Assembly: GCA_026991575.1 (NCBI GenBank)
Contig: JALXBF010000096.1
Span: 1 to 58,258, forward strand
Direction of reading: 5' to 3'
Origin: Planctomycetota bacterium
GTDB taxonomy: Bacteria; Planctomycetota; Planctomycetia; JALXBF01
Length of the DNA: 58,258 nt
Numbering within the stretch: the first letter of the stretch is position 1; each line of letters starts with the position of its first letter. A model generated the notes under the pieces. That model searched no databases, was not told the origin of the DNA, and saw only the letters and a list, made by a program, of their open reading frames with translations. The position numbers and the translations under genes are program-made. Shown one piece after another: positions 1-58,258 of this stretch.

Positions 1-3000
1 AGCTCGTGCCAGTGCGCCAGGGTTCGGCGGAATCGCTCGCTTGTGATCGGTAGCGGTTGGTTACACAGGTCGTAGAGCGCCACCACGGCATCGGTCGATC
101 CTACGAATGCCCATGGCCAGCGCAGGTAGCACTCTTCGACACAGGCCAGCGCCGCTCGGTTCGGCACATGTGCTGCGGCAACAAGCAGCGCGAACGGGCT
201 AGCTGGCGTGCACTCCTCCGGAAGGGATCGCAGAAGCTTGACCGCTTCAGGAGCCCGGTCGGTGCGCAGGTAGATGAGTGCGAGGGTCAGGGCAGGTTCA
301 GCATCTACCTGATTTTGGTCGCGGCCTGCTTCAAGTTCCTGGAGCAGCGTTTGCTCCAGTTCAGCCAATTTCCCCGCGCGCCGAAGCGCGTCGATCGCCT
401 CCAGGTAGAGTTCCATCGGGCGGAATCTCAGCAGCATGCCGTCGAACCGTCCGCTGGCTCCGGCCGACGGCCAACGAAGCGCGCGGCGAAAGTGGTCAAT
501 GGCTGCGGCTGGATTGTTTCTGGCTTCCAGTTCGCTGTACGCCAGCAGATAGTCCAGACGCTCGATGGGGCCGATTACCGGGACGTAGCTGTAGAGAGCG
601 GGCGGACGGCTCTGCTGCTGGGCGGTGCGGAGCGACTGCAGCGTCGCCACGTCTCCTGCCAGGGCGGCTGCTTCATCGACCCAGCTTGTCATGTACCTGC
701 CTGCGACGTACACGGTTAGCGTGCGTGGGAGCGACGGCTGGGCGACGTTGAGCGTGCGCAGGAAGTCTTTCCTGAGAAGGGGGGCTGCCGCCACGACGGA
801 ACGCCAGAACGACTGAGCGACGGCCGGCAGCTTGGCAGTCTCTTCAAGCAAGCTGCGCAGCTCGCGTTCCGCCGTGTCCCGGTCACCGTGGGCCAGGGCT
901 GCAGCGAAGCGCGCGTAGCGTTTTGTCGGGTTCAGCAGCGGGTCGCTCTGGCTGCGCCGGTGCAGGATCTCGAGCAGTTCTTCCAGGCGACCATCGTACG
1001 CGGCGTGCGCCGCGACCGTTGCCAGGAATGGGGTGCCGTGTCGGAACTCGAGCAGCGCCGCGGCGTTAAGGGTGCGTCCCGCTCGGGTCGAGCCGATCAG
1101 CTCGAACGCCCTCTGTAACGCTTCGTGCCGCCGGCCAAGCCACAGGAGCGCGTGCACCTGTTCCATGGCAGCCAGGGCCGAAAGAGACGGCCCGGGTCTC
1201 GGGCCGGCCATGGTGCCGGCGGAGCTGCCTGCAGCGAGAACCGTCTCAAACGTCTCCAGCACTTTGCGAGTGTATTCCGGGGTCCATAACAGTCTCCGGC
1301 CGGTCGGCGCCAACCAGCGATCGAGTATCCATGAGCCGCCAAAGGTGCTCAGCACCGGCAGCAGCGCCGCGCGCTCCCGGATGAGCGTGCTGAGCTTGCG
1401 GTAGAAGTAGGGGGTGCGTGGCGGCGGGCTAGTTGGCCAGCGGATGGCCCGTGCCGACAGCGTCTGGAGGGTGCGCACGTACAGGTCCGCCGCGAGGTCG
1501 TCTTCGCCGGCGGCCAAGAGCACGTTCGTGTAAAGCCGCAAGTTATCTGCACTCACGACAAAGGCCGGGTTCTCGGCGGCAGTTCGCACCAGCCGCTGCA
1601 GTCGGTCGGTATCGGCTAGGGCGATTAGCAGTGCGCGCAGCGCGTCGACCTGCGGTCCCTGTAGCTGTCTTGTCTGCTGCAGCCGTTGCCACATGCGCTC
1701 GGCGACGGCTTCAACGGCCGCGCGGTTCTCGGGTTTGGTCGCCACAAGCTGCAGCAGCTGGTTGGCGTAGTCGGCCATCCGACTAGCGCTGCGCGATCCC
1801 GCGCCGGTGATTTCTTCCAAGAGCCTGTCCACGACCGGCTCGACGATGCCGTCCTCGGCCGCCCATTGCAAGAACGAGCCAATCGTGCGCAGCGTCGACG
1901 CGTACGCGCTGACGCTGTCATGGCGGATCGAGGCAAGCGCCCTGTAGTGCTCCAGTGCCAGCTTGCGGTCCCCGCGGCGAGCGTGGTAGCGGCCCAGTAC
2001 GGCATACACCACGGCTTGTTGCCTGTAACGGAATCGCAACTCGACCGCTTGGAACATTTCCTGGCAGAGTTTCGCCAGGCGGTACAGGTCTTCGCTGACC
2101 TCCGTGTGGAGGTCGCGCGCGTCGATGAGTTCTTCCAGCAGGCCGCATGCCGCCAGGAGCACCAGCCTGCGGTCGCCAACTTCCGCTGCCGACACTTCCT
2201 TCAGGGCGTTCCTCATTAGATTGATCGCGGCCGAACGGCTCTGTCGGGTGCCGTCTTGGGCCAGCCAGTATGCGTACAACAGCCGGCCGACGAGTTGCGT
2301 ACGTGGGTCGTCTGCCTGTCGCAGGCGCTCGAGCAACGGCTCGACGCGGGGCGCGGTGCCGGCGTCGTGCAGCAGTGTGAACATGCGACCGGTGAGCGTC
2401 TCGTAGTCGGGGAACAGGATCACCTCTCGCCCGAGCCGTCCAGCATAGCGCCCCTGTCTGCTGGGCGTTTCTTCCACTAGGAACACCCTCTCCACCAGCG
2501 CGCGGTTCTCCTTGTCGAGCTCGTTGTCGAGCAGCCACAGCACCCACGATCGCAACTCGGCTTCTACCTCCTTGGGCTTACCCGTTCTAACTGCGACCAC
2601 CAGCATTTGGGTCCGCATCCAGGGGTAGAAGCTGCCGGCCTGCAATGCGAGGCGGTACAGTTCCAGGGCAGCTTCTGGGTCGCGCACGGACAGCGTCGAC
2701 GCGGCGTCGGGGAGCCAACCCAGTGAGCTGGACGTGGAAATGATGGAGAACTGAGTCCGCTGCGCGGCATTCGTGACCAGCTTGCGGAACTCGGTAAGCT
2801 TGCCTGCGTTGCGGAACGCGTCCAGCACGGCCTGCCCGTTGCGGATGGCTTGGGGAGCGGACCGCAGGAGAACAGCGAATTCGCTAGCAGCTTCTTGCCA
2901 GCGCCGTTGGTTGGCCAGGCTGACGGCGTAGGCGTAGCGCAGACCGTAGTCATAGGGACGCCGTTGTAGGATTTCGCGGACAAGCTGCTCTGCCTGTGTC

Positions 3001-6000
3001 TGCTGACCGCTACCGGCGTAGATCAGGTACAACTTTCCGAAGGCATGACGATCGCCCGGCTGTTCGCGAAGCCGTTGTTGTAGTCGGGCGATCTCTTGCT
3101 CGAGGACACCGAGGTTCTTCAGCACGCTGACTACACCGCGCGCCCGCTGCTCGCGCCCCAGGGGGCTACGGGCAAGCCTGGCCAGTTCCCGCCGGGCCAC
3201 GGCCAGAGCCGCGTCGCGTTTGCCTTCAGCCAGCAGTTGCTGAGCTCGCCTGGCACCTTGACCGGCTACGGTGCCGGCGAAGAGAGGGCGGAAGTACGCG
3301 GTGCTGGGGCGACGTGCCAGCGTGGCGAGCTCACGCCGCAAACCGAGTCGCACAAGAATCGCGGCCAGCGCCTCCACTTCCACGTCGGCTGTGACCGTCG
3401 TGCGCACCAGCCGCTGGGCGGCCCCGCGTGCGGTGTCCTCATCGTCAAGGAGCAACGCCAGCCGCAGGATCGCACGCCACTTGAGCCCGTACATGGCCCC
3501 CCATGCAGCACCGATCTGGGCCGCTGCCTCGAGCGCTTCACGGTGTCGACCAAGGTTGGCCAGCACCTGGACCAGGCATAAGCGGAGCCCGTTATCGCCG
3601 CTCTGGTGCACCGCTTCGCGCAGGATCTCTGCGGCCGCCTCCAGATTGCCCCCCTCGGCAGCCCGGATCGCTCGCGCCAGCGCCAGGTACGGCAGACTGG
3701 CCAGGTTCTCTCGTCCCACTCGTGCCAGGTGCTCATCCAGTCGCTTCCTGTTTGACTCATCGCTAAAGGCTTGCCATACCAGCCGCAAGGTGGGAATATG
3801 CGGGTAACGACGCAACGGTAGCCGCTGGGGAAAAGGCGGTATCGGGTCCGATCCGATCAGGAACACGGCGATGCTTCGGTCCGGATAGGACAGGACCCAA
3901 GCCGAGGTGCGGGAGGTTATCCAGCAGGGTCTCAGGGTGAGCTCGATCAACATGGCGCTCAACTCGGCCGCCTCATCCATGCGACCCGCCCGTAACAGGG
4001 CTTCCACGGCACGCAGCAGTTCGTTGGTGTACTCGGACGTAGTCAGCCGCGACGGCGTCAGGCTCATGGTGCTGACGCCCGAGCTCAGCTTGCGACGGAG
4101 TTCATCGCTGGTTGACTTCACCGCGGTTGCAGCCAGGTCAACGAGCTCATCGGGCAGCTGTTCCGCGTTGGCCAGCACGCACACGGCGGCGTTGAGCTGG
4201 TCGCGCGGCCGAGCAGGGCCCTCCAGCGCCGCACGCAGAAGACGTCTGGCAACGGCCTGCTGTTTCGCGTCGAGCAGGTAGACGGCCAGGTCGATGGCAA
4301 AGGGAGCGGCCGTTTCAGGGTGGGCCGAGTGCCGCAGGATCTGCAGCCACCGCTCGTATGTTCCGTCTGCGATGCAGCTTCTTGCAAGCTTCGCGAGCTC
4401 TTTCCTGATGCTAGCTGCGGTGTCGGCTACTGTGGGTTCCGGCCGCAACAGGAACGTTGCGGTGATGTGGCACGCCAACCAGGCTAGCTGGGGAGGGGTT
4501 TGCTGACCGAGCTGGCGGGCCAACTGCAGAAGGGCCTGTTCTTGACCGAGGAGCGTCAGTGCCAGCATGGCGAGTCGAGCGGCCGCCGGATCGGCCGCGA
4601 ACTTCCGCGCATCCACGCTGCGCACCTGCACCGGAGGAGCCTTATCCGTTTCGATCTGCAGCTGGATGCCGGCAGCCCGCGCCAGGCTCTGAACATAGTC
4701 GGCCAACTGGCCGTTTCGCTCGGCCACAAGCAGCCGTGCTGTCAGAGCGCAGGCAAGGCCTTCGCGGGGATCGTCCGGCACGGTCGGGCTGCTGCCGCTG
4801 TAGACCATGCCGGAGTACACGAAGGAACCCGCGTAGATCACCTGGCCGCCGGTCCCTGCCTGCAACTGACCCAGCCATCGGTCGCGCGCCGTGGAAAGCG
4901 TTTCCCAATATGAGTAATCGTCTGGGGGTTGATTCCGAACAGGGGGGCCTTGGCTCGATCGACGTTGCGCTTTCGGGCGCCAGGGAAGGTTCAGCAGAGG
5001 TTCAAGATGGGCAAGTGCTTCCTGGTCGCGTTGCTGGCGGGTCAGGATCGTGGCAGCCAGTAGCCGGGCCCGCCAGTCGGTCGGATCGCGGCGGAGCCGG
5101 GCCTCCAAGAGGGCCAGTGCGTTCGATTCGTAACCGCGCCGGAGCAGCTGGCCGGCCAGGGTCAGAGTCGCTTGGCTTGCCCGTTCGCCGGCGCGCGCAA
5201 CGATGGCCTCCCATCGCGCCTGGGCCTGGTCAACGCGGCCCTGTTGTAGGAGAATCTCCGCGATACGTGCTTCCAGGGACACGTCGCCCGGTCGGAGTCG
5301 TAGCAACTGTTCGGCGTAGGCCTGCGCCTGAGCGTAGCGGCCGCGATCCAGATGGATTGCGACAAGCCGTTCGAGGGCGACTTGGTTACGCGGCTCGTCC
5401 AGCAGGACGCGGCGATACTCACGTTCAGCCAGCTCCAGTCGCTGCTGCGCCTCATAGACGCGTGCTAGCGCCAGTGTCCCTGGGATTCGCCGTTCCGGAT
5501 CCGCGCGCCACTGCTCCAGGCGGCGCACGAACTCATCCTCGACGCCCGCCTCGACGAAAGCACGATACACCGCTGCGAGGGCCGCATGCTGCTGATCATC
5601 CTCTTGCTGGACGAAGGCCTGCCAGAGCTGTTCGATAGCTTCGATCCGGCGGCCGGTCAGCGCAAGGTGTTTCCCGTAATCCAGGCGAAGCAGGGGATCG
5701 TCCTCTACTTGCCGGATAGCGGCCGCATAGGCCATATCGAGCTCATCGAGCCGGCCAAGCCGTTGCAGCAAGTCGATCACGGCTCGGTGTGCCTGTCCGT
5801 CCGCAGGTCTTAGGGCTCGCCATCGTCGGGCAACTGCTAAGGCTTTCTCATACTCGCCGATGCGCCGCAACAGCCTGACCTGCTCTGCCAACCAGCCGGA
5901 GGCTTCACCGGGACGAAGTTCCGCCACGCGTCCCGCTGCCTGAGCGGCAAGATCGTAACGGCCCACGGTTCGGTAAAGCTGGACACTGAGCTGCACCAAC

Positions 6001-7868
6001 CAGACGGACTGAGGGTAGCGCTGCTGCGCGAGCTCCAGTGTCTGGCTCATCGCGTCGTATTCGTTGAGCTGTAGCTGAATGGTGGCGACGACGGCGAAGG
6101 CCAGTTCCGAGGGGGACTGCTGGAGCTGTTGCTGCCAGCGGCGAAGCTCCTCTTCCAGGACGCCCATCCGCGAGCCGTGGCGGACCAGTGCCTCCAGCCA
6201 GGCAATGCGCTGAGCGGTGTCGACCTCCGGAAGCAATGCGCGGAGTTCGTCAAGGTGGTCCCGTACGGCCTGCCAGTCCTCTTGTTCTGCGGCTGCTTCC
6301 AGCTCCAGCCAGCGCAGTTCCCACCGGACGGCCGGCTCGGGCTGGTAGCGTGCCACCAGCTCATCCACCACGCGACCCAGCGCATCACGCGCTCCAAAGG
6401 ACGCCAGCAATTCAGCAATGCGGCGACCGTCGGCAAGGTTGACGTCGCGGTTCAACCGGTCCAGTAGCAGTGCTACCGCCTCCTGCTTGCGGCCGCGATC
6501 GTGCAAGAACCGCGCCAAGTACTCGACGTACTCGAACGCGTCACTCTTTGCCGCAGCCAGGCGGTAGTAGCGCTCGGCTTCTTCGTAAAGCTGCCGGGTT
6601 GCCAGTAGGTCCGCCAGGCGAACAGCGCGCAGCGGGTCCTCGGACTGTCTGGTGTAGATATTCGCCCAGGCATCTACCGCCTGACGACGGCGTTCTTCCT
6701 CGCTCAGGGACGAATCGAGCCAATAGCAGCGTCCGACGGCTTCCCACAGTTCGGCATTGCGCGGTTCTCGCTCGGCCAGTGCCGCATACAGTTGGCGGGC
6801 TTCACGGTAGCGGCCTTCCTGTTCATAGAGCTGGGCGAGGCGGCGAGCGATGCGCGGCTCGTCCGGAGCCCGCTCACGGAGCGATTCATACTGCCGAATC
6901 GCTTCGGCAATGGCTCCGCTGGCCGCCAGTACATCGGCTGCGGTTGTAGCGACGTCAAGGTCGTCGGGGTGCTCTTTGCGCCAGCGTTCCAAGAATGTGT
7001 TGATCTGTTTCGCTTCACCGCGAGCCTGGTACAGCGTTAGGATCTCGCGTAGCGCCTCCTGCCGATACCAGCTGCCGGGCGCGAGCTCCTCGAGTAACTT
7101 GGCCAATACATCGACAGCCTCGCTCAGCCGATCGCTATTGGCCAGGAGATGTGCTTTGCCGACGGCAGCGCGTAGCTTTTGATAGGCAGACCTGGCGTCC
7201 TGTAACAGGATGTCATAAAGCCGGAGGGCATCATCGGCGTAGCCCAGCGCAGCCAGCTCCTCGGCAACTTCCTCCTGTACGAGCCGATCCTGAGCGTACT
7301 GCCTGGCGAACTCTAGCCACAGGGCACGCGCGTCGTCCAACCGACCCAGCGCTGCCAGCAGAGCGCCGAGCCGCCGGTACGCTCGTTCCTGCTGTAGCGG
7401 GGGGACGTCGGGCAAGGACAGCAGCTTGCGGTATGCATCGGCCGCCTTCTGGTACCGCCGCTGCCTGTCCATGACCGTTGCCAGCGCAAGCCATCCGTGC
7501 CAGCGGTTCGGCTCAGAGCGAACTGCTTCGTTTGCCGCTTCTACGGCCCGTGCCGCGCTGCCGTACCGGCTCTCGACGTAGGCCAGAAGCACGGTGGCTG
7601 CCCAGCGTGATCGCTCATCCTGACGCAATTTGCTCAACCGGGCACGCAGCTCACCGATGCGCCCTTCGTCGGCGTACGCCTGAACGTAGCGGTCGAAGGC
7701 AGCGCCGGGTACGGGGTTCCGCAGCAGGACACGCTCGTACCGCTCAAGCAACCGCTGCTGCTGCTGGGCATAGGCAGGCAATGGGCTGCCGAAGCGGAAA
7801 ACGGATAGTGAAACAGCGAGGCCGGCGGGTACTGTCAGCAGCACGAGGCGGAGCACGCGCGCAATCAT
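1..7868 (-). CDS. Giant secreted tetratricopeptide-repeat protein (partial, >2620 aa, 3' end beyond window start)
   Basis: ATG at 7868 with GGAGG RBS upstream. Reads MIARVLRLVLLTVPAGLAVSLSVFRFGSPLPAYAQQQQRLLERYERVLLRNPVPGAAFDRYVQAY (signal peptide ending AYA), then helical A/L/E/R-rich TPR-like segments (e.g. ELAPGSWYRQEALREILTLYQ). The ORF track has no minus-strand ORF in this frame between 1 and 7868, consistent with a stop-free frame leaving the window. Confidence 0.85.
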   Translation of the reverse strand, partial: MIARVLRLVLLTVPAGLAVSLSVFRFGSPLPAYAQQQQRLLERYERVLLRNPVPGAAFDRYVQAYADEGRIGELRARLSKLRQDERSRWAATVLLAYVESRYGSAARAVEAANEAVRSEPNRWHGWLALATVMDRQRRYQKAADAYRKLLSLPDVPPLQQERAYRRLGALLAALGRLDDARALWLEFARQYAQDRLVQEEVAEELAALGYADDALRLYDILLQDARSAYQKLRAAVGKAHLLANSDRLSEAVDVLAKLLEELAPGSWYRQEALREILTLYQARGEAKQINTFLERWRKEHPDDLDVATTAADVLAASGAIAEAIRQYESLRERAPDEPRIARRLAQLYEQEGRYREARQLYAALAEREPRNAELWEAVGRCYWLDSSLSEEERRRQAVDAWANIYTRQSEDPLRAVRLADLLATRQLYEEAERYYRLAAAKSDAFEYVEYLARFLHDRGRKQEAVALLLDRLNRDVNLADGRRIAELLASFGARDALGRVVDELVARYQPEPAVRWELRWLELEAAAEQEDWQAVRDHLDELRALLPEVDTAQRIAWLEALVRHGSRMGVLEEELRRWQQQLQQSPSELAFAVVATIQLQLNEYDAMSQTLELAQQRYPQSVWLVQLSVQLYRTVGRYDLAAQAAGRVAELRPGEASGWLAEQVRLLRRIGEYEKALAVARRWRALRPADGQAHRAVIDLLQRLGRLDELDMAYAAAIRQVEDDPLLRLDYGKHLALTGRRIEAIEQLWQAFVQQEDDQQHAALAAVYRAFVEAGVEDEFVRRLEQWRADPERRIPGTLALARVYEAQQRLELAEREYRRVLLDEPRNQVALERLVAIHLDRGRYAQAQAYAEQLLRLRPGDVSLEARIAEILLQQGRVDQAQARWEAIVARAGERASQATLTLAGQLLRRGYESNALALLEARLRRDPTDWRARLLAATILTRQQRDQEALAHLEPLLNLPWRPKAQRRSSQGPPVRNQPPDDYSYWETLSTARDRWLGQLQAGTGGQVIYAGSFVYSGMVYSGSSPTVPDDPREGLACALTARLLVAERNGQLADYVQSLARAAGIQLQIETDKAPPVQVRSVDARKFAADPAAARLAMLALTLLGQEQALLQLARQLGQQTPPQLAWLACHITATFLLRPEPTVADTAASIRKELAKLARSCIADGTYERWLQILRHSAHPETAAPFAIDLAVYLLDAKQQAVARRLLRAALEGPARPRDQLNAAVCVLANAEQLPDELVDLAATAVKSTSDELRRKLSSGVSTMSLTPSRLTTSEYTNELLRAVEALLRAGRMDEAAELSAMLIELTLRPCWITSRTSAWVLSYPDRSIAVFLIGSDPIPPFPQRLPLRRYPHIPTLRLVWQAFSDESNRKRLDEHLARVGRENLASLPYLALARAIRAAEGGNLEAAAEILREAVHQSGDNGLRLCLVQVLANLGRHREALEAAAQIGAAWGAMYGLKWRAILRLALLLDDEDTARGAAQRLVRTTVTADVEVEALAAILVRLGLRRELATLARRPSTAYFRPLFAGTVAGQGARRAQQLLAEGKRDAALAVARRELARLARSPLGREQRARGVVSVLKNLGVLEQEIARLQQRLREQPGDRHAFGKLYLIYAGSGQQTQAEQLVREILQRRPYDYGLRYAYAVSLANQRRWQEAASEFAVLLRSAPQAIRNGQAVLDAFRNAGKLTEFRKLVTNAAQRTQFSIISTSSSLGWLPDAASTLSVRDPEAALELYRLALQAGSFYPWMRTQMLVVAVRTGKPKEVEAELRSWVLWLLDNELDKENRALVERVFLVEETPSRQGRYAGRLGREVILFPDYETLTGRMFTLLHDAGTAPRVEPLLERLRQADDPRTQLVGRLLYAYWLAQDGTRQSRSAAINLMRNALKEVSAAEVGDRRLVLLAACGLLEELIDARDLHTEVSEDLYRLAKLCQEMFQAVELRFRYRQQAVVYAVLGRYHARRGDRKLALEHYRALASIRHDSVSAYASTLRTIGSFLQWAAEDGIVEPVVDRLLEEITGAGSRSASRMADYANQLLQLVATKPENRAAVEAVAERMWQRLQQTRQLQGPQVDALRALLIALADTDRLQRLVRTAAENPAFVVSADNLRLYTNVLLAAGEDDLAADLYVRTLQTLSARAIRWPTSPPPRTPYFYRKLSTLIRERAALLPVLSTFGGSWILDRWLAPTGRRLLWTPEYTRKVLETFETVLAAGSSAGTMAGPRPGPSLSALAAMEQVHALLWLGRRHEALQRAFELIGSTRAGRTLNAAALLEFRHGTPFLATVAAHAAYDGRLEELLEILHRRSQSDPLLNPTKRYARFAAALAHGDRDTAERELRSLLEETAKLPAVAQSFWRSVVAAAPLLRKDFLRTLNVAQPSLPRTLTVYVAGRYMTSWVDEAAALAGDVATLQSLRTAQQQSRPPALYSYVPVIGPIERLDYLLAYSELEARNNPAAAIDHFRRALRWPSAGASGRFDGMLLRFRPMELYLEAIDALRRAGKLAELEQTLLQELEAGRDQNQVDAEPALTLALIYLRTDRAPEAVKLLRSLPEECTPASPFALLVAAAHVPNRAALACVEECYLRWPWAFVGSTDAVVALYDLCNQPLPITSERFRRTLAHWHE

Positions 7869-8096
7869 TTCACTACGCCTCCCGTCCCCGGTGGATTCTG
7901 GCGGCTGGCGACTGGTGGCCCCTCACGTAACCTGCCCGGATAGCTTATCAAGCGTCCGGTGCGATTGCAATTGCCCGGCGGGACCGGACAATCTCTTAGA
8001 GAAGGCGTGCGCCGGATGGTCTCGATCGCACCGATACCCGTAGCCGAGGACGGTCACACGCACTCGGTCCGCTCGGTTGTGCGCGTGCGTGCTGAG

Positions 8097-9590
8097 TTAG
8101 TCCCGAGGCTGGCTGGCCGGAGCCGGCGGTCTGATTAGCTCGAAGTAACGACGAATCAGTTCACGCTGGCCCAGTGGGATCGGTTCGGATTCCAGCACTT
8201 CTTGGGACAGCCGAAGGTACTGCTCGTACACCTCACCGTAGCTGCGCGTCGCCTTCTGTCGACCTTCCGGGCTGCTGGTCAGCTCCCGCTGTGACGGCCC
8301 TTCTGCTTGCATGCCCGTGAGTAACTCCAGCTGTTTGGCGGCATCCAGTGCGGTGGGATCGCCTAGCGTGTTTCCGGCGACGCCCCGACCCCACGAACTG
8401 GACGGCCTGTCGCTTTTTCCGCCACGCTGCGTCTGGCCGCCGCCCCCTTTTCCTGAACAGTTCGACTTACATAGCCCAATGGCCCGCTGGGCAGCGGACA
8501 GCGCCGAACACAGCCGGCTCAGCGCGGCGCGTCGCCTGAGAGCCTTGCCCAGCCGCTTGCAGGCAGAACAGAAGGCTTCGTTATCGGTTGAGGCCGTGTC
8601 GAGCAGCGATTCGGAAAGCTCTGTCAGGGCCCCTTCTAGGTCGACGGCGCCTTGCTCAGCAGCTGATGAGGCGACCCTGCGCAGCCGCTTCGCCAGCTGG
8701 CGACGTCCGTGCTGAGGAGGCTGCGTCTGCTTGTCGAATTCGCGGGCAGCCCGCTCGTAGTCCTTGTTCTTCAACGCTGCCGCGGCTGCCTGAAACTGGG
8801 GCATATCGCCAACGGCCTCGGCTAGCTCTGCCAGAACCGGTTCTGCTAGCTTCTGCACATACCGGGCACGCTGCTTGGCCAGGGCTTGCTGCAGTTCGCT
8901 CAGCGTTGCCAGGGCTGTACGGAGGTCGACGCCGGGTCGCTGCAACCGGTCAACTCGGGCTCGGAGCTCATCGATCAGTTCCTCCAGTTCTCGTTCACGG
9001 TATTCCCTGGCAGCGCGCCAGAGCTTATGGAGTTCGGTATGGACATCGGCGGCTGCTCGGATCACCTCCGGTGGTGGCGGCTCGGACTTGGCCGAGGCCT
9101 GCTCCGTGCGTGACGAAAGTGACAGCAATGTCAGGAACGCCACTGTGGCCGCGAAGGACAGTGGGGCTATGCGGGGCAGTCGAAACGGCAGCACTTGCCG
9201 GGCAACAACCTGTTCCAGTGCCGTTACCGCATCGGCCAGCTCCAGCTCTTCGCATGGTGTGCGCTGCTTCTTGCGCGCGAATGCCAGCGCACTGATCGTG
9301 CGGTCCTTCAGACCAGCCCGTTCGTCCACGGTACGCGCAAGCGCGGGCAAGTCCGGGTCGCGGATCAGTCCGGCGATGATCCACGCGAGGGTGATGCTGG
9401 AGAATGCGAGCACGGCAAGCGGTCGCAGCGTGTCACCGACGACGGTTTCGGTACCGATCAAGAAGGCCGCCACGACGGCTCCGATGGTCATGCCCCAACA
9501 ACCGGCTCGAACCGCGTTCTGCCAGCGGACGCGGCGTGCCAGCCGCTGCAGCCGACGTGTTAGTGGTGAAGCGAGACCGTGGCTGCTCAT
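8097..9590 (-). CDS. Membrane-anchored coiled-coil protein of VWA/BatA-type clusters
   Basis: N-terminal TM helices, LKDRTISAL motif, long coiled coil, Gly-rich linker and C-terminal EPIPLGQRELIRRYF motif. Start placed at ATG 9590 behind AGGAG. Confidence 0.7.
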   Translation of the reverse strand: MSSHGLASPLTRRLQRLARRVRWQNAVRAGCWGMTIGAVVAAFLIGTETVVGDTLRPLAVLAFSSITLAWIIAGLIRDPDLPALARTVDERAGLKDRTISALAFARKKQRTPCEELELADAVTALEQVVARQVLPFRLPRIAPLSFAATVAFLTLLSLSSRTEQASAKSEPPPPEVIRAAADVHTELHKLWRAAREYRERELEELIDELRARVDRLQRPGVDLRTALATLSELQQALAKQRARYVQKLAEPVLAELAEAVGDMPQFQAAAAALKNKDYERAAREFDKQTQPPQHGRRQLAKRLRRVASSAAEQGAVDLEGALTELSESLLDTASTDNEAFCSACKRLGKALRRRAALSRLCSALSAAQRAIGLCKSNCSGKGGGGQTQRGGKSDRPSSSWGRGVAGNTLGDPTALDAAKQLELLTGMQAEGPSQRELTSSPEGRQKATRSYGEVYEQYLRLSQEVLESEPIPLGQRELIRRYFELIRPPAPASQPRD

Positions 9591-9610
9591 GTCAGGTTCT
9601 CCTCTGGGCG

Positions 9611-12139
9611 TCATCGCCCCCTGCCCCATTCGATCCGACGCAGTGCCACGTCCAGAACCAGAAGCACCATCGCTGCTGCTAGCAACCAGGGCCAGAGTGC
9701 CACGGGACGCTGGGCTGTACGACCGTCAGCGCGAAACGCTTCTTCAGGCCGTAGTCCGGCCCTGCCTCCGGACAGTCGCGCAATGGCTTGCATGAGCTGC
9801 TGGTCCGGTGGACCAACGCGAAGCTCCTCAGGGTAGCCTCTGGTCAGGACCCGGCTCAGGACACGTTCGGTCCCATCCGCCAGCCGTTGACGCACGCGCA
9901 ACTGATAGCTGCCCGGTTCACTGGCTTCAAACGTCGCCTCGAAGCGTCCCGGTGCTTTCGGGACCATGTCCACCTGCCGGCTGCTACCGTCAGGTGCGAG
10001 GACCAAGAGCTCGGTGTCGGCCTCGTTGACGAATTCGCCGTTGGTGGTCAGGGCATCCATGCGCACGGTAACCGTCTGCTCGTCCAGGTGCAAGGAGAGG
10101 CTTGTTCCTAGTGCTTCCGATTGACGCATGGCAAAGCGGAGCACCTGAGCCCAGAACGCGCCGAACTCCGGCCACTGCAGCCACTCCGCGGCCCACCGGC
10201 TGTGCACATCCGACGTGAAGGCCACGGTGATCCCCAGGCCGAACCGCCAGTAGGCCAAAAGCGGATGGCCGGGACCGGCCGTCAGGACCACCTCTGCAGT
10301 GGGTTTCGGCCGCGTGATCACGTAGCCGAGCAACAAGGGGGCGGCCTCGAAATCGATGCCTTCGGTCATCGGTGATGGCCGAACGACATCAATCAGAGTG
10401 GGTTCTTCGTTCAGTGCGGACTTAGTGGCCTGAGCCGTTTCCTTCGCGAAGATCTGTGGCAGGACCGTCGGGTCGTCGGTGCGGTAGTAGCGGCCGCGTC
10501 CCAGTTCCGCGATGCGCTGCAGCAATCCGGCGTCATGGTCGGGGCCGACACCGACCGTGGAGACGGTAATCCGCTCAGCTGCCATCTGGGTGGTGATTCC
10601 CTCGAAGTCACCCGGTGCAGAGATGCCATCGGTCAGCAGAATAACGTGCTTGACTTTCGCAGGCGTTCTGCTGAGCTGCTCATAGGCGGCAACCATCGGT
10701 GGGTACATCGCCGTGCCACCCCCGGCCTCCAGCCGCGCAACCGCATCTATCAGGAACGCACGATTTGCGGCCGACTGCAGCTCTGCAATCCAGAAGTATT
10801 CACTCTCGAAAGCGATCACACCTACCAGGTCACGTGGCCCTAGCAGTTCGATAGCGTTCCGTGCCGCCTCCTTGGCCATCTCGATCTTGATGCCCCCCAT
10901 CGAGCCGGACTTGTCGATGATCAGCACCATGGCCGTTACGGGTCGGTCCCGCTCGCGCTGGATGTCGCAACGCACGGGTAGCAATTGCTCGAGCACCGTC
11001 CGATAGTAGCCTCCTAACCCGAACGACTCATCGCCGCCAACCATCACCAGCCCGCCGCCAAACCGTTCCACGTACGTGCGAAGCTGTTCCATCTGTCGCG
11101 TGCTCAGCATCGTCGCGGGCACGTTCGACAGGACGACAGCATCGAATTCCAGCAGCTCTGCCAGGGTGTCCGGTAGACCGCGAGGGGGCCGAACCTCGAC
11201 ATTCATGCCGTTCCGCCGTAAAGCCCGGGCCAGATGACGGCCGAGATCGACACGTTGCTCGACGATGAGCACACGCGGGCGGCCTCGGCTATAGACGATC
11301 GTGCCGAGCTGATTGTTATCCAGAAACGTGTCGTGCTCCGCGCGGACGGCTGCTTCGTACCGTGCGAACTTCTCATCGTTGAGCCGATCGCGAAAGCGCA
11401 GGCGTTCGGTGCCCGGCTTCAACGTGAGACGGCGTTCGGCGACCTTCAGACCGTTCCGGTACAGTCGCACCGTAGCCGGCATCTGGCGATTGGCCGTCAC
11501 TTCGACGTCAACGTAAAAGGGTTCCTCCGGGGGAACCTGCGTCGGGCCAGATACTGCAGCAACCTGTACCTCCGGTTCGTCGCGTCCGGGCAAGGTGAGT
11601 GTGTCGACGGGAATACCAAGCGATGCCGCAGCCTGGCGCGCACGGCCCCGTGTCTGGCGGCCGTCACTCAGCAGCACGATCCGCGGCACGTAGCCGGGCG
11701 GGATCCGGGCTCTCGCGGTGAGCAACGCTTGTTCAATGTCCGTGTCCTTCTGGTCCGCTTCACCCAACGGCTCCCTGGCAGGCCACTCGGTCATTGTGTC
11801 GCCGGCGCGGGCGGCGAAGAACATGATGGCCGCACGGTGCGAACCTTTCTGTTTCAGTGCCTCGCGCACGAACGTTTCTGCTTCCTCGGTGGCACGTTGT
11901 CCGACACTCTGGCTGGCATCCACCAGAAACAGGACAAACTGTTGCGTGTTGCTACGGAGCAGCACGACGCGCGCAAGGGCGGCGGTCACCAGCAGCAGGA
12001 TCAAGGCGCGAACCACGGCCGAAGCGATGCGCTGGGCCAAGGAAAAATCCGAAAGGCTGCGCCAGAACCAGAGGCCGACCCAGGGCAAAAGCACGAGGAC
12101 TAACAACAGCCACCCGGGTTCTACCACTTCCAGGGCCAT
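9611..12139 (-). CDS. VWA-domain membrane protein with glutamine-amidotransferase-like domain
   Basis: Two MIDAS-type motifs (LVDASQSV, IIDKSGSM), LLSDG/LLTDG motifs, GGGLVMVGGDESFGLGGY, N- and C-terminal TM helices. ATG 12139 follows GGAGG. Confidence 0.85.
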   Translation of the reverse strand: MALEVVEPGWLLLVLVLLPWVGLWFWRSLSDFSLAQRIASAVVRALILLLVTAALARVVLLRSNTQQFVLFLVDASQSVGQRATEEAETFVREALKQKGSHRAAIMFFAARAGDTMTEWPAREPLGEADQKDTDIEQALLTARARIPPGYVPRIVLLSDGRQTRGRARQAAASLGIPVDTLTLPGRDEPEVQVAAVSGPTQVPPEEPFYVDVEVTANRQMPATVRLYRNGLKVAERRLTLKPGTERLRFRDRLNDEKFARYEAAVRAEHDTFLDNNQLGTIVYSRGRPRVLIVEQRVDLGRHLARALRRNGMNVEVRPPRGLPDTLAELLEFDAVVLSNVPATMLSTRQMEQLRTYVERFGGGLVMVGGDESFGLGGYYRTVLEQLLPVRCDIQRERDRPVTAMVLIIDKSGSMGGIKIEMAKEAARNAIELLGPRDLVGVIAFESEYFWIAELQSAANRAFLIDAVARLEAGGGTAMYPPMVAAYEQLSRTPAKVKHVILLTDGISAPGDFEGITTQMAAERITVSTVGVGPDHDAGLLQRIAELGRGRYYRTDDPTVLPQIFAKETAQATKSALNEEPTLIDVVRPSPMTEGIDFEAAPLLLGYVITRPKPTAEVVLTAGPGHPLLAYWRFGLGITVAFTSDVHSRWAAEWLQWPEFGAFWAQVLRFAMRQSEALGTSLSLHLDEQTVTVRMDALTTNGEFVNEADTELLVLAPDGSSRQVDMVPKAPGRFEATFEASEPGSYQLRVRQRLADGTERVLSRVLTRGYPEELRVGPPDQQLMQAIARLSGGRAGLRPEEAFRADGRTAQRPVALWPWLLAAAMVLLVLDVALRRIEWGRGR

Positions 12140-12358
12140 TGTCCTCCTCGACCCGAGACTTGCCGCCAACGCGCGAACGTGACGCGCCGCCTAATTCTAG
12201 CCGAATCACGCGCTTCGTAACCGCCCCGTAGGCCGAATGGTAGAAGCATCCCCTCTTCGTCGCCCCTGCTCGCGTCTCCTGTTGGTGGCTGTGCGGCCTG
12301 TGACTATCCCCGACCGGCGCCGGCGGACCGCCGCAAATGGTCAAGCGTGACACGAGCG

Positions 12359-13498
12359 TCACGGCGCGGTTCCGCTCTGGCCCGTCCTGCTGCCGCGCTG
12401 GTGCGTTTCGCTGATGACGCCGCGTAACAGGACCGTAGCACTGACGGTCGGCTGACGAGGATGGTCCAACCGGAATACGACCTGGACCAGCTGGTCGGAA
12501 CGAGCGGACTCAGGCGCCGGGGACCAGGTCAGGCGAACACGGGGCGGGGTGTCGGACAGGGAACGTTCGACCAGCAGCCCCGGAGGCTGCCGATCGACGA
12601 CGACGGACCGCACGGGCGGTCTGGAGTCTCGATTTGCACTGAGCAATTCGATGTCGACGTGCCTACCGGGTATCAGCACAGCGGCTCTCGGCTTGGCGCG
12701 CCAGGGTGCTATAGCGTGCCAGGAGACGCGGACGTAGACGTGTCGAGAAGGGGAATCCCAGTGGGTCAGACGCACGGGTCTACTAAAAGTAATGGAAATC
12801 GTGTCGGATCGGGAGCCCGGCGTCGGGCCGGTTCGCACCAACACGTTCACCGGCGTGGTCCACTCTACGAAAGCATGCCAGCGACCCGTCCGGCGCGGCT
12901 TGCCAAGCACGACGGATACCCGATTGCTGAGGGAACGGGCCGCGGTTACTCTCAGGCTAGGGCGCCGGTGTGCCTGCTCGCGGATTACGACCCGAACCTG
13001 CGCCTGGAGCTCGGTCGAAAGCGGTACGGTTCCCAGATTGAGGGAGCGGGGCGCGATGCTCAGGCGAGGTGCTGCTCGGACACGAAACGTGTACCGCAAC
13101 AGGTGCTCGCGCTTGCCGATCAGCACCACCGGAACCGTGTGCCTGATGTCGGCCGGTTCCGGGAAGTCCCACCGGAACTGCACCCGCAGGGTTGCCTCTC
13201 CGCGCGGCGCCAGCTTGGTCGGGGAGACCGTGGCCGTGACGTAGCCAAGCACGGGGGCGACTTCAGCTACGTCGAGCGGCTCGTCGGAAGGGTTGGTGAT
13301 AACGGTCGTAGCCTCGACAACGAACGGCCGGTCGCCGCCAACCAGGGCTGGTGGCACCTTGATTTCCGGCTCCGGTCCCGTCCAGATCGGGGCGCAGCCG
13401 GCTGCCGGTATCATGAGCGCAAAGGCCAGCAGTGACAGGAGCACGCGGGGTCGCCGCAAATGGGCCCTGTGCTGCCTGACAGCCCAGACCACAGCCAT
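12359..13498 (-). CDS. Putative lipoprotein with Ig-like (DUF1573-like) beta-sandwich domains
   Basis: Hydrophobic leader ending AAGC (lipobox-like). ITNPSDEPLDV...KLAPRGEATLRV and PRSLNLG patterns are typical of DUF1573/Ig-like repeats. GAGG upstream. Confidence 0.55.
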   Translation of the reverse strand: MAVVWAVRQHRAHLRRPRVLLSLLAFALMIPAAGCAPIWTGPEPEIKVPPALVGGDRPFVVEATTVITNPSDEPLDVAEVAPVLGYVTATVSPTKLAPRGEATLRVQFRWDFPEPADIRHTVPVVLIGKREHLLRYTFRVRAAPRLSIAPRSLNLGTVPLSTELQAQVRVVIREQAHRRPSLRVTAARSLSNRVSVVLGKPRRTGRWHAFVEWTTPVNVLVRTGPTPGSRSDTISITFSRPVRLTHWDSPSRHVYVRVSWHAIAPWRAKPRAAVLIPGRHVDIELLSANRDSRPPVRSVVVDRQPPGLLVERSLSDTPPRVRLTWSPAPESARSDQLVQVVFRLDHPRQPTVSATVLLRGVISETHQRGSRTGQSGTAP

Positions 13499-13712
13499 CG
13501 CCTGCCTCTCACGCGCCTGGCCCCCGATCGATTCTACCGTCCGTCAGGATCGACTCTGGCCGCATCGAACGGACTGGTCTTGACGGCTTCTAAGTCAATG
13601 TCTCCAATCCAGCTGGCGGCGACGCCAACGCGACTCCACGGTTGCCTTAAGCCCGTTGCTGACGGTTGTTGAAGCGGCCATCAGGGGCAGGGAACGTACG
13701 TGAGACAGTGTC

Positions 13713-14444
13713 GTGCGACTCGTACGTGGCCCCCAGGACAAGTCGTCCGTAGTCAGTCCCACACGACTGCCGGAGACAGTCTGGGTCGTGGTTGCCGCCT
13801 TTCGGGAAGCGGAGCGATTAGGCCCGGTCCTGAATGAACTGCTGACGGTGGCTTCCAACGTTGTCGTCGTTGACGACGGATCGGATGATGGGACGTCCGA
13901 CGTTGCGCTGCGGTTTCCAGTCTGGGTACTGCGGCATGTGCTGAACCTGGGCCAAGGGGCCGCGCTGCAGACAGGTATACATTTCGCACTTCGGCAGGGA
14001 GCTAAGTACGTTGCAACATTCGATGCGGACGGCCAGCACGATCCGAGGGATCTACCACGGCTCTATCGCGCTCTTATCGACAACGACGCCGACTTTGCAC
14101 TTGGCTCCCGTTTCATCGGCGCGTCTCCCGGCATACCGCGATCGCGTCGCCTTGTGCTTCGCGCGGGCGTGTGGTTCACACGCCTGGTCTCCGGCATCAA
14201 AGTAACCGACACACACAACGGTATCAGGATGTTCACGCGAAGAGGGGCTGAGCGGATCCGGATCACGTTGAACCGCATGGCCCACGCTAGCGAGATCCTG
14301 GACCAGATCGCTCAATCGGGCCTGCGCTACGTGGAAGTGCCGGTGACGGTCCGCTACAGCTTGGAGACCCTCTCTAAGGGCCAGCGCAACCGGCACGCTC
14401 TGGCCATCGCAGCGGCTATCCTGGGGGATCGCCTGGCAACATGA
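13713..14444 (+). CDS. Glycosyltransferase family 2 (DPM1-like polyprenol-phosphate glycosyltransferase)
   Basis: VVVVDDGSDD, NLGQGAAL, TFDADGQH, GSRF and DTHNGIR motifs. Start uncertain. Confidence 0.9.
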   Translation: MRLVRGPQDKSSVVSPTRLPETVWVVVAAFREAERLGPVLNELLTVASNVVVVDDGSDDGTSDVALRFPVWVLRHVLNLGQGAALQTGIHFALRQGAKYVATFDADGQHDPRDLPRLYRALIDNDADFALGSRFIGASPGIPRSRRLVLRAGVWFTRLVSGIKVTDTHNGIRMFTRRGAERIRITLNRMAHASEILDQIAQSGLRYVEVPVTVRYSLETLSKGQRNRHALAIAAAILGDRLAT

Positions 14445-14818
14445 CCGTGTTCCAATGGATTGTCGTTCCACTGGCGACCTTGCTCGCGGTATACCAGGTC
14501 CGCATCGCGTTCCGCCAGCGCGCGCGACTGGTGCCGGGCATGGTGTGGGCGTCTGTGTTCGGCGCCATAGCGGTATGTGTCGGCAGACCTGGCATCCCGA
14601 ACCAGCTTGCCCACTGGCTTGGCATCGGACGTGGTGCCGACCTGGTCCTGTACAGCACAGCTGTGTTGCTCATCCTGGCACTTCGCTGGTCGTATGCCCG
14701 CTACCGTTACCTGGAGCAAGTGCACACGGCGTTGGTCCGCGAGTTGGCTCTGGAAAGGGCACGCTTCGGAGGTCAGGTTGCTCGCGACGCTCAGCCCCAG
14801 GCGCGAAAGTCAGCCTGA
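14441..14818 (+). CDS. DUF2304-family membrane protein
   Basis: Three TM segments, LGIGRGADLVLY and LVRELAL motifs. ATGA overlap with the upstream GT2, the usual pairing for this family. Confidence 0.85.
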   Translation: MTVFQWIVVPLATLLAVYQVRIAFRQRARLVPGMVWASVFGAIAVCVGRPGIPNQLAHWLGIGRGADLVLYSTAVLLILALRWSYARYRYLEQVHTALVRELALERARFGGQVARDAQPQARKSA

Positions 14819-15096
14819 GGCGATGCGCCGTAGGTAGGACGACTGGCAACTTCGGGTACCCGACAGCATATCGACCCGCGGAATTGCCTGATCCGTGTGT
14901 ACGCCAGCCAGGCCCATCGGCAGAGACCTCGATGATGCGGCCGATTGCCCTCAATCGTGGAATTCGCGTGACGAGCGGCGAAGACGCGCACTGGTTCTTG
15001 CGTGATGGGTCACGCCCAACCTGTACACGGCCAAACACAGCGCGGTCTGTTGGAGTGGTTGACCGCGATGGATCGAACACAGGAGGCTAGACACGC

Positions 15097-16734
15097 ATGA
15101 GTCGCAAGCGCCCGTACGGCGCCATACGAGCCCTGGGAAAGCGCGCGCGGCACCCCGTGGGTCGCGTGTTCCTCCTTGCCCTGGCGATTCGTGTCGCATT
15201 CTGGGCTGCAGTGGCTACGCTCGGGGCTAATCGCCTGGGCAAGCCGGGGGCGGACAGCTACTGTTACGACCTTCTTGGTCGATCGCTCGCAAACGGCAAC
15301 GGGTTCGTCTGGATCTGCCGGCAGGTTCGGCCGGACCAACACCCTGTGCAACTCCACCTACTCTGGCATGCGCGTCCCGAGGGTGCGATTGAAACGGTAA
15401 CTGAACTGGGCGACGCCGTCGATTTCTCGCGCTTTCGCAATTGGCTTTGCCACGGCTCTGGACTGGGAACCGTCCGAGCTACGGCGCTGCCCAGCATGAA
15501 GGCGGCCTACCCGGCACCTGGATACCCGCTAATTCTCGCGGCGGCCTACTGGCTCCTGCCGTCAGCGGCAATTGCCGCTGTCACGCTGCTGCAGTGTTTG
15601 ATCGATGCGCTGACCGCTGCGCTGATCAGCGTCGCGATCCGCTGCTACGCGCCACGAGCGCCATCGTGGCTCCATTATGCCTGGGTTGCGTATTTGCCAG
15701 CCGTGACGGTGGCCAACGAAGTGCTGACGGAGAGCTTCTCCGTGGGGCTTGCGTTAGCTGCGGTCGTTGCAGTGCTGGCATTCGAAGCGCGCTGGCACGT
15801 GCTTGCGGTTGCTGCCATGGCACTTGCGTGCGCCGTACTCATCCGCCCACAGTTCGTGCTTCTTTCCGTGGTGGTTGCTGCGGTGTACGTTGCCCGGCTG
15901 CGCCGCCGAAGTGCCGCTGCGTTGGCTTGGGCCGTCCTGCCGGTGCTGTTAAGCGGTGCGGTCCTCGTCTCGTGGGCGACCAGAAACTGGTACCATTTTG
16001 GCCGCTTTGCCGTGGCTCCATCGGGAGGGGGCTTGCTGTTCTATTCGCTCGCCGCGCCGGCATGGGCCGACTGGTACGGCGACGGACGGCTGCGCACCGG
16101 GGTGCGCGAACTGCTCCGTCAGTATGCGGATCGGCTCTTCGATCGACCTCGGAACGTGTTCGACTTTTCCGATCAGCTCAGAGTATGCGGCAAGGACTGG
16201 CTGCGGCGGCACTGGCCCGCGTCTATTCGATTTGCCCTGAAGGCTGTAGGACGTAAACTCGTGGGGGTGCGTCACATTGCCGATCCAGCGCGACGTCTTC
16301 TTGGCGAGGAGCGACACGGTCGGTTACTGGCGTTCTGGCACACCTGGGGCCGGCGCGGCACAACCAGTATCACGCTGTTTGTTGCCCTGTGGGCGGTCGT
16401 ATCGGCCATGACGGCCGTGGCCGTTACCGCCCGCTGTGCGTTGGCCGTATTGCTCACACGTGCCTTCCGTGACCCGATACGACTTGCCCTCCTTGCCTGC
16501 TGCGTGCTGACCGCTTTGCCCGTCTTGCCCCTGGCAAACCGTCGCTACGTCGTACACTTCCTGCCCTTCTGGATCATGGCCGCTGGCATCCTGCTGGCAC
16601 CGGCCAACCCGGCACACTGTGCCAGAGACAACCGACCCAGGAAAGACGCCTCGGGTGATCGGTCGCCGGGTGCGGCTGCGGGGCCATCGGGCGGACAGCA
16701 CCTCGGCGGGCCGGCACGGCGGACGGCTGCGTAG
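15097..16734 (+). CDS. GT-C fold (ArnT/PMT-like) polytopic membrane glycosyltransferase
   Basis: DSYCY loop after TM1, PGYPLILA, LTES, LIRP and WATRNW motifs, many TM helices. GGAGG upstream. Confidence 0.7.
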   Translation: MSRKRPYGAIRALGKRARHPVGRVFLLALAIRVAFWAAVATLGANRLGKPGADSYCYDLLGRSLANGNGFVWICRQVRPDQHPVQLHLLWHARPEGAIETVTELGDAVDFSRFRNWLCHGSGLGTVRATALPSMKAAYPAPGYPLILAAAYWLLPSAAIAAVTLLQCLIDALTAALISVAIRCYAPRAPSWLHYAWVAYLPAVTVANEVLTESFSVGLALAAVVAVLAFEARWHVLAVAAMALACAVLIRPQFVLLSVVVAAVYVARLRRRSAAALAWAVLPVLLSGAVLVSWATRNWYHFGRFAVAPSGGGLLFYSLAAPAWADWYGDGRLRTGVRELLRQYADRLFDRPRNVFDFSDQLRVCGKDWLRRHWPASIRFALKAVGRKLVGVRHIADPARRLLGEERHGRLLAFWHTWGRRGTTSITLFVALWAVVSAMTAVAVTARCALAVLLTRAFRDPIRLALLACCVLTALPVLPLANRRYVVHFLPFWIMAAGILLAPANPAHCARDNRPRKDASGDRSPGAAAGPSGGQHLGGPARRTAA

Positions 16735-16962
16735 ACATGCTCCAACGCTTGCCGGCTACTGCCGCGTGCCCATTGCGCCACCGGACCGTGCAAGGGGAAC
16801 GGCTACAAGCGGGCGGAGGCTGGCAGGGTCAAGCAGTCGCGAGCGTGCTGTGGGGTGAAGCTTGAGCAAAGAGCGGGAGGCTTGAGCCTACGAACCACCC
16901 GGCGGACCGCGTGACGGAAGCAGCCTGCTTCTCAGATAGCGCCCTGCTCATGCTATTGGCCT

Positions 16963-17784
16963 TCACGGATTGCTGGGCCCGTTGCGCAAGGTGGTTCTCT
17001 TCCACAGCCAGTACACAAGTCGTGGCGGCGCGGCCTGGGCTGCCGTTTCTACCAGGCACCGGACCGATGCGCCGCGCGGCCGTTGGCCCGGCAACTGCCG
17101 CTTGATCCAAGTGGTGGCCCGGAGGGTTGAGCGGACCCGGTTGCTTTTTACCGAGCTATCGTGCAAACGGTACCGCACCAAAGGTACCGGCACGTTGGCA
17201 AGCGAGTAGCCGGCCAGCGCGACGCGGCACCACAGCCAGTAGTCCTCCGCGCCCAGTCCCACGGGGGTATCCACGTAGCCGCCCAGCGCCATCGCAACCT
17301 CCCGACGGAACATGGCCGTAGGGTGGGCGATCGGGTTGTAGTATCGGAGAGTGCGGCGAACTTGCTCAGGTTCCGTCGGATAACGACGGAAACCGCGCGA
17401 TTGCCCACAGGCGTCGATGATCTCAAGCCACGAGCCGACGACCGCCACCGACCGGTGCTCGTCTAGGAATCCCAACTGTCGTTCGATCCGGTCCGGCAGG
17501 CTCACGTCATCGGCATCCTGGCGTGCCACCACGGGAGCCTGGCACCGTTCCAGTCCGAAGTTGAGCTGCTCGGCAAGGCATGTCGCATCCGGTGTCGTGT
17601 AGTGCCGGATTCTGCTGTCCTGGAACGAGCGCAGCAGGGCGTCGACTGCGACGTGCGACGGCCGCTCGACAACAACAAGCTCCCAGTCGGGAAACGACTG
17701 GTTCACGATGCTGGCGACTGCCTCCCGCAGCCACTCCAGATTGGGACGCCATACAGGCAGCAAGACGGAGACGGTGGGTGCCAT
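16963..17784 (-). CDS. Glycosyltransferase family 2
   Basis: VSVLLPV, ARQDADDVSLPDRIERQ, HPTAMFRR and AEDYWLW motifs. Start moved to ATG 17784. Confidence 0.9.
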   Translation of the reverse strand: MAPTVSVLLPVWRPNLEWLREAVASIVNQSFPDWELVVVERPSHVAVDALLRSFQDSRIRHYTTPDATCLAEQLNFGLERCQAPVVARQDADDVSLPDRIERQLGFLDEHRSVAVVGSWLEIIDACGQSRGFRRYPTEPEQVRRTLRYYNPIAHPTAMFRREVAMALGGYVDTPVGLGAEDYWLWCRVALAGYSLANVPVPLVRYRLHDSSVKSNRVRSTLRATTWIKRQLPGQRPRGASVRCLVETAAQAAPPRLVYWLWKRTTLRNGPSNP

Positions 17785-18233
17785 GTTGTTGCCCCGGGGA
17801 GGTACCGGGTTGCTACCGCGCGTGAGCACTGCCGCACCCGAAGCATTGGCCAGGCGGTGCCTGGCGCGCGCCGGGGACCCAAGGCCTGTTGTGCCGGCTT
17901 GGCCGACTGTTGTCCAGCGGAAAAGCCGCCGCGGGCCCGGCTCTGAGAACCGGCGCCGCAGCGGAACCGGTTCCTTGGGCACGGCCTGGTAACCGGGCGC
18001 TCTAGCGGCGGATTGGCGGCGGCCAGGTGGAACTGCGGCTGCTTCGGGCTTGCGTCCGAGTGTTCGTTTCGGAACACTGCGTGCGCACGAAGCGATTGCC
18101 ACGATGGTGGTCCAGCCGGGGAGAGTGCACCGAGACACAGACGGGCTCGGAACCGCACGTAGAACCGACGCCCGCGGGGCCGCGTCCCGAGAAGAGCTAT
18201 TGATGCAGGCCTGATACAGAGTGTTGACCGGTC

Positions 18234-19034
18234 ATGAATGCTGTTCCGGTGCCACAGGCAAGAGGCGAATCGTCGCAGGGGGAGCTGCCCCGCTACGAGG
18301 CAGCGACCGGCAGGATGCGGCGGGAGCGTCTCAGGCTCGGCGCCAACCTGGCCCGGCTTGCGATCTCGATTGCTAACCCCTACCTTCCACGGCCACGGTC
18401 ACAGTGCATCGTGCTCGACTGCGGCTGTGGCTACGGCCAGACCACACTGGGACTGGCTCGCCTATGTGCCCACGTGGTCGGTTGCGACCCGTGCGCGTCA
18501 ATGGTTGAGGAAGCACGCAGGTTGCAGCGAGCCGCAGGGGTGGCCAACGCCGACTTTCTCGTCTGCTCTGCAGACCAGGTGCCGGACCGGGACCGCTACG
18601 ACCTCGTGCTGCTCGATAATGTGCTGGAGCATATCCCGAACCAGGAAGAATCCCTGCGAGCGCTACGGCGCGCGTTGCGTTCCGACGGTGTGCTGCTGAT
18701 CATCGTGCCCAATCGGCTCTGGCCGATTGAGGTGCACTATCGGCTGCCATTCCTGTCGTACCTGCCGCTCCCCCTGGCGAATGCCTATCTTCGGCTCACG
18801 GGCCGAGGCTACGACTACTCCGACGCATCCTATGCGCCAACGTACTGGCGGCTGGAACGCCTGCTTCAGACCACGGGTTTCCGCAGATGGGAGTATGTCA
18901 TCCCTGGTGAATCGACGCTGCAGTGCACGATGGCTGGTGGGCCGTGGCATTACCGAATCGGCGCGCGGTTACTGAAACGCTTTCCCATGTTGTGGGCGAT
19001 CGCAAAGGCGTTTGTCGTGGTGGCGTGGAAGTAG
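18234..19034 (+). CDS. Class I SAM-dependent methyltransferase
   Basis: VLDCGCGYG motif I, NVLEHIP and GVLLIIVPNR motifs. Confidence 0.9.
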   Translation: MNAVPVPQARGESSQGELPRYEAATGRMRRERLRLGANLARLAISIANPYLPRPRSQCIVLDCGCGYGQTTLGLARLCAHVVGCDPCASMVEEARRLQRAAGVANADFLVCSADQVPDRDRYDLVLLDNVLEHIPNQEESLRALRRALRSDGVLLIIVPNRLWPIEVHYRLPFLSYLPLPLANAYLRLTGRGYDYSDASYAPTYWRLERLLQTTGFRRWEYVIPGESTLQCTMAGGPWHYRIGARLLKRFPMLWAIAKAFVVVAWK

Positions 19035-19388
19035 CCATTGAGTCGCAACGCGTGTGCGCATCACCGGAGACGGCCGATGGTGGCGTCCGTGTTACTTGTT
19101 CGGACACGTTGCCTGTGCCAGGTCGCCCGGGTGGGCCACCAAGCTCCGGCACATGGGTGTGTGCGGGTCGCTGCGGGGGTAGGCCCTGTGCAGACCTGCG
19201 GGCATTGACTGGAAAGGACGGGCCCCTTCGGCACTCTGGCACTCGTGCTCCGACGCGAGTATCCGGGACAGGGGTAGGGCCTGTTGCCGGCCCGCTCGCC
19301 AGCCCACTCGAGCGACAGGCGCGTAGATGGCCGTTCGATCAGGTGGCTCTGTAGCCGGGCAAGGGAGGATCCACACCAGGAGCAGGCC

Positions 19389-20375
19389 ATGGACGGGGAC
19401 CGTTCCGTCGTTGCCACATGCAACCGTGCGGCAAGCGTCCGGTGGTTGTTCATTGTCGGATGCCCAAAGTGCGGCACTACCGCCCTGCACACGCTTCTTT
19501 CGCGACATCCTCTTATCGATGGCTCCCGCCCGAAGGAGCCACACTACTGGTGCGTGGACTTCCACCGGCTAAGCGACGACTACCACGGCGACCGCGTCTT
19601 TTTCTCCGTCCGGCGGTGGGACCAATACATGGCATGTTTTCGCGCCCTGGGGCCCGAGCGGCTGGCACTGGATAGCAGCACGTCGTACCTGCGTTCGGAG
19701 CGCGCCCCGGTGTTGGTCGCGGAGCGATGCCCGGACGCCCGGGTTATCATCTGCCTGCGCGATCCAAAACGGGTACTCGTATCACTGCATAAGGAGTTCT
19801 TAAGAGACGGCTATGAGTCGATCCCGGAGCCGATAGCGGCGATTGAAGCATCGTCGATCAGAGCCAGAGGAGAGCAGGCATCGGAGGCTGCCCCGTTCCC
19901 CGCATGGCTCGACTATTGGGCGTGGGTCGACTGGCCGGCGCAGATCCAGCGCTGGATGGACGCAGTTGGTCCGGACCGTGTGTACGTGGTCATCCAGGAG
20001 GAGTTTGCCGGTGAGAACGCTTGCACCGTGCGCCGGCTCCTGGCATGGCTGGGGCTTCCGGAGCTGCGTCTGGACCACGGTCACCGTCCGGTGAACACGT
20101 ACGCAGCCCGACGGCCGGCACGCTGGGCACGGCTGCTGCTGCGACCGCGGGTGCGTGCGATGGTGCGCCAGCTGGTGCCGCCCACAGCATACGACGTCGT
20201 GTGGGCGTGGGCATCGCGACTGCTTACGCGACCGGTCGACGACCGCACCAGGCAACGCGAGCAGCTGGCGGTCGCCGAGGTGGCAAGCGCGTTTGCCACG
20301 CGGATCGGGGACCTCGTTGCCGCAACCTCTGAACTGCTTAAGCGCGACCTCGCGGCGCTGTGGGGGTATCGGTAA
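19389..20375 (+). CDS. Sulfotransferase
   Basis: FIVGCPKCGTTAL 5'-PSB loop, KEPHYW and IICLRDP...VS 3'-PB motif. ATG 19389 follows AGGAG. Confidence 0.88.
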   Translation: MDGDRSVVATCNRAASVRWLFIVGCPKCGTTALHTLLSRHPLIDGSRPKEPHYWCVDFHRLSDDYHGDRVFFSVRRWDQYMACFRALGPERLALDSSTSYLRSERAPVLVAERCPDARVIICLRDPKRVLVSLHKEFLRDGYESIPEPIAAIEASSIRARGEQASEAAPFPAWLDYWAWVDWPAQIQRWMDAVGPDRVYVVIQEEFAGENACTVRRLLAWLGLPELRLDHGHRPVNTYAARRPARWARLLLRPRVRAMVRQLVPPTAYDVVWAWASRLLTRPVDDRTRQREQLAVAEVASAFATRIGDLVAATSELLKRDLAALWGYR

Positions 20376-21382
20376 CCGTGCCGTCGGAGCTGTCGGCCCG
20401 ACAATGTGGGCTTCCATTGCACCGGCTCGACCGTGGCCGGAGCCGAGCCGCTCAGACCCCACCGCGCCAGGCGGCCCAACCGCCAAGCGAGGAAAACGGT
20501 GCTGCCACCGTCCGCTGCGGGGGGAACGGGTGGAAGTGGGGAAGGCCCTTTCTAAGGTTGTTGTGCGTTGTGGCCGTGTTGACCCTCCTGGTGCAGCTGC
20601 GGCCGGGAAGGGCAATCGATACCGTAAGGCGTGTCGATCTGTCCAGGTGCCTGGCTGCATCCGCCGCGCTGGTTCTGGCCCAGGCGCTAGGGGCCGTCGC
20701 CTGGCACTTCTGCTTCCGCGCAGCGGGTGCATCAAGCCCGGCACCATTAGAGCTTGTCCGATGCTTTTACGTCAGTATCGGATTCGGCGCTGTGACGCCG
20801 GCGTCCGTCGGAGGGGATGCGTACCGGCTTGTAGTCACGCGACGCCTCGGCGCCAGTCTTTCGTCTGGTCTGCGGATCTCGCTCTACCAGCGTGTCTTCA
20901 GCCTGGCGGGGGCTGCCGCAGTAGCCTGCCCGGCGTTGGTGTTCCTGCCGGTAGGTGCGCGGGGCCCGTTGGTTGCCCTGTCGCTTGGCTCGGTGCTAGC
21001 CTTGCCGGTGCTTCTGGTGCTATTGACGCGCGCACCCGGCTTAGGCCGCGGCAAAGCGTTCCTGTTGGCAACACTGGCTGCGGTCGCCTCCGTTGTGCAC
21101 CACGCTGCGTGCACCTTTAGCCTGGGGGTGGTGGCAGCGGCCGTCATGCCCGATGCGCCAGCTGCCACATTGTGGTCATGGGTCAGTGTGGCTCGCCTCA
21201 TCGGCATGCTTGCGCCAGTCCCCGGAGCGGCAGGCATTCTCGAGAGCGCCTACGCGTACATGGGGCGATGGGCCGGGGCACCGCTTGAAGCAGGACTTGT
21301 CGTCGCTGCAGCCCAGCGGATCGCCTTGTTCACGATTGCGGTCGTGGCCCTGTTCATCCAGCCTCGAGACGCGTCGCGGTGA
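20360..21382 (+). CDS. Lysylphosphatidylglycerol-synthase TM / flippase-like (UPF0104) membrane protein
   Basis: TPASVGGDAYR, QRVF and PVPGAAGILE motifs with multiple TM helices. Start uncertain. Confidence 0.75.
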   Translation: MGVSVTVPSELSARQCGLPLHRLDRGRSRAAQTPPRQAAQPPSEENGAATVRCGGNGWKWGRPFLRLLCVVAVLTLLVQLRPGRAIDTVRRVDLSRCLAASAALVLAQALGAVAWHFCFRAAGASSPAPLELVRCFYVSIGFGAVTPASVGGDAYRLVVTRRLGASLSSGLRISLYQRVFSLAGAAAVACPALVFLPVGARGPLVALSLGSVLALPVLLVLLTRAPGLGRGKAFLLATLAAVASVVHHAACTFSLGVVAAAVMPDAPAATLWSWVSVARLIGMLAPVPGAAGILESAYAYMGRWAGAPLEAGLVVAAAQRIALFTIAVVALFIQPRDASR

Positions 21383-21945
21383 GTGCAGGCAATCTGTTCG
21401 AGTCCGCCTTCGATGCGGCCCGGGCAAGGCTTCTTGTTCGGCGCTGCTGACTAACGCGACGGTCCAGCCATTTCCTGCCGGATCGAACAACAGCTTCACC
21501 ATTCCTGGCCCGTATCTGCACATCGATTGGGTGCGCGGTAAGGCCGCGGCCGGAGCCGGGACGCTATTCGCAACGTGCCTTGCCGTAACAGGCTGCGTTT
21601 GCCTTTGGGCCAAGTGGATGCTACGGTTGCTTGGTTCGAGGTGGTGGCCCGACCGGGCGCCAGTAAACAGACGGGCCAACTGCCAGCTGCCGCCAGACGC
21701 TGTAGCTGCGGGGACAGGCCGGCGATCTCGCTGGCCGTGGATCCGTGCACGCGATGTGGCGAGGCGGCGTGAACCTGCCCGCCCGACCGTTCCGCGACCG
21801 CACGTCTGGTAGCACGAGTAGCTTGCCCGGAAACGCTCCCCTGGGGACGGCGCCCGGATGCGCTACTGATCTCGGCTGCTGAGAGGGTGAATCGTTCGCC
21901 TTCCGATACGTTGGGTTCCCTTGACAAGCCGGCGGAGGAACAGTC

Positions 21946-23298
21946 GTGAAAGCCACCCCGAAGCATGTGTCCACTGCGCGCGGCCGCCAAGCTCAATCCA
22001 GCCTCTGTGGTCGTGCGCTGCGTAAGTTTGCCTGCCAGATTCTTGAGTTCCTGCCCGTCAACGTCATGATTGCCGATACCAAGTTTCGGCTGCGATACTT
22101 GAACCCCGCTGCGCTGAGAGCCTTTGACCAGATCCGCCACCTGCTGCCAGTTCCGCCGGAACGGATGGTGGGCACGACGATCGATGTCTTCCATCGAGAC
22201 CCGGCTCGGGTGCGCCGGATCCTGGGCGACCCGGCGAATCTGCCATACTCTACTCAGTTCAAGATCGGCGACGAGATCATCGCGCAGACGGTACATCCCC
22301 TGTACGACTCCCTCGGCCGCGTGGCCGGCTACGTGTCGATCTGGCGACTTGCTACTGAGGAGGTGCGGGCCGAACAGTACCGGCAGACGCTCGGGCAAGT
22401 GTTGGAACGAATCGCGCATCTGGCACACATGACGACCGAAGAATTGGGGGCGGTCAGCCGCCAGATGTCCGACAATGCTGCCAAGACCTCGGAACAGGCG
22501 GCTCTTCTGTCGAGTTCCGCGCAAGAAATCAGCGCCAGCACGGATGCCGTGGCCGCGGCCGTTGAGGAGATGCGCACCAGTATCGGCGAAGTGGCACGCA
22601 GCGCGAACGAGTCCACGGAGGTGGCCAAAGAGGCCGTGGAAGTGGTCGAACAAACGGCCCAGACCGTCTCACGACTGGGACAGTCCAGCGGTGAGATCGG
22701 AGAGGTGGTCCGGTTAATCACGTCGATCGCGCAACAGACGAGCCTGCTGGCGCTGAACGCCACCATCGAGGCTGCCCGTGCTGGCGAGGCTGGAAAGGGC
22801 TTTGCCGTGGTGGCCACGGAGGTCAAGGAGCTTGCGAAGGAGACTGCTGAGGCGACCGAGAAGATCGGTGAAAAAGTGCACGGTATCCAACAGGCCGCGC
22901 AGGGAACCGTGCACGCGATGGACCGGATCTGCAGCGTTATCCGCCGCGTGAACGATGCTCTGGTGACCATTGCCAGCGCTGTCGAAGAGCAGAGTGCCAC
23001 GGTCGAAGAGATTAGCCAGAACGTCAGCCAGGCAGCGGCCGGAACGAGTGAGGTTGCCACTCACTCTGCTTCCGTTGCCGAATTGGCCGAGAGCACTAGC
23101 CAGGCGACGGAGAGCGTTCTCAAAGCGGCCGCACGGCTTGCGGACGCCGCTCAAGAAATCGACACGCTGCTACGCAACGGCGAATGGCACACCCACGGTA
23201 CGCAAGCGACCTCGATGAGTCGCCCCGCCATCCAGTCGCGAGGCGATACGGTGCAGTCCACTCCGTCGCAACACGAGTTGACTGCCACGGCCGGCTGA
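21946..23298 (+). CDS. Soluble PAS-domain methyl-accepting chemotaxis protein
   Basis: N-terminal PAS (NVMIAD...YLNPA...IDVFH), MCP hairpin tip [37 protein letters not shown], no TM segment. GGAGG upstream of the GTG. Confidence 0.92.
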
Positions 23299-24323
23299 CG
23301 CCAAGGTTCTATCAAACCCCCTGCCGAATTGACGGACAACCGTTCGCAGGATCGCCGGCTGCTCGCGCGTGGGTCGTCTGAACCGAACCAGGCGGCTGGC
23401 CCGAGCCCGGGGATCGCTCTACTGCTACCGTCCCTGCGGCAACGTGCCGCGGTCGCGCTCTTAGCTAGCCAGATGCGTGGCAAGGGGATCGGGCCGGTTG
23501 CCGTGCGCGTGCGGAGGACAGACCCGGCGACGATCCCCGGCGAAGCGTGCCATCGACGCACCGTTTGGCCGCCAACAAGTGTTGCGTCTCCGAACAGGGC
23601 CCGCCACCCCCCGGCTAGGCTATCATGGTGGCTCGGGGACTTGGCAGAGCGAACGGGCGTGGTGTGCGCCAGCAATTCGCATCCGGTTTCTCGCTCCGGT
23701 CGAGTCGTCGTGCAGTGGGGAACCGGCCAATCGTTGACCGCCTCCGCCTTCTGTGCGCGCGGCACTGCTACGAGCGTGCAATGGACATGTGCTCTTCGGC
23801 AACCCGCGAGTGCCGCTCTCAGCGAAGGGGGGCGGGCACGCCAGTACGTTGAGCGGCCGCGCCAGCTTGGTACCAACGCGGCCAAGATCGAACGGCAGCC
23901 ACGCCGGTAGCGGTGCATCAGCCGGTCTTGACCGCCAGGAGCGGCGATCTGGTGCCTGCAGGCGGCAATAATCAGCAAATGCGCGACACCAGCGTACGCG
24001 ACCACCTACCAGCGGAACTGAGGTATGGTCGAGCTGGTGAGCGACACCGTGGGGCCTCAGAGCTAGCTCCATCGGTATCGCTCATCGGCTTGCCGACGAG
24101 CTCGTTAGCACTCAGCGAGCAGTCGAGGCCCGAAAATCTGGCAGAGAATAGTCGTCCGTCGCCTACTTCAGGAGCAGCTTGCCTGTCCCTCCGCCGATGC
24201 TGGTGTCGGGGTGACCTACGGCCACGCTGGTCGACGCAGGGCGGAACGTCCGAACTGGAATCACTCAGCCACTGGTTCGCCGGGCTCGTAATTGCAAAGT
24301 GACTCTGGGGAGGAGCCGGACGG

Positions 24324-25589
24324 ATGAAACGGCTGAATGGGCTGGAAGCTATTGTTGCGGTGGCGTCCATCCACGCGACGCTTACGGCTCTGGCCGCGGC
24401 CGAACCGGCCTGGGGGCCAGGCGTTGCGCCAGGGCCGCCCGCGATTGCAGCCAGTTTCCGTGACGCGTTGCGCCGGGCACTGACGCCGGACGACGTCCGC
24501 TGGCTGCGTCATGCGACGATCAAGCAGTTGAACGGCTGCCAAGTCCGGGCAAAGGGGGGCATTTGGGTCTATACGCCTGACGGTCGTGGACACTACCGGG
24601 CGCTCTGGACGCGGGATTTTGCCTACATGATGCTGTACGCCGGGGAGCTGATTCCGGCGGCCGACGCCCTGGCCTGTATTGAGTACCTGCTGGCTGGCCA
24701 ACGGGCCGATGGCTGTATCCCGGATCGGGTCGACCCGGCAGGGAGACCGATCTACAGCCCCGGGCCGCCCAACGGGCCGCTTGCCGACCACGCGTTGGAC
24801 AACGGACCGTTCATGGCGATTCTCGTGTCCGCTTACGTTGAGAAGACGGGCGATCTGGATTCGTTTCGCCGGTGGCAGCCGGCGCTGCGCCGCGCGCTGG
24901 ACTTCGTCCGCCGTGCAGACAACGGCCTGGTCTACAATCCACCGGATGACCCGCAGTGCCCATACGGCTTTACCGACACCGTTGCTAAGACAGGGCACCT
25001 CTTGTTTTCCTCTTTGCTGTATTACGACGCCTGCCGCCGTCTTGCCCGCCTGTGTCGTGCGGCCAGCTGTGGCGACCCGGACGAATACGAGCGACGAGCT
25101 GCGTTGATTCGCCGCAACGTCCGCATCCTGTGGGACAAGCAGGCGGGCATGTTCTGGGCCGCTGACCAGCACTGCAAGCAGATCGACATCTGGGGCAGTG
25201 CCCTTGCTGTGACCGTTGGCTGCGCTCGACGAGCCCAGGCGGATCGGATCGCCAGTTATCTGGTCCGGCACTACAAAGGAATCATCCAGCACGGCCACGT
25301 CCGCCACCTGCCACCCGACGAGTACTGGCATCGCTTCCTGACGCCCAAGCCGGTGCGGCCGGGCACGTATCACAACGGCGCGTACTGGGCGGTGCCGGTT
25401 GCCTGGGTCGCCCCCGTCGTCGCGCGGCGGGACCCGGCGCTGGCCGCGCGGATGGTACGCGAGGCAATCGCGTACTTCCGCCGGTATGGCATCTACGAGT
25501 GCATCAACGGCCGGTACCGCAAACTGCCCAACTGTGTCGTTAGCGCTACGAACGTGTATGGCCTCGTACGCGATCTCTTCAAACATTAG
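24324..25589 (+). CDS. Secreted (alpha/alpha)6-barrel glycoside hydrolase (amylo-alpha-1,6-glucosidase/GH78-like)
   Basis: Signal peptide, LWTRD motif, QRADG, YGFTD and TYHNGAYW motifs. GGAGG RBS. Confidence 0.7.
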   Translation: MKRLNGLEAIVAVASIHATLTALAAAEPAWGPGVAPGPPAIAASFRDALRRALTPDDVRWLRHATIKQLNGCQVRAKGGIWVYTPDGRGHYRALWTRDFAYMMLYAGELIPAADALACIEYLLAGQRADGCIPDRVDPAGRPIYSPGPPNGPLADHALDNGPFMAILVSAYVEKTGDLDSFRRWQPALRRALDFVRRADNGLVYNPPDDPQCPYGFTDTVAKTGHLLFSSLLYYDACRRLARLCRAASCGDPDEYERRAALIRRNVRILWDKQAGMFWAADQHCKQIDIWGSALAVTVGCARRAQADRIASYLVRHYKGIIQHGHVRHLPPDEYWHRFLTPKPVRPGTYHNGAYWAVPVAWVAPVVARRDPALAARMVREAIAYFRRYGIYECINGRYRKLPNCVVSATNVYGLVRDLFKH

Positions 25590-26135
25590 CATCTCCTGCT
25601 ACCTGGCGGCCTTCGGACAACCGGCTGCTTTGCGTCATAACGCAGCCAACTCGCGACGGTTGGGACGGATCGAACCCTCAGCTCGTTTGCCGTACCGGTC
25701 TGCACAGATCGACCGCCAAAGGAACGCTGTTCCACCTCCCGGTGGTTTGATCGAGAAGTCCATACGCGTCCTTTGAGGTCCGATCCGGAATTACGGCCGG
25801 CCCGGCTCGTTGCAGGGAAGGCTGCCAACGGACCATGCGCCACTCGTCCGGCTTCGTTGAGGAAACACAGGGGGGGCTAACTCAGGTGCACGCGTGTCCG
25901 GCCGTAACTGCGCCACCCATCCTACCTGCTTACGAACGTTGTTCGGGCGACCCGGATCTTGGTGAGCTTGCCGGGCAACTGCGCCCCGGTGGTCCTTCTG
26001 CTCACTTCAACAAGCTACCCCGTGATCGTTCGCCGCAGATCGGAGCGGTTCATGCGCTCTAGACCCCGCCGACCAGACCGGGCGTCAAGAGCCTGCGCAC
26101 CGCGACCATTGGGCGTTGCCGCATGACCGACCGTG

Positions 26136-26163
26136 TGTCAGGAAACCGGCTGCTCAGGCGTAG
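26136..26163 (+). promoter_or_regulatory. Candidate ECF-type promoter TGTCAG-N18-GTAG
   Basis: TGTCAG at 26136-26141, 18-nt spacer, GTAG at 26160, about 40 nt before ATG 26204. Same motif precedes three other island genes. Confidence 0.55.
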
Positions 26164-26203
26164 GTCGTATGGAGTGACCAGCTAAACCGTGCCGGAGGCA
26201 AGC

Positions 26204-26974
26204 ATGACGATCACAGCAGGTCGCTGCCAGTATGGGTTGTTGGAAGCGGTGGCACCAAACCATCCGCTTTGTCGGCGGATTCAGATGGGCGGTTTGAGGG
26301 TGGCCGTGGCCCAGCATCTGTTGCCCAGGAACCGAGATGCGGTGTGGGTCACCTGCCGCATCGGTACCGAGTACGCAAGGAATCAGCTGCTTCAGGAAGT
26401 GTTTTACGCCTGGCGGCTCCCCATGTCGTGTCATCCGGACGTTGGCTACCAGGTGGTCATAAGCCGCTACCCGGACCAGCAGGTGCGGCGTACGGCAGAG
26501 CTGCTTCTGCGTGCTCAGCGGGCGGGGCTTCTTGGTGCTTATGCCGTCGAGATGCGCCCCAGCGGCTGGATAGTCCGGGCGCTGCGCGATTGCGCGAGCC
26601 GACGCTACTTCCTCGGGCAGTGGCTCGAGCTGTTTGCACTAATCGTCGCTTCCCGGCTAGTACGTGCTCGCTGCCCTGGGTTACCCGAGCCGCTCACTCG
26701 GGTCGTCGTGGCCGACGAGCTCGGCAACGCGGTGCGTGAGCTGGACGTTGTCGTGCCCCTTCCGGATGGCAAGCTCCTGATTGTGGAGGCCAAGGCGGGG
26801 TTCAACGATGAGGGGGACAGACAGCTTAGCGACGCGGCGACGCGCTGGCGGCTGAAGCGATCGCATGCGGTGTTACTGCAGCCGGGGGGGAGGACCCGCA
26901 TACACGATCAGTACATCGTTATGGGACCGCGCGCCTATGTCCTGCATCTGCGAACTGTTCTGACCACACCCTGA
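26204..26974 (+). CDS. PD-(D/E)XK nuclease, Card1/DUF1887 C-terminal-domain-like, paralog 1
   Basis: YFLGQWLELF...ELDVVV...LLIVEAKAG catalytic pattern. ATG 26204 follows GGAGG. No recognisable CARF domain. Confidence 0.65.
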   Translation: MTITAGRCQYGLLEAVAPNHPLCRRIQMGGLRVAVAQHLLPRNRDAVWVTCRIGTEYARNQLLQEVFYAWRLPMSCHPDVGYQVVISRYPDQQVRRTAELLLRAQRAGLLGAYAVEMRPSGWIVRALRDCASRRYFLGQWLELFALIVASRLVRARCPGLPEPLTRVVVADELGNAVRELDVVVPLPDGKLLIVEAKAGFNDEGDRQLSDAATRWRLKRSHAVLLQPGGRTRIHDQYIVMGPRAYVLHLRTVLTTP

Positions 26975-27113
26975 TCAATCCGTCGTTTGTTGGTCCGTTC
27001 CGAGGCGAACGAGGGGTTGGTGGCCGACGGTGGCCGCCTGGGATCGGGGTGAGCGCGTGGCGGTCTCACCGGTCCCGGGCCGACGCCTGCGGCGTGCTGA
27101 TGCAGCCACCGAT

Positions 27114-27141
27114 TGTCAGAGTTTGCGATCGGAGCGCGTTG
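27114..27141 (+). promoter_or_regulatory. Candidate ECF-type promoter TGTCAG-N18-GTTG
   Basis: TGTCAG at 27114-27119, 18-nt spacer, GTTGAT at 27138, just upstream of ATG 27154. Confidence 0.55.
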
Positions 27142-27153
27142 ATAGGGTGTCGT

Positions 27154-27969
27154 ATGGCGTGGGAAGTAAGTGTGCGACTGTCGAGGTACGCCGTGGCAGG
27201 ACAGCGAGAGTATGGGTTGATCGAGCGGGTTCCGTACGAGCACCCGCTGTGTCGGCGACTGCAGTTGGGGCAGTTGTCCGTCTCGGAGGCCTGGCGGTTG
27301 AATCCCAGCAACCGCGCAGCCGTCTCGGTAACCTGTCGGCTAAGCATCGGGTACGAACAGAACAAGCTGCTCCAGGATCTGCTGTATGCCTGGCGCTTGC
27401 TCGCACCGCATGCATCAGATCCAAACGCGGAGATCGTCATTCGCCCAGCCCGCTACCCGCGTGAGCAGGTGGCGCAGGCCTTCCAGCTGCTGGTGCGTGC
27501 CCGACAGGCCCGGCTGATGTCCAAGCAGCCGATCCGGTTCAGGCAGGAGGGTTGGCGTGTCCGACCGATCGCGCACGTCCAAACTCGGTCCTACTTCACG
27601 GGACGATGGCTGGAACTGTTTGCTCTGATCGGGGCGTGGCTTGTGCACCGCGTCCGCTGTCGTGAGCTGCCGGAGCCGTTAGGGCGGGTCGTGATCAATG
27701 GCGCGGGCGGCGAAGCTGCTTGCGAGTTCGACGTCGTGGTGCCAATGCCCAATGGGAAGTTCGTCTTTGTGGAGGCGAAGACGGGGGCGGCTCCTGGTGC
27801 AGGCGGCAAGCTGGCTGAAGCGGCATCGCGTTGGGGAGTTGGCAGGAGGTATGCCGTGTTGCTGAAGCCGAGCGGAGAGCCCCAGATCTACGACAACTAC
27901 ATTGCGATGGGACCACGCCATTACATCGGCTACCTGAAGATGCTCGTCAGCCGAACTTCTAGCCAGTAA
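27154..27969 (+). CDS. PD-(D/E)XK nuclease, Card1/DUF1887 C-terminal-domain-like, paralog 2
   Basis: YFTGRWLELF...EFDVVV...FVFVEAKTG. Collinear with paralog 1 (HPLCRR, VTCR, YAWRL, RYP, LPEPL, MGPR conserved). Confidence 0.65.
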   Translation: MAWEVSVRLSRYAVAGQREYGLIERVPYEHPLCRRLQLGQLSVSEAWRLNPSNRAAVSVTCRLSIGYEQNKLLQDLLYAWRLLAPHASDPNAEIVIRPARYPREQVAQAFQLLVRARQARLMSKQPIRFRQEGWRVRPIAHVQTRSYFTGRWLELFALIGAWLVHRVRCRELPEPLGRVVINGAGGEAACEFDVVVPMPNGKFVFVEAKTGAAPGAGGKLAEAASRWGVGRRYAVLLKPSGEPQIYDNYIAMGPRHYIGYLKMLVSRTSSQ

Positions 27970-28909
27970 ACGCAGCCCCCAACCCGCGTAGAGCGTGCGG
28001 GCGGTGCCCGGCGCGGCACTGAACCACGCCATAGCGTCCTGCCAGAGGGTGCCGGCGTAACCTGGTCGTTTGCGCCCGCCACCAACGCGGCCCACGGTGT
28101 AACAACGTCCGTGCTCAACCCAGCCAGCGAGGCCGAGGCGAGACGAAATCAGGGTCTCTCTGCACGGTTTGTGCCACGTGGCAATGTGCCTTGGGGTACG
28201 TGTCACACGCACTGCTAGCTCGCTGTCGGTTCGTTTGCCGGCCGTGCGGCTCGTAGAGCGGTCCAGCCAGCGCGCGCGGTCGATATGAGCTCTTGCCAGG
28301 CCGCCCGTGCTGTCCGGCCGACCCTTCGGGCCGGAGGCCGGTGATCTCCTCAATCGCCCATCCCGGCGGAGAGCCGGCATTAACGCGTGTGGACCTCTAT
28401 CCACGCTAGCCGCGCAAGCTTACGCACGATGCCAGCAGCGCTGCCAATGACCAAGCGACGCCACTGGATAACGCGAGGCATGTCCTCAGCTGCCTTGCGC
28501 CGCGCCGGGGGGCTTCTGAACGGTCTGCGGGCCGTGGTCCGTCCGCCTCCCATTGGCGGACTGACGGTTCGTGGGCCGATGCAGGCACGCCGGGCCGGTG
28601 CTTCGTGCGGGGACCGCGGGAACAAATCTGGGAGCTGTGCGTCTTTCCAATAAAGCACAGGGTCGACGTACGGGATCGTTCCGGACAGCGCGATGGTACG
28701 TCGCTTACTTCGCACCAACCAGTGCCCTTCTCACACGGCCCAGCCGACGGTCACGCGTGCTCGTGCCGCCGCCGGCGCCTTCCCAGCGTGGCCTTCGGCC
28801 GCCGCGGCTGACTGAGCCGACCTGCAGCCGCTACGCCTTGCTCTTCCCGGATTCCTTTCGCTGCTGGTTTTCTGAACGTTTACTTGCTACCCGTGGAGCT
28901 GTATCGGTG

Positions 28910-29638
28910 ATGTTGGGCCGTCTGGTGTGTTGGCTAAAGTCGCTTGCTGGTCGTCCGAGCGCTGAACATACAGAGTCGGTGCCGGAGCCGGTACGTTGCG
29001 CGCCGGTTGAGGTGCTTGCCCCACTGGCCGGTGACGACCCCGTTGAGCGGGCCAAGTTGCTCGTGCGGCTCGCTGCCCTGGCCGTGAAGGCGTCCACCCG
29101 GTCGGAAGAGGCTCTAGAAGAGCGGGACCGTGCCTCGCTGACGGCGCTGGTCAGCCTGGCACGCAGCGAGGCGTTGGAGGCCGGGATGGGCTTCGGTGAG
29201 TGGACCGAGGCAGCGTTCGAGGGGGAGGTGCTGCTGGACGGAGAGGATCGCCGCGCTACCGCCGAGCTGCTGGTGGCCCTCGACCTGGTGATCTCAGGCC
29301 TCAAGGACACTGAGGACGTGCCAGCGGGACGAAGTGCGGATGTGGCCGCAGGGCCGGACCTTGAGGACCACTCCCTTGGACCGCTGGCTCGGGTCGGCTG
29401 CGCGCTGGTTGGAGCAGACCGCTGGCCTGAACTAATCGCGGTTCGAAGGGCTGCGGCCCAATGGGAGCCGTGGCAAGCCCTCCGACGCGACGTGCTCTGG
29501 GAGCGGCTATTCATGACAGACGACGACCCGGATCCCTCCACCGGGGGACTCATGCCGCTAGCCGAGCGTGCCGCACGCCGGCGGGCGGCCTCCGGCGACC
29601 ACCCTCTGCCCATCGGTACGTTCGTCGCACACGCGTGA
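28910..29638 (+). CDS. Hypothetical acidic all-alpha protein
   Basis: Protein-like A/L/E/R-rich composition from ATG 28910 with GGAG upstream. The upstream ORF extension looks non-coding. No family recognised. Confidence 0.6.
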   Translation: MLGRLVCWLKSLAGRPSAEHTESVPEPVRCAPVEVLAPLAGDDPVERAKLLVRLAALAVKASTRSEEALEERDRASLTALVSLARSEALEAGMGFGEWTEAAFEGEVLLDGEDRRATAELLVALDLVISGLKDTEDVPAGRSADVAAGPDLEDHSLGPLARVGCALVGADRWPELIAVRRAAAQWEPWQALRRDVLWERLFMTDDDPDPSTGGLMPLAERAARRRAASGDHPLPIGTFVAHA

Positions 29639-30497
29639 GCGGCGGCGACCGTGCCACACGGGGCTGCGCAGACGACCAACCGCTGACCGACATGCTGCGC
29701 GCACTGAGGTGCAGCCTGCTGGAGCTGGTTCTGGCGGGTCCCCCGGTGGCCAGTTCGGGGGTAGCCCGCCGGAACGGTCCCCGGCTGCGCAGGCCGAACT
29801 GTTGAAGCCAGCGGATGCGTTTACCGTGCTTGCGGAGGACCAGGTGCAATGACCCGCTGGAAAGAAGCCGGAGCTACCGCATTGGGGGGTTCGCATCCGC
29901 TGGATTGCCTGGCCCAGCACGGATCCTGTGCAGGAGGGACTGGTCACTGCAACGCAGGTACGCCGACCCGCACCGCAGCGGAGCGTGTTGTGGCCGCCGG
30001 TGGTGCCACCCAACAGCTTTAGCGGCGGCGCCAGGATGGATGCCGGCCGCGTCGAGAGGCTGCCGGGTGTCACACAGACGTGTCCGTAGATTCGCCCCCC
30101 GCCTCGGAGCTCTGGCTGCAGCGCTAACCGCCTCTGAACCCAACGCGGCGCCATCACACCTGCCACTGGCACCCGGTCCATAGCAGCGGACCTGGTATCG
30201 TTAGCCCTATCGACCTGGTGGGCCGACTGGCGCCAGTCCCTTGTCTCGTCGTCGCATCTCTCTGTCCGGTGGCCGGACACGCTAGACGCCACCCAATCGC
30301 CGGCCTCAGGTTGTGTGCCCTGTCCACGTCGCTCTTGGTTTTTTCCTGTGGACACTCCTTCAGCACACACTGACAGGGCGCGCTGATCGCCCGTAGAGCC
30401 GCGTCCCATTGCTCTGCCCGGGTAGTTCGCCGATCCTGTTGCACCGACCTGCTGCTTCCAGGTCCGTGGCGTGAAGCGTTCCGATCGTGCAGCCTGT

Positions 30498-31127
30498 CCT
30501 CCGCTACCACTCTCGTTCGATAGGTGGGTACGGGCTCAACGTTGTGGTGTACCAATTCGACGGCCGGTCGGGGTTTCAATCCCATCGTGGTTCGATTGGT
30601 CGGTGCGAGCTTCATGAAAACTTTGGTTTTGGAGAGGATTTGTATTGGTTTCAATCCCATCGTGGTTCGATTGGTCGGTGCGAGCTTGAGAAGGTGCTCG
30701 ACGAGCTCGAGGGTGCCGGCGGTTTCAATCCCATCGTGGTTCGATTGGTCGGTGCGAGTTTTTGGAGGAGTGCTATGAAGCTCGAAAGTATATTCGTTTC
30801 AATCCCATCGTGGTTCGATTGGTCGGTGCGAGATGTCTACAATGTTTCACACAAGAGATTGTTAGTTACGTTTCAATCCCATCGTGGTTCGATTGGTCGG
30901 TGCGAGGGGGAAGCGGGGTGGCGGAGATTAAGCTCCGAACGGGCGTTTCAATCCCATCGTGGTTCGATTGGTCGGTGCGAGAACGAAAAACCTGTAGTTA
31001 TATTTGGATTGCCTAGGAGTTTCAATCCCATCGTGGTTCGATTGGTCGGTGCGAGGAGGAGAAGCCAGTAATAGTGTTTGGGGCGCCTAGGTTTCAATCC
31101 CATCGTGGTTCGATTGGTCGGTGCGAG
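30498..31127 (-). CRISPR. CRISPR array: 8 identical 37-bp repeats plus 1 degenerate trailer repeat, 8 spacers of 35-38 bp
   Basis: Plus-strand repeat GTTTCAATCCCATCGTGGTTCGATTGGTCGGTGCGAG starts at 30573, 30648, 30722, 30796, 30870, 30945, 31019 and 31091. Degenerate copy at 30498-30534 (23/37 matches). On the minus strand the repeat has a short ATCG/CGAT hairpin and ends in ATTGAAAC, the class 1 8-nt handle, so it is transcribed from the cas2 side. Confidence 0.98.
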
Positions 31128-31400
31128 GCACCTCAGCGCAACTGGCGACGTAGCAATCGGTTGTGATCGGTTTTGCCCGGAGCTCGCGAACCAGCCGCTG
31201 CGAGAGCGCCGGCTGCGCGCGGGCGCCGTCGCATCCTATTGCCAAACAACTGGTTGCGGTTGCCCGCAGGTGGGCCATTTTCGGCCGCGCCAGAGGTGCG
31301 GGCAACAGGGCGCCGGCCGGCCAGCCAGCGGCAGGACAAGGCCGGACGGCGACAACGCACACAGGATCACTTGTCCGGACAAGATGCCGCACCTGCAGCC
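31128..31400 (-). promoter_or_regulatory. CRISPR leader
   Basis: Non-coding stretch between cas2 and the first intact repeat, opposite the degenerate end. Contains CAA-N4-TTG motifs at 31154-31163 and 31247-31256. Extent approximate. Confidence 0.65.
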
Positions 31401-31607
31401 TCCACCCATCCTAGCTAGTGCCGCGGGTAGCGACAAGGAGGTCCGAGGTCTCAGAAGCGCGGTCGCTCAAGCCGTGCGACGGGGGCCGGGACAGAGCTGC
31501 CAAGAGGCGGGAGCAGCCGGGGCGGGCGTGCCGCCGCGAAGAGGAGCTGCGGATGCCCAGCAGGCATCCGTTTGGTCCGGGGCGCAGCATCGCGCGCAAC
31601 CACCCGC

Positions 31608-31997
31608 TCAGCGATCCTCCTCATCGGTGCTGGCACGTGAAGCCGAGCGACCGGGGACGAGCCGCAGGCCGTCAGCCCCGGCCGACGCTATGGCGGCGTC
31701 CGGGCAGAGCCAGCCCGGCAGACCGCGGCATCGTCCGAGAAAGGTTTCTTCCGAACGCAGCTGCCACGCTTGCACGACATCGGCTCTCAGGTCCATCACC
31801 GCGGCAGCACTGTCCAACAGCGCTTCCAGCTCACGTACCGTGCCGCGGAACAAGAACACCGACCGCTGCGTGCGCAACGCGTACCGCTCCATCACACGGG
31901 CAACCCGCTGCAACCGCCTGGGATCGGCGATGTCATAGGCAACCACGAACATTGCCATCCGCTTGTCTCCGTGCTGTTGACCGGTGGTCTCTGTCAC
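31608..31997 (-). CDS. cas2: CRISPR-associated endonuclease Cas2
   Basis: FVVAYDIADPRRLQRVARVMERYALRTQRSVF motif. GTG start overlaps the cas1 stop (alternative ATG 31958). Confidence 0.95.
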   Translation of the reverse strand: MTETTGQQHGDKRMAMFVVAYDIADPRRLQRVARVMERYALRTQRSVFLFRGTVRELEALLDSAAAVMDLRADVVQAWQLRSEETFLGRCRGLPGWLCPDAAIASAGADGLRLVPGRSASRASTDEEDR

Positions 31998-33136
31998 GAC
32001 TGAGCCGGCTGAGAATCTGGGCCCCGTGCCGACCGTGCCGGCGGGCGGCGGTCGAGGTGACGGAGAAGTTGGAAAAACCTTTCGATCTCGTTGTTAACAC
32101 GCCGACTGTGGTCGTCGCGACTCCAGGCTGCTTCCCATTGGGCTAGGACTCGAGAGAACGCGGCCGGACTTAGGATTACGCCGCCCTCGGGCCCTCGGCG
32201 AAAATCACCCGGGGCCACGATGCCGGTGTTGCATAGCCTCAAGACCCAGCGATCCACGATGCGCACCCGGAGCGGTTCGATCAGGTCACAGGCCAGTGCG
32301 GGACGGCCAGGTCGCGGCTCGTGCAAGGCGCCCAGAGCTACCTCCAGGCCCGCCGCGCGACAGCGTGCGACCAGACGCGACGTCAGCAGCGTGTACCCAA
32401 GGCTCAGCAGGGCGTTTACGGGGTCCCGCGGCGGCCGGCGATTCCGCCCGTGGAACGACCATGGCCGCTGGAGCCGCTCGCCCAAGATCCGAAACCAGAC
32501 CGCCGCCGCCGATCCCTCGATCCCCAGCAGTTCACCATGACTCGTGGCCCGGTCGGCTGCCTGACGGAACCGCCGTAACTCGCCGACCAACGCCCCGGTT
32601 ACGCCCCCGTGGCGTTGGAAGTAGCGTGCCGCCTCCAGCTGTGAAGCGATCTTGCGGACGACGACGTCCTGAGCAAGCACGAACTTCGCCTCCGGACGGC
32701 CGAGCACTCGGTACTGCATCAGCCTGATCGTGACGCTACCGTCTACCGGGGGCGCCAATAGACCACGAAGCCGAACGCCGCGGTAGGAAAGGAACGCTAC
32801 CAGAACGTCGTTCAACAACAGTTCATGCACCGCTGCGTCCGTTACCCCGACACGGCCGTAGCAGAGCACCAGCTCCAGCGGACGCAGATCGAGCGCAAGC
32901 TGCACTCCCTCTGCCGTCGCAAACGCTACCCGACCGTTAATCACCTTCAGCGTGCCCGGACCGACCAAGTGCGCGACGGGTGTTGCTACCACCTTCGGCC
33001 GACGCCTCGGACCGCTCTGCGTTTCCCGTGCTCTCATGGCCCGTACCCGACTGTTCCTGGCGTTGCCGCTTCTTCCACCGATTGCGGCGCTCCCGCTTAC
33101 GCCGCGACCCGTTGTGCCGTGCCCCTGTGCCTTCAT
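31994..33136 (-). CDS. cas1: CRISPR-associated endonuclease Cas1
   Basis: LLGIEGSAAAVWF, RNRRPPRDPVNALLSLGYTLL, GALH and ALACDLIEPLR motifs with catalytic E/H/E intact. Start may be ATG 33037. Confidence 0.95.
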   Translation of the reverse strand: MKAQGHGTTGRGVSGSAAIGGRSGNARNSRVRAMRARETQSGPRRRPKVVATPVAHLVGPGTLKVINGRVAFATAEGVQLALDLRPLELVLCYGRVGVTDAAVHELLLNDVLVAFLSYRGVRLRGLLAPPVDGSVTIRLMQYRVLGRPEAKFVLAQDVVVRKIASQLEAARYFQRHGGVTGALVGELRRFRQAADRATSHGELLGIEGSAAAVWFRILGERLQRPWSFHGRNRRPPRDPVNALLSLGYTLLTSRLVARCRAAGLEVALGALHEPRPGRPALACDLIEPLRVRIVDRWVLRLCNTGIVAPGDFRRGPEGGVILSPAAFSRVLAQWEAAWSRDDHSRRVNNEIERFFQLLRHLDRRPPARSARGPDSQPAQS

Positions 33137-34787
33137 TCCGCTTCGTGTCGGCGGCCTCCTCCTGATCCGGTCGCATCAACGCCGGCGATTCCGGTTTCCG
33201 CTGCCGCGACGCCGGTACGTAACGGATCACCGGATCCGGTACGGCTGGACCGGCCGGCATCGTGGCTTCTGGCGGGGACGGCGGCAGTAACGCGGCCACG
33301 CCGAGGTCGTCGTCTTCCTGCCGTGGCTCGGCAAGCGACCCATCCGCCGTCACCTGCTCGGGGACCATCCAGGCCGGTTTCACGACCACGTTCTCGTAGC
33401 GGTGTGGTCGCAGCGTTCCTAACACCGTAAGCTGCACGCCGTCGACCTCCCAGGTGCGGAACCCGCCCGGAAGTCGTACCAGATGGCGTTTCCGCAGCTC
33501 GGCCCTGCTGAGGCCGAGCACCGTGCGCAGCAGACGCTCCACGCGGCCGAACACGTGATCATCCACGTCCAGGAAGACCTCATGAGCGTTCAGCGTCGTA
33601 CGGTACACACCAGCCCACTGCTTTAGCGTCGTGTTAAGCGACTTGATCCATTGCCCCAGATCAAACGCACTGGCCTCGATCCGTTCGCTCGGAGGCATGG
33701 TCATCTCGTCAATCTGTTCGATCAGTTCCAGGACCCGCTGCTCGGGAACCTCGCACGCGTATCGCGTGCCCTCAAACCACGGTTTCCGCCGCGGCACGAA
33801 CCGCAGCCCGAGCCACTCGAATCCGTTATCCGCCCGGCTGTACCGCCACCACCGCGCCGTCGTTCTGAGCCGTAGCTTCCGCGCAGCCCGGTGCACGGTG
33901 TGCAATGCCCGCCACATTGACCGTCGCGTGCCTGCGATGAGCAGGAGATCGTCAGCGTACCGGAAGAAACTGACGGTGCCTTCCGAGGCGGCCAGCTGGC
34001 CCAATGCTTCGTCCATCGGATGCAGGTACAGATTGCACAGCAAAGGCGACAGCGGGCTTCCCTGCAGAATGCCGACGTGACGAGGGGAGAGCCACCCGAT
34101 TCGCTTCGCCCCGGCGTATAGGACGGTCTTCACTAGTGCCAGGAAGCGACCATCTGAGACGCGATCGCCGAGCATTCCAAGCAGGAGGTCAACGTCGATC
34201 GAGCCAAAGCAGTCCCGCACGTCAACCTTGGCGACCCAGGCAACGTTAGCAGGCGAGAGGTTACGATCGGCCAGCGCACGGCACACCATCGCAGCGGCTC
34301 GGGCTACCCCCTGGCCCGGGCGGTACCCGAAGCTACGCCGATCGAAGGTCGGCTCAAGCACCGGTTCCAGCACCTGCTTCAGCGCCGCATGCACGATTCG
34401 ATCACGCACGTTCAGCAACGTAAGCGTGCGGATGCCACCGGTGCCATCGTCTTTCGGCACGTCGAACTGACGGTACGGGCCGGGGCGGTATTCACCCCGC
34501 ACGAGCTGCTCTGCTAACTCCTCCAGCACGATCCCGATCCGTGACGCTAGCTTCGCGCACGTCTGCCCGTCAGGGCCGGGAGTGTCGGCGCCGTCGGAGC
34601 GTGCGACGCGGTCCCAGGCAGCTAGCAGGTTCCTGCGGTCCGTCAACCGGGCCATCATGTACTTGGCAGGACGACGGCCGTAGTTGGTCTTCAAGAAGAT
34701 TTCGCGCTGCAGGTCAGTAAGGTCCTCTTTCACGTTGCTGCGAGTAACCGGTCTAACCCTTTCCTCAAACAGTGAGACCGTAACCAT
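32937..34787 (-). CDS. CRISPR-associated reverse transcriptase (group II intron-type RT with thumb/X domain)
   Basis: NLLAAWDRV..TPGPDG, PK..G..R, RDRIVHAAL, SFGYRPG, VDVRDCFGSID, GILQGSPLSPLLCNLYL, RYADD and FEWLG motifs. AGGAG RBS. Directly upstream of cas1. Confidence 0.93.
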   Translation of the reverse strand: MVTVSLFEERVRPVTRSNVKEDLTDLQREIFLKTNYGRRPAKYMMARLTDRRNLLAAWDRVARSDGADTPGPDGQTCAKLASRIGIVLEELAEQLVRGEYRPGPYRQFDVPKDDGTGGIRTLTLLNVRDRIVHAALKQVLEPVLEPTFDRRSFGYRPGQGVARAAAMVCRALADRNLSPANVAWVAKVDVRDCFGSIDVDLLLGMLGDRVSDGRFLALVKTVLYAGAKRIGWLSPRHVGILQGSPLSPLLCNLYLHPMDEALGQLAASEGTVSFFRYADDLLLIAGTRRSMWRALHTVHRAARKLRLRTTARWWRYSRADNGFEWLGLRFVPRRKPWFEGTRYACEVPEQRVLELIEQIDEMTMPPSERIEASAFDLGQWIKSLNTTLKQWAGVYRTTLNAHEVFLDVDDHVFGRVERLLRTVLGLSRAELRKRHLVRLPGGFRTWEVDGVQLTVLGTLRPHRYENVVVKPAWMVPEQVTADGSLAEPRQEDDDLGVAALLPPSPPEATMPAGPAVPDPVIRYVPASRQRKPESPALMRPDQEEAADTKRNEGTGARHNGSRRKRERRNRWKKRQRQEQSGTGHESTGNAERSEASAEGGSNTRRALGRSGHAEGD

Positions 34788-34870
34788 CGGCGCTGGCTCC
34801 TTCTGGTGACGATCCGACCGTTTCTCTCGGCTGGCTGCGGTGCCTGCTCTTGAGGTGGCAGTCCTATTTG

Positions 34871-34900
34871 ATTTACTGTCCTGGGGGTGGAAACCTGACA
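34871..34900 (-). promoter_or_regulatory. Candidate ECF-type promoter TGTCAG-N18-GTAAAT for RT-cas1-cas2
   Basis: Minus-strand TGTCAG at 34900-34895, 18-nt spacer, GTAAAT from 34876, about 85 nt before the RT ATG. Confidence 0.55.
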
Positions 34901-35076
34901 GCTTGACGAGAAAATCCGGCAGCCCAGCGAAAGGCGAGCCCGTCGTCGTCCTGACCTGCTGAGGGCAGGATCTGGCCGGCTGGTCTTATGGAACATGGAC
35001 GGATGCGTTCGGACAGGGGCGTCGTCCGGAAGGCTACGGCCTGCGGAGCGGGTTGCCCGGACGTTATTGCTGTTCG

Positions 35077-36318
35077 CTAGCGGACGGGGTCCCAGGGCTT
35101 CCACTGGCCGGTCTTGTCGGGAGCTTCCAGGATGGGACGGCGGCCACGCGCCAGCGCGGCGGAGAGGAGCTCAAGCGGGACGTACGCGACCCCTTGCTCG
35201 CCGACATACGCTTCCACCTCGGCCAGCCGGACCGGCATACCGACCAGCTCCGGTGCGGGATCCCCCGGGGTGACCAGCTCCTCGGCAACGGGGCTGGAAT
35301 CCAGGGCTATGGCAAGCGCGACCCTGCGCAGCTCCAGCGGCAGTCCCCGCCCGAGCCGCGCCAGGTCGTCGCGCCATTGGACAATCGCCACATACTGGCG
35401 GTCCGGGCTGGCCCACTTGACTCCTTCCATGACCTGCGGCGTACCGGCGGGCGCCGCGGCCAGCGCAACTCCCTCAGGGGGCCTGCTGCGAGCCTGCTCT
35501 GCCGCAGCCTGGTACGCGGCCACCAGCTCCTGCAACCGCTGTACGACGACCCTTTGCTCCCACAGGGGCGAGCCAACCAGCAGGTGCGCCGGCGGCGGGG
35601 GGGGCGGTCCGGAAAGGAAACGTTCGCAGCGCACGACCTCTTCCAGCAGCGGTACGAACTTGCCCAGTGTACCGACCAGTTCGTCCCGGTTGGGGTCGGA
35701 CGCTTCAACAACCGCGCGGACATAGCGTTCCAGCGGCAGGAATAGGTCGGACGATTCAGTTAGTGCGTGCCGCGCCAGCTCCAGGGGCTGCTCCACGGCC
35801 GCAAGCTCTCGACCTCCCCCACCTGGGGCCGACCGAGCTACAGCCAAGACCAGCTCGGCATCGTCCAGGTCATCAAGCAGTGTCATTGCCCAGTGCGCGT
35901 CCGCTTCGCCTTGCTCGACCGCCTGCTCGTGCCACTCTTGCCATTCCCGCAGCCAGCCGGTCGGCCGCATCACGTCCAGCGCCATGGTGGCCAGTTCGCC
36001 CAGGCGCTCATGCATGGTTTCTTCGCACCGACGCAAGCCGGCCTCCTTGGCCGCGTCGCTGAACCACTCAAAACCATGCTTCGGTACAGACGTGCCGAAG
36101 GCCGCTGCTATGTACTCGTCACGCGTGCGCCTGAGCCGGGCCCAGGCTGCGAGCAGCTCGTAGGCCACTTGCGGATCCGAGGTGTCAGCAGCGGGCAGCA
36201 ATTCGAAGAACCAGTCGGCCCATTCTGCAACCAGCGGCAGCGGATCGACCGGTTCAGAGAGTTCGGCCAACTGCCGAAGCACACGCTGCAGCCTTTCGGC
36301 GATCGTTTTCGTGTCCAT
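35077..36318 (-). CDS. Hypothetical 413-aa protein, candidate anti-sigma / Csx30-like
   Basis: Clearly coding. Acidic helical N-terminal region (LLDDLDDAEL), poly-Pro linker, ALAAA motif and short beta-rich C-terminal region. Lies between the ECF sigma and the RT. Function inferred from context only. Confidence 0.6.
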   Translation of the reverse strand: MDTKTIAERLQRVLRQLAELSEPVDPLPLVAEWADWFFELLPAADTSDPQVAYELLAAWARLRRTRDEYIAAAFGTSVPKHGFEWFSDAAKEAGLRRCEETMHERLGELATMALDVMRPTGWLREWQEWHEQAVEQGEADAHWAMTLLDDLDDAELVLAVARSAPGGGGRELAAVEQPLELARHALTESSDLFLPLERYVRAVVEASDPNRDELVGTLGKFVPLLEEVVRCERFLSGPPPPPPAHLLVGSPLWEQRVVVQRLQELVAAYQAAAEQARSRPPEGVALAAAPAGTPQVMEGVKWASPDRQYVAIVQWRDDLARLGRGLPLELRRVALAIALDSSPVAEELVTPGDPAPELVGMPVRLAEVEAYVGEQGVAYVPLELLSAALARGRRPILEAPDKTGQWKPWDPVR

Positions 36319-36582
36319 CGCTGTCGTCTCTGCTGAGTCTGCCTTCCCTGGTTACCACCTGGCGGCCGGCGGCATGGCCATTCCACAACCATCAGGCCGC
36401 AGCCTGCCGAACGATCGAGCGACGGGCTACAGGCGATGCCGTGCTCGATCGCGCCGTGTCGGTCCCGTGAAGCCTGGCGCAGCGGGTGCGACCTTGGCGG
36501 ATACGGTCGCCCTGCGGGCCGGACGCGCCGGGCGCCGCAGAGCCCTCAGAGGCAACGGTCCCGCCCGGTGTCCTGCTACGAA

Positions 36583-36612
36583 AAGGACACAGCGTCCGGA
36601 TTTTTTCTGACG
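36583..36612 (-). promoter_or_regulatory. Candidate ECF-type promoter CGTCAG-N18-GTCC
   Basis: Minus strand reads CGTCAG AAAAAATCCGGACGCTGT GTCCTT, about 265 nt upstream of ATG 36318. Weaker match than the other three. Confidence 0.4.
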
Positions 36613-37177
36613 GAACGGGCGGGGGAGAACGTTCGGGAGCGATGCGACCGTGCCGAAAAGCAACCCTCGATGCCGGAAGGCGTGTCTCAGGACCAGGCGA
36701 GGACGTTGCCGCGCGCCGCTGCAGATGCTCGCGCGCACCGGCTCGTCTGCCACCCCTGTTCACCTACAGTTTAGGTTTCCTCGCCTGTCCCGACCACACG
36801 GTGCGTGCGCCCTAATGTCTGTGCCAGACAGCATACGACGGGGGGGCACCGAAGCAGGCGGCCGCCACGCCACCGTAACCGGGCCGGTGAACACGTGCGG
36901 GTAACACCGGTCCACGTCGGTACGCAACGGTATGGGCCTGGTGACCCGACTCGGGCGCGCACGGAAGACGCTACTCGGATTGGCTGATGACTCGGCCTCC
37001 ATGTGCTTCCCGCTGCGGTTAGCAACGCACATGTGCTGCCCGTTAAGCCAACCGGCCCCCCGCCCGCTTCGTTGCCGGATACGCGTCGCAAGTTGACCCA
37101 GGACAATGTCATGTCAGAAAGCGCTAGGGCTCTCATGGTCAGGGGAGGTTCAGAGCCGCGCGGCATGGCGAGTGTCG

Positions 37178-38170
37178 CTAAGGTGGTGCCGGGAGTTCAT
37201 CGCGAAAGACCACATGGTACCAGAACGTCCAAGCCATTGCCGACGCAGCGTCCCGGAGCTCATCCGGAGGGAAGTCTTCGTTCACAGTCTCGGCCAGCGC
37301 CTGGCGCATCCTGCGTATCCATTGATACCAGGTGGCCGGCGACGCCTTTGCTTCGGGGACCAGTTGCGTGACCACCGCGGTTACCGTGCGCTGGCCCACC
37401 CGTCCCTGCCGACAGCAGTACCCTTGCCAAGCCCTCCAGACCGTGGCAAGTTGGGGCCAGCCGTCCTTGGGCCGAAGGGCCTCGACGGTGCTGTCCCACG
37501 GTACGGCGTCTGCCACCGTTTGGCCGATGTCGGCATGAAGGACGGTTTCCCGCTGGCAACCGCTGAGCAGCATCTGGTAAAGTCGGGTACGGAAGAACAG
37601 CCAGTAGACGGCGACGTAATCGATGGCACGTCCCCGCCGTTCGCTAAGTTGAGTGGCTGCCCAGCGGTGGCAGTGCGTCAGTTGGCGCACCAGTTGCCGC
37701 CATCGGGCAGACGCGGCCGCCGGCGGCTCGTGTTCGGCGTCGGGTATGACGGAACAGCGGGCGAGGGCAACCTCGGGTGGCACGTTACCGTTGCCCAGTT
37801 CGGACATTCGCCTGGTGCGTTTGCCGCCCCTGCTACGCTGTCGCAGCTGGGTGCGCATCCGGTTTTGGGCCACGGTTACGATCCAGCCTTTGGCATCGTC
37901 GGCGGAGCGCCTGACGTTGGCGGGCAGCTTGCCCAGCCAGATCTGTAGCAGAACGTGGTTGGCTGCGTCAGACACGTATTCCGGGTCGTTTTCCGGTGGC
38001 TGACAGCTGTTCTCGATGTGGCGGTGGACGAGTTGATACAGCTCGAGTAAGGCTGCACCGTCACCCTGCTCGGATCGGGCGACCAACAAGCGGAAGTCGT
38101 CGCCTGACGGCGGTATCCCCTGCGCAACCACGTCCAGACGGCCCCGAACAAGCTCCGGTGGAGGCACCAC
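37178..38170 (-). CDS. Atypical ECF (sigma-70 group 4) sigma factor
   Basis: LVARSEQGDGAALLELY, DAANHVLLQIW and WIVTVAQNRMRTQLRQR (region 2), plus a distal SPATWYQWIRRMRQAL helix like region 4.2. Start uncertain (GTG 38170 or 38131). Confidence 0.75.
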   Translation of the reverse strand: MVPPPELVRGRLDVVAQGIPPSGDDFRLLVARSEQGDGAALLELYQLVHRHIENSCQPPENDPEYVSDAANHVLLQIWLGKLPANVRRSADDAKGWIVTVAQNRMRTQLRQRSRGGKRTRRMSELGNGNVPPEVALARCSVIPDAEHEPPAAASARWRQLVRQLTHCHRWAATQLSERRGRAIDYVAVYWLFFRTRLYQMLLSGCQRETVLHADIGQTVADAVPWDSTVEALRPKDGWPQLATVWRAWQGYCCRQGRVGQRTVTAVVTQLVPEAKASPATWYQWIRRMRQALAETVNEDFPPDELRDAASAMAWTFWYHVVFRDELPAPP

Positions 38171-38397
38171 GTGACAGACCCCTGCACTATAGCAGAGTCG
38201 CGCCGCGTTCAGCAACCCGCTGTCTGTCTGCGGGTCCGACGGACGGCTTGTCCCGGGAGGCGGCGAGCGGGGTCCCGGGCTAAGAAGTGTAGCCGCGTCG
38301 CCAGGGGGGCAGAGCTTTCGCCGGCCGAACGCCCAACGCGCCGCGCCGGGTAACAGCAGCCTCGAGTCCTGGGCAGCACCCCGATCCAGGTGGCCGA

Positions 38398-39522
38398 TCA
38401 AGCGGTTGTGGCAGGCAGGAGCCAGATGGGCTGCGCTATGCCCGGGTCGCGGCGCAGGGCCATGTCGATCCACAGTCGGAATTCCCAAACCACGCTCACC
38501 AGTTGTCCCTCATAGCTTGCCGGGCCGTCTGGCAAGGTCAACTCGAAGCGGTAGCGGTGCGGGCCAGCCGGGATGGGCCCCTCATGCAGCCGTCGCTGCC
38601 AGAGCTGCTGTTGCTCTGGGTCGGCCTTTCCCTTCGTGTACCAGAGCAGCTCCAGCAGGAGGCCCCTGGCCTGGACCGGCTCGACTGCGTCCACCACGAC
38701 CTCTCCGGCAATCGGCTCGCCGGCCACGTAGTAGCACGGCCGGTCCAGTCGGCCCGGTTCTAGCTTGATTGCCAGCTCGCCGCCGCTCCAGGGTCTGAGC
38801 ACACGCTCCTGCATGGTGGCCGTTGTTGGCAGTGGGCACCCGGGTGGCCGCTCAGGTAGAACCGTCAGTTCGAACTCTTCATGCACGTCCGGCCGGCCCG
38901 GCACAGCGACCTCGTAGGTCAGCAACCACTCGATCCGGCTCCGCTGTCCGCGGAATGAGTGCATAGCGTTTGGGGGAATTTCTAGCTCCGCAATCACTCG
39001 CACCAGTTTGCCATCCTGGGCAGGATTCGGTTCCACGTGTTCCTGTTCGTGGAACACGTGGTCTTCGACACGGACGTGCTTGCCGCTGGCGTAGATTGCC
39101 AGCTCTCGGCCAACGAGCCGCAGGCTGGCCTTAGAGATGGCCGGCGTGTTTCTGAGTTCCTGGCCGGCGACGGCGCGAAATCGGTCACCGGGACGAAGCG
39201 GGTGCCGGGACAGAACGAGCTTCGCGGGACCAAACATACGCGCCAGCATCGTTTGCCGTGCAACCAGGAACACGGCCAGCGCCGGGCCGAGCGCCAGCGA
39301 TACGACGGCAGCCAGCGCGAGGAGCGCCAGGCCCAGGACGCTGTTGCGGAGCAGGTCAGCCAGCAGCGACCGCCACATGGCAACCAGGCCGACGAGGACG
39401 ATCAGGTCCCAGGTGGCGGCAGCGGCAAGCGCGGCGACGACTAGCCGCCGACGATCCTGACGGGGGCTGAGGGGGACATCGAGCTGAGGTGACTGGCGGC
39501 GAGGGAAGTATTCCTGGGTCAT
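38398..39522 (-). CDS. Two-TM membrane protein with tandem arrestin/SpoOM-like beta-sandwich domains
   Basis: Two N-terminal TM helices, then a repeated domain (IPPNAMHSFRGQRSRIEWLL and LPDGPASYEGQLVSVVWEF). ATG 39522 follows GGAG. Confidence 0.6.
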   Translation of the reverse strand: MTQEYFPRRQSPQLDVPLSPRQDRRRLVVAALAAAATWDLIVLVGLVAMWRSLLADLLRNSVLGLALLALAAVVSLALGPALAVFLVARQTMLARMFGPAKLVLSRHPLRPGDRFRAVAGQELRNTPAISKASLRLVGRELAIYASGKHVRVEDHVFHEQEHVEPNPAQDGKLVRVIAELEIPPNAMHSFRGQRSRIEWLLTYEVAVPGRPDVHEEFELTVLPERPPGCPLPTTATMQERVLRPWSGGELAIKLEPGRLDRPCYYVAGEPIAGEVVVDAVEPVQARGLLLELLWYTKGKADPEQQQLWQRRLHEGPIPAGPHRYRFELTLPDGPASYEGQLVSVVWEFRLWIDMALRRDPGIAQPIWLLPATTA

Positions 39523-40162
39523 GAGCGTGGTGCTCCGAGTACGTGTCAACGCTTCGCATATGCCGGCGGGCTGCGCCGGTGTCGGGCACGTGCCATTGCC
39601 TGGTCGCGGCATGCGACGTGCGTACAGCATACCAATTCGCGCGGCGCGCTTGCCCGGGGGGATGTCGGAGGATGAGCCCGTTCAGGTTCTGCGCGCACGG
39701 CGATGGCTGGCTTGCCAGAAGCGGCGGTGTTGAGCGGCTGCGTGGACTGCGTTTCAATGGGCGTGCCAGCATTGACGTTGACTCCTCGCACGGCGTCCGC
39801 AGTCGGCGCCCCTTGGCGTTGGGGGACGGGTAGGCCTGTGTCTGCACGTGCCGGAACACCTAGGCAAAGTGGGGGGACGGATCCAAGAGGCTGCGGTACG
39901 GTACGGCGGGTGACAACCCGCTGCCTGGGTCTGGCGAGCAGGGTAGCGGAGCTTGATGTCGGAGCCTGCGGGGGGCGCGCGGAACCGTCCGGGGGGCGTT
40001 GCCAGATGGTCGGGGACCGGGTGATGTCAGCGGACGTGGCGAAGGACGAGCGTTTGTGGGGGGGCATTAGTGGCTCGGTCCAGTGCGTTGTCGCTGCTGG
40101 TTTCAGCGTCGGCGCTTCTCTCGCCCGCTCTGCCACCGGCACAAACGCCAGGGGGGTGGTGG

Positions 40163-40192
40163 TTGACAGTGGTGGAGTGGGGGTGCTAGAAT
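40163..40192 (+). promoter_or_regulatory. Housekeeping sigma70 promoter
   Basis: TTGACA (40163-40168), 18 nt, TAGAAT (40187-40192) with an extended -10 TG, immediately upstream of the riboswitch. Confidence 0.75.
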
Positions 40193-40204
40193 CGGTCGTT
40201 GCTG

Positions 40205-40397
40205 TTGGTAGGTGTGGCCCGAAGCGGGTTCCTGCCGGCCGCGTTCCGGCGGCCGGTGGGCTAAGAGGGAAGACGGTGAGAATCCGTCGCGGGGCCGCCG
40301 CTGTGTTCGGCGAGGTCCGGCCCACGATGCCACTGGGAGCCACGCTCCTGGGAAGGCGGGTTCGGACCGCTTGAGCCGTAAGCCAGAAGACCTGCCC
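40205..40397 (+). ncRNA. Cobalamin (B12) riboswitch
   Basis: Conserved blocks AAGAGGGAA-GACGGTGAGAATCCGTC, CCGCCGCTGTG, GCCACTGGG, CTGGGAAGGC and B12 box AGCCAGAAGACCTGCC, in canonical order. Confidence 0.93.
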
Positions 40398-40572
40398 GCT
40401 TCGGTCGGTTGTCTCCAGGGGTGTCTCGCGCCGGGCGCCCGGAGGCAAGGAGCATGCGCTGCTGCAGGCCGGTCGGATACGCTCCGGCCACGGCCTCTCT
40501 GCGCCCAGGTCCTTACCTTCCGGAGGCCCGGTGCGGCTGCCGTGCCCGCGCCGGCACAGGAGGTAAGCGACC

Positions 40573-41406
40573 GTGAAACCTACTGTCCGCCTTCGTCGCG
40601 CATGCGGCATCACGCTGATCGAATTACTCGTCGTCATTGCCATCATCGCCGTACTGGCCGCTCTACTGTTGCCTGCCGTTCAACACGCTCGGAGCGCTGC
40701 CCGGCGGGCTCAGTGCGCATCCAACCTGCATCAGTTTGGCATCGCCCTCCATAGCTACGCCCAGGTGTGGAACGATCACCTGCCGCCGGTCTCCACCTGG
40801 GACTGGATGGATCCAAAGTCGGAACAGCGCTACTGGTTTGGGCTCGTCTTGGATCCCCCCTGGGTACCGGCGAACGAGCGGCGAGTTGACGTCAGCGAGG
40901 GGTTCCTCTGGCCCTACCTTGGCAAGCACAAGGGCGTGATGCTGTGTCCGGAATTCCAACCGTCCCGGCTGCAGTGGCGGTTCCAAGGGGCCACGGCCGG
41001 CTATGCGTATAACTACATCTATCTGGGACCGGGCATCTGGCGCGACTGGCGCACCGGTCAGCTGACGCGACCGGTTACGGTCCGCCGTGCCCAAATTCGT
41101 CAAACGATGAACACGATCGCCTTTGCCGACAGTGCCCGCGTGCGGTGGTGGGGATTCGGGGCAAGCCCGCAGGAACCGGTTGCTGAGGAAAACTATTTCC
41201 TCGACCCGCCCAGCAGCAATTACTCCACGGTGCACTTTCGCCACGACGGGCTGGCCAACGTGCTGTTCCTGGACGGGCATGTCCGGCCGCTGAAGCCGAC
41301 GATCCGCAAGATGCCTGCCTGGTGGCCCGAACCGGCCGACCGGCTCCGTTACGAATTCAATATCTTCGACATCGGTACGGACGACGAGCTGTGGGACCAG
41401 TACTGA
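40573..41406 (+). CDS. DUF1559 / prepilin-type N-terminal methylation domain protein with H-X9-DG motif
   Basis: [51 protein letters not shown] and [25 protein letters not shown]. Confidence 0.92.
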
Positions 41407-41467
41407 GCGGTACCTGAGCCGGCAGACTAACGTCACGCGCGCTAGTGATCCGGAGCGGAGGAGAACG

Positions 41468-42064
41468 ATGGCAGAAGCGTCGCGCCCTGCACGAACGAGC
41501 CGCTGGGCAACCGCGCTGGCGGTTACCGGCTACACCGTGAGCTTCGTGGCCCGAGTGCTACCACATCCGTGGAATGTGACCCCCCTCGGTGCCTCCGCGG
41601 CCTTTGCCGCGGCGCATCAGGGTCTAGCGCGTTCAACAGCCGGTGTGTTGCTGACGATGGCTGCAAGCGACCTGGTCCTGTGGTTGACGCGGTACCGGGC
41701 GGCCGGCTTCCCGCTCGTGACGACCGTGACCCCGTTTGTGTACGTGGGCTGGTTCGGCTATCTGCTGCTTGGCCGCTGGCTGGCGCGGCGCGCTGGGCTG
41801 CTGGGCCCGGCCGTGGCGCTGCTGGGAGGCAGCGCGTGGTTCTTTCTCGTCTCCAACTTCGGTGTCTGGTTTGCCGGCTACTATCCCGCGACCGCACAGG
41901 GGTTGATGGCCTGCTACGCTGCAGCGATCCCGTTTTGGCGGCAGATGTTGCTGGCGGACCTATTCTTCGGCGTGATTCTTTTCGGCAGTTACGCTGCCGT
42001 GGTGGGCACTGCAGGGCAGGCCGAGGCGCTGTCGGAGCCGGTCCAGCCGGCAAACAACTCTTGA
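41468..42064 (+). CDS. BtuM-like (DUF6580) membrane protein, probable cobalamin transporter
   Basis: About 6 TM helices. PHPWNVTP, SD, FFLVSNFGVW and YPATAQGLMACYAAAIPF motifs. Downstream of the B12 riboswitch. Confidence 0.78.
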   Translation: MAEASRPARTSRWATALAVTGYTVSFVARVLPHPWNVTPLGASAAFAAAHQGLARSTAGVLLTMAASDLVLWLTRYRAAGFPLVTTVTPFVYVGWFGYLLLGRWLARRAGLLGPAVALLGGSAWFFLVSNFGVWFAGYYPATAQGLMACYAAAIPFWRQMLLADLFFGVILFGSYAAVVGTAGQAEALSEPVQPANNS

Positions 42065-42246
42065 CGGTCTAAAGGGTTCTGAAGACGATCGGGTGTCGTC
42101 ACGGACCGTCCATCCAGGGCGGGTGCCTTGGCGCTGCGCACTGTCAGGCGGCGCAGGCCGCGGCGGCCCACGCCGGTAGCTAGAATGGGAGTGGTGTTTT
42201 TCCAACCCGTGCGACGTTGTTGCTTACGGAGAGAGCCGGGCACGTC

Positions 42247-45200
42247 ATGATCAGCCGCAGAGGCGGGCTTCTGCCCCGCATCGCCGCGTTCGTGCTGACC
42301 GCGGTTGCTGTGGCCGGGTTGATCTGGGCACAGTCGGCCGGCACGAGCCGAACCCGTAACGCGTACTTGCCTACCAGTGAGCAGGCGTCCGAACAGCTAC
42401 AAGTGGCACAACGGCTGATCGAACAGGGCCGTTGGGGCGACGCCGTGGCCGCGCTGGAGGACGTCATCGACCGGTACCCGGACCGGGTTGTTGCGCTGCA
42501 GGACGGGTTGTACATCAGCGTGCGGGACTATGCGCATCTGCTGGTTGCGCGCTCCGGCCCGGACGGGCTGGCCGCCTACCGGCTCCGCGTCGATGCTCGC
42601 GCCGAGGCGATGTACCGGCGCGCGATCGATCGGAACGATGTCGCACTGTTGCGCGCGCTGGTCGACCGGTACTTCTGCAGTAGCCGCGGCGATGATGCGC
42701 TGGACTTGCTGGCCGAGCACGCATTTGAGGCTGGTCGTTTTGACGAGGCGGTTGCGCTGTGGCGCCGGCTGCTGCCGGAAGCAGGCGACGGCGACACCGC
42801 ACACGTCGTGCTCTGTTACCCGGACACCGACCTGAACCGCGCCGAACTGGCAGCCAAGCAGGTGATTGCGCTGGCCTTTGGTGGTCATCTCGAGGAAGCG
42901 TACGCGCGATACCGGCAGTTCCGGGAGCGCTATCCGGAAGCCGTGGGCCGGCTGGCCGGTCAGGAGGACCTCTGGGTGCAGCACCTGGGCAAGTTGCTGA
43001 AGCAGTTGGGTCGCGCTACGAAGCCGAGCAGCAGCGATTGGCCCACCTTCGCGCGTACCCCAGCCCGTACCGGCGTTGCGCCCGAGGCGGTTGACATTGG
43101 TAGCGTGCAGTGGAGCGTTACCTTGCCGCCGGTGGTTCAGGCACCTAGGGGATTCATCAGTCGCCAGATGGCGACTCCGCCGGCGTCGGGCCGCGCTGCG
43201 TACCACCCGATTGTTGCGAAGGGTTACGTGATCGTGTGCAATCAGAGCCAGGTGCTAGCGTACCGGTTGCAGGAGGGGCCGGGCGAGGCGGAGCGGCCCG
43301 CGTGGACTTATGAGCTGCGGACTGCGGGTGCCGCCGGCTTCGGTCGCATGCCTTACGGGGTGACGGCGCCGCCACAGTTCACGCTGACCGCCTCCGGGGA
43401 CCGCCTCTACGTTCGTCTGGGGACACCGATGGCCGCGCCGTTGCGGAAGGCGGGGCGGACGTTGGAGAGCTACGTCGTCTGCCTGAGCCTGTCGGCCGAT
43501 GGCAAGCTTCTCTGGCAGCGCAGGATCGATGAGCCGGACACGGTCTTCGAGGGGGCACCGGTTGTGGCAGGCGATCGAGTCTTCATTGCCGCGCGCACCG
43601 GCGGCTCTATGCTCCGCTCAACCGTGTACTGCTTCGACGCCCGCACGGGCCGCAAGCTCTGGTCACGCCTCGTCTGCGAATCCCCCCAGTCGGGCCGCTA
43701 CTACGATCGCCTGGACACGGCACAGAGCCTGATCACGGTGGGCCAGGGACTGGCGTTCTACGCGACCAATCTTGGTGCCGTTGCGGCTCTCGATACCGAA
43801 ACCGGCGAGATCCGCTGGATCTGGACGTACCCGCGCAAGCAGGGGGGCTATTACGCGCGGCAAGCACGGCGGCCCACGGTCCGGGCAGCAATCTACGACA
43901 GGGGCCGCCTGTTCGTCGCGCCGGCCGACGCGGACCGCGTCAGCTGCCTGGACGCCAGCAGCGGCCGGGTGCTGTGGGAGGTGACGGCCGGGACGCTAGA
44001 TGCCACGGGCAGTTTCCAGATGCTCGGCATCCACGACGACTGCCTCATTATCAGCGGCGAGCAGGTCATGGCGTTGGAAGCGACTACGGGTCGCAAACTA
44101 TGGCAGTTCCCGCCGGCAGGCGGTCGGCTCGCGGCACGCGGCCGCGGTGTACTGGCCGGTGACCTGCTCTACGTACCAGACGAGACGCAGATTTACGTGC
44201 TTGACGTGAAGACCGGTCGGCCCGACCGGCCGGCGGTTGAGTTGGTGAACCAGCACCATCAACAGCCCGGCAACTTGATCGTTGCCGATGGCTACCTGAT
44301 CGTGGCCGGCGAGAAGCTGGCCGTGCTGTGCGAGTACGGCCTGCTGATCAGACGTTACCGCGAACAGCTTGCCCGCCGGCCCACCTCCGCAACGCTGCAC
44401 CTGAAGCTGGCCCGCGCGCTGGAGGCCACCGGGCAGGCCGAAGCCGCAGCCAAAGCGTACCGCGCCGCGCTGGAGCACGCTCGCCCCGGCGAGCGGGTCG
44501 ACGGCGTCGAACTGGCAGCCGTCTGCCGCGAGCGGCTCTATCACCTGCTGCTGCGGCAGGCGAAGCAGCTGGTTGAGCAGGACGGGCAACAGCAAACTGC
44601 TCGAGCCGTCGAGCTGTTGAAGGAGGCGGTTGCGGTCGCACCGACTGCGGGAGCCGAATTGGAAGGGCGGCTAACGCTGGCTGCTGTCTGGCAGAAGGCG
44701 GGCAAGCCGCAGGAGGCGCTGGCGGCGTACCAGGAGATTCTCGCCCAGCAGCGGCTTCGGTCGCTGCCGTACGCGGTCTCCACAAACCGCTCCGTTCGTG
44801 CCGACGTGGTCGTGTACGATCGGATCGAGCAACTGCTGCGTGAGCATGGTCGGGAGCTGTACGCGGTTTACGAAGAGCAGGTCAGACGCGGCCACCAGCA
44901 GGCGCTGGAAGAGCGTAACCCGCTGCTTCTGCGCAAGCTGTTGGCTCGTTACCCGAACAGCACGCTGCGCTACCGGCTGTGGCTCGACCTTGGCCGGCTA
45001 CTTGCGGAACAGCAGCGTTGGAGTGAGGCGGCGGATGCGTACCGCATGGCGAGCAGCATCGGGCGCAAGCCGCAGGAGCGGGCGGCGGCGCTGATCGGAC
45101 TGGCACAAGCGTTGGAAGCGCAGCGGCTGTGGCCGGCCGCGGCGCGCGTGCTCATTGAGGCGCGACAGCTTGCACCGGAGGCCAAGCTCCCTGAGGGGGG

Positions 45201-46605
45201 CGTAACCTTAGCCGCTTACGTGGATCGAAAGCTACAAGAGGATGCGTTCCGATGGACGTTGCGCCGCGAGCAAGGCTTGATGCTGCCACTGGGCGTGAAG
45301 TGGCAGCAGGACTGGGGCCAGGGCGCGAAGGTGCTGCTGGCCGAAGGGACACCTCCGGTGGGCATGAAGCCGGTCTTCTTCGTCCAGCGAACCCGCTCGC
45401 TGGCCTGTGTCGATGCGCTGACCGCCAGTGAAATGTGGCGGCTGCCAACGACCACGGCCGTACGCTGGGCCGGTTTCGTGGCCGACAAGCTCGTCGTCAC
45501 CGATGATCGCCGTGTCGTGGCCGTGACCGTTGCCGACGGTACCGTGGCGTGGAGCCATGAGTTTGCGGCGGAACGGTCCGTGGCAGGACCGTTGCCGAGG
45601 GGGTATGAGCTGGATGAAGCCCCAGGCAACCGCCGCTTACAGGCTCGGCTAAGTCCACGACCGGGCCGCGCGCAGTGGGCTGCGGGCGAGCCACCTAGTT
45701 TGCGGGTCTGCGGTTTTGCCGATGATCGGCTCTATGTGTTGAGCCCCGGGGGTGAGCTGGTGGCGCTGTCGGCCGCGAAGGGCACTCAGCTTTGGGCATT
45801 TCGGCCCACGACCGGCCGGCTGGGCGAACACGTGGCCGTCAGCCCGCGGCTCGTGGTGGTCCAGAACGTGGCTGCCAATCGGATCCTCGTACTTGACTCC
45901 GACGGCCGCGTCCGCTGGGAGCTGGACGGCGCCGGTGGCCAGTGGGCACGCGATCCGGTTTGGGTCGATAGTAGACGAGTCTGTGCCGTGACTGCTTCGG
46001 GCACCGCCCAGCTGATCGACGTCGATACCGGACAGCTCGTCTGGGAGTACTCGGCTACAGGGCTGCTGGGCCGCACGCCACGGGTGATTGTCGGCCCAGG
46101 CCGAACGCTGTGTTTGCTTGTGGGGGCGGAGTTGCGGCGGCTTGATCCGGAGACGGGCGATGTGCTCTGGAGCGTGACACTGGCGCATGCCCCGCTGGCA
46201 CGCGACGATCACGTCTGGCTGATCGATCGCTATCGCTTTTACTGCGTGACACGCACCGGCGCACTGAGTGCCCGATCCCTGGACGATGGCCGGCTGTTGT
46301 GGCAATACTTGTTGACGGGGGCATACGGCGGCAGCACTTCGGCCTATGGCCGCACCGCGTGGCGGCTTGCCCGCTCGGGCCAATACCTTGTGGCCTACCC
46401 CGCCCGCGCGCAGCGGCCCCAGACGCTGGTGCCCTTGGTGGTTGTCGTGGCCGACAGCGGAAAGCTCGTGCAGCGTCTGGCGTTGACGGCAACGGGGGCC
46501 CAACTGGAGCTTGCCCTGGCCGGCTCCGTGGCGCTGCTTCGCTCGCCCACCGCCGTACTGCTGGTGGCCCGAGACGACGCATGGTTTCAGCTTGCAGAGG
46601 AGTAG
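42247..46605 (+). CDS. Large secreted PQQ-like beta-propeller / TPR protein
   Basis: Signal peptide. Repeated D..TG...W propeller motifs in two blocks separated by TPR-like helices. ATG 42247. Confidence 0.85.
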
Positions 46606-46609
46606 CCGT

Positions 46610-47707
46610 ATGAGTTCGGTAGAGCGGAATGAAGCGGCTGATACGCAGGCGGCGAGCGGCAAGGATCTGGAGGCGATTCAGCGGTTGGCCAGGGCGTACG
46701 AGCAGATCCGCTCGGAGCTGAGCCGGGTGATTGTCGGCCAGCACGAGGTCATCGAGCAGCTCATGATCGCGATGATCTCACGTGGCCACGGCTTGCTGGT
46801 CGGCGTGCCCGGCCTGGCCAAGACGCTTATGATCCACACTCTGGCCGACACGTTGAACCTGTCGTTCAACCGAATCCAGTTCACTCCGGACCTGATGCCC
46901 GCCGACATCACCGGCACGGAGATCGTCCAGGAGGACAAGGCGACAGGCCAGCGCGTGTTCCGCTTTCTGCGTGGTCCCATCTTCGCAAACGTCATCCTGG
47001 CGGACGAGATCAACCGCACGCCCCCCAAGACCCAGGCCGCGCTGTTGGAAGCGATGCAGGAGCACTTTGTGACCGTCGGCGGGGAGCGGCATCGATTGCC
47101 CGAACCGTTCTTCGTGCTGGCCACCCAGAACCCGATTGAACAAGAGGGCACCTATCCGCTGCCCGAAGCTCAGCTGGACCGGTTCATGTTCATGATCCAT
47201 GTCGGCTACCCGAGTGAGGAGGAGGAATTCGAGATTGTTCGGTTGACGACGGGCGATCGGGAGGTGAAGCTGACGAAGGTGCTGAATGCGTCCGACATCC
47301 TTGATCTTCAGCATATCGTGCGCCGCGTGCCGGTGGCCGACCATGTGATCCGCTACGCCTTGCGCTTAGTGCGGGCCACGCGGCCAGAACAGCCCGACGC
47401 GCCCGGGTTCATCAAGGAATGGGTTACCTGGGGGGCTGGTCCACGCGGCAGCCAGTACCTTGTGCTGGCCGCAAAGGCGCGCGCGGCATTGTACGGCCGC
47501 TGGCATGCGACAATCGATGACATCCGAGCACTGGCCGGTCCGGTGCTGCGCCACCGCATCATTACCAACTTCAACGCCGAGGCCGAAGGTGTGCGTCCGG
47601 ACGACATCATCCGGCGGCTGATCGAGACGATCTCGGTCGAGTCGGAAAGCAAAGTCGTGGCCGGTCGCATGGGACACGTGGTTGACACCAAAGAAAAAGC
47701 ATCGTAG
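46610..47707 (+). CDS. moxR: MoxR-family AAA+ ATPase
   Basis: GVPGLAKT Walker [48 protein letters not shown] 46610 follows GAGGAG. Confidence 0.95.
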
Positions 47708-47748
47708 TAGCTGCAACGCAAGCCCACCGACGGGTACCGTAGCAAGTC

Positions 47749-48669
47749 ATGGTCCAGCAGGACGAATACGTCGCGCAACTGAAAAAGTACCTCGATCCCA
47801 AGACCATTGCCCGGATCTCTGGCCTTGGGCTCCAGGCACGGCTCATCGTCGAAGGGTACCTCTCCGGCACGCACCGCAGCCCGTATCATGGGGTTAGCGT
47901 CGAGTTTGTGCAGCACCGCGAGTATGTACCGGGCGACGACATCCGGCACGTCGACTGGAAAGTGTGGAGCCGCACGGACAAGTACTACCTGAAACAATAT
48001 GAAGAAGAAACCAACCTGCGGGCCTACTTTGTGCTGGATGCGTCTGAGTCGATGAGCTACGCGTCCGGGGAGGTGACCAAGTTCGACTACGCGCGCTATG
48101 TGATTGCGGCCCTGTGCTACCTGGTGCTCCAGCAACAGGACTCGGCGGGATTGGTTGTGTTCGACGAGAGGGTGGAGCAGTACATTCGCGCCTCGAACCA
48201 ACCCAGCCACTTGAAGCAGCTGTTGCACATCCTGGAGCAGGCTCAGCCGCAGGGTAAAACTGCCCTGGGCAGCTCACTACATGATGTGGCCGAGCGGGTC
48301 GAGGGTCGCAGCCTGGTGGTGATTCTCAGCGACTTCTTCGGCGACGTCGACAGCCTGCTGAAAGGGCTTCAGCATCTGCGACATCGCAAACACGACGTGA
48401 TCGCTATGCAAGTGCTCGACGGTGCCGAACTGGACTTCCCGTTCCGCGACTCAACCCTGTTCGAAGGGATGGAGGAACTGCCCGACGTGCTGACCGACCC
48501 CCGGGCACTGCGCGCGGCGTACCAGCGCGAGTTCGGTGCGTTCGTCGAGCAGCTCGAACGCGGCTGTCTTGCCCGCCGGGTCGACTACGTCCGCCTCCGT
48601 ACCGACCAGCCGCTGGACGTTGCGCTGTCCAGCTACCTTGCCCATCGGAACAAACGCTTGCGCAGGTGA
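47749..48669 (+). CDS. DUF58 domain protein
   Basis: GVSVEFVQHREYVPGDDIRHVDWK, LDASESM and ILSDF motifs. Follows moxR. Confidence 0.93.
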   Translation: MVQQDEYVAQLKKYLDPKTIARISGLGLQARLIVEGYLSGTHRSPYHGVSVEFVQHREYVPGDDIRHVDWKVWSRTDKYYLKQYEEETNLRAYFVLDASESMSYASGEVTKFDYARYVIAALCYLVLQQQDSAGLVVFDERVEQYIRASNQPSHLKQLLHILEQAQPQGKTALGSSLHDVAERVEGRSLVVILSDFFGDVDSLLKGLQHLRHRKHDVIAMQVLDGAELDFPFRDSTLFEGMEELPDVLTDPRALRAAYQREFGAFVEQLERGCLARRVDYVRLRTDQPLDVALSSYLAHRNKRLRR

Positions 48670-48675
48670 GGCGCA

Positions 48676-50832
48676 ATGGGCCCACTTGGCTTCCTACATC
48701 CCGGTTTGCTCTGGGGCCTGCTGCTGGCAGGTATTCCGATCATCATTCATCTGTTGAGCAAGCGGCGGTACCGCCGAGTGCGGTGGGCTGCGCAGGAGTG
48801 GCTTCTAGCAGCAGTGAAGAAGTCGGCCCGCCGTATGCGGCTCGAACAGCTCCTGCTGCTGGCGATCCGCACGCTCATCCTCCTGCTCGTCGCCCTGGCT
48901 GTTGCTCGGCCCATGGCAGAGCAGGGCCAGCTGGCCGTGTTCAGCACCGTGCGCACGCATCGCATCGTCATGCTCGATGGTTCGCTAAGCATGGGGGTGG
49001 CCGTGGCCGGGACGAGCCGATTCGACCGAGCCGTGCAGCTGGCCGAGTCGATCGTGCGGATGAGCCGGCCCGGGGATGCGATCAGCGTCTTGCTGGTAGC
49101 CAGACCCGTCCGTACCGTCGTGCCCGGCCCGGATACGAATCGCGATGCCGTTATGGCCGAACTGGCCAGCCTGAAGGTGACCTCCGGCGGGGCCGACTTG
49201 AACGAGGCGTTTGCCCGGGCTGCCCAACTGTTCGAACTCTCGCGCTACCCGCGCCGGGAGGTGTACGTCATCAGCGATCTTCAGCGGGCCACCTGGGCCA
49301 GCCAACAGCTGACCCCCGAACAACTCCAGGCCATCGGGCGGGACGTGTCCGTGGTCGTGGTAGACGTCGGTAGCGAGAATGCCCGCACGAACGCGGCTGT
49401 GACCGACGTGGCAATGGAACAGCCGCTTGCCGTCACGTCCCAGCCCGCTGAGGTACGCGTCCGGGTGCGGAACTTCGGGGACCGACCGCTGGACGGACTC
49501 GGCGTCGAAGTGTCGGTCAACGGTCGCACTGCCGGCAGGCAAGCCATTCGACTTGAACCGGGGCAGGAGCGGGAAGTTCGGTTCACCGTGCAGTTCACGG
49601 AGAGCGGATTCCAGCACCTGGTCGCCCGCATCGATGCGGACTTGCTCCCACTGGACGATCGTCGCTGGCTGGCACTTCCGGCCCGAGATCGGATTCGAGT
49701 GCTGCTGGTGGACGGTGAGCCGGCTTCGGGCGGCTTTGAAGCGGAAACCGCCTACCTGAAGGTAGCGCTCGTACCGGACCGTGAGCTGGCTGGTCTCGTG
49801 CCCTTTGAAACCGAGGTCATCAGCGAGTCGGATCTGATCGACACACAGCTAGACCAGTACGACCTGATCTGCCTGTGCAATATCGGCCAGTGGACGGAAG
49901 CGGAGGCAAACCGCATCGAGCAGTACGTCCGGCACGGCGGAAGCGTGCTCATCTTCCTGGGAGACCAGGTTGAGGCGACATCGTACAACGAGCAACTATT
50001 CCGGAACGGACAGGGCCTGTTGCCAATCAGGTTGCTGGATCGAGTGGGCGATCCGGTCCAACGCAGTGATGTCTTTCGGCTCGATCCGGGCGATTACAGC
50101 CATCCGGTCGTAAAGCCGTTCGAAGGCGCGCCGTCGGCCAGCCTGGTGAGCACGATGGTTTATGCCTACGTGCGGGTGGAGCTGGAGCAAGCCACTGAGG
50201 CGGCTGGTCTGGCCGTCGCACTGCGGTACGACTCGGGTGATCCGGCGATCCTAACCGGCCGCTTTGGCCGGGGCAAGGTCGCTGTGGTGACTACCAGCGC
50301 GGATACCGAGTGGACGACTTGGCCGGTGTGGCCCAGCTACGTGCCGGTGATGCAGGAACTGGCACGCTACCTGGTGGCCCCGGACCTGAGCCAGTGGAAC
50401 CTAGAGGTCGGGACTCCGATTGTGCTGGAACCTCAGCCGACGATGGGACAGGTCCGAGTATCGGCAGAGATGCCCGATGGCAGCCGACTGGAGCGGCTCT
50501 GGGAGGCGGACCGTTCCGAGCTTCAGCTGGGCGAAACGTGGCAGGCGGGTATCGTGCGGCTATATCTGGGACCGCCCGATCCGAAGCAACTGATCTACGC
50601 GTTCAATCCGCCGCGTGCCGAGAGCGATCTGACGCGGGTCGATCCCGACGAGCTGCGCGCGCTGTTGGGGGGATTGCCCGTTCGCTACGTGCGCGACCTC
50701 GATACCGACGAGGACGGCAGCCAACAGCCGACGCGGCAGGGTAGTGAGTTGCATCGACCGCTGCTGTACGCGGCCCTAATGCTCTTGGTTATTGAGCTAG
50801 CGTTGGCCTGGCGGCTGAACCGTCCGCATTGA
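48676..50832 (+). CDS. BatA-domain / VWA / CARDB-like membrane protein
   Basis: FLHPGLLWGLLLAGIPIIIHLL...LLLLAIR...ARP BatA N-terminus, LDGSLSM, ISDLQ, C-terminal TM helix. Confidence 0.9.
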   Translation: MGPLGFLHPGLLWGLLLAGIPIIIHLLSKRRYRRVRWAAQEWLLAAVKKSARRMRLEQLLLLAIRTLILLLVALAVARPMAEQGQLAVFSTVRTHRIVMLDGSLSMGVAVAGTSRFDRAVQLAESIVRMSRPGDAISVLLVARPVRTVVPGPDTNRDAVMAELASLKVTSGGADLNEAFARAAQLFELSRYPRREVYVISDLQRATWASQQLTPEQLQAIGRDVSVVVVDVGSENARTNAAVTDVAMEQPLAVTSQPAEVRVRVRNFGDRPLDGLGVEVSVNGRTAGRQAIRLEPGQEREVRFTVQFTESGFQHLVARIDADLLPLDDRRWLALPARDRIRVLLVDGEPASGGFEAETAYLKVALVPDRELAGLVPFETEVISESDLIDTQLDQYDLICLCNIGQWTEAEANRIEQYVRHGGSVLIFLGDQVEATSYNEQLFRNGQGLLPIRLLDRVGDPVQRSDVFRLDPGDYSHPVVKPFEGAPSASLVSTMVYAYVRVELEQATEAAGLAVALRYDSGDPAILTGRFGRGKVAVVTTSADTEWTTWPVWPSYVPVMQELARYLVAPDLSQWNLEVGTPIVLEPQPTMGQVRVSAEMPDGSRLERLWEADRSELQLGETWQAGIVRLYLGPPDPKQLIYAFNPPRAESDLTRVDPDELRALLGGLPVRYVRDLDTDEDGSQQPTRQGSELHRPLLYAALMLLVIELALAWRLNRPH

Positions 50833-50870
50833 CTCGTTTCGGACGCGGCGAGTGTGCCGGCGAGGAAGTG

Positions 50871-53270
50871 ATGGAACGTTGGTTCAGAGAGTGGTTTGAC
50901 ATTGCTGCCCCAGCGCCCGGTGAGGACGTCTCGCTGCGGCTCCGGCTTCCGATGGCCTGGCCCGCTTGGCTGATTCTGCTTGCCACGCTGGCCGCTGTCG
51001 CCTTCGTCTGGTACGTCTATCGCCGCGAACATGCGGAAGCGGGCCGGTGGCGGCGGTTGCTACTGGCACTGTTGCGGCTGTCGGCTTTGGCCAGCCTGCT
51101 GCTGATGCTCTTCGAGCTTGACTTTGTCGTCGATCGGCGTGGGCTGCCCTATCTGCTCGTGATGCTGGATCACTCGCAGAGCATGTCGCTGGGGGATCGG
51201 TATTTGGATCGGCAAGAGCGGCAGCGGGCCGAAGAACTGGCCAGTATTCCTGGCCCGGACGGGCGTGATGAGGGCGGTTTGCCCCAGCGGCTGGCCATTG
51301 CGCGCGGCATTCTGTTGCGGAACGATGCCGAGCTGCTGTTGCAGTTGGCCGAACAATACCGGCTGCGCATCTACGCGGCGGGGGCCAGCGCCACGCTCCT
51401 GGCCGAGATCCAGGACCGCCAGGCCGTGCCCCAGGCGCGAGAGATCCTCGCCCGACTCGAGGCGGATAGTCCGGAGACCAAGCTCGGCGACGCGGTGCGC
51501 AAGGTACTCTCCGAACTTGGTGGTGTGCCCCCAGCAGCCCTGATTGTGCTAACCGATGGGGTGCTGACCGAAGGCACCCCATGGGACGAGGCGGCCCGAC
51601 TCGCCCGTCGTAAGGGCGTGCCACTGCATTTTGTGGGCATCGGCGAACCGACTGCAGCCCTGGACCTGGAACTGCGCGACCTGGTCGCCGACGATGTTGC
51701 CTTCGTCGGGGACACCGTGCGGTTCGAGGCCAAGGTGGTGGCGAGGGGACTGAGCGAACCCCGCGAGGTCCGCGTGCAGTTGTTTCGCCAGGGAGAAGGT
51801 CTGCCGTTGGCCGAGCAGAGGGTGCAGCTACGTGAGGCAGACCGACCCGTGAACGTGCAGCTGCGATACGAGCCCAAGAAGGAAGGAGAGCAGACGTTCG
51901 TAATCCAGGTGCAGCCGATCGCGCGCGAACGGGATACGGCCAACAACAGCATACGCCACGCCATGATCGTGCGCGATCAGCAGCTGAAGGTGCTGCTGGT
52001 CGACACGTTCCCCCGACTTGAGTACCGGTTTCTAAAGCACTACTTGGAACGGGACCGGACTGTAGAGCTACGCACGGTGCTGGTGGCCGCTGACCCCCAA
52101 CATCCTGAGCAGGACCGTACGGCGCTAGCGGCGTTCCCCGTGTCGCCTGAGGAGCTGAACCAGTTCGACGCCGTGATCCTCGGCGACGTCAGCCCGCTGT
52201 ATTTCCAGCCCAGCCAGATCGAGATGCTGGCCCAGTTCGTACTCGAACAGGCCGGAGGTCTGGTGCTGATCGCCGGACGCCAGTTCATGCCGATGCGCTG
52301 GCGAGACACGCCCCTGGACCCGTTGATTCCTTTCGATCTCCAGGAGGTTGAGCCGTCGCCGGGGCTGCGCGACCCGTTCCGCATCCGACTGACGGTCGAA
52401 GGGGAGAGCCTGCCGATTTTCAGCTTCGGCCGCACGCTGCAAGAGAGCCGCTCAATCTGGCGGTCGTTGCCCGGCCACTACTGGTACCTACGCGCCCCGA
52501 AGCTGAAGCCTGGAGCCATGGCACTGGCGGTGCATCCTACGGAACGCGGCGTTGGTGGGCCGCTGCCGCTGATTGCACTCCAGTACGCCGGGGCGGGTAA
52601 AGTGCTGGCGTTGGCGATCGACAGCACCTGGCGCTGGCGCGACATGGCACGGGATCGTTACTTTGGTCGGTTCTGGGTGCAGACGCTGCGGTATGTTACC
52701 CGCAGCCGTCTGCTTGGTCTGTCCCGGCAGGCTGAATTGACCGTGGACCGGCGTCGCTACCTGTTGGGCCAGCCGGTCCGGATCCGCGTGCGGATCCTGG
52801 ACGATTCGGTGCTGGAGCTAGCGTCCGAGGGCGTCACGGTGACGGTCCAGTCCGGTGCGTCGTTGCCGGTTCGGCTTCGGCTGACGCGAGACGAGAGTCT
52901 CCGAGGCGCTGCGGTGTTCCGCACCCGGTGGGTACCGCCGGGCGAGGGCAGTTACCAGGTTGTGCTGGTTACCCCGCCGGTGAAGGGAGAATCACCGCGG
53001 GCAGCGTTCCAGGTGCAGGCGGCGCCGAATGAGTTCCGGCGCGTCGAGATGGCTGAGGCCGAGTTGAAACAGGCTGCCCGCATCAGCGGTGGCAGCTTTC
53101 ACCGCCTCGCCGACTACGAAGCCCTCTTCCGCTCGCTGCCCACGGGCCGCAAGGTACCACTGGAGGTGGAACCGCCCGTATCGCTGTGGGACACGTGGCC
53201 AATGCTCTTGCTCTTTGCAGTGCTGCTGACCCTGGAGTGGTCGCTGCGGAAGCGGTGGAAGATGCTCTAA
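50871..53270 (+). CDS. VWA / glutamine-amidotransferase-like membrane protein
   Basis: LDHSQSM, VLTDG, EYRFLK, GGLVLIAG and TWRWR motifs, C-terminal TM plus EWSLRKR. Start ATG 50871 (TTG 50829 possible). Confidence 0.85.
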   Translation: MERWFREWFDIAAPAPGEDVSLRLRLPMAWPAWLILLATLAAVAFVWYVYRREHAEAGRWRRLLLALLRLSALASLLLMLFELDFVVDRRGLPYLLVMLDHSQSMSLGDRYLDRQERQRAEELASIPGPDGRDEGGLPQRLAIARGILLRNDAELLLQLAEQYRLRIYAAGASATLLAEIQDRQAVPQAREILARLEADSPETKLGDAVRKVLSELGGVPPAALIVLTDGVLTEGTPWDEAARLARRKGVPLHFVGIGEPTAALDLELRDLVADDVAFVGDTVRFEAKVVARGLSEPREVRVQLFRQGEGLPLAEQRVQLREADRPVNVQLRYEPKKEGEQTFVIQVQPIARERDTANNSIRHAMIVRDQQLKVLLVDTFPRLEYRFLKHYLERDRTVELRTVLVAADPQHPEQDRTALAAFPVSPEELNQFDAVILGDVSPLYFQPSQIEMLAQFVLEQAGGLVLIAGRQFMPMRWRDTPLDPLIPFDLQEVEPSPGLRDPFRIRLTVEGESLPIFSFGRTLQESRSIWRSLPGHYWYLRAPKLKPGAMALAVHPTERGVGGPLPLIALQYAGAGKVLALAIDSTWRWRDMARDRYFGRFWVQTLRYVTRSRLLGLSRQAELTVDRRRYLLGQPVRIRVRILDDSVLELASEGVTVTVQSGASLPVRLRLTRDESLRGAAVFRTRWVPPGEGSYQVVLVTPPVKGESPRAAFQVQAAPNEFRRVEMAEAELKQAARISGGSFHRLADYEALFRSLPTGRKVPLEVEPPVSLWDTWPMLLLFAVLLTLEWSLRKRWKML

Positions 53271-53489
53271 GCCGCTAACGCTCTCGGCTTAGCTGCTTGC
53301 CACGGCGAACCGCCCTGACGGCGGCCAGAGCGGGGCGGGCGTTGAGTCACGTGACTCGGAGAGCTGGCCGCTCGGAACAGCCGTGCAACCGATCGCCAAC
53401 TGATGGTGCTTCCGGTCAGTCCCACCCGTGACGTCTGAGTAGCGGCCCGGTGCTCTTCCGGGCAAGCCCACCTTGCGGAAACATGGTCG

Positions 53490-55757
53490 CTAGCTGGGGG
53501 GCACCCACAGTTTCTTCTCTTGCCGCCGTGCGGCCGTGTCTTTCGTCCTGTCGGGTGTCCACAGTTCGCGCTTGGGGTGCTCGGGTGGCCCTGTGGGCAC
53601 GACCACGACTCCGGTTGCTGCCGAATTGAGCCAATGGTGCAACAGCCCGAAATCCAACAAGTACTCGTCTTCGTCTGACTCTTCCCGTTGTGCCACGTTG
53701 GCCACCCCTGCCCGTGCCAGCTCGCGCCGTGACCAGTCCTTCTCGATCCGCCGCACAAGCCCGATGCGTAGGAACAGGTCCAGGATGCGGCTGCCGAGCA
53801 CGCCCATGCAGGCAATCACCCGGTTGGAGCACTGCTTGTCGCCGGCCAGTTTCATGGGGGCAGTGACGAGGTATTCCACGAACGACTTGAGATCGTTGCC
53901 GGCGTGGTCGCGCACCAGGAGCTGAATCCGGTTCGCCGCGTCTCGGCTGTTCTGCACCGTTGGCTCACTCATGAACCGCAGCAGGGCGAGCTCCGCCTGG
54001 CACAACCGCGGCAGTACCGTGGGCACGACCCCGGCGCGCTCGGCCCGTTGCAGCACCTGGAGCGCAGGCTCGATAATGGCAACCCGGTCTTGCATCTCGT
54101 TGACGTGCGAGGCGACGGCAAGGGCGAATTTTTCCTGAAGCGACGCGTCTAGCTGGTCAAATCGCGCCTGCAGCCATTCCAACAGGTCGGCCATAATGTC
54201 GTGGCCTGGATATCCACTAAGCACGACGACGTTGGCCAGGCTTTCCGGATTGGAACGCTCCAGGTCAAGTACGGCAAGCCAGGGCGGGGCCAGCGAGTCC
54301 TTGGTTAGCGCGAACTTTGGCGGCGGTACCTCAAACCACTCGAACCAGATCCCTGCCTTCTCCACCGGACCATGGCTACTGATGTACATGCGCTGTAGGA
54401 CGAGTGCGAACGCCTGACGGATCTCCGTGCAGTTTCCCGCGAGATCGACCAGTGGGAGGAGAACCAGCTCACGCTTCGCGTAACTGAGGAACGCATTAGC
54501 TGCTCTCACACCCGTCTCTTCGCCCGTTCGCAGCGCATCGGCAACCGTGCGCGCCAGCACGCGCTCGTAGCGATCGAAAAGGGGGAGCACCACGTAGTCT
54601 TCGCGCCCGATGAGAGGCTTGATGAGCTCACGGGCAGACTCGTAATTACCCGTCACAACCCAGGATACCTGCTCGGGGCCGATCTCACTCCAGTAGACCA
54701 GGCCGGCAAGTGGCAGGTCGCCGTCTTTGGACCATTCGCGGCGGACCACGCCGAGGTAACCGCTCGGCGCGACCTTTCCAATCGGTACCACGAACTGACG
54801 AATCATCCGGTACAGTTCCCGCGCGCCATCTTCACGCGTGGGTTGGAACCGGAGGGCGTGGTACGTTCCTTGGTAGACGCCCATGCACATGGTGGCGATG
54901 ATGGCTGCCGCCATCCTGATCTCCTTGGCGCGGTTCTCATCGCGCACTAGCACCATCAGTCCTAGCAAGGACCCTGTGCCACGCCAGCCCATGGCCGCGT
55001 CAGTAAGCGCCAACAGCAGGTGGGCTTCCGGTAGGTCGGCTGCTACCGCGCTGAGCAGCTGATGGGCCTTCCGGAGCTCGAACCGCTTGTAGCAATCTGC
55101 GGCCTCGTCAATCCGCCCCGCGAAGCTCGGATCATCGGTTAACCGATTGCCCGGAGGCAGGTACGGGGGACAGTTGCTGATCCCCGGAAGGCTACTCGTC
55201 ACCGCGTCCAGCAACGGAAGGAAGTCACTCACGCCATGCTCCGACTGGAGGTGCCGTAGCACCATGCCGATATCTGTGAAGGACAACCAGGCGAGCGCGT
55301 CGGGGGGATTGTCCTCGAAGAGGTGTTTCAGATAGCCCGTAAAGATCTGGACGTGCAGAGGCCAACCGCTCCGCTGTGCCTGCTCAATGTAGTCCTGCAA
55401 TGCGGCAGGGATCTGACTCAGCAACCCCGTTCGCGCCAGAAGCGTCGCGAAACACTCATGTGCATGGGCAGAGAACGGTCGCTTCCGCACCAGCGCAGCA
55501 GCGTAGTTCAGTAGTTCGGCGTCGGATAGATCAAGATTGCACTGATGGTCGATCACGGCCTGCAGGGCCAGCGCCAAGAACAGCGGGTGGTACGGATGCT
55601 CACGCAGCGCCTGCTTCAGCGCCCGCTCCGCGTGGGTGTACTGCTCAGCTTCCAACAACCGCACGATCTTGCCAGCCTGCGGCAGCAGGTCAACGCAGCA
55701 CCACTTGATCTTCTTGCCGCTACCGCAAGGACAGTAGCTGTAGAGGTCCAAAGCCAT
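53490..55757 (-). CDS. SEC-C-motif / TPR-like hypothetical protein
   Basis: MALDLYSYCPCGSGKKIKWCC N-terminus, helical body, C-terminal LWTP/LWVP motifs. GGAGGA directly upstream. Confidence 0.75.
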   Translation of the reverse strand: MALDLYSYCPCGSGKKIKWCCVDLLPQAGKIVRLLEAEQYTHAERALKQALREHPYHPLFLALALQAVIDHQCNLDLSDAELLNYAAALVRKRPFSAHAHECFATLLARTGLLSQIPAALQDYIEQAQRSGWPLHVQIFTGYLKHLFEDNPPDALAWLSFTDIGMVLRHLQSEHGVSDFLPLLDAVTSSLPGISNCPPYLPPGNRLTDDPSFAGRIDEAADCYKRFELRKAHQLLSAVAADLPEAHLLLALTDAAMGWRGTGSLLGLMVLVRDENRAKEIRMAAAIIATMCMGVYQGTYHALRFQPTREDGARELYRMIRQFVVPIGKVAPSGYLGVVRREWSKDGDLPLAGLVYWSEIGPEQVSWVVTGNYESARELIKPLIGREDYVVLPLFDRYERVLARTVADALRTGEETGVRAANAFLSYAKRELVLLPLVDLAGNCTEIRQAFALVLQRMYISSHGPVEKAGIWFEWFEVPPPKFALTKDSLAPPWLAVLDLERSNPESLANVVVLSGYPGHDIMADLLEWLQARFDQLDASLQEKFALAVASHVNEMQDRVAIIEPALQVLQRAERAGVVPTVLPRLCQAELALLRFMSEPTVQNSRDAANRIQLLVRDHAGNDLKSFVEYLVTAPMKLAGDKQCSNRVIACMGVLGSRILDLFLRIGLVRRIEKDWSRRELARAGVANVAQREESDEDEYLLDFGLLHHWLNSAATGVVVVPTGPPEHPKRELWTPDRTKDTAARRQEKKLWVPPS

Positions 55758-56085
55758 TCCTCCGTACGCTAGCTTCCTGTGGCTGTGACCACATCTCCCG
55801 GGGCCGAAGCCGTCGCGGCGATCACGACCGGCCACGCATGCCGCGGCCGCACACCCGGCATGGCTTCCAATCGCACAGGCACACGCAGCTAGCTGCAGCT
55901 GAGCAGCCAACCGGCATCCAACCTGGCACGCGGTGACGGCGGGCCGCGGCGATCGGCTCGGTCACTCAGCACATCCCGGCTGACGGTCCGAACGGCCAGC
56001 ACGATCTTGTACACTGTTCTTCCCGCGACTCGTCGGTTATTCTACAGACCCCGTTTGCCGGCCTGCAGCGAAGCGAGGGCAAGCG

Positions 56086-56766
56086 ATGGCACGAGAAGCC
56101 CACGAGGTCGTCTTCTACACCTACCCCAAGTTGCTGTTTGCCTGGCCCGTGATTCTGCTCGGGTTCCTCTTCTATCCGCTGGCCGCTTACGAACTGGTCT
56201 CCAGCACGCTGCTGGGCTGGATCTACGTCATCACCCTGGTCACCGTGATCCTGACGATGGGGATCGACGTGAACCGCGAGGTCGCCGTCTTCTGGATCGT
56301 CACGCTGATCGCGATCGCTGCTGCGTCCGCGTACCTGCGCACGCAGGGGGTTGATTTCTTCAAGCCACTGGTCCATCTGCTCGGCTACATGCACCCTGTG
56401 TATGCACCCGGCACCGGCCTGGCGGTCTCCGTCTTCCTTGCCGTGCCCTACGCCGTGATGCTGGTCTGGGCCCGGCTTAACGATCGCTGGCGCATCACGC
56501 ACAACGAGTTCGAGCATTATGCGTTCGGTAAGGTGGATCGGGCGTTGGCCCGCGGGGCCAAGACCGTGCGCACCGCGTACCCCGACCTGTTCGAATTCCT
56601 GCTCTGCCTTGCAGGGGAACTGATCATCTACGATTCGAAGGGGGAGAAGGAGCTTGCCCGCATCGAGCACGTGCCCCTGCTGCCGCTGGTCCGCCGCCGA
56701 ATCCAGCGGATCCTGGAGTACACCGCGGTCGTCACGACAACCGACGAAGGCAACCACAAGAGCTGA
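56086..56766 (+). CDS. Four-TM membrane protein with C-terminal soluble (bacterial PH-like) domain, paralog 1
   Basis: Four hydrophobic segments then a soluble tail. Strongly similar to 57282..57980. Confidence 0.8.
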   Translation: MAREAHEVVFYTYPKLLFAWPVILLGFLFYPLAAYELVSSTLLGWIYVITLVTVILTMGIDVNREVAVFWIVTLIAIAAASAYLRTQGVDFFKPLVHLLGYMHPVYAPGTGLAVSVFLAVPYAVMLVWARLNDRWRITHNEFEHYAFGKVDRALARGAKTVRTAYPDLFEFLLCLAGELIIYDSKGEKELARIEHVPLLPLVRRRIQRILEYTAVVTTTDEGNHKS

Positions 56767-57281
56767 AAAAGCCGCACGGTCCCAGTACCACGCGCCATGG
56801 ACCTCGCCAGGTCGCCAGGCTCGTTACCCCCTGGGGACTATGCCTGAGATCACCAGCTTGCCGGTCCGGCTCGCCGGGAGCCGGCACGTTCGGCCTGCAG
56901 ACCTGTTGTGTCCGGAAGGCGCTACGATTTCGTTGTGCCAGACACGGGCCGGCAGGCTGTCGGCAATGAGCTTATGACCCAAGGATGACCGGGCGGCGGG
57001 CGAATAGGCCGTTAGCCGCTGCAGTGCCCGCATGCCCGAGCGGTGCCTAGCCGACGGCCCGGCCGACGCCCGCATCCGGAAGAGGGCGCGGTCGTAACCA
57101 GCCGCCGGCCGACCTGTCGCGAGCCGGCGGAGAGACACGCTTCCGGGGGAGTCGGCCGCGGCGGCCGGCGTCGACGCGGGCTGTAGACCGGTTGGCAGTT
57201 CGACGTGGGACTGCCCGCCGGCAATCTCAGCGGTATGGGACGGGGTGACAGTACCTTCAACCGACGTGGCAGGGAGAAATA

Positions 57282-57980
57282 ATGGCACGCGAAGTTCACG
57301 AGGTAGTCTTCTACTCCTACCCGAAGCTGCTGTTTGCCTGGCCGTTGATCGTGCTCGGAGTGCTGTTCTATCCGCTAGCTCACTGGGAACTGGTCTCCGA
57401 AGTAACGCTTGGCTGGATCTACGTCATCGTTCTGACCACCGTCATCCTGACAATGGGGATCGACGTCAACCGCGAAGCGGCCGTGTTCTGGATCATCACG
57501 CTGATAGCGATCGCGTTTGGATCGGCCTGGCTGCAGGCTAAAGGATACGACTTTGCCCGTCCACTGACGGCAGCACTCTCCTACATCGAGCCGCGGTACA
57601 GCCCTGGTGCCGGACTCGCAGTCTCGGTGTTCCTGGCCGTGCCCTACGCGGTCATGCTGTTCTGGGCGCGTGTCAACGACAAGTGGCGTTTTACGCACAA
57701 TGAGTTTGAGCATTACTCGCTGGGCAAGGTCGACAAGTCATTCGCCCGCGGCGCCAAGACGGTGCGCACTGCGTATCCGGACCTGTTCGAATTCATCCTG
57801 GCTCTGGCCGGTGAGGTGATCATTGCCGACTCCCGCGGCGACAAGGTGCTGGCTCGCATTCCCCACGTGCCGTTTTTGCCCTTCGTGCGCAGTAAGATCC
57901 AACGTTTGCTGGAGGTCAAAGCGGTGACTGCCGACTGGGTCGAGGCCGAAGAGGAAGAAGAAGGGGAACAGGATCTCTAG
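57282..57980 (+). CDS. Four-TM membrane protein, paralog 2
   Basis: Near-collinear with 56086..56766 (YPKLLFAWP, GIDVNRE, ARGAKTVRTAYPDLFEF). Acidic tail. GGAG RBS. Confidence 0.8.
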   Translation: MAREVHEVVFYSYPKLLFAWPLIVLGVLFYPLAHWELVSEVTLGWIYVIVLTTVILTMGIDVNREAAVFWIITLIAIAFGSAWLQAKGYDFARPLTAALSYIEPRYSPGAGLAVSVFLAVPYAVMLFWARVNDKWRFTHNEFEHYSLGKVDKSFARGAKTVRTAYPDLFEFILALAGEVIIADSRGDKVLARIPHVPFLPFVRSKIQRLLEVKAVTADWVEAEEEEEGEQDL

Positions 57981-58258
57981 AGCTATCCGCTCTGGTGGAA
58001 CGACGCTGCGGAGCGCCGGTCGAGCGCGTGCCATCTGGTCGCGCAGCGGGCCAACGGTCCGCCGGTCGAGGTACGACGCCAGAGTGCCGGCTGTCTAAGG
58101 GACCGATCCAGCTCGATAGCCCATACACCTTCGAACGCTCCGTCGACGCGTCGGCAGACGTTTCCCCGCAGAAACTGCAGCGGCGATCCATCCGACGACT
58201 GGCCATGAGGGGGATCCGGGTACGGCCAGACCGATGGCGTGTTGGGGCAGGCGGCATG

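Follow-up and report, generated by a model that had tools for sequence, protein, structure and literature searches.

A candidate ECF-type promoter motif with a probable link to type III CRISPR signalling in a Planctomycetota bacterium

A bipartite motif with the consensus TGTCA-N18-CGT(A/T) precedes two nuclease genes and the RT-cas1-cas2 operon in a 58,258-nucleotide stretch of DNA from a Planctomycetota bacterium (the window), and recurs at the same spacing elsewhere in this genome and in its relatives. We read it, with a probability of about 0.7, as the -35/-10 promoter of an ECF-like sigma factor family that forms the output of type III CRISPR signalling in the Planctomycetia, and the sigma factor is probably one that is freed from its inhibitor by a CRISPR-activated protease. 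The best reading of the genes concerned is a cascade like CalpL-CalpT-CalpS in which a CARF domain replaces SAVED and the anti-sigma has a different fold.

Sigma factors freed by CRISPR-linked proteases are known, and few natural targets are on record for them: the accessible portions of the literature give three in-locus sites for CASP-sigma and yielded none for CalpS. The locus family described here supplies a candidate substrate, cut site, sigma factor, promoter consensus and target list, and is conserved in about 20 genomes. If the reading is correct, type III signalling boosts the expression of its own effector and adaptation genes and induces further defence systems. Virus detection would thus activate more of the immune system, the motif standing in front of many antiviral genes in related species as well.

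The motif in the window, the genome and related species

All four sites listed in the preliminary description (Table 1) are present, intergenic and on the coding strand, but they are not equally convincing. With a scoring matrix built from 52 sites of other genomes, 20, 16, 104 and 761 of the 9.9 million genome positions score at least as well as sites 1, 2, 3 and 4, respectively. On these scores and ranks sites 1–3 hold, and site 4 is doubtful because its -10 element reads TGTC where CGT(A/T) is expected. The A-for-C change of site 3 is also seen in the sites before cas4-cas1-cas2 (contig C164) and cas8b (contig C19). As had been stated, other TGTCAG hexamers of the window lack GT at this spacing, the only TGTCAG-form matches being sites 1–3. 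The looser pattern gives nine matches in the window against 4.5 expected, a marginal excess reached by one of 100 shuffles; the five extra matches are all of the CGTCAG form and all lie within called genes. Sites 1 and 2 are not independent, since the two nuclease genes are paralogous and their upstream DNA can be aligned (0/300 shuffles reach the score); their spacers have diverged and both boxes and the spacing are kept.

Table 1. Features of the window
Feature	Position	Strand	Description
Motif site 1	26136..26162	+	TGTCAG-N17-CGTA, 68 nt 5' of nuclease A ATG; strong, 16.5 bits
Nuclease A	26204..26974	+	ca. 256 aa; C-terminal PD-(D/E)xK-type domain resembling Card1/Can2-family nuclease domains
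Motif site 2	27114..27140	+	TGTCAG-N17-CGTT, 79 nt 5' of nuclease B; strong, 16.8 bits
Nuclease B	27193..27969	+	258 aa; paralogue of nuclease A, 46% identity
Uncharacterised gene	28910..29638	+	start 28910 or 28979; no motif site upstream; paralogue on contig C180
CRISPR array	30573..31127	-	8 identical 37-nt repeats, 7 spacers
cas2	31608..31958	-	
cas1	31994..32992	-	
Reverse transcriptase	32937..34787	-	group II intron-like, YADD; separate ORF overlapping cas1 start
Motif site 3	34874..34900	-	TGTCAG-N17-AGTA, 113 nt 5' of RT-cas1-cas2; moderate, 13.1 bits
Putative anti-sigma (T)	35077..36318	-	413 aa; helical domain 1-278, flexible linker 279-299, beta domain 300-413
LAAA codons of T linker	35452..35463	-	residues 286-289; predicted Lon cut site
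Motif site 4	36586..36612	-	CGTCAG-N17-TGTC, 294 nt 5' of the 413-aa gene; weak or decayed, 8.9 bits
ECF-like sigma	37178..38170	-	330 aa; subfamily A, atypical; sigma-2 fold ca. 20-120; long C-terminal part

Across the whole genome, on which the preliminary description had called for a check, the TGTCAG form is strongly enriched over other spacings, and upstream of genes only. Upstream intergenic TGTCAG is followed by GT at this spacing in 28 of 146 cases, compared with 4–14 at 13 other spacings; inside genes the count (59/964 vs 39–71) is not enriched. A 600-nt upstream window gives 35/178 vs 11.6 expected (p 5e-9), and GT at this spacing is the best of all position-by-dinucleotide tests, followed by TA and CG at adjacent positions. 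The CGTCAG form is barely enriched upstream (19/234 vs 7–16). These data support the predicted bipartite ECF-type promoter motif before both nucleases and RT-cas1-cas2. A regulon of four island genes, as first envisaged, is not borne out: the motif is not limited to the island and has some 20 sites in the genome.

Considering complete gene families, the motif precedes two of the three type III (cas10) operons, both III-D, and two of the three cas1 operons (RT-cas1-cas2 and cas4-cas1-cas2). Further sites stand before a type I-B operon, one csx1, a number of anti-sigma genes and other genes of conflict type. Sites occur at 10 of 28 annotated defence genes compared with 19 of 2409 other genes, a comparison whose p-value overstates the case because the list of 28 derives partly from loci fetched for having sites; the cas10 and cas1 sets are complete. 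Upstream sites are missing in this genome from the III-B operon, from the I-G cas1 operon, from card1 and csx3, from two of the three csx1 genes and from both Lon-CARF genes that lead an operon, and some top-scoring sites precede genes without a defence annotation. A scan for sigma-70 promoters in the island found none.

The enrichment in orthologous loci that the preliminary description had proposed to look for was also found. In fetched loci, 20 of 26 other Planctomycetia genomes carry the motif (0–4 at other spacings), and a count by site in other genomes gives 34 (0–3 at other spacings); both counts overstate independence since the genomes are related. These sites precede cas10, cmr1-like RAMPs, cmr3, cas1, cas3, cas6, T and, often, the sigma gene itself. 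Matrix scores on these loci are circular, the matrix having been trained on them, and were left out of the evidence. The loci fetched from the remaining six of the 26 T-positive genomes have no site. Of the 12 control genomes picked as T-negative, three carry a subfamily-B sigma and two of these have the motif; the remaining nine hold a single site, before an unrelated gene. Outside the class the motif is not enriched (2 vs 0–2 in 127 kb from five genomes) and pairs of T and Lon-CARF persist. Main-text passages of the ECF re-classification contain no TGTCA string (PMC7826278), the group promoters being placed in its supplement.

Sigma factor, putative anti-sigma and protease

The window sigma has the sigma-2 domain of ECF group IV. 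It has a profile match to SigE (E 8e-7) and its fold matches E. coli sigma-E region 2 (Z 9.3, rmsd 3.9, 94 aligned); C-terminal helices are present and the protein exceeds the usual ECF length by about 130 aa. A bipartite promoter motif with fixed spacing, such as is typical of ECF sigmas and often autoregulatory, is seen computationally, with the autoregulatory site in relatives and not in this genome: unlike in the relatives, none of the three unit-leading sigma genes has an upstream site, and the window sigma lacks one. Since the genome encodes four related sigmas, the local sigma, earlier named as the reader of the motif, is a candidate for this role rather than the identified one. A TATAGT hexamer lies 21 nt 5' of the window sigma start and is a lead only.

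The product of the 413-aa gene, T, is likely the inhibitor of the sigma, judging by sequence and gene neighbourhood. A sigma gene neighbours it in 25 or more of 40 related loci, its tree splits along the two sigma subfamilies, and its linker carries a CalpT-like Ala-Ala, kept in 37/43 T proteins and, in another count, in 30/33. The genome encodes six family members, of which one, on contig C34, has no AA linker. The earlier suggestion that the sigma's inhibitor is a target of the motif thus stands as regards the gene and is weakened as regards the site before it (site 4). By analogy with CalpT, a cut in the LAAA linker is predicted to expose an LAA C-terminal degron. The structural model of T (pLDDT 92) is helical over residues 1–278. 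Profile searches of T against PDB and PADLOC gave no match and fold searches, which could miss remote kinship to Csx30 or CalpT, returned only generic helical bundles; the beta domain has no Pfam or PDB profile match, and the Atlas offered nothing usable on T. Word-based protein searches for T, the sigma and nuclease B found almost nothing, and their relatives were found by full HMMER and genome searches.

The likely trigger, which the preliminary description missed, is a Lon-CARF protease that is encoded outside the window in three copies. The proteases of this genome match the PADLOC CARF_m2 (CARF-Lon) model PDLC01981 (E 2e-67 and 2e-81). The Ser-Lys dyad of Lon (S142, K185) does not vary among 30 sequences and is found in each of the three copies, and the C-terminal domain matches the CARF domains of Csm6, Can1 and Cam1, that of Csm6 being closest. 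Of the 26 T-positive genomes, 25 have full-length Lon-CARF and 25 have Cas10 (E<1e-6), compared with 1 of 53 and 9 of 54 others, respectively. T and Lon-CARF share a locus in 33 of 40 cases. In relatives, and at two loci of contig C115, the three genes are adjacent to one another and accompanied by type III CRISPR, mostly in the order sigma-T-Lon. The window has the sigma and T only, so that the protease must act in trans, from contig C183 or C115; in their trees the window sigma, the window T and the proteases of C183 and C115 group in clades that correspond to one another (supports 0.91, 1.0 and 0.999).

Proposed cascade, known systems and alternatives

On recognition of foreign RNA, type III complexes synthesize cyclic oligoadenylate (cOA) through Cas10, and the GGDD motif is intact in all three Cas10 proteins of this genome. 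In the cascade that we propose, cOA would bind Lon-CARF, whose domains and dyad are in place, and activate it. The protease would then cut T in its Ala-rich linker, as CalpL does CalpT, and the LAA end would direct T to ClpXP. The freed sigma would transcribe from the roughly 20 sites seen, the predicted targets being both III-D operons, RT-cas1-cas2, cas4-cas1-cas2, the I-B operon, csx1, the two nucleases, some anti-sigma genes and other conflict-type genes. The net effect would be to reinforce CRISPR interference, adaptation and the ancillary nucleases through positive feedback, with resynthesis of anti-sigma as a brake. The window would contribute a single sigma/anti-sigma pair together with three strong target sites. 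We see even chances for a wider reading, in which cOA in the Planctomycetia serves as a genome-wide alarm rather than mainly for killing, and several paralogous Lon-CARF/anti-sigma/sigma modules converge on one promoter class, a CRISPR-triggered immune stimulon. T would then be a previously undescribed anti-sigma family, and the promoter class would induce type III and type I interference, DNA- and RT-based spacer acquisition, ancillary nucleases and the unrelated conflict systems MoxR-vWA, VIT-vWA and helicase-PIN-ClpB.

According to the accessible part of the preprint, CalpL-CalpT-CalpS comprises a type III CRISPR Lon-SAVED protease, an anti-sigma and an ECF-like sigma; CalpL cuts CalpT within LAAAA, exposing an LAA degron, and the N-terminal domain of CalpT is MazF-like (bioRxiv 10.1101/2024.05.08.593097). 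Insofar as that text allows comparison, both systems have a type III-linked Ser-Lys protease of Lon type fused to a cOA sensor, its gene adjoining those of an ECF-like sigma and a two-domain anti-sigma with an Ala-rich linker, and in both an unstructured Ala-rich cut site would give an LAA degron, here at the level of sequence. They differ in the sensor (SAVED vs CARF) and in the N-domain of the anti-sigma (MazF-like vs all-helical in the model of T), and the sigma here is longer than CalpS. The C-terminal domain of CalpT is of DUF2080 type, and T has a beta domain in this place. Each genome here can hold several modules and a genome-wide regulon is predicted, such a regulon being absent from the accessible portions of the CalpS papers found.

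The accessible part of the work on CASP-sigma/Csx30/Csx29 of type III-E describes a protease-released ECF sigma with three in-locus sites, TCACATT-N13-CGAC (PMC10028731). Protease release, sites 5' of cas1 and positive autoregulation of defence genes are shared as far as described there. In contrast, CASP is activated by direct Cas7-11/Csx29 contact, whereas the systems here are Cas10-based III-B/III-D; the two motifs have different -10 boxes, and their spacing differs by one base; and, unlike that of CASP-sigma, the present motif also precedes effector operons across many loci and genomes. Instead of a single Cas7-11 effector with the TPR-CHAT protein Csx29, this genome has three multi-gene, Cas10-containing RAMP clusters (III-D, III-D and III-B), and its two CHAT proteins are encoded away from cas operons. 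A SAVED-CHAT/PCaspase cascade is said to combine cOA-triggered proteolysis in a type III locus, as proposed here, with a linked sigma factor; it employs caspase-like proteases and SAVED vs Lon-CARF here. A search of mainly open-access literature found no paper on the triad of sigma, 413-aa family and Lon-CARF.

That the motif is a true ECF promoter read by subfamily-B sigmas (contigs C115 and C12) or by an unrelated stress ECF, sigma A having drifted or become inactive, is an unlikely reading that nevertheless has several points in its favour. The two best anti-sigma sites lie directly behind sigma-B genes (C115:20877, 17.6 bits; C34:25021, exact boxes), each of the two T genes linked to sigma A offers no more than CGTCAGAAAA and a poor -10 element (8.9 and 8.3 bits), and five of eight sigma-B-only genomes carry the motif. 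Against this, all five sigma-A-only genomes have the motif upstream of that sigma and also of cas genes, although two of them (G669 and G682) owe their assignment to position and alignment and were afterwards included in the profile, which makes their profile scores a matter of construction. The subfamilies are moreover homologous over their length (HHalign 97.8%), and the loci nearest to the window pair (G405 L074 and G760 L067) have a good site at the position of site 4, before T.

It is less probable still that the sigma reads the motif and is controlled otherwise than by a regulated cut, Lon-CARF being a broad or toxin-releasing killer and T a toxin or plain substrate. The accessible part of a review lists the CARF-Lon fusion as predicted, speculates on host killing by cleavage of essential proteins or promiscuous action, and names no substrate, sigma or regulon (PMC9704534). 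Genomes G407 and G411 possess the motif and a subfamily-B sigma, with no T or Lon-CARF detected, and T adjoins Lon more often than a detected sigma (33 vs 25 of 40). However, the T clades split with the sigma subfamilies, the usual gene order places T between sigma and Lon, and what T conserves is a degron-like linker rather than catalytic residues, W122 and D152 alone being invariant. Least probable by far is an operator of a non-sigma transcription factor, or chance occurrence of sites 1–3: the excess is marginal in the window alone, but the motif is not a palindrome, is specific to one strand, keeps a rigid spacing and is confined to upstream DNA, and its presence in 20 of 26 genomes, often before the sigma gene itself, speaks for the promoter that we prefer.

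Nucleases, array and adaptation genes of the island

Nuclease A shows weak CARF_PDDEXK/Csx1 matches confined to residues 129–208, and a profile search detected no CARF domain in it. Relative to the Card1/Can2 CARF nucleases, nucleases A and B match weakly and by the nuclease half only, and are about 100 aa shorter. The Atlas neighbours of nuclease B carry the Card1 endonuclease Pfam (scores 0.93–0.94), and two further paralogues of the pair lie on contigs C117/C74. Nuclease A could also start at an in-frame GTG (26189).

Spacer searches gave phage matches only at E 0.6–7, none credible; of two degenerate spacer patterns one matched once, in a RecA-like gene and probably by chance, and the other had no match. 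A matrix scan of the array leader revealed no motif site. With a group II-like YADD reverse transcriptase adjoining cas1, cas2 and the array, the locus is an RT-associated CRISPR adaptation module. On the minus strand the 3' end of the repeat is ATTGAAAC, and the leader, on the cas2 side, is conserved across four arrays.

The motif and its targets in the genome

The genome holding the window (4.96 Mb, 97.8% complete, 191 contigs) was annotated with our own dicodon-based script, which called 3548 genes (83% coding) with approximate starts and intergenic limits. Its gene content, and the Pirellulaceae and Gemmataceae origin of related proteins, indicate a planctomycete. The window is contig C96, and its island carries two paralogous nuclease-like genes, a gene of unknown function, a CRISPR array, cas2, cas1, a reverse transcriptase (RT) that has YADD, and genes for a 413-aa protein and a 330-aa sigma-like protein. 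All four (T/C)GTCAG-N18-GT sites claimed in the preliminary description are present in the window, where the loose pattern matches 9 times (4.5 expected); the five other matches are CGTCAG inside genes. Genome-wide enrichment was found for TGTCAG upstream of a same-strand gene, with GT following after 18 nt in 28/146 cases as against 4-14 at other spacings; the CGTCAG form has at most a slight peak at 18 nt, and neither genic TGTCAG hexamers nor five control hexamers gave a spacing peak across the genome. An unbiased position scan ranked GT at 18 first (35/178, p 5e-9), followed by TA at 19 and CG at 17, which widens the -10 box to CGT(A/T). The motif, TGTCA-N18-CGT(A/T), is almost certainly a real regulatory signal.

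Scored with a matrix trained on 52 sites, all from other genomes, its proposed occurrence before four island genes stands for sites 1-3 and falls short at site 4, which is weak because of its low matrix score (see table). Sites 1 and 2 share a duplication origin, the spacer having diverged with both boxes preserved. Terminator-like matches around the site 4 region were no more frequent than in shuffles.

Features and their coordinates (window unless a contig or locus is named)
Feature	Position	Strand	Remarks
Site 1	26136	+	nuclease 1; 16.5 bits
Site 2	27114	+	nuclease 2; 16.8 bits
Site 3	34900	-	RT-cas1-cas2; 13.1 bits
Site 4	36612	-	413-aa gene; 8.9 bits
Short hairpin, then T run	36585-36597	-	contains site 4 -10 position
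CRISPR array	30573-31127		
RT low-complexity tail	32937-33300	-	overlaps cas1 start in a different frame
Cobalamin riboswitch	40209-40413	+	precedes DUF1559 gene and DUF6580 membrane protein; island edge marker
PQQ/TPR, MoxR AAA, DUF58, vWA clusters	42247-53270; 8097-12139	+; -	common type in planctomycetes
Tandem motif sites	C27:56596/56522; C27:29968/29902		
Mokosh-A-like helicase, PIN, ClpB-like cluster	C32:14893-23474		L016, L017; also in L067, L068, L076
Open frame, genome G135	L190:7331-10711		1127 codons; Lon-CARF and Cas10 palm matches
Fusion gene, genome G426	L163:5956-9339		T-family N-terminal domain, DEAD helicase with MrfA zinc domain

The candidate regulon, at first described from four island genes, proved wider, with sites scattered over the genome and many at defence genes. 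They precede both type III-D operons (C32, C27), cas4-cas1-cas2 (C164), the I-B cas8b operon (C19), csx1 (C45), the Mokosh-A-like helicase cluster, VIT-vWA, ARPP-1 and two paralogues of the 413-aa gene. At a 12.5-bit cut-off 10/28 defence genes have a site versus 19/2409 others, the 28-gene list having been chosen partly after the sites were known; among complete family sets the figures are 2/3 cas10 operons and 2/3 cas1 operons. The matrix scan found no site before the III-B operon, the I-G cas1 operon, two csx1 genes, card1, csx3 or the operon-leading sigma and Lon-CARF genes of this genome, nor in the leader of the window array or the window's PQQ/TPR-type clusters. On C27 (several), C19, C30, C162, C116, C75, C91 and C143, sites stand before MoxR/DUF2201, a DUF1559-like gene and genes for secreted-looking proteins of unknown function, together with VIT-vWA and ARPP-1.

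Sigma, T and Lon-CARF in this genome and its relatives

The family of the 413-aa protein, a putative anti-sigma here called T, has 53 representatives, counts six members in this genome and occurs in 26/400 genomes of the class. T was listed at 43 places in other genomes; 40 of these loci were fetched, with a Lon-CARF protease in 33 and a detected sigma in 25. Contig C115 has the triad in two orders, Lon-sigma-T and sigma-T-Lon, and both of its protease genes match the CARF_m2 CARF-Lon model; a third Lon-CARF gene is isolated on C183, and C12 and C34 joined give sigma-T. Full-length Lon-CARF is found in 25/26 T-positive genomes versus 1/53 others, and Cas10 (E<1e-6) in 25/26 versus 9/54. The motif has 34 occurrences in upstream DNA of 80 loci versus 0-3 at other spacings and, when each genome counts once and either T or C is accepted as first base, 20/26 versus 0-4, counts which overstate since the genomes are kin. 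Its sixth base is variable (G, T or C), and cas10, cmr1-like, cmr3, cas1, cas3, cas6, sigma and T genes follow it in relatives. The Mokosh-A-like cluster comes after the triad in several genomes, with its own site in three.

The local sigma, of subfamily A, has a sigma-2 fold and a long C-terminal part. This genome encodes two sigmas each of subfamilies A and B, which are homologous. All five genomes with subfamily A only have a site upstream of sigma A, and 5/8 with subfamily B only have sites; to judge from these distributions, both subfamilies are probably motif readers. The local sigma, originally named as the reader, cannot be singled out among the four, because the best T-gene sites of this genome follow sigma B genes. 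FastTree trees, which omit sequences below length cut-offs, separate a sigma-B-linked T clade (support 1.0) from the remainder and group the window sigma and T with their counterparts in G405, G666 and G760; the proteases of these three genomes cluster with the C183 copy and the first C115 copy. Two loci of this group have a good site before T, so site 4 may have decayed from a site kept in related loci.

Against generality of the system stand six T-positive genomes with no site in the fetched DNA, the lack of motif enrichment in five genomes from other classes (two of which have a T-Lon pair beside type III genes), and genomes G407 and G411 (L161, L162). The latter carry a subfamily-B sigma beside CARF-type genes, and motif sites before cas10 operons, yet no T or Lon-CARF was found in them; another release mechanism may operate there.

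A candidate signalling cascade

The predicted structure of T (pLDDT 92) comprises a helical domain, a flexible linker with LAAA at residues 286-289, and a beta domain. An Ala-Ala pair is kept in the linker of 37/43 family members of at least 330 aa and of 30/33 locus proteins, two overlapping sets, the second excluding 6 more proteins without the anchor residue; one paralogue in this genome has no such pair. Ser and Lys are invariant in the Lon-CARF alignment, the C-terminal domain of which best matches Csm6 CARF, and all three Cas10 of the genome keep GGDD. In the type III CRISPR system CalpL-CalpT-CalpS (Lon-SAVED protease, anti-sigma, ECF-like sigma), CalpL cleaves CalpT within the LAAAA stretch, and the LAA end so created acts as a degron required for CalpS release (10.1101/2024.05.08.593097, in excerpt). 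By analogy with that system and general ECF biology, the observed motif, targets, triad, domain content and linker conservation could be joined as follows: cyclic oligoadenylate would activate Lon-CARF, T would be cut at the linker and removed by ClpXP, and the released sigma would transcribe from the motif sites. We put the whole chain at about 70%.

The likeness to CalpL-CalpT-CalpS and CASP-sigma is one of proposed working, and the present system is a member of neither, because its sensor is CARF, its putative anti-sigma appears to be of different fold and its motif differs, the CASP-sigma sites in an excerpt of PMC10028731 being unlike it. Fold and profile searches detected no structural or profile kinship of T to CalpT or Csx30. 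Excerpts of PMC11229360, PMC12751052 and 10.1101/2021.12.06.471393 treat CalpL alone; the last gives its former name as Lon-CARF, a naming overlap for a different protein. A review, in the portion available (PMC9704534), only predicts CARF-Lon and speculates on host killing. No paper on the triad or regulon was found in a search that covered few subscription papers and did not include the 2020 CARF classification. The G135 frame is possibly a protease-Cas10 fusion, or else two overlapping genes, and the G426 fusion lies directly behind a subfamily-B sigma.

Spacers of the arrays

Four arrays with an identical repeat, in the window and on C47, C182 and C187 (L175-L177), hold 48 spacers. None matches the host genome, and phage and degenerate-pattern searches found no target. 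Most are far below genome GC, and on one strand G exceeds C in 36 versus 7. Several encode the same short peptide from diverged DNA (one triple and some four pairs). This points to a small target that evolves quickly, for example an RNA virus, and that is recorded in the sense that targets mRNA. In genome G210 (L189) a single open frame contains both RT and Cas1.

Follow-up and report, generated by a model that had tools for sequence, protein, structure and literature searches.

Within the 58,258 nucleotides of Planctomycetota DNA that we analyzed (here, the window), one region carries a CRISPR array with its leader, cas2, cas1, a group-II-intron-like reverse transcriptase (RT) gene, and the genes for two further proteins that we call P and S (Table 1). 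A preliminary description of this DNA had listed an ECF sigma, a 413-aa ORF, RT, cas1, cas2, and the array, and all of them are present on the minus strand, at the positions given there or close by.

Table 1. Features of the locus, with positions numbered from the first letter of the window
Feature	Positions	Strand	Description or evidence
Degenerate terminal (trailer-end) ninth repeat	~30498-30536	-	Read directly from sequence
CRISPR array	30573-31127	-	8 identical 37-nt repeats, 7 spacers of 35-38 nt
Leader	31128-31607	-	MAFFT alignment of 4 array leaders
cas2, 129 aa	31608-31997	-	PF09827 E 2.2e-11, 44.2 bits vs cut-off 23.8
cas1, 380-aa ORF	31994-33136	-	PF01867 E 1.6e-68, 231.4 bits vs cut-off 22.3
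RT, 616 aa, group-II-intron-like	32937-34787	-	RVT_1 E 6.9e-26
Spacer between P and RT, 289 nt	34788-35076	-	Candidate promoter site for adaptation genes
P, 413 aa	35077-36318	-	Predicted sigma-binding, anti-sigma-like partner
S-to-P gap, 859 nt	36319-37177	.	ORFs there with non-coding GC-by-position patterns
S, 330 aa	37178-38170 (ORF open to 38488)	-	Divergent ECF-like sigma

The array has the regular direct repeats and the unique spacers of similar length that define CRISPR arrays. At its trailer end, about 15 of 20 bases in the 3' half of the degenerate repeat agree with the array repeat, and a 36-nt spacer follows, up to 30572. Reverse-complemented, the repeat terminates in ATTGAAAC, so we read the array on the minus strand as the crRNA strand. 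The identical repeat makes three further arrays in the genome, on contigs C187 (20 repeats), C182 (16), and C47 (8), so the array is not a chance pattern. When the leaders of these four arrays were aligned, the proximal ~170 nt proved to be conserved across all of them.

In addition to the matches in Table 1, cas1 matches TIGR00287 (E 2.9e-53), and its codon composition and frame-wise GC profile suggest that the true start lies near the ATG at 33037. The RT, which carries a low-complexity tail, matches TIGR04416 (E 5.2e-64, under that model's 300-bit cut-off), the PADLOC RT model (E 6.4e-61), and Cas1_IIIb over the RT portion of that model (E 3.1e-39). RT and cas1 are adjacent as separate ORFs that overlap in different frames, with no fusion. 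We also found type III effector loci on other contigs of the same genome, III-B on C183 and III-D on both C27 and C32, with the GGDD cyclase motif present in the Cas10 of all three. An RT next to cas1, together with a type III effector in the same genome, is what is expected of an RT-associated type III adaptation module. The description of this locus as effector-less thus holds for the window and fails for the genome as a whole with its three effector loci (one III-B, two III-D), as the same description had allowed in placing an effector elsewhere. Its view that a stand-alone, effector-less architecture was undescribed did not survive comparison with Silas et al. 2017 (PMC5513706), who report, in the text available, that effector genes are missing from about half of RT-cas loci, which might function in trans. 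The window resembles the modules described there in having a group-II-intron-like RT by cas1-cas2 and an array, with effectors elsewhere in the genome, and differs from them, as they are described, in that RT and Cas1 are not fused and in that a sigma/partner pair lies directly upstream.

In S, a sigma2 domain precedes a helical domain of ~180 aa at the C terminus. By itself, the window S scores 15.8 to 16.7 bits against Pfam Sigma70_r2, under the cut-off of 24. With a family profile built from 4 members, a search of 1.84 billion proteins yielded 206 representatives at E<=1e-3, and Sigma70_r2 is matched by 22 of 60 family members at E<=0.01 (best, 1.1e-10). Searched against the PDB, the family profile retrieved 20 distinct sequences at E<=1, every one of them a sigma factor, with RpoE (2q1z) as the best match (E 1.3e-11), and hhalign aligned the family to 7 ordinary ECF sigmas of the same genome over sigma2 (probability 95.9, E 5e-9). 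The predicted structure of S (pLDDT 83.3) also has sigma factors as its top fold matches, among them sigB (Z 9.1, 156 residues aligned) and SigW (Z 8.6, rmsd 2.9, 90 aligned). The earlier ECF sigma call is therefore upheld at the profile level, for the family, and at the fold level.

The C-terminal domain of S is the best-conserved part of the protein, with many invariant Trp and Pro residues. On visual inspection, the helices at the C terminus of several family members resemble the helix-turn-helix of region 4.2. None of the 60 family members matched a sigma4 family, and the hhalign profile-profile comparison aligned sigma2 alone. These properties of the C-terminal half would also suit a protein that is not a transcription factor and that forms, with its cassette partners, a protease-controlled effector, e.g., toxin-like or RNA-polymerase-blocking, released on cleavage. 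We consider this very improbable, since whole-chain fold alignments of S to ECF sigmas (BldN, SigL, and SigH among them) extend to model residues 296 to 308, the C-terminal helices have the region 4.2-like appearance noted above, and CalpS of the nearest known system acts as a sigma, as described in PMC11229360 and 10.1101/2024.05.08.593097. By profile and predicted fold, S is a remote ECF-like sigma in which sigma2 is clear and any sigma4 is putative.

The structural model of P (pLDDT 86.5) contains an alpha domain (residues 1 to 235), a poly-proline linker, a helix (251 to 278), and a beta domain (300 to 410). P belongs to no family in Pfam, NCBIfam, or PADLOC, and neither profile nor fold searches of the PDB turned up a relative (best E 1.4, best Z 5.9); in the same searches, P showed neither the likeness to Csx30 or CalpT raised in the preliminary description nor any to solved anti-sigmas. 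P nevertheless represents a conserved family. A profile for it that was made from independent sequences places P next to S at 13 of 16 loci, in keeping with the earlier treatment of the sigma and the 413-aa protein as a pair. A paralog of P is encoded directly after the III-D effector genes on C32.

Complex modeling of S with P gave scores of 0.73, 0.74, and 0.75 in three runs, compared to 0.00 for the best of three controls, and part of this score may reflect learned sigma surfaces, because many sigma/anti-sigma complexes have been solved. The mark used for these scores is attained by 116 of 157 solved complexes and by 2 of 215 mismatched pairs. Among the three S-P runs, 85% or more of the contacts agree, and the pLDDT of the partner is 82 to 83. 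On S, the modeled interface comprises sigma2 region 36 to 79 and the C-terminal domain (148 to 326); anti-sigmas likewise contact both sigma2 and the C-terminal domain of their sigma. The modeling thus supports binding of S by P, the interaction on which the earlier proposal had depended.

S and P are part of a conserved cassette, S-M-P-Q, in which Q is a fusion of a Lon protease and a CARF domain. CARF domains are sensors of the type III signal. M lies between S and P in 9 of 16 cassette loci, and a CARF-domain protease is found at 12 of the 16. Searched against the PDB, a Q profile hit the protease domain of LonB (1z0e, E 5.5e-9) as well as the CARF domain of Csm6 (5fsh, E 4.2e-8), and the sensor part matches the CARF domains of Csm6, Cam1, Can2, Card1, and Crn1. 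The catalytic Ser and Lys dyad is invariant in all 12 Q sequences, and 10 of them retain an intact CARF motif, D-x-T-P-G-x-K. Cassette Q proteins also match the PADLOC family CARF_m2--CARF_LON (PDLC01981) over nearly the full model length (E 2.1e-70 for L030 Q, at model positions 20 to 404 of 408; E 2.2e-67 for the Q of G000:C115), to which no gene of the window belongs.

Cas genes directly adjoin 10 of the 16 cassette loci; these are mostly type III, and the neighbors include III-A, III-B, III-D, Cas10 with RAMPs, cas1(-cas2), or I-G. This association, and the CARF-domain protease at 12 of the loci, are at odds with the idea that S and P came to lie here by chance, as an ordinary ECF sigma/anti-sigma pair for stress responses that is unconnected with CRISPR. 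ECF sigmas are abundant in Planctomycetota (319 of 401 sampled genomes match the sigma2 part of the profile), and no cas gene is present in the fetched stretch at 6 of the 16 loci, but we regard a chance neighborhood as almost certainly wrong. Our reading is instead that S and its predicted binding partner P would be a reduced copy of the CRISPR-associated cassette.

The window itself contains neither M nor Q. The 859-nt stretch at the place of M contains no convincing gene, holds no remnant of M or Q detectable by tblastn or six-frame HMM search and matches no Rfam family. These absences, and an arrangement that is not conserved in a sister genus, are what one would expect if the S-P pair were the decaying remnant of a cassette that has lost its protease and its signaling, and if its adjacency to RT-cas1 merely reflected the usual clustering of CRISPR parts. 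We find such decay distinctly improbable: the S and P ORFs are intact with coding-type GC patterns, both proteins are predicted to fold confidently, the S-P complex model is confident, and M is missing at other loci too (e.g., G000:C115 and G001:C285). In addition, three Q paralogs on other contigs would be available in trans, so a candidate exists for the protease that the preliminary description had supposed to be encoded elsewhere. The nearest of these Q genes sit in paralogous cassettes, and since the S and P encoded there are only ~29% identical to those of the window, it is uncertain whether their Q would recognize the window P. With a Q acting in trans, the S-P pair of the window could still be a working, reduced cassette.

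The position of this pair bears on whether it exists for inducible acquisition, that is, whether infection frees S to directly activate RT-cas1-cas2 and the array. S, P, RT, cas1, cas2, and the array are co-oriented, and the RT occupies in the window the place that Q has in the full cassette. The spacer between P and RT lacks ORFs of coding-type composition, and neither a sigma-70-type promoter nor a minus-strand terminator-like site was found in it. In two further genomes, G288 and G688, cas1 is divergently adjacent to S, with cas2 there as well in one of them. Against this idea, a sister genus retains an orthologous RT-cas1-cas2 cluster (54 to 66% identity; 66% for cas2) whose fetched flanks, 8.3 kb upstream and 6.4 kb downstream, encode none of S, M, P, and Q, and the sigma-ORF-RT-cas1 order, whose conservation had been put forward as a check, is thus not conserved there. 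Moreover, most cassette loci are adjoined by effector genes, not adaptation genes, and we found no promoter motif common to the array leader and the other intergenic spacers; a conserved leader block at 31253 to 31269 has one further occurrence in the window, with 3 mismatches, no better than chance. We judge it unlikely that inducible acquisition is what the pair is for.

The explanation that we prefer treats the region as two units, an adaptation module and a sigma pair, and as a whole we hold it to be probable, if only just. RT, Cas1, Cas2, the leader, and the array would form an autonomous type III adaptation module that serves the III-B and the two III-D effector loci in trans and probably also the three other arrays with the same repeat and leader. 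The second unit would be S with P. By analogy with CalpL-CalpT-CalpS, a type III complex that binds target RNA would have its Cas10 make cyclic oligoadenylate, which would bind to CARF in a Q protease encoded on a different contig (C115 or C183); Q would then cleave P, and the freed S would join RNA polymerase and alter transcription. The protease and type III company that the S-P pair keeps in its relatives suggests that infection switches genes on through it. That RT-cas1-cas2 and the array leader are among the promoters that S activates is the weakest inference, and a doubtful one.

The CalpL-CalpT-CalpS system was reportedly described by Rouillon et al. in 2023. Available accounts present it as a type III CRISPR Lon-SAVED protease, anti-sigma, and ECF-like sigma (PMC11229360, 10.1101/2024.05.08.593097). 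Like CalpL, Q appears from its sequence to combine a Lon-type Ser-Lys protease with a sensor of cyclic oligoadenylate in one protein, and it has the domain order described for CalpL: N-terminal domain, Lon, sensor. It is encoded, as in that system, next to type III genes and beside an ECF-like sigma and a predicted sigma-binding protein, with binding of the partner to the sigma seen here in a complex model. In contrast to that system, the sensor of Q is CARF and not SAVED, neither P (PDB sequence and fold searches) nor M (PDB sequence profile) has detectable likeness to CalpT, the cassette has a fourth conserved gene, M, and S has a large, atypical C-terminal domain; the window, moreover, lacks a protease gene, and its S-P pair abuts an RT-Cas1-Cas2 module.

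Predicted CARF-Lon fusions appear in a review by Steens et al. 2022 (PMC9704534), who only speculate that they kill the host by cleaving essential or random proteins; the text available from that paper makes no mention of a sigma, whereas we find Q consistently linked with a sigma-like gene and a predicted sigma-binding partner. In Myxococcus xanthus, the ECF sigma DdvS and the transmembrane anti-sigma DdvA are described as controlling a type III-B CRISPR-Cas and CBASS island (PMC6061681, PMC11506125). Compared by description, the two cases share an ECF-type sigma and partner encoded with type III CRISPR-Cas, which DdvS/DdvA regulate. DdvA, as described, is membrane-bound and senses an envelope-side signal, while the model of P shows soluble-looking alpha and beta domains and the cassette carries a cytoplasmic CARF-Lon, which points to oligoadenylate.

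Type III-E systems (Cas7-11, the TPR-CHAT protein Csx29, Csx30, and CASP-sigma) are likewise described as having a CRISPR-activated protease that is thought to free a sigma from its partner (PMC9825189, PMC10028731), and the route that we propose by analogy would share this feature. The two differ in that no III-E effector was found in this genome and P has no match to Csx30. The III-E gRAMP model gave partial matches in the genome only on III-D RAMP proteins, far under the cut-off, and the two CHAT proteins of the genome are ~28 and ~63 kb away from the C27 III-D locus. Type III-E was rejected for this genome, as no Cas7-11 effector with an adjacent TPR-CHAT protease was found and CHAT is absent from the window.

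Effector-less RT-cas loci had already been described (PMC5513706, in the text available); what is new is the S-M-P-Q context of the sigma pair, with a CARF-Lon beside cas genes. In the most far-reaching version of our proposal, infection would raise oligoadenylate, CARF-Lon would cut P, and S would activate RT-Cas1-Cas2 and the four arrays, such that RNA spacers and crRNA would be made mainly during infection and the cassette would be a second, CARF-based class of protease-to-sigma system with an anti-sigma of new fold; this full chain we consider unlikely. CalpL/T/S and Csx29/Csx30 are, to our knowledge, the only two routes from a protease to a sigma known so far in CRISPR systems. S-M-P-Q would be a third such cassette, based on CARF and with P as a testable substrate candidate, and the CARF-Lon family, which the literature we found treats only as a presumed host-killing protease, gains a possible function. 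The window also provides a natural locus in which a sigma pair stands directly before a module for acquiring spacers from RNA, and its RT-Cas1-Cas2 genes are a concrete candidate for the target operon of infection-induced acquisition.

The sigma-like gene S, encoding a 330-aa divergent ECF-like protein, and its neighbor P, encoding a 413-aa predicted S-binding partner, belong to a conserved cassette, S-M-P-Q, which we delineated by searches of related genomes together with six-frame and BLAST annotation. Counting open reading frames (ORFs) assigned within the fetched DNA stretches, M (~250 to 290 aa) was present at 9 of 16 S loci, P (~350 to 445 aa) at 13, and Q (~450 to 515 aa) at 12. Two weak or partial S loci, L078 (genome G483) and L079 (G482), were excluded from the family scan and from the 16-locus count; L079 contains a weak S-like and P-like pair. 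M matched no family and no PDB entry. Q is a Lon protease-CARF fusion. With a Q profile, we obtained matches to the LonB protease domain 1z0e (E = 5.5e-9), spanning both catalytic residues (Ser and Lys), and to the Csm6 CARF domain 5fsh (E = 4.2e-8), with weaker matches to Cam1, Can2, Card1, and Crn1; neither catalytic residue varies among the 12 sequences, 10 of which have an intact CARF motif, D-x-T-P-G-x-K. The PADLOC model CARF_m2--CARF_LON matched Q over almost the whole model length (E = 2.1e-70 and 2.2e-67).

We also found that cas genes adjoin 10 of the 16 S loci. These neighbors are RT-cas1-cas2 and an array in the window, cas1 divergent to S (G288), Cmr4 and Cmr6 directly upstream (G285), Cas10 (G546), Cmr2, Cmr3, and Cmr4 (G722), cas2-cas1 with a TIGR02619 protein (G688), divergent type I-G cas3g, cas8g1, and cas7g (G667), Csm1-4 plus an I-G locus with cas4g/cas1g (G670), III-D RAMPs upstream and an MkoA-like helicase downstream (G771), and Cas10 with RAMPs (G683). 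No cas gene was seen within the fetched DNA at contig C115 of the window's own genome (G000), at C213 and C285 of its sister genus (G001), or in G333, G642, and G430. On G000 contig C32, a P paralog follows III-D effector genes and is itself followed by an MkoA-like helicase. SF1 helicases of 1,330 to 1,390 aa come after P or Q in three loci, in two of which a further conserved protein follows; the L030 copy matched PADLOC MkoA of Mokosh (E = 4.6e-104), and the other two are 44 to 45% identical to it. The S homolog beside cas1 in G288 has one in-frame TAG within the match, and this gene may be broken.

Features of the window and of related loci (L numbers, fetched DNA stretches; C numbers, contigs of G000 unless stated)
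Feature	Position	Strand	Remarks
Degenerate ninth repeat	window ~30498-30536	minus	
CRISPR array	window 30573-31127	minus	8 identical 37-nt repeats, 7 spacers of 35-38 nt
Two leader-proximal spacers	window 30982-31090		~82% alike
Leader	beside array		480 nt
cas2	window 31608-31997	minus	PF09827, E = 2.2e-11
cas1	window 31994-33136	minus	PF01867, E = 1.6e-68
Group-II-intron-like RT	window 32937-34787	minus	RVT_1, E = 6.9e-26; PADLOC RT, E = 6.4e-61
P, 413-aa ORF	window 35077-36318	minus	
S, sigma-like ORF	window 37178-38170	minus	reading frame open to 38488
410-aa protein, arrestin-N-like repeats	window 38398-39630	minus	PF00339, E = 7.2e-13
Cobalamin riboswitch RF00174	window 40209-40413	plus	109 bits, E = 1.8e-26
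DUF1559/N-terminal-methylation protein	window 40573-41406		downstream of riboswitch
MoxR AAA ATPase, DUF58, VWA/BatA operon	window 46511-53270	plus	
MoxR AAA ATPase, DUF58, VWA/BatA operon	L001 2144-5910		beside C187 array
Q	C115:47831-49480		beside second full-length S-P pair
Q	C115:18155-19561		beside weak P-like gene and sigma2-only gene
Q	C183:32245-33666		~21 kb from III-B genes
Second, more divergent cassette	C115:18155-21809	minus	sigma2-only ECF-like gene; weak P-like gene, E = 1.4e-12; Q, E = 4.8e-67
SF1 helicases	L027 (C32) 15082-19182; L030 3281-7279; L074 12634-16801		
S homolog with in-frame TAG	L066 (G288:C3) 9528-10670		
2H-phosphoesterase, 2'-5' RNA ligase/LigT family	L003 (C47) 1597-2190		PF13563, E = 6.2e-38
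IS1634-family transposase fragment; trypsin-like serine protease	L002 (C182) 6602-7351; 7749-9458		array trailer end; PF13365, E = 1.8e-14 (protease)

The preliminary description had called S an ECF sigma factor, which holds for the sigma2 domain at the level of family profile and fold but not for S alone, which fell below the Sigma70_r2 threshold (15.8 to 16.7 bits; cutoff, 24), scored well under the cutoff of the NCBIfam SigK model (E = 7.7e-4), and found no relative in a word-indexed homolog search. At E ≤ 1e-3, a four-member S-family profile retrieved 206 representatives, of which 44 reached E ≤ 1e-10 and 12 reached E ≤ 1e-30; among 60 aligned members, 22 matched Sigma70_r2 at E ≤ 0.01 (best, 1.1e-10) and none matched a sigma4 family. 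All 20 distinct PDB sequences matched by the 60-member profile at E ≤ 1 are sigma factors, led by RpoE (2q1z; E = 1.3e-11) and SigK (4nqw; E = 5.2e-9), with the matches confined to profile positions ~34 to 188, the sigma2 domain. This domain was likewise the only part aligned by hhalign between the S family and seven ordinary ECF sigmas of G000 (probability, 95.9; E = 5e-9). Foldseek found nothing in the PDB at E ≤ 0.001 for the AlphaFold model of S (pLDDT, 83.3). An exhaustive VIA fold search ranked sigma factors highest (sigB, Z = 9.1 over 156 aligned residues; SigW, Z = 8.6 with an rmsd of 2.9 over 90 residues; SigI6, Z = 8.2; AlgU, Z = 8.0). Whole-chain VIA alignments to BldN, SigL, and SigH extend to model residues 296 to 303, and the last helices of several family members appear, by eye, to resemble the region 4.2 helix-turn-helix. 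We read S as combining a genuine sigma2 domain with an enlarged C-terminal domain, in which a divergent sigma4 may be present.

P matched no family in Pfam, NCBIfam, or PADLOC and no relative among PDB sequences. Its model (pLDDT, 86.5) comprises an alpha domain (residues 1 to 235), a disordered poly-proline linker, a long helix (251 to 278), and a beta domain (300 to 410). The VIA search returned generic helical bundles at best (Z = 5.9), with neither Csx30 nor CalpT among the matches listed; Foldseek found no PDB match at E ≤ 0.001, and the best protein atlas score (0.78) was under the useful range. The likeness to Csx30 or CalpT raised in the preliminary description was therefore not found by PDB sequence search, VIA, or Foldseek. 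Word-indexed searches with P alone and with the P alignment each found one relative besides P itself, and P is rare: two of the four genomes from the order have it, as do 2 of 401 sampled across the phylum. With a profile of seven sequences (from G000, G001, and one database match), a P homolog was found directly adjoining S in 13 of the 16 S loci. Complex modeling, which the preliminary description had proposed for the sigma with the 413-aa protein, predicted that S binds P: three runs scored 0.73, 0.74, and 0.75 (best of three controls, 0.00). Among reference cases, 116 of 157 solved complexes scored this high, as did 2 of 215 mismatched pairs. The runs shared no less than 85% of their contacts, with partner pLDDT values of 82 to 83, and the modeled interface involves S residues 36 to 79 (sigma2) and 148 to 326 (C-terminal domain) and P residues 119 to 139, 173 to 195, and 230 to 257. 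Because many sigma/anti-sigma complexes have been solved, the score could partly reflect learned sigma surfaces; P resembles no solved anti-sigma.

The window is the entire contig C96 (58,258 bp) of a 4.96-Mb, 191-contig genome with an estimated completeness of 97.8%, and its flanking genes, such as that for a DUF1559 protein, are consistent with Planctomycetota. All the elements previously named (array, cas2, cas1, RT, 413-aa ORF, and sigma-like ORF) were found on the minus strand, on which the array repeat ends in ATTGAAAC. The RT also matched TIGR04416 (E = 5.2e-64), under the family cutoff. From 32937 to 33136 (200 nt), the RT ORF overlaps that of cas1 in another frame; codon composition changes frame at ~33040 to 33010, which makes the ATG at 33037 the probable cas1 start and would shorten the overlap to ~100 nt. 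The overlap may represent either a frameshift or an earlier RT-Cas1 fusion that has since split. The 859 nt between S and P contain no credible gene. From 29600 to 38600, neither promoter-like sites (0 found, 0.8 expected) nor terminator-like sites (4 found, 5.3 expected) gave a signal, and the sole Rfam match in the window at gathering scores was a cobalamin riboswitch outside the region under study, with genes for DUF1559/N-terminal-methylation and DUF6580 proteins downstream. The 410-aa arrestin-N-like gene lies immediately upstream of S, overlaps the long form of the S ORF, and has a paralog on C6 (39% identity); the other S loci showed no such gene.

The locus had been described as effector-less, which is true of the 58-kb contig, where we found no further cas genes, but not of the genome, where type III effector genes occur at three loci: one of type III-B on C183 (Cmr2, Cmr3, Cmr4, and a Cmr6-Cmr1 fusion) and one of type III-D on each of C27 and C32 (short Cas10, Csx10, Csx7, Csx19, and TIGR03986-type RAMPs). 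All three Cas10 proteins retain the GGDD cyclase motif. Elsewhere in G000 are two more cas1 genes, along with two Cas6-family matches. A SAVED family search of G000 gave no match, with control genomes equally without response. The RT-Cas1-Cas2 module by itself is ordinary. The stand-alone architecture, presented earlier as undescribed, is already known: Silas et al. (2017, PMC5513706) found effector genes missing from about half of RT-cas loci and propose that the RT adaptation module acts in trans with type III systems.

Neither tblastn nor a six-frame HMM search revealed M or Q, or remnants of them, in the window. Genome-wide HMM scans of G000 identified three Q genes, on C115 (two) and C183, and one M gene, on C170. 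The closest relative of the window P is a database protein (41% identity), followed at ~34 to 35% by P from the complete cassettes of G001 and G771; these similarities suggest that M and Q were lost from the window or never brought along. The window S-P pair is only ~29% identical to the other G000 pair, which makes its recognition by a Q supplied from elsewhere in the genome uncertain.

In the CalpL-CalpT-CalpS system, cA4 activates a Lon-SAVED protease that cleaves an anti-sigma and frees the sigma (PMC11229360, 10.1101/2024.05.08.593097). Our data identify the genes, establish the cassette and its linkage to CRISPR, and provide a model of the S-P complex, whereas every biochemical step is inferred by analogy, as follows: type III target recognition would lead Cas10 to make cyclic oligoadenylate, this would activate Q, Q would cleave P, and released S would change transcription. 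The preliminary description went further, with S switching on RT-cas1-cas2. We consider this step unlikely, even though S, P, RT, cas1, and cas2 are co-oriented, the P-RT interval has no minus-strand terminator-like site, and G288 and G688 have cas1 as a divergent neighbor of S. In G001, orthologous RT, cas1, and cas2 (54%, 55%, and 66% identity) occur without S, M, P, or Q within the fetched 8.3 kb upstream and 6.4 kb downstream, which does not support conservation of the sigma-ORF-RT-cas1 order, and the array leader shares no motif with other intergenic spacers.

The window repeat also occurs in arrays on C187 (20 repeats), C182 (16), and C47 (8), with no cas genes in the DNA examined around them, and all four arrays, with 48 spacers between them, share a conserved leader segment. 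Searched across the window with up to three mismatches, the conserved leader block gave two matches, a number equaled by 20 of 100 shuffles. Comparison of the spacers with their own genome gave a single partial match of 22 nt. Similar spacers occur in the window array (the leader-proximal pair) and on C187 (spacers 2 and 3, 97% alike), as expected if there was repeated uptake from variants of one target. The 2H-phosphoesterase gene on C47, ~700 nt from the array, encodes a possible cyclic-nucleotide phosphodiesterase.

Overall, the observation that opened this analysis is confirmed, and its interpretation stands in part, without the stand-alone novelty, the Csx30/CalpT likeness, or the conserved order. 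Known related systems are CalpL/T/S, Csx29/Csx30/CASP-sigma, and the DdvS/DdvA sigma/anti-sigma pair, which controls a Myxococcus III-B locus (PMC6061681, PMC11506125). Among the accessory families of type III-A/B systems, a 2018 survey includes one named "Lon protease" (PMC6546367). A review mentions predicted "CARF-Lon" fusions, speculates only on host killing, and does not mention sigma (PMC9704534), and the supplementary table of the 2025 CRISPR classification has only CalpL (SAVED+Lon) under Lon (PMC12669027). In full-text searches we found no literature linking CARF-Lon to a sigma factor. Nor did we find a cassette of sigma, M, P, and CARF-Lon protease described, or a sigma/P pair of this kind joined to an RT adaptation module, although paywalled papers or supplements could contain such a description. 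The importance of this locus comes mainly from the CARF-Lon/sigma cassette and from the testable idea that interference signaling could induce adaptation.
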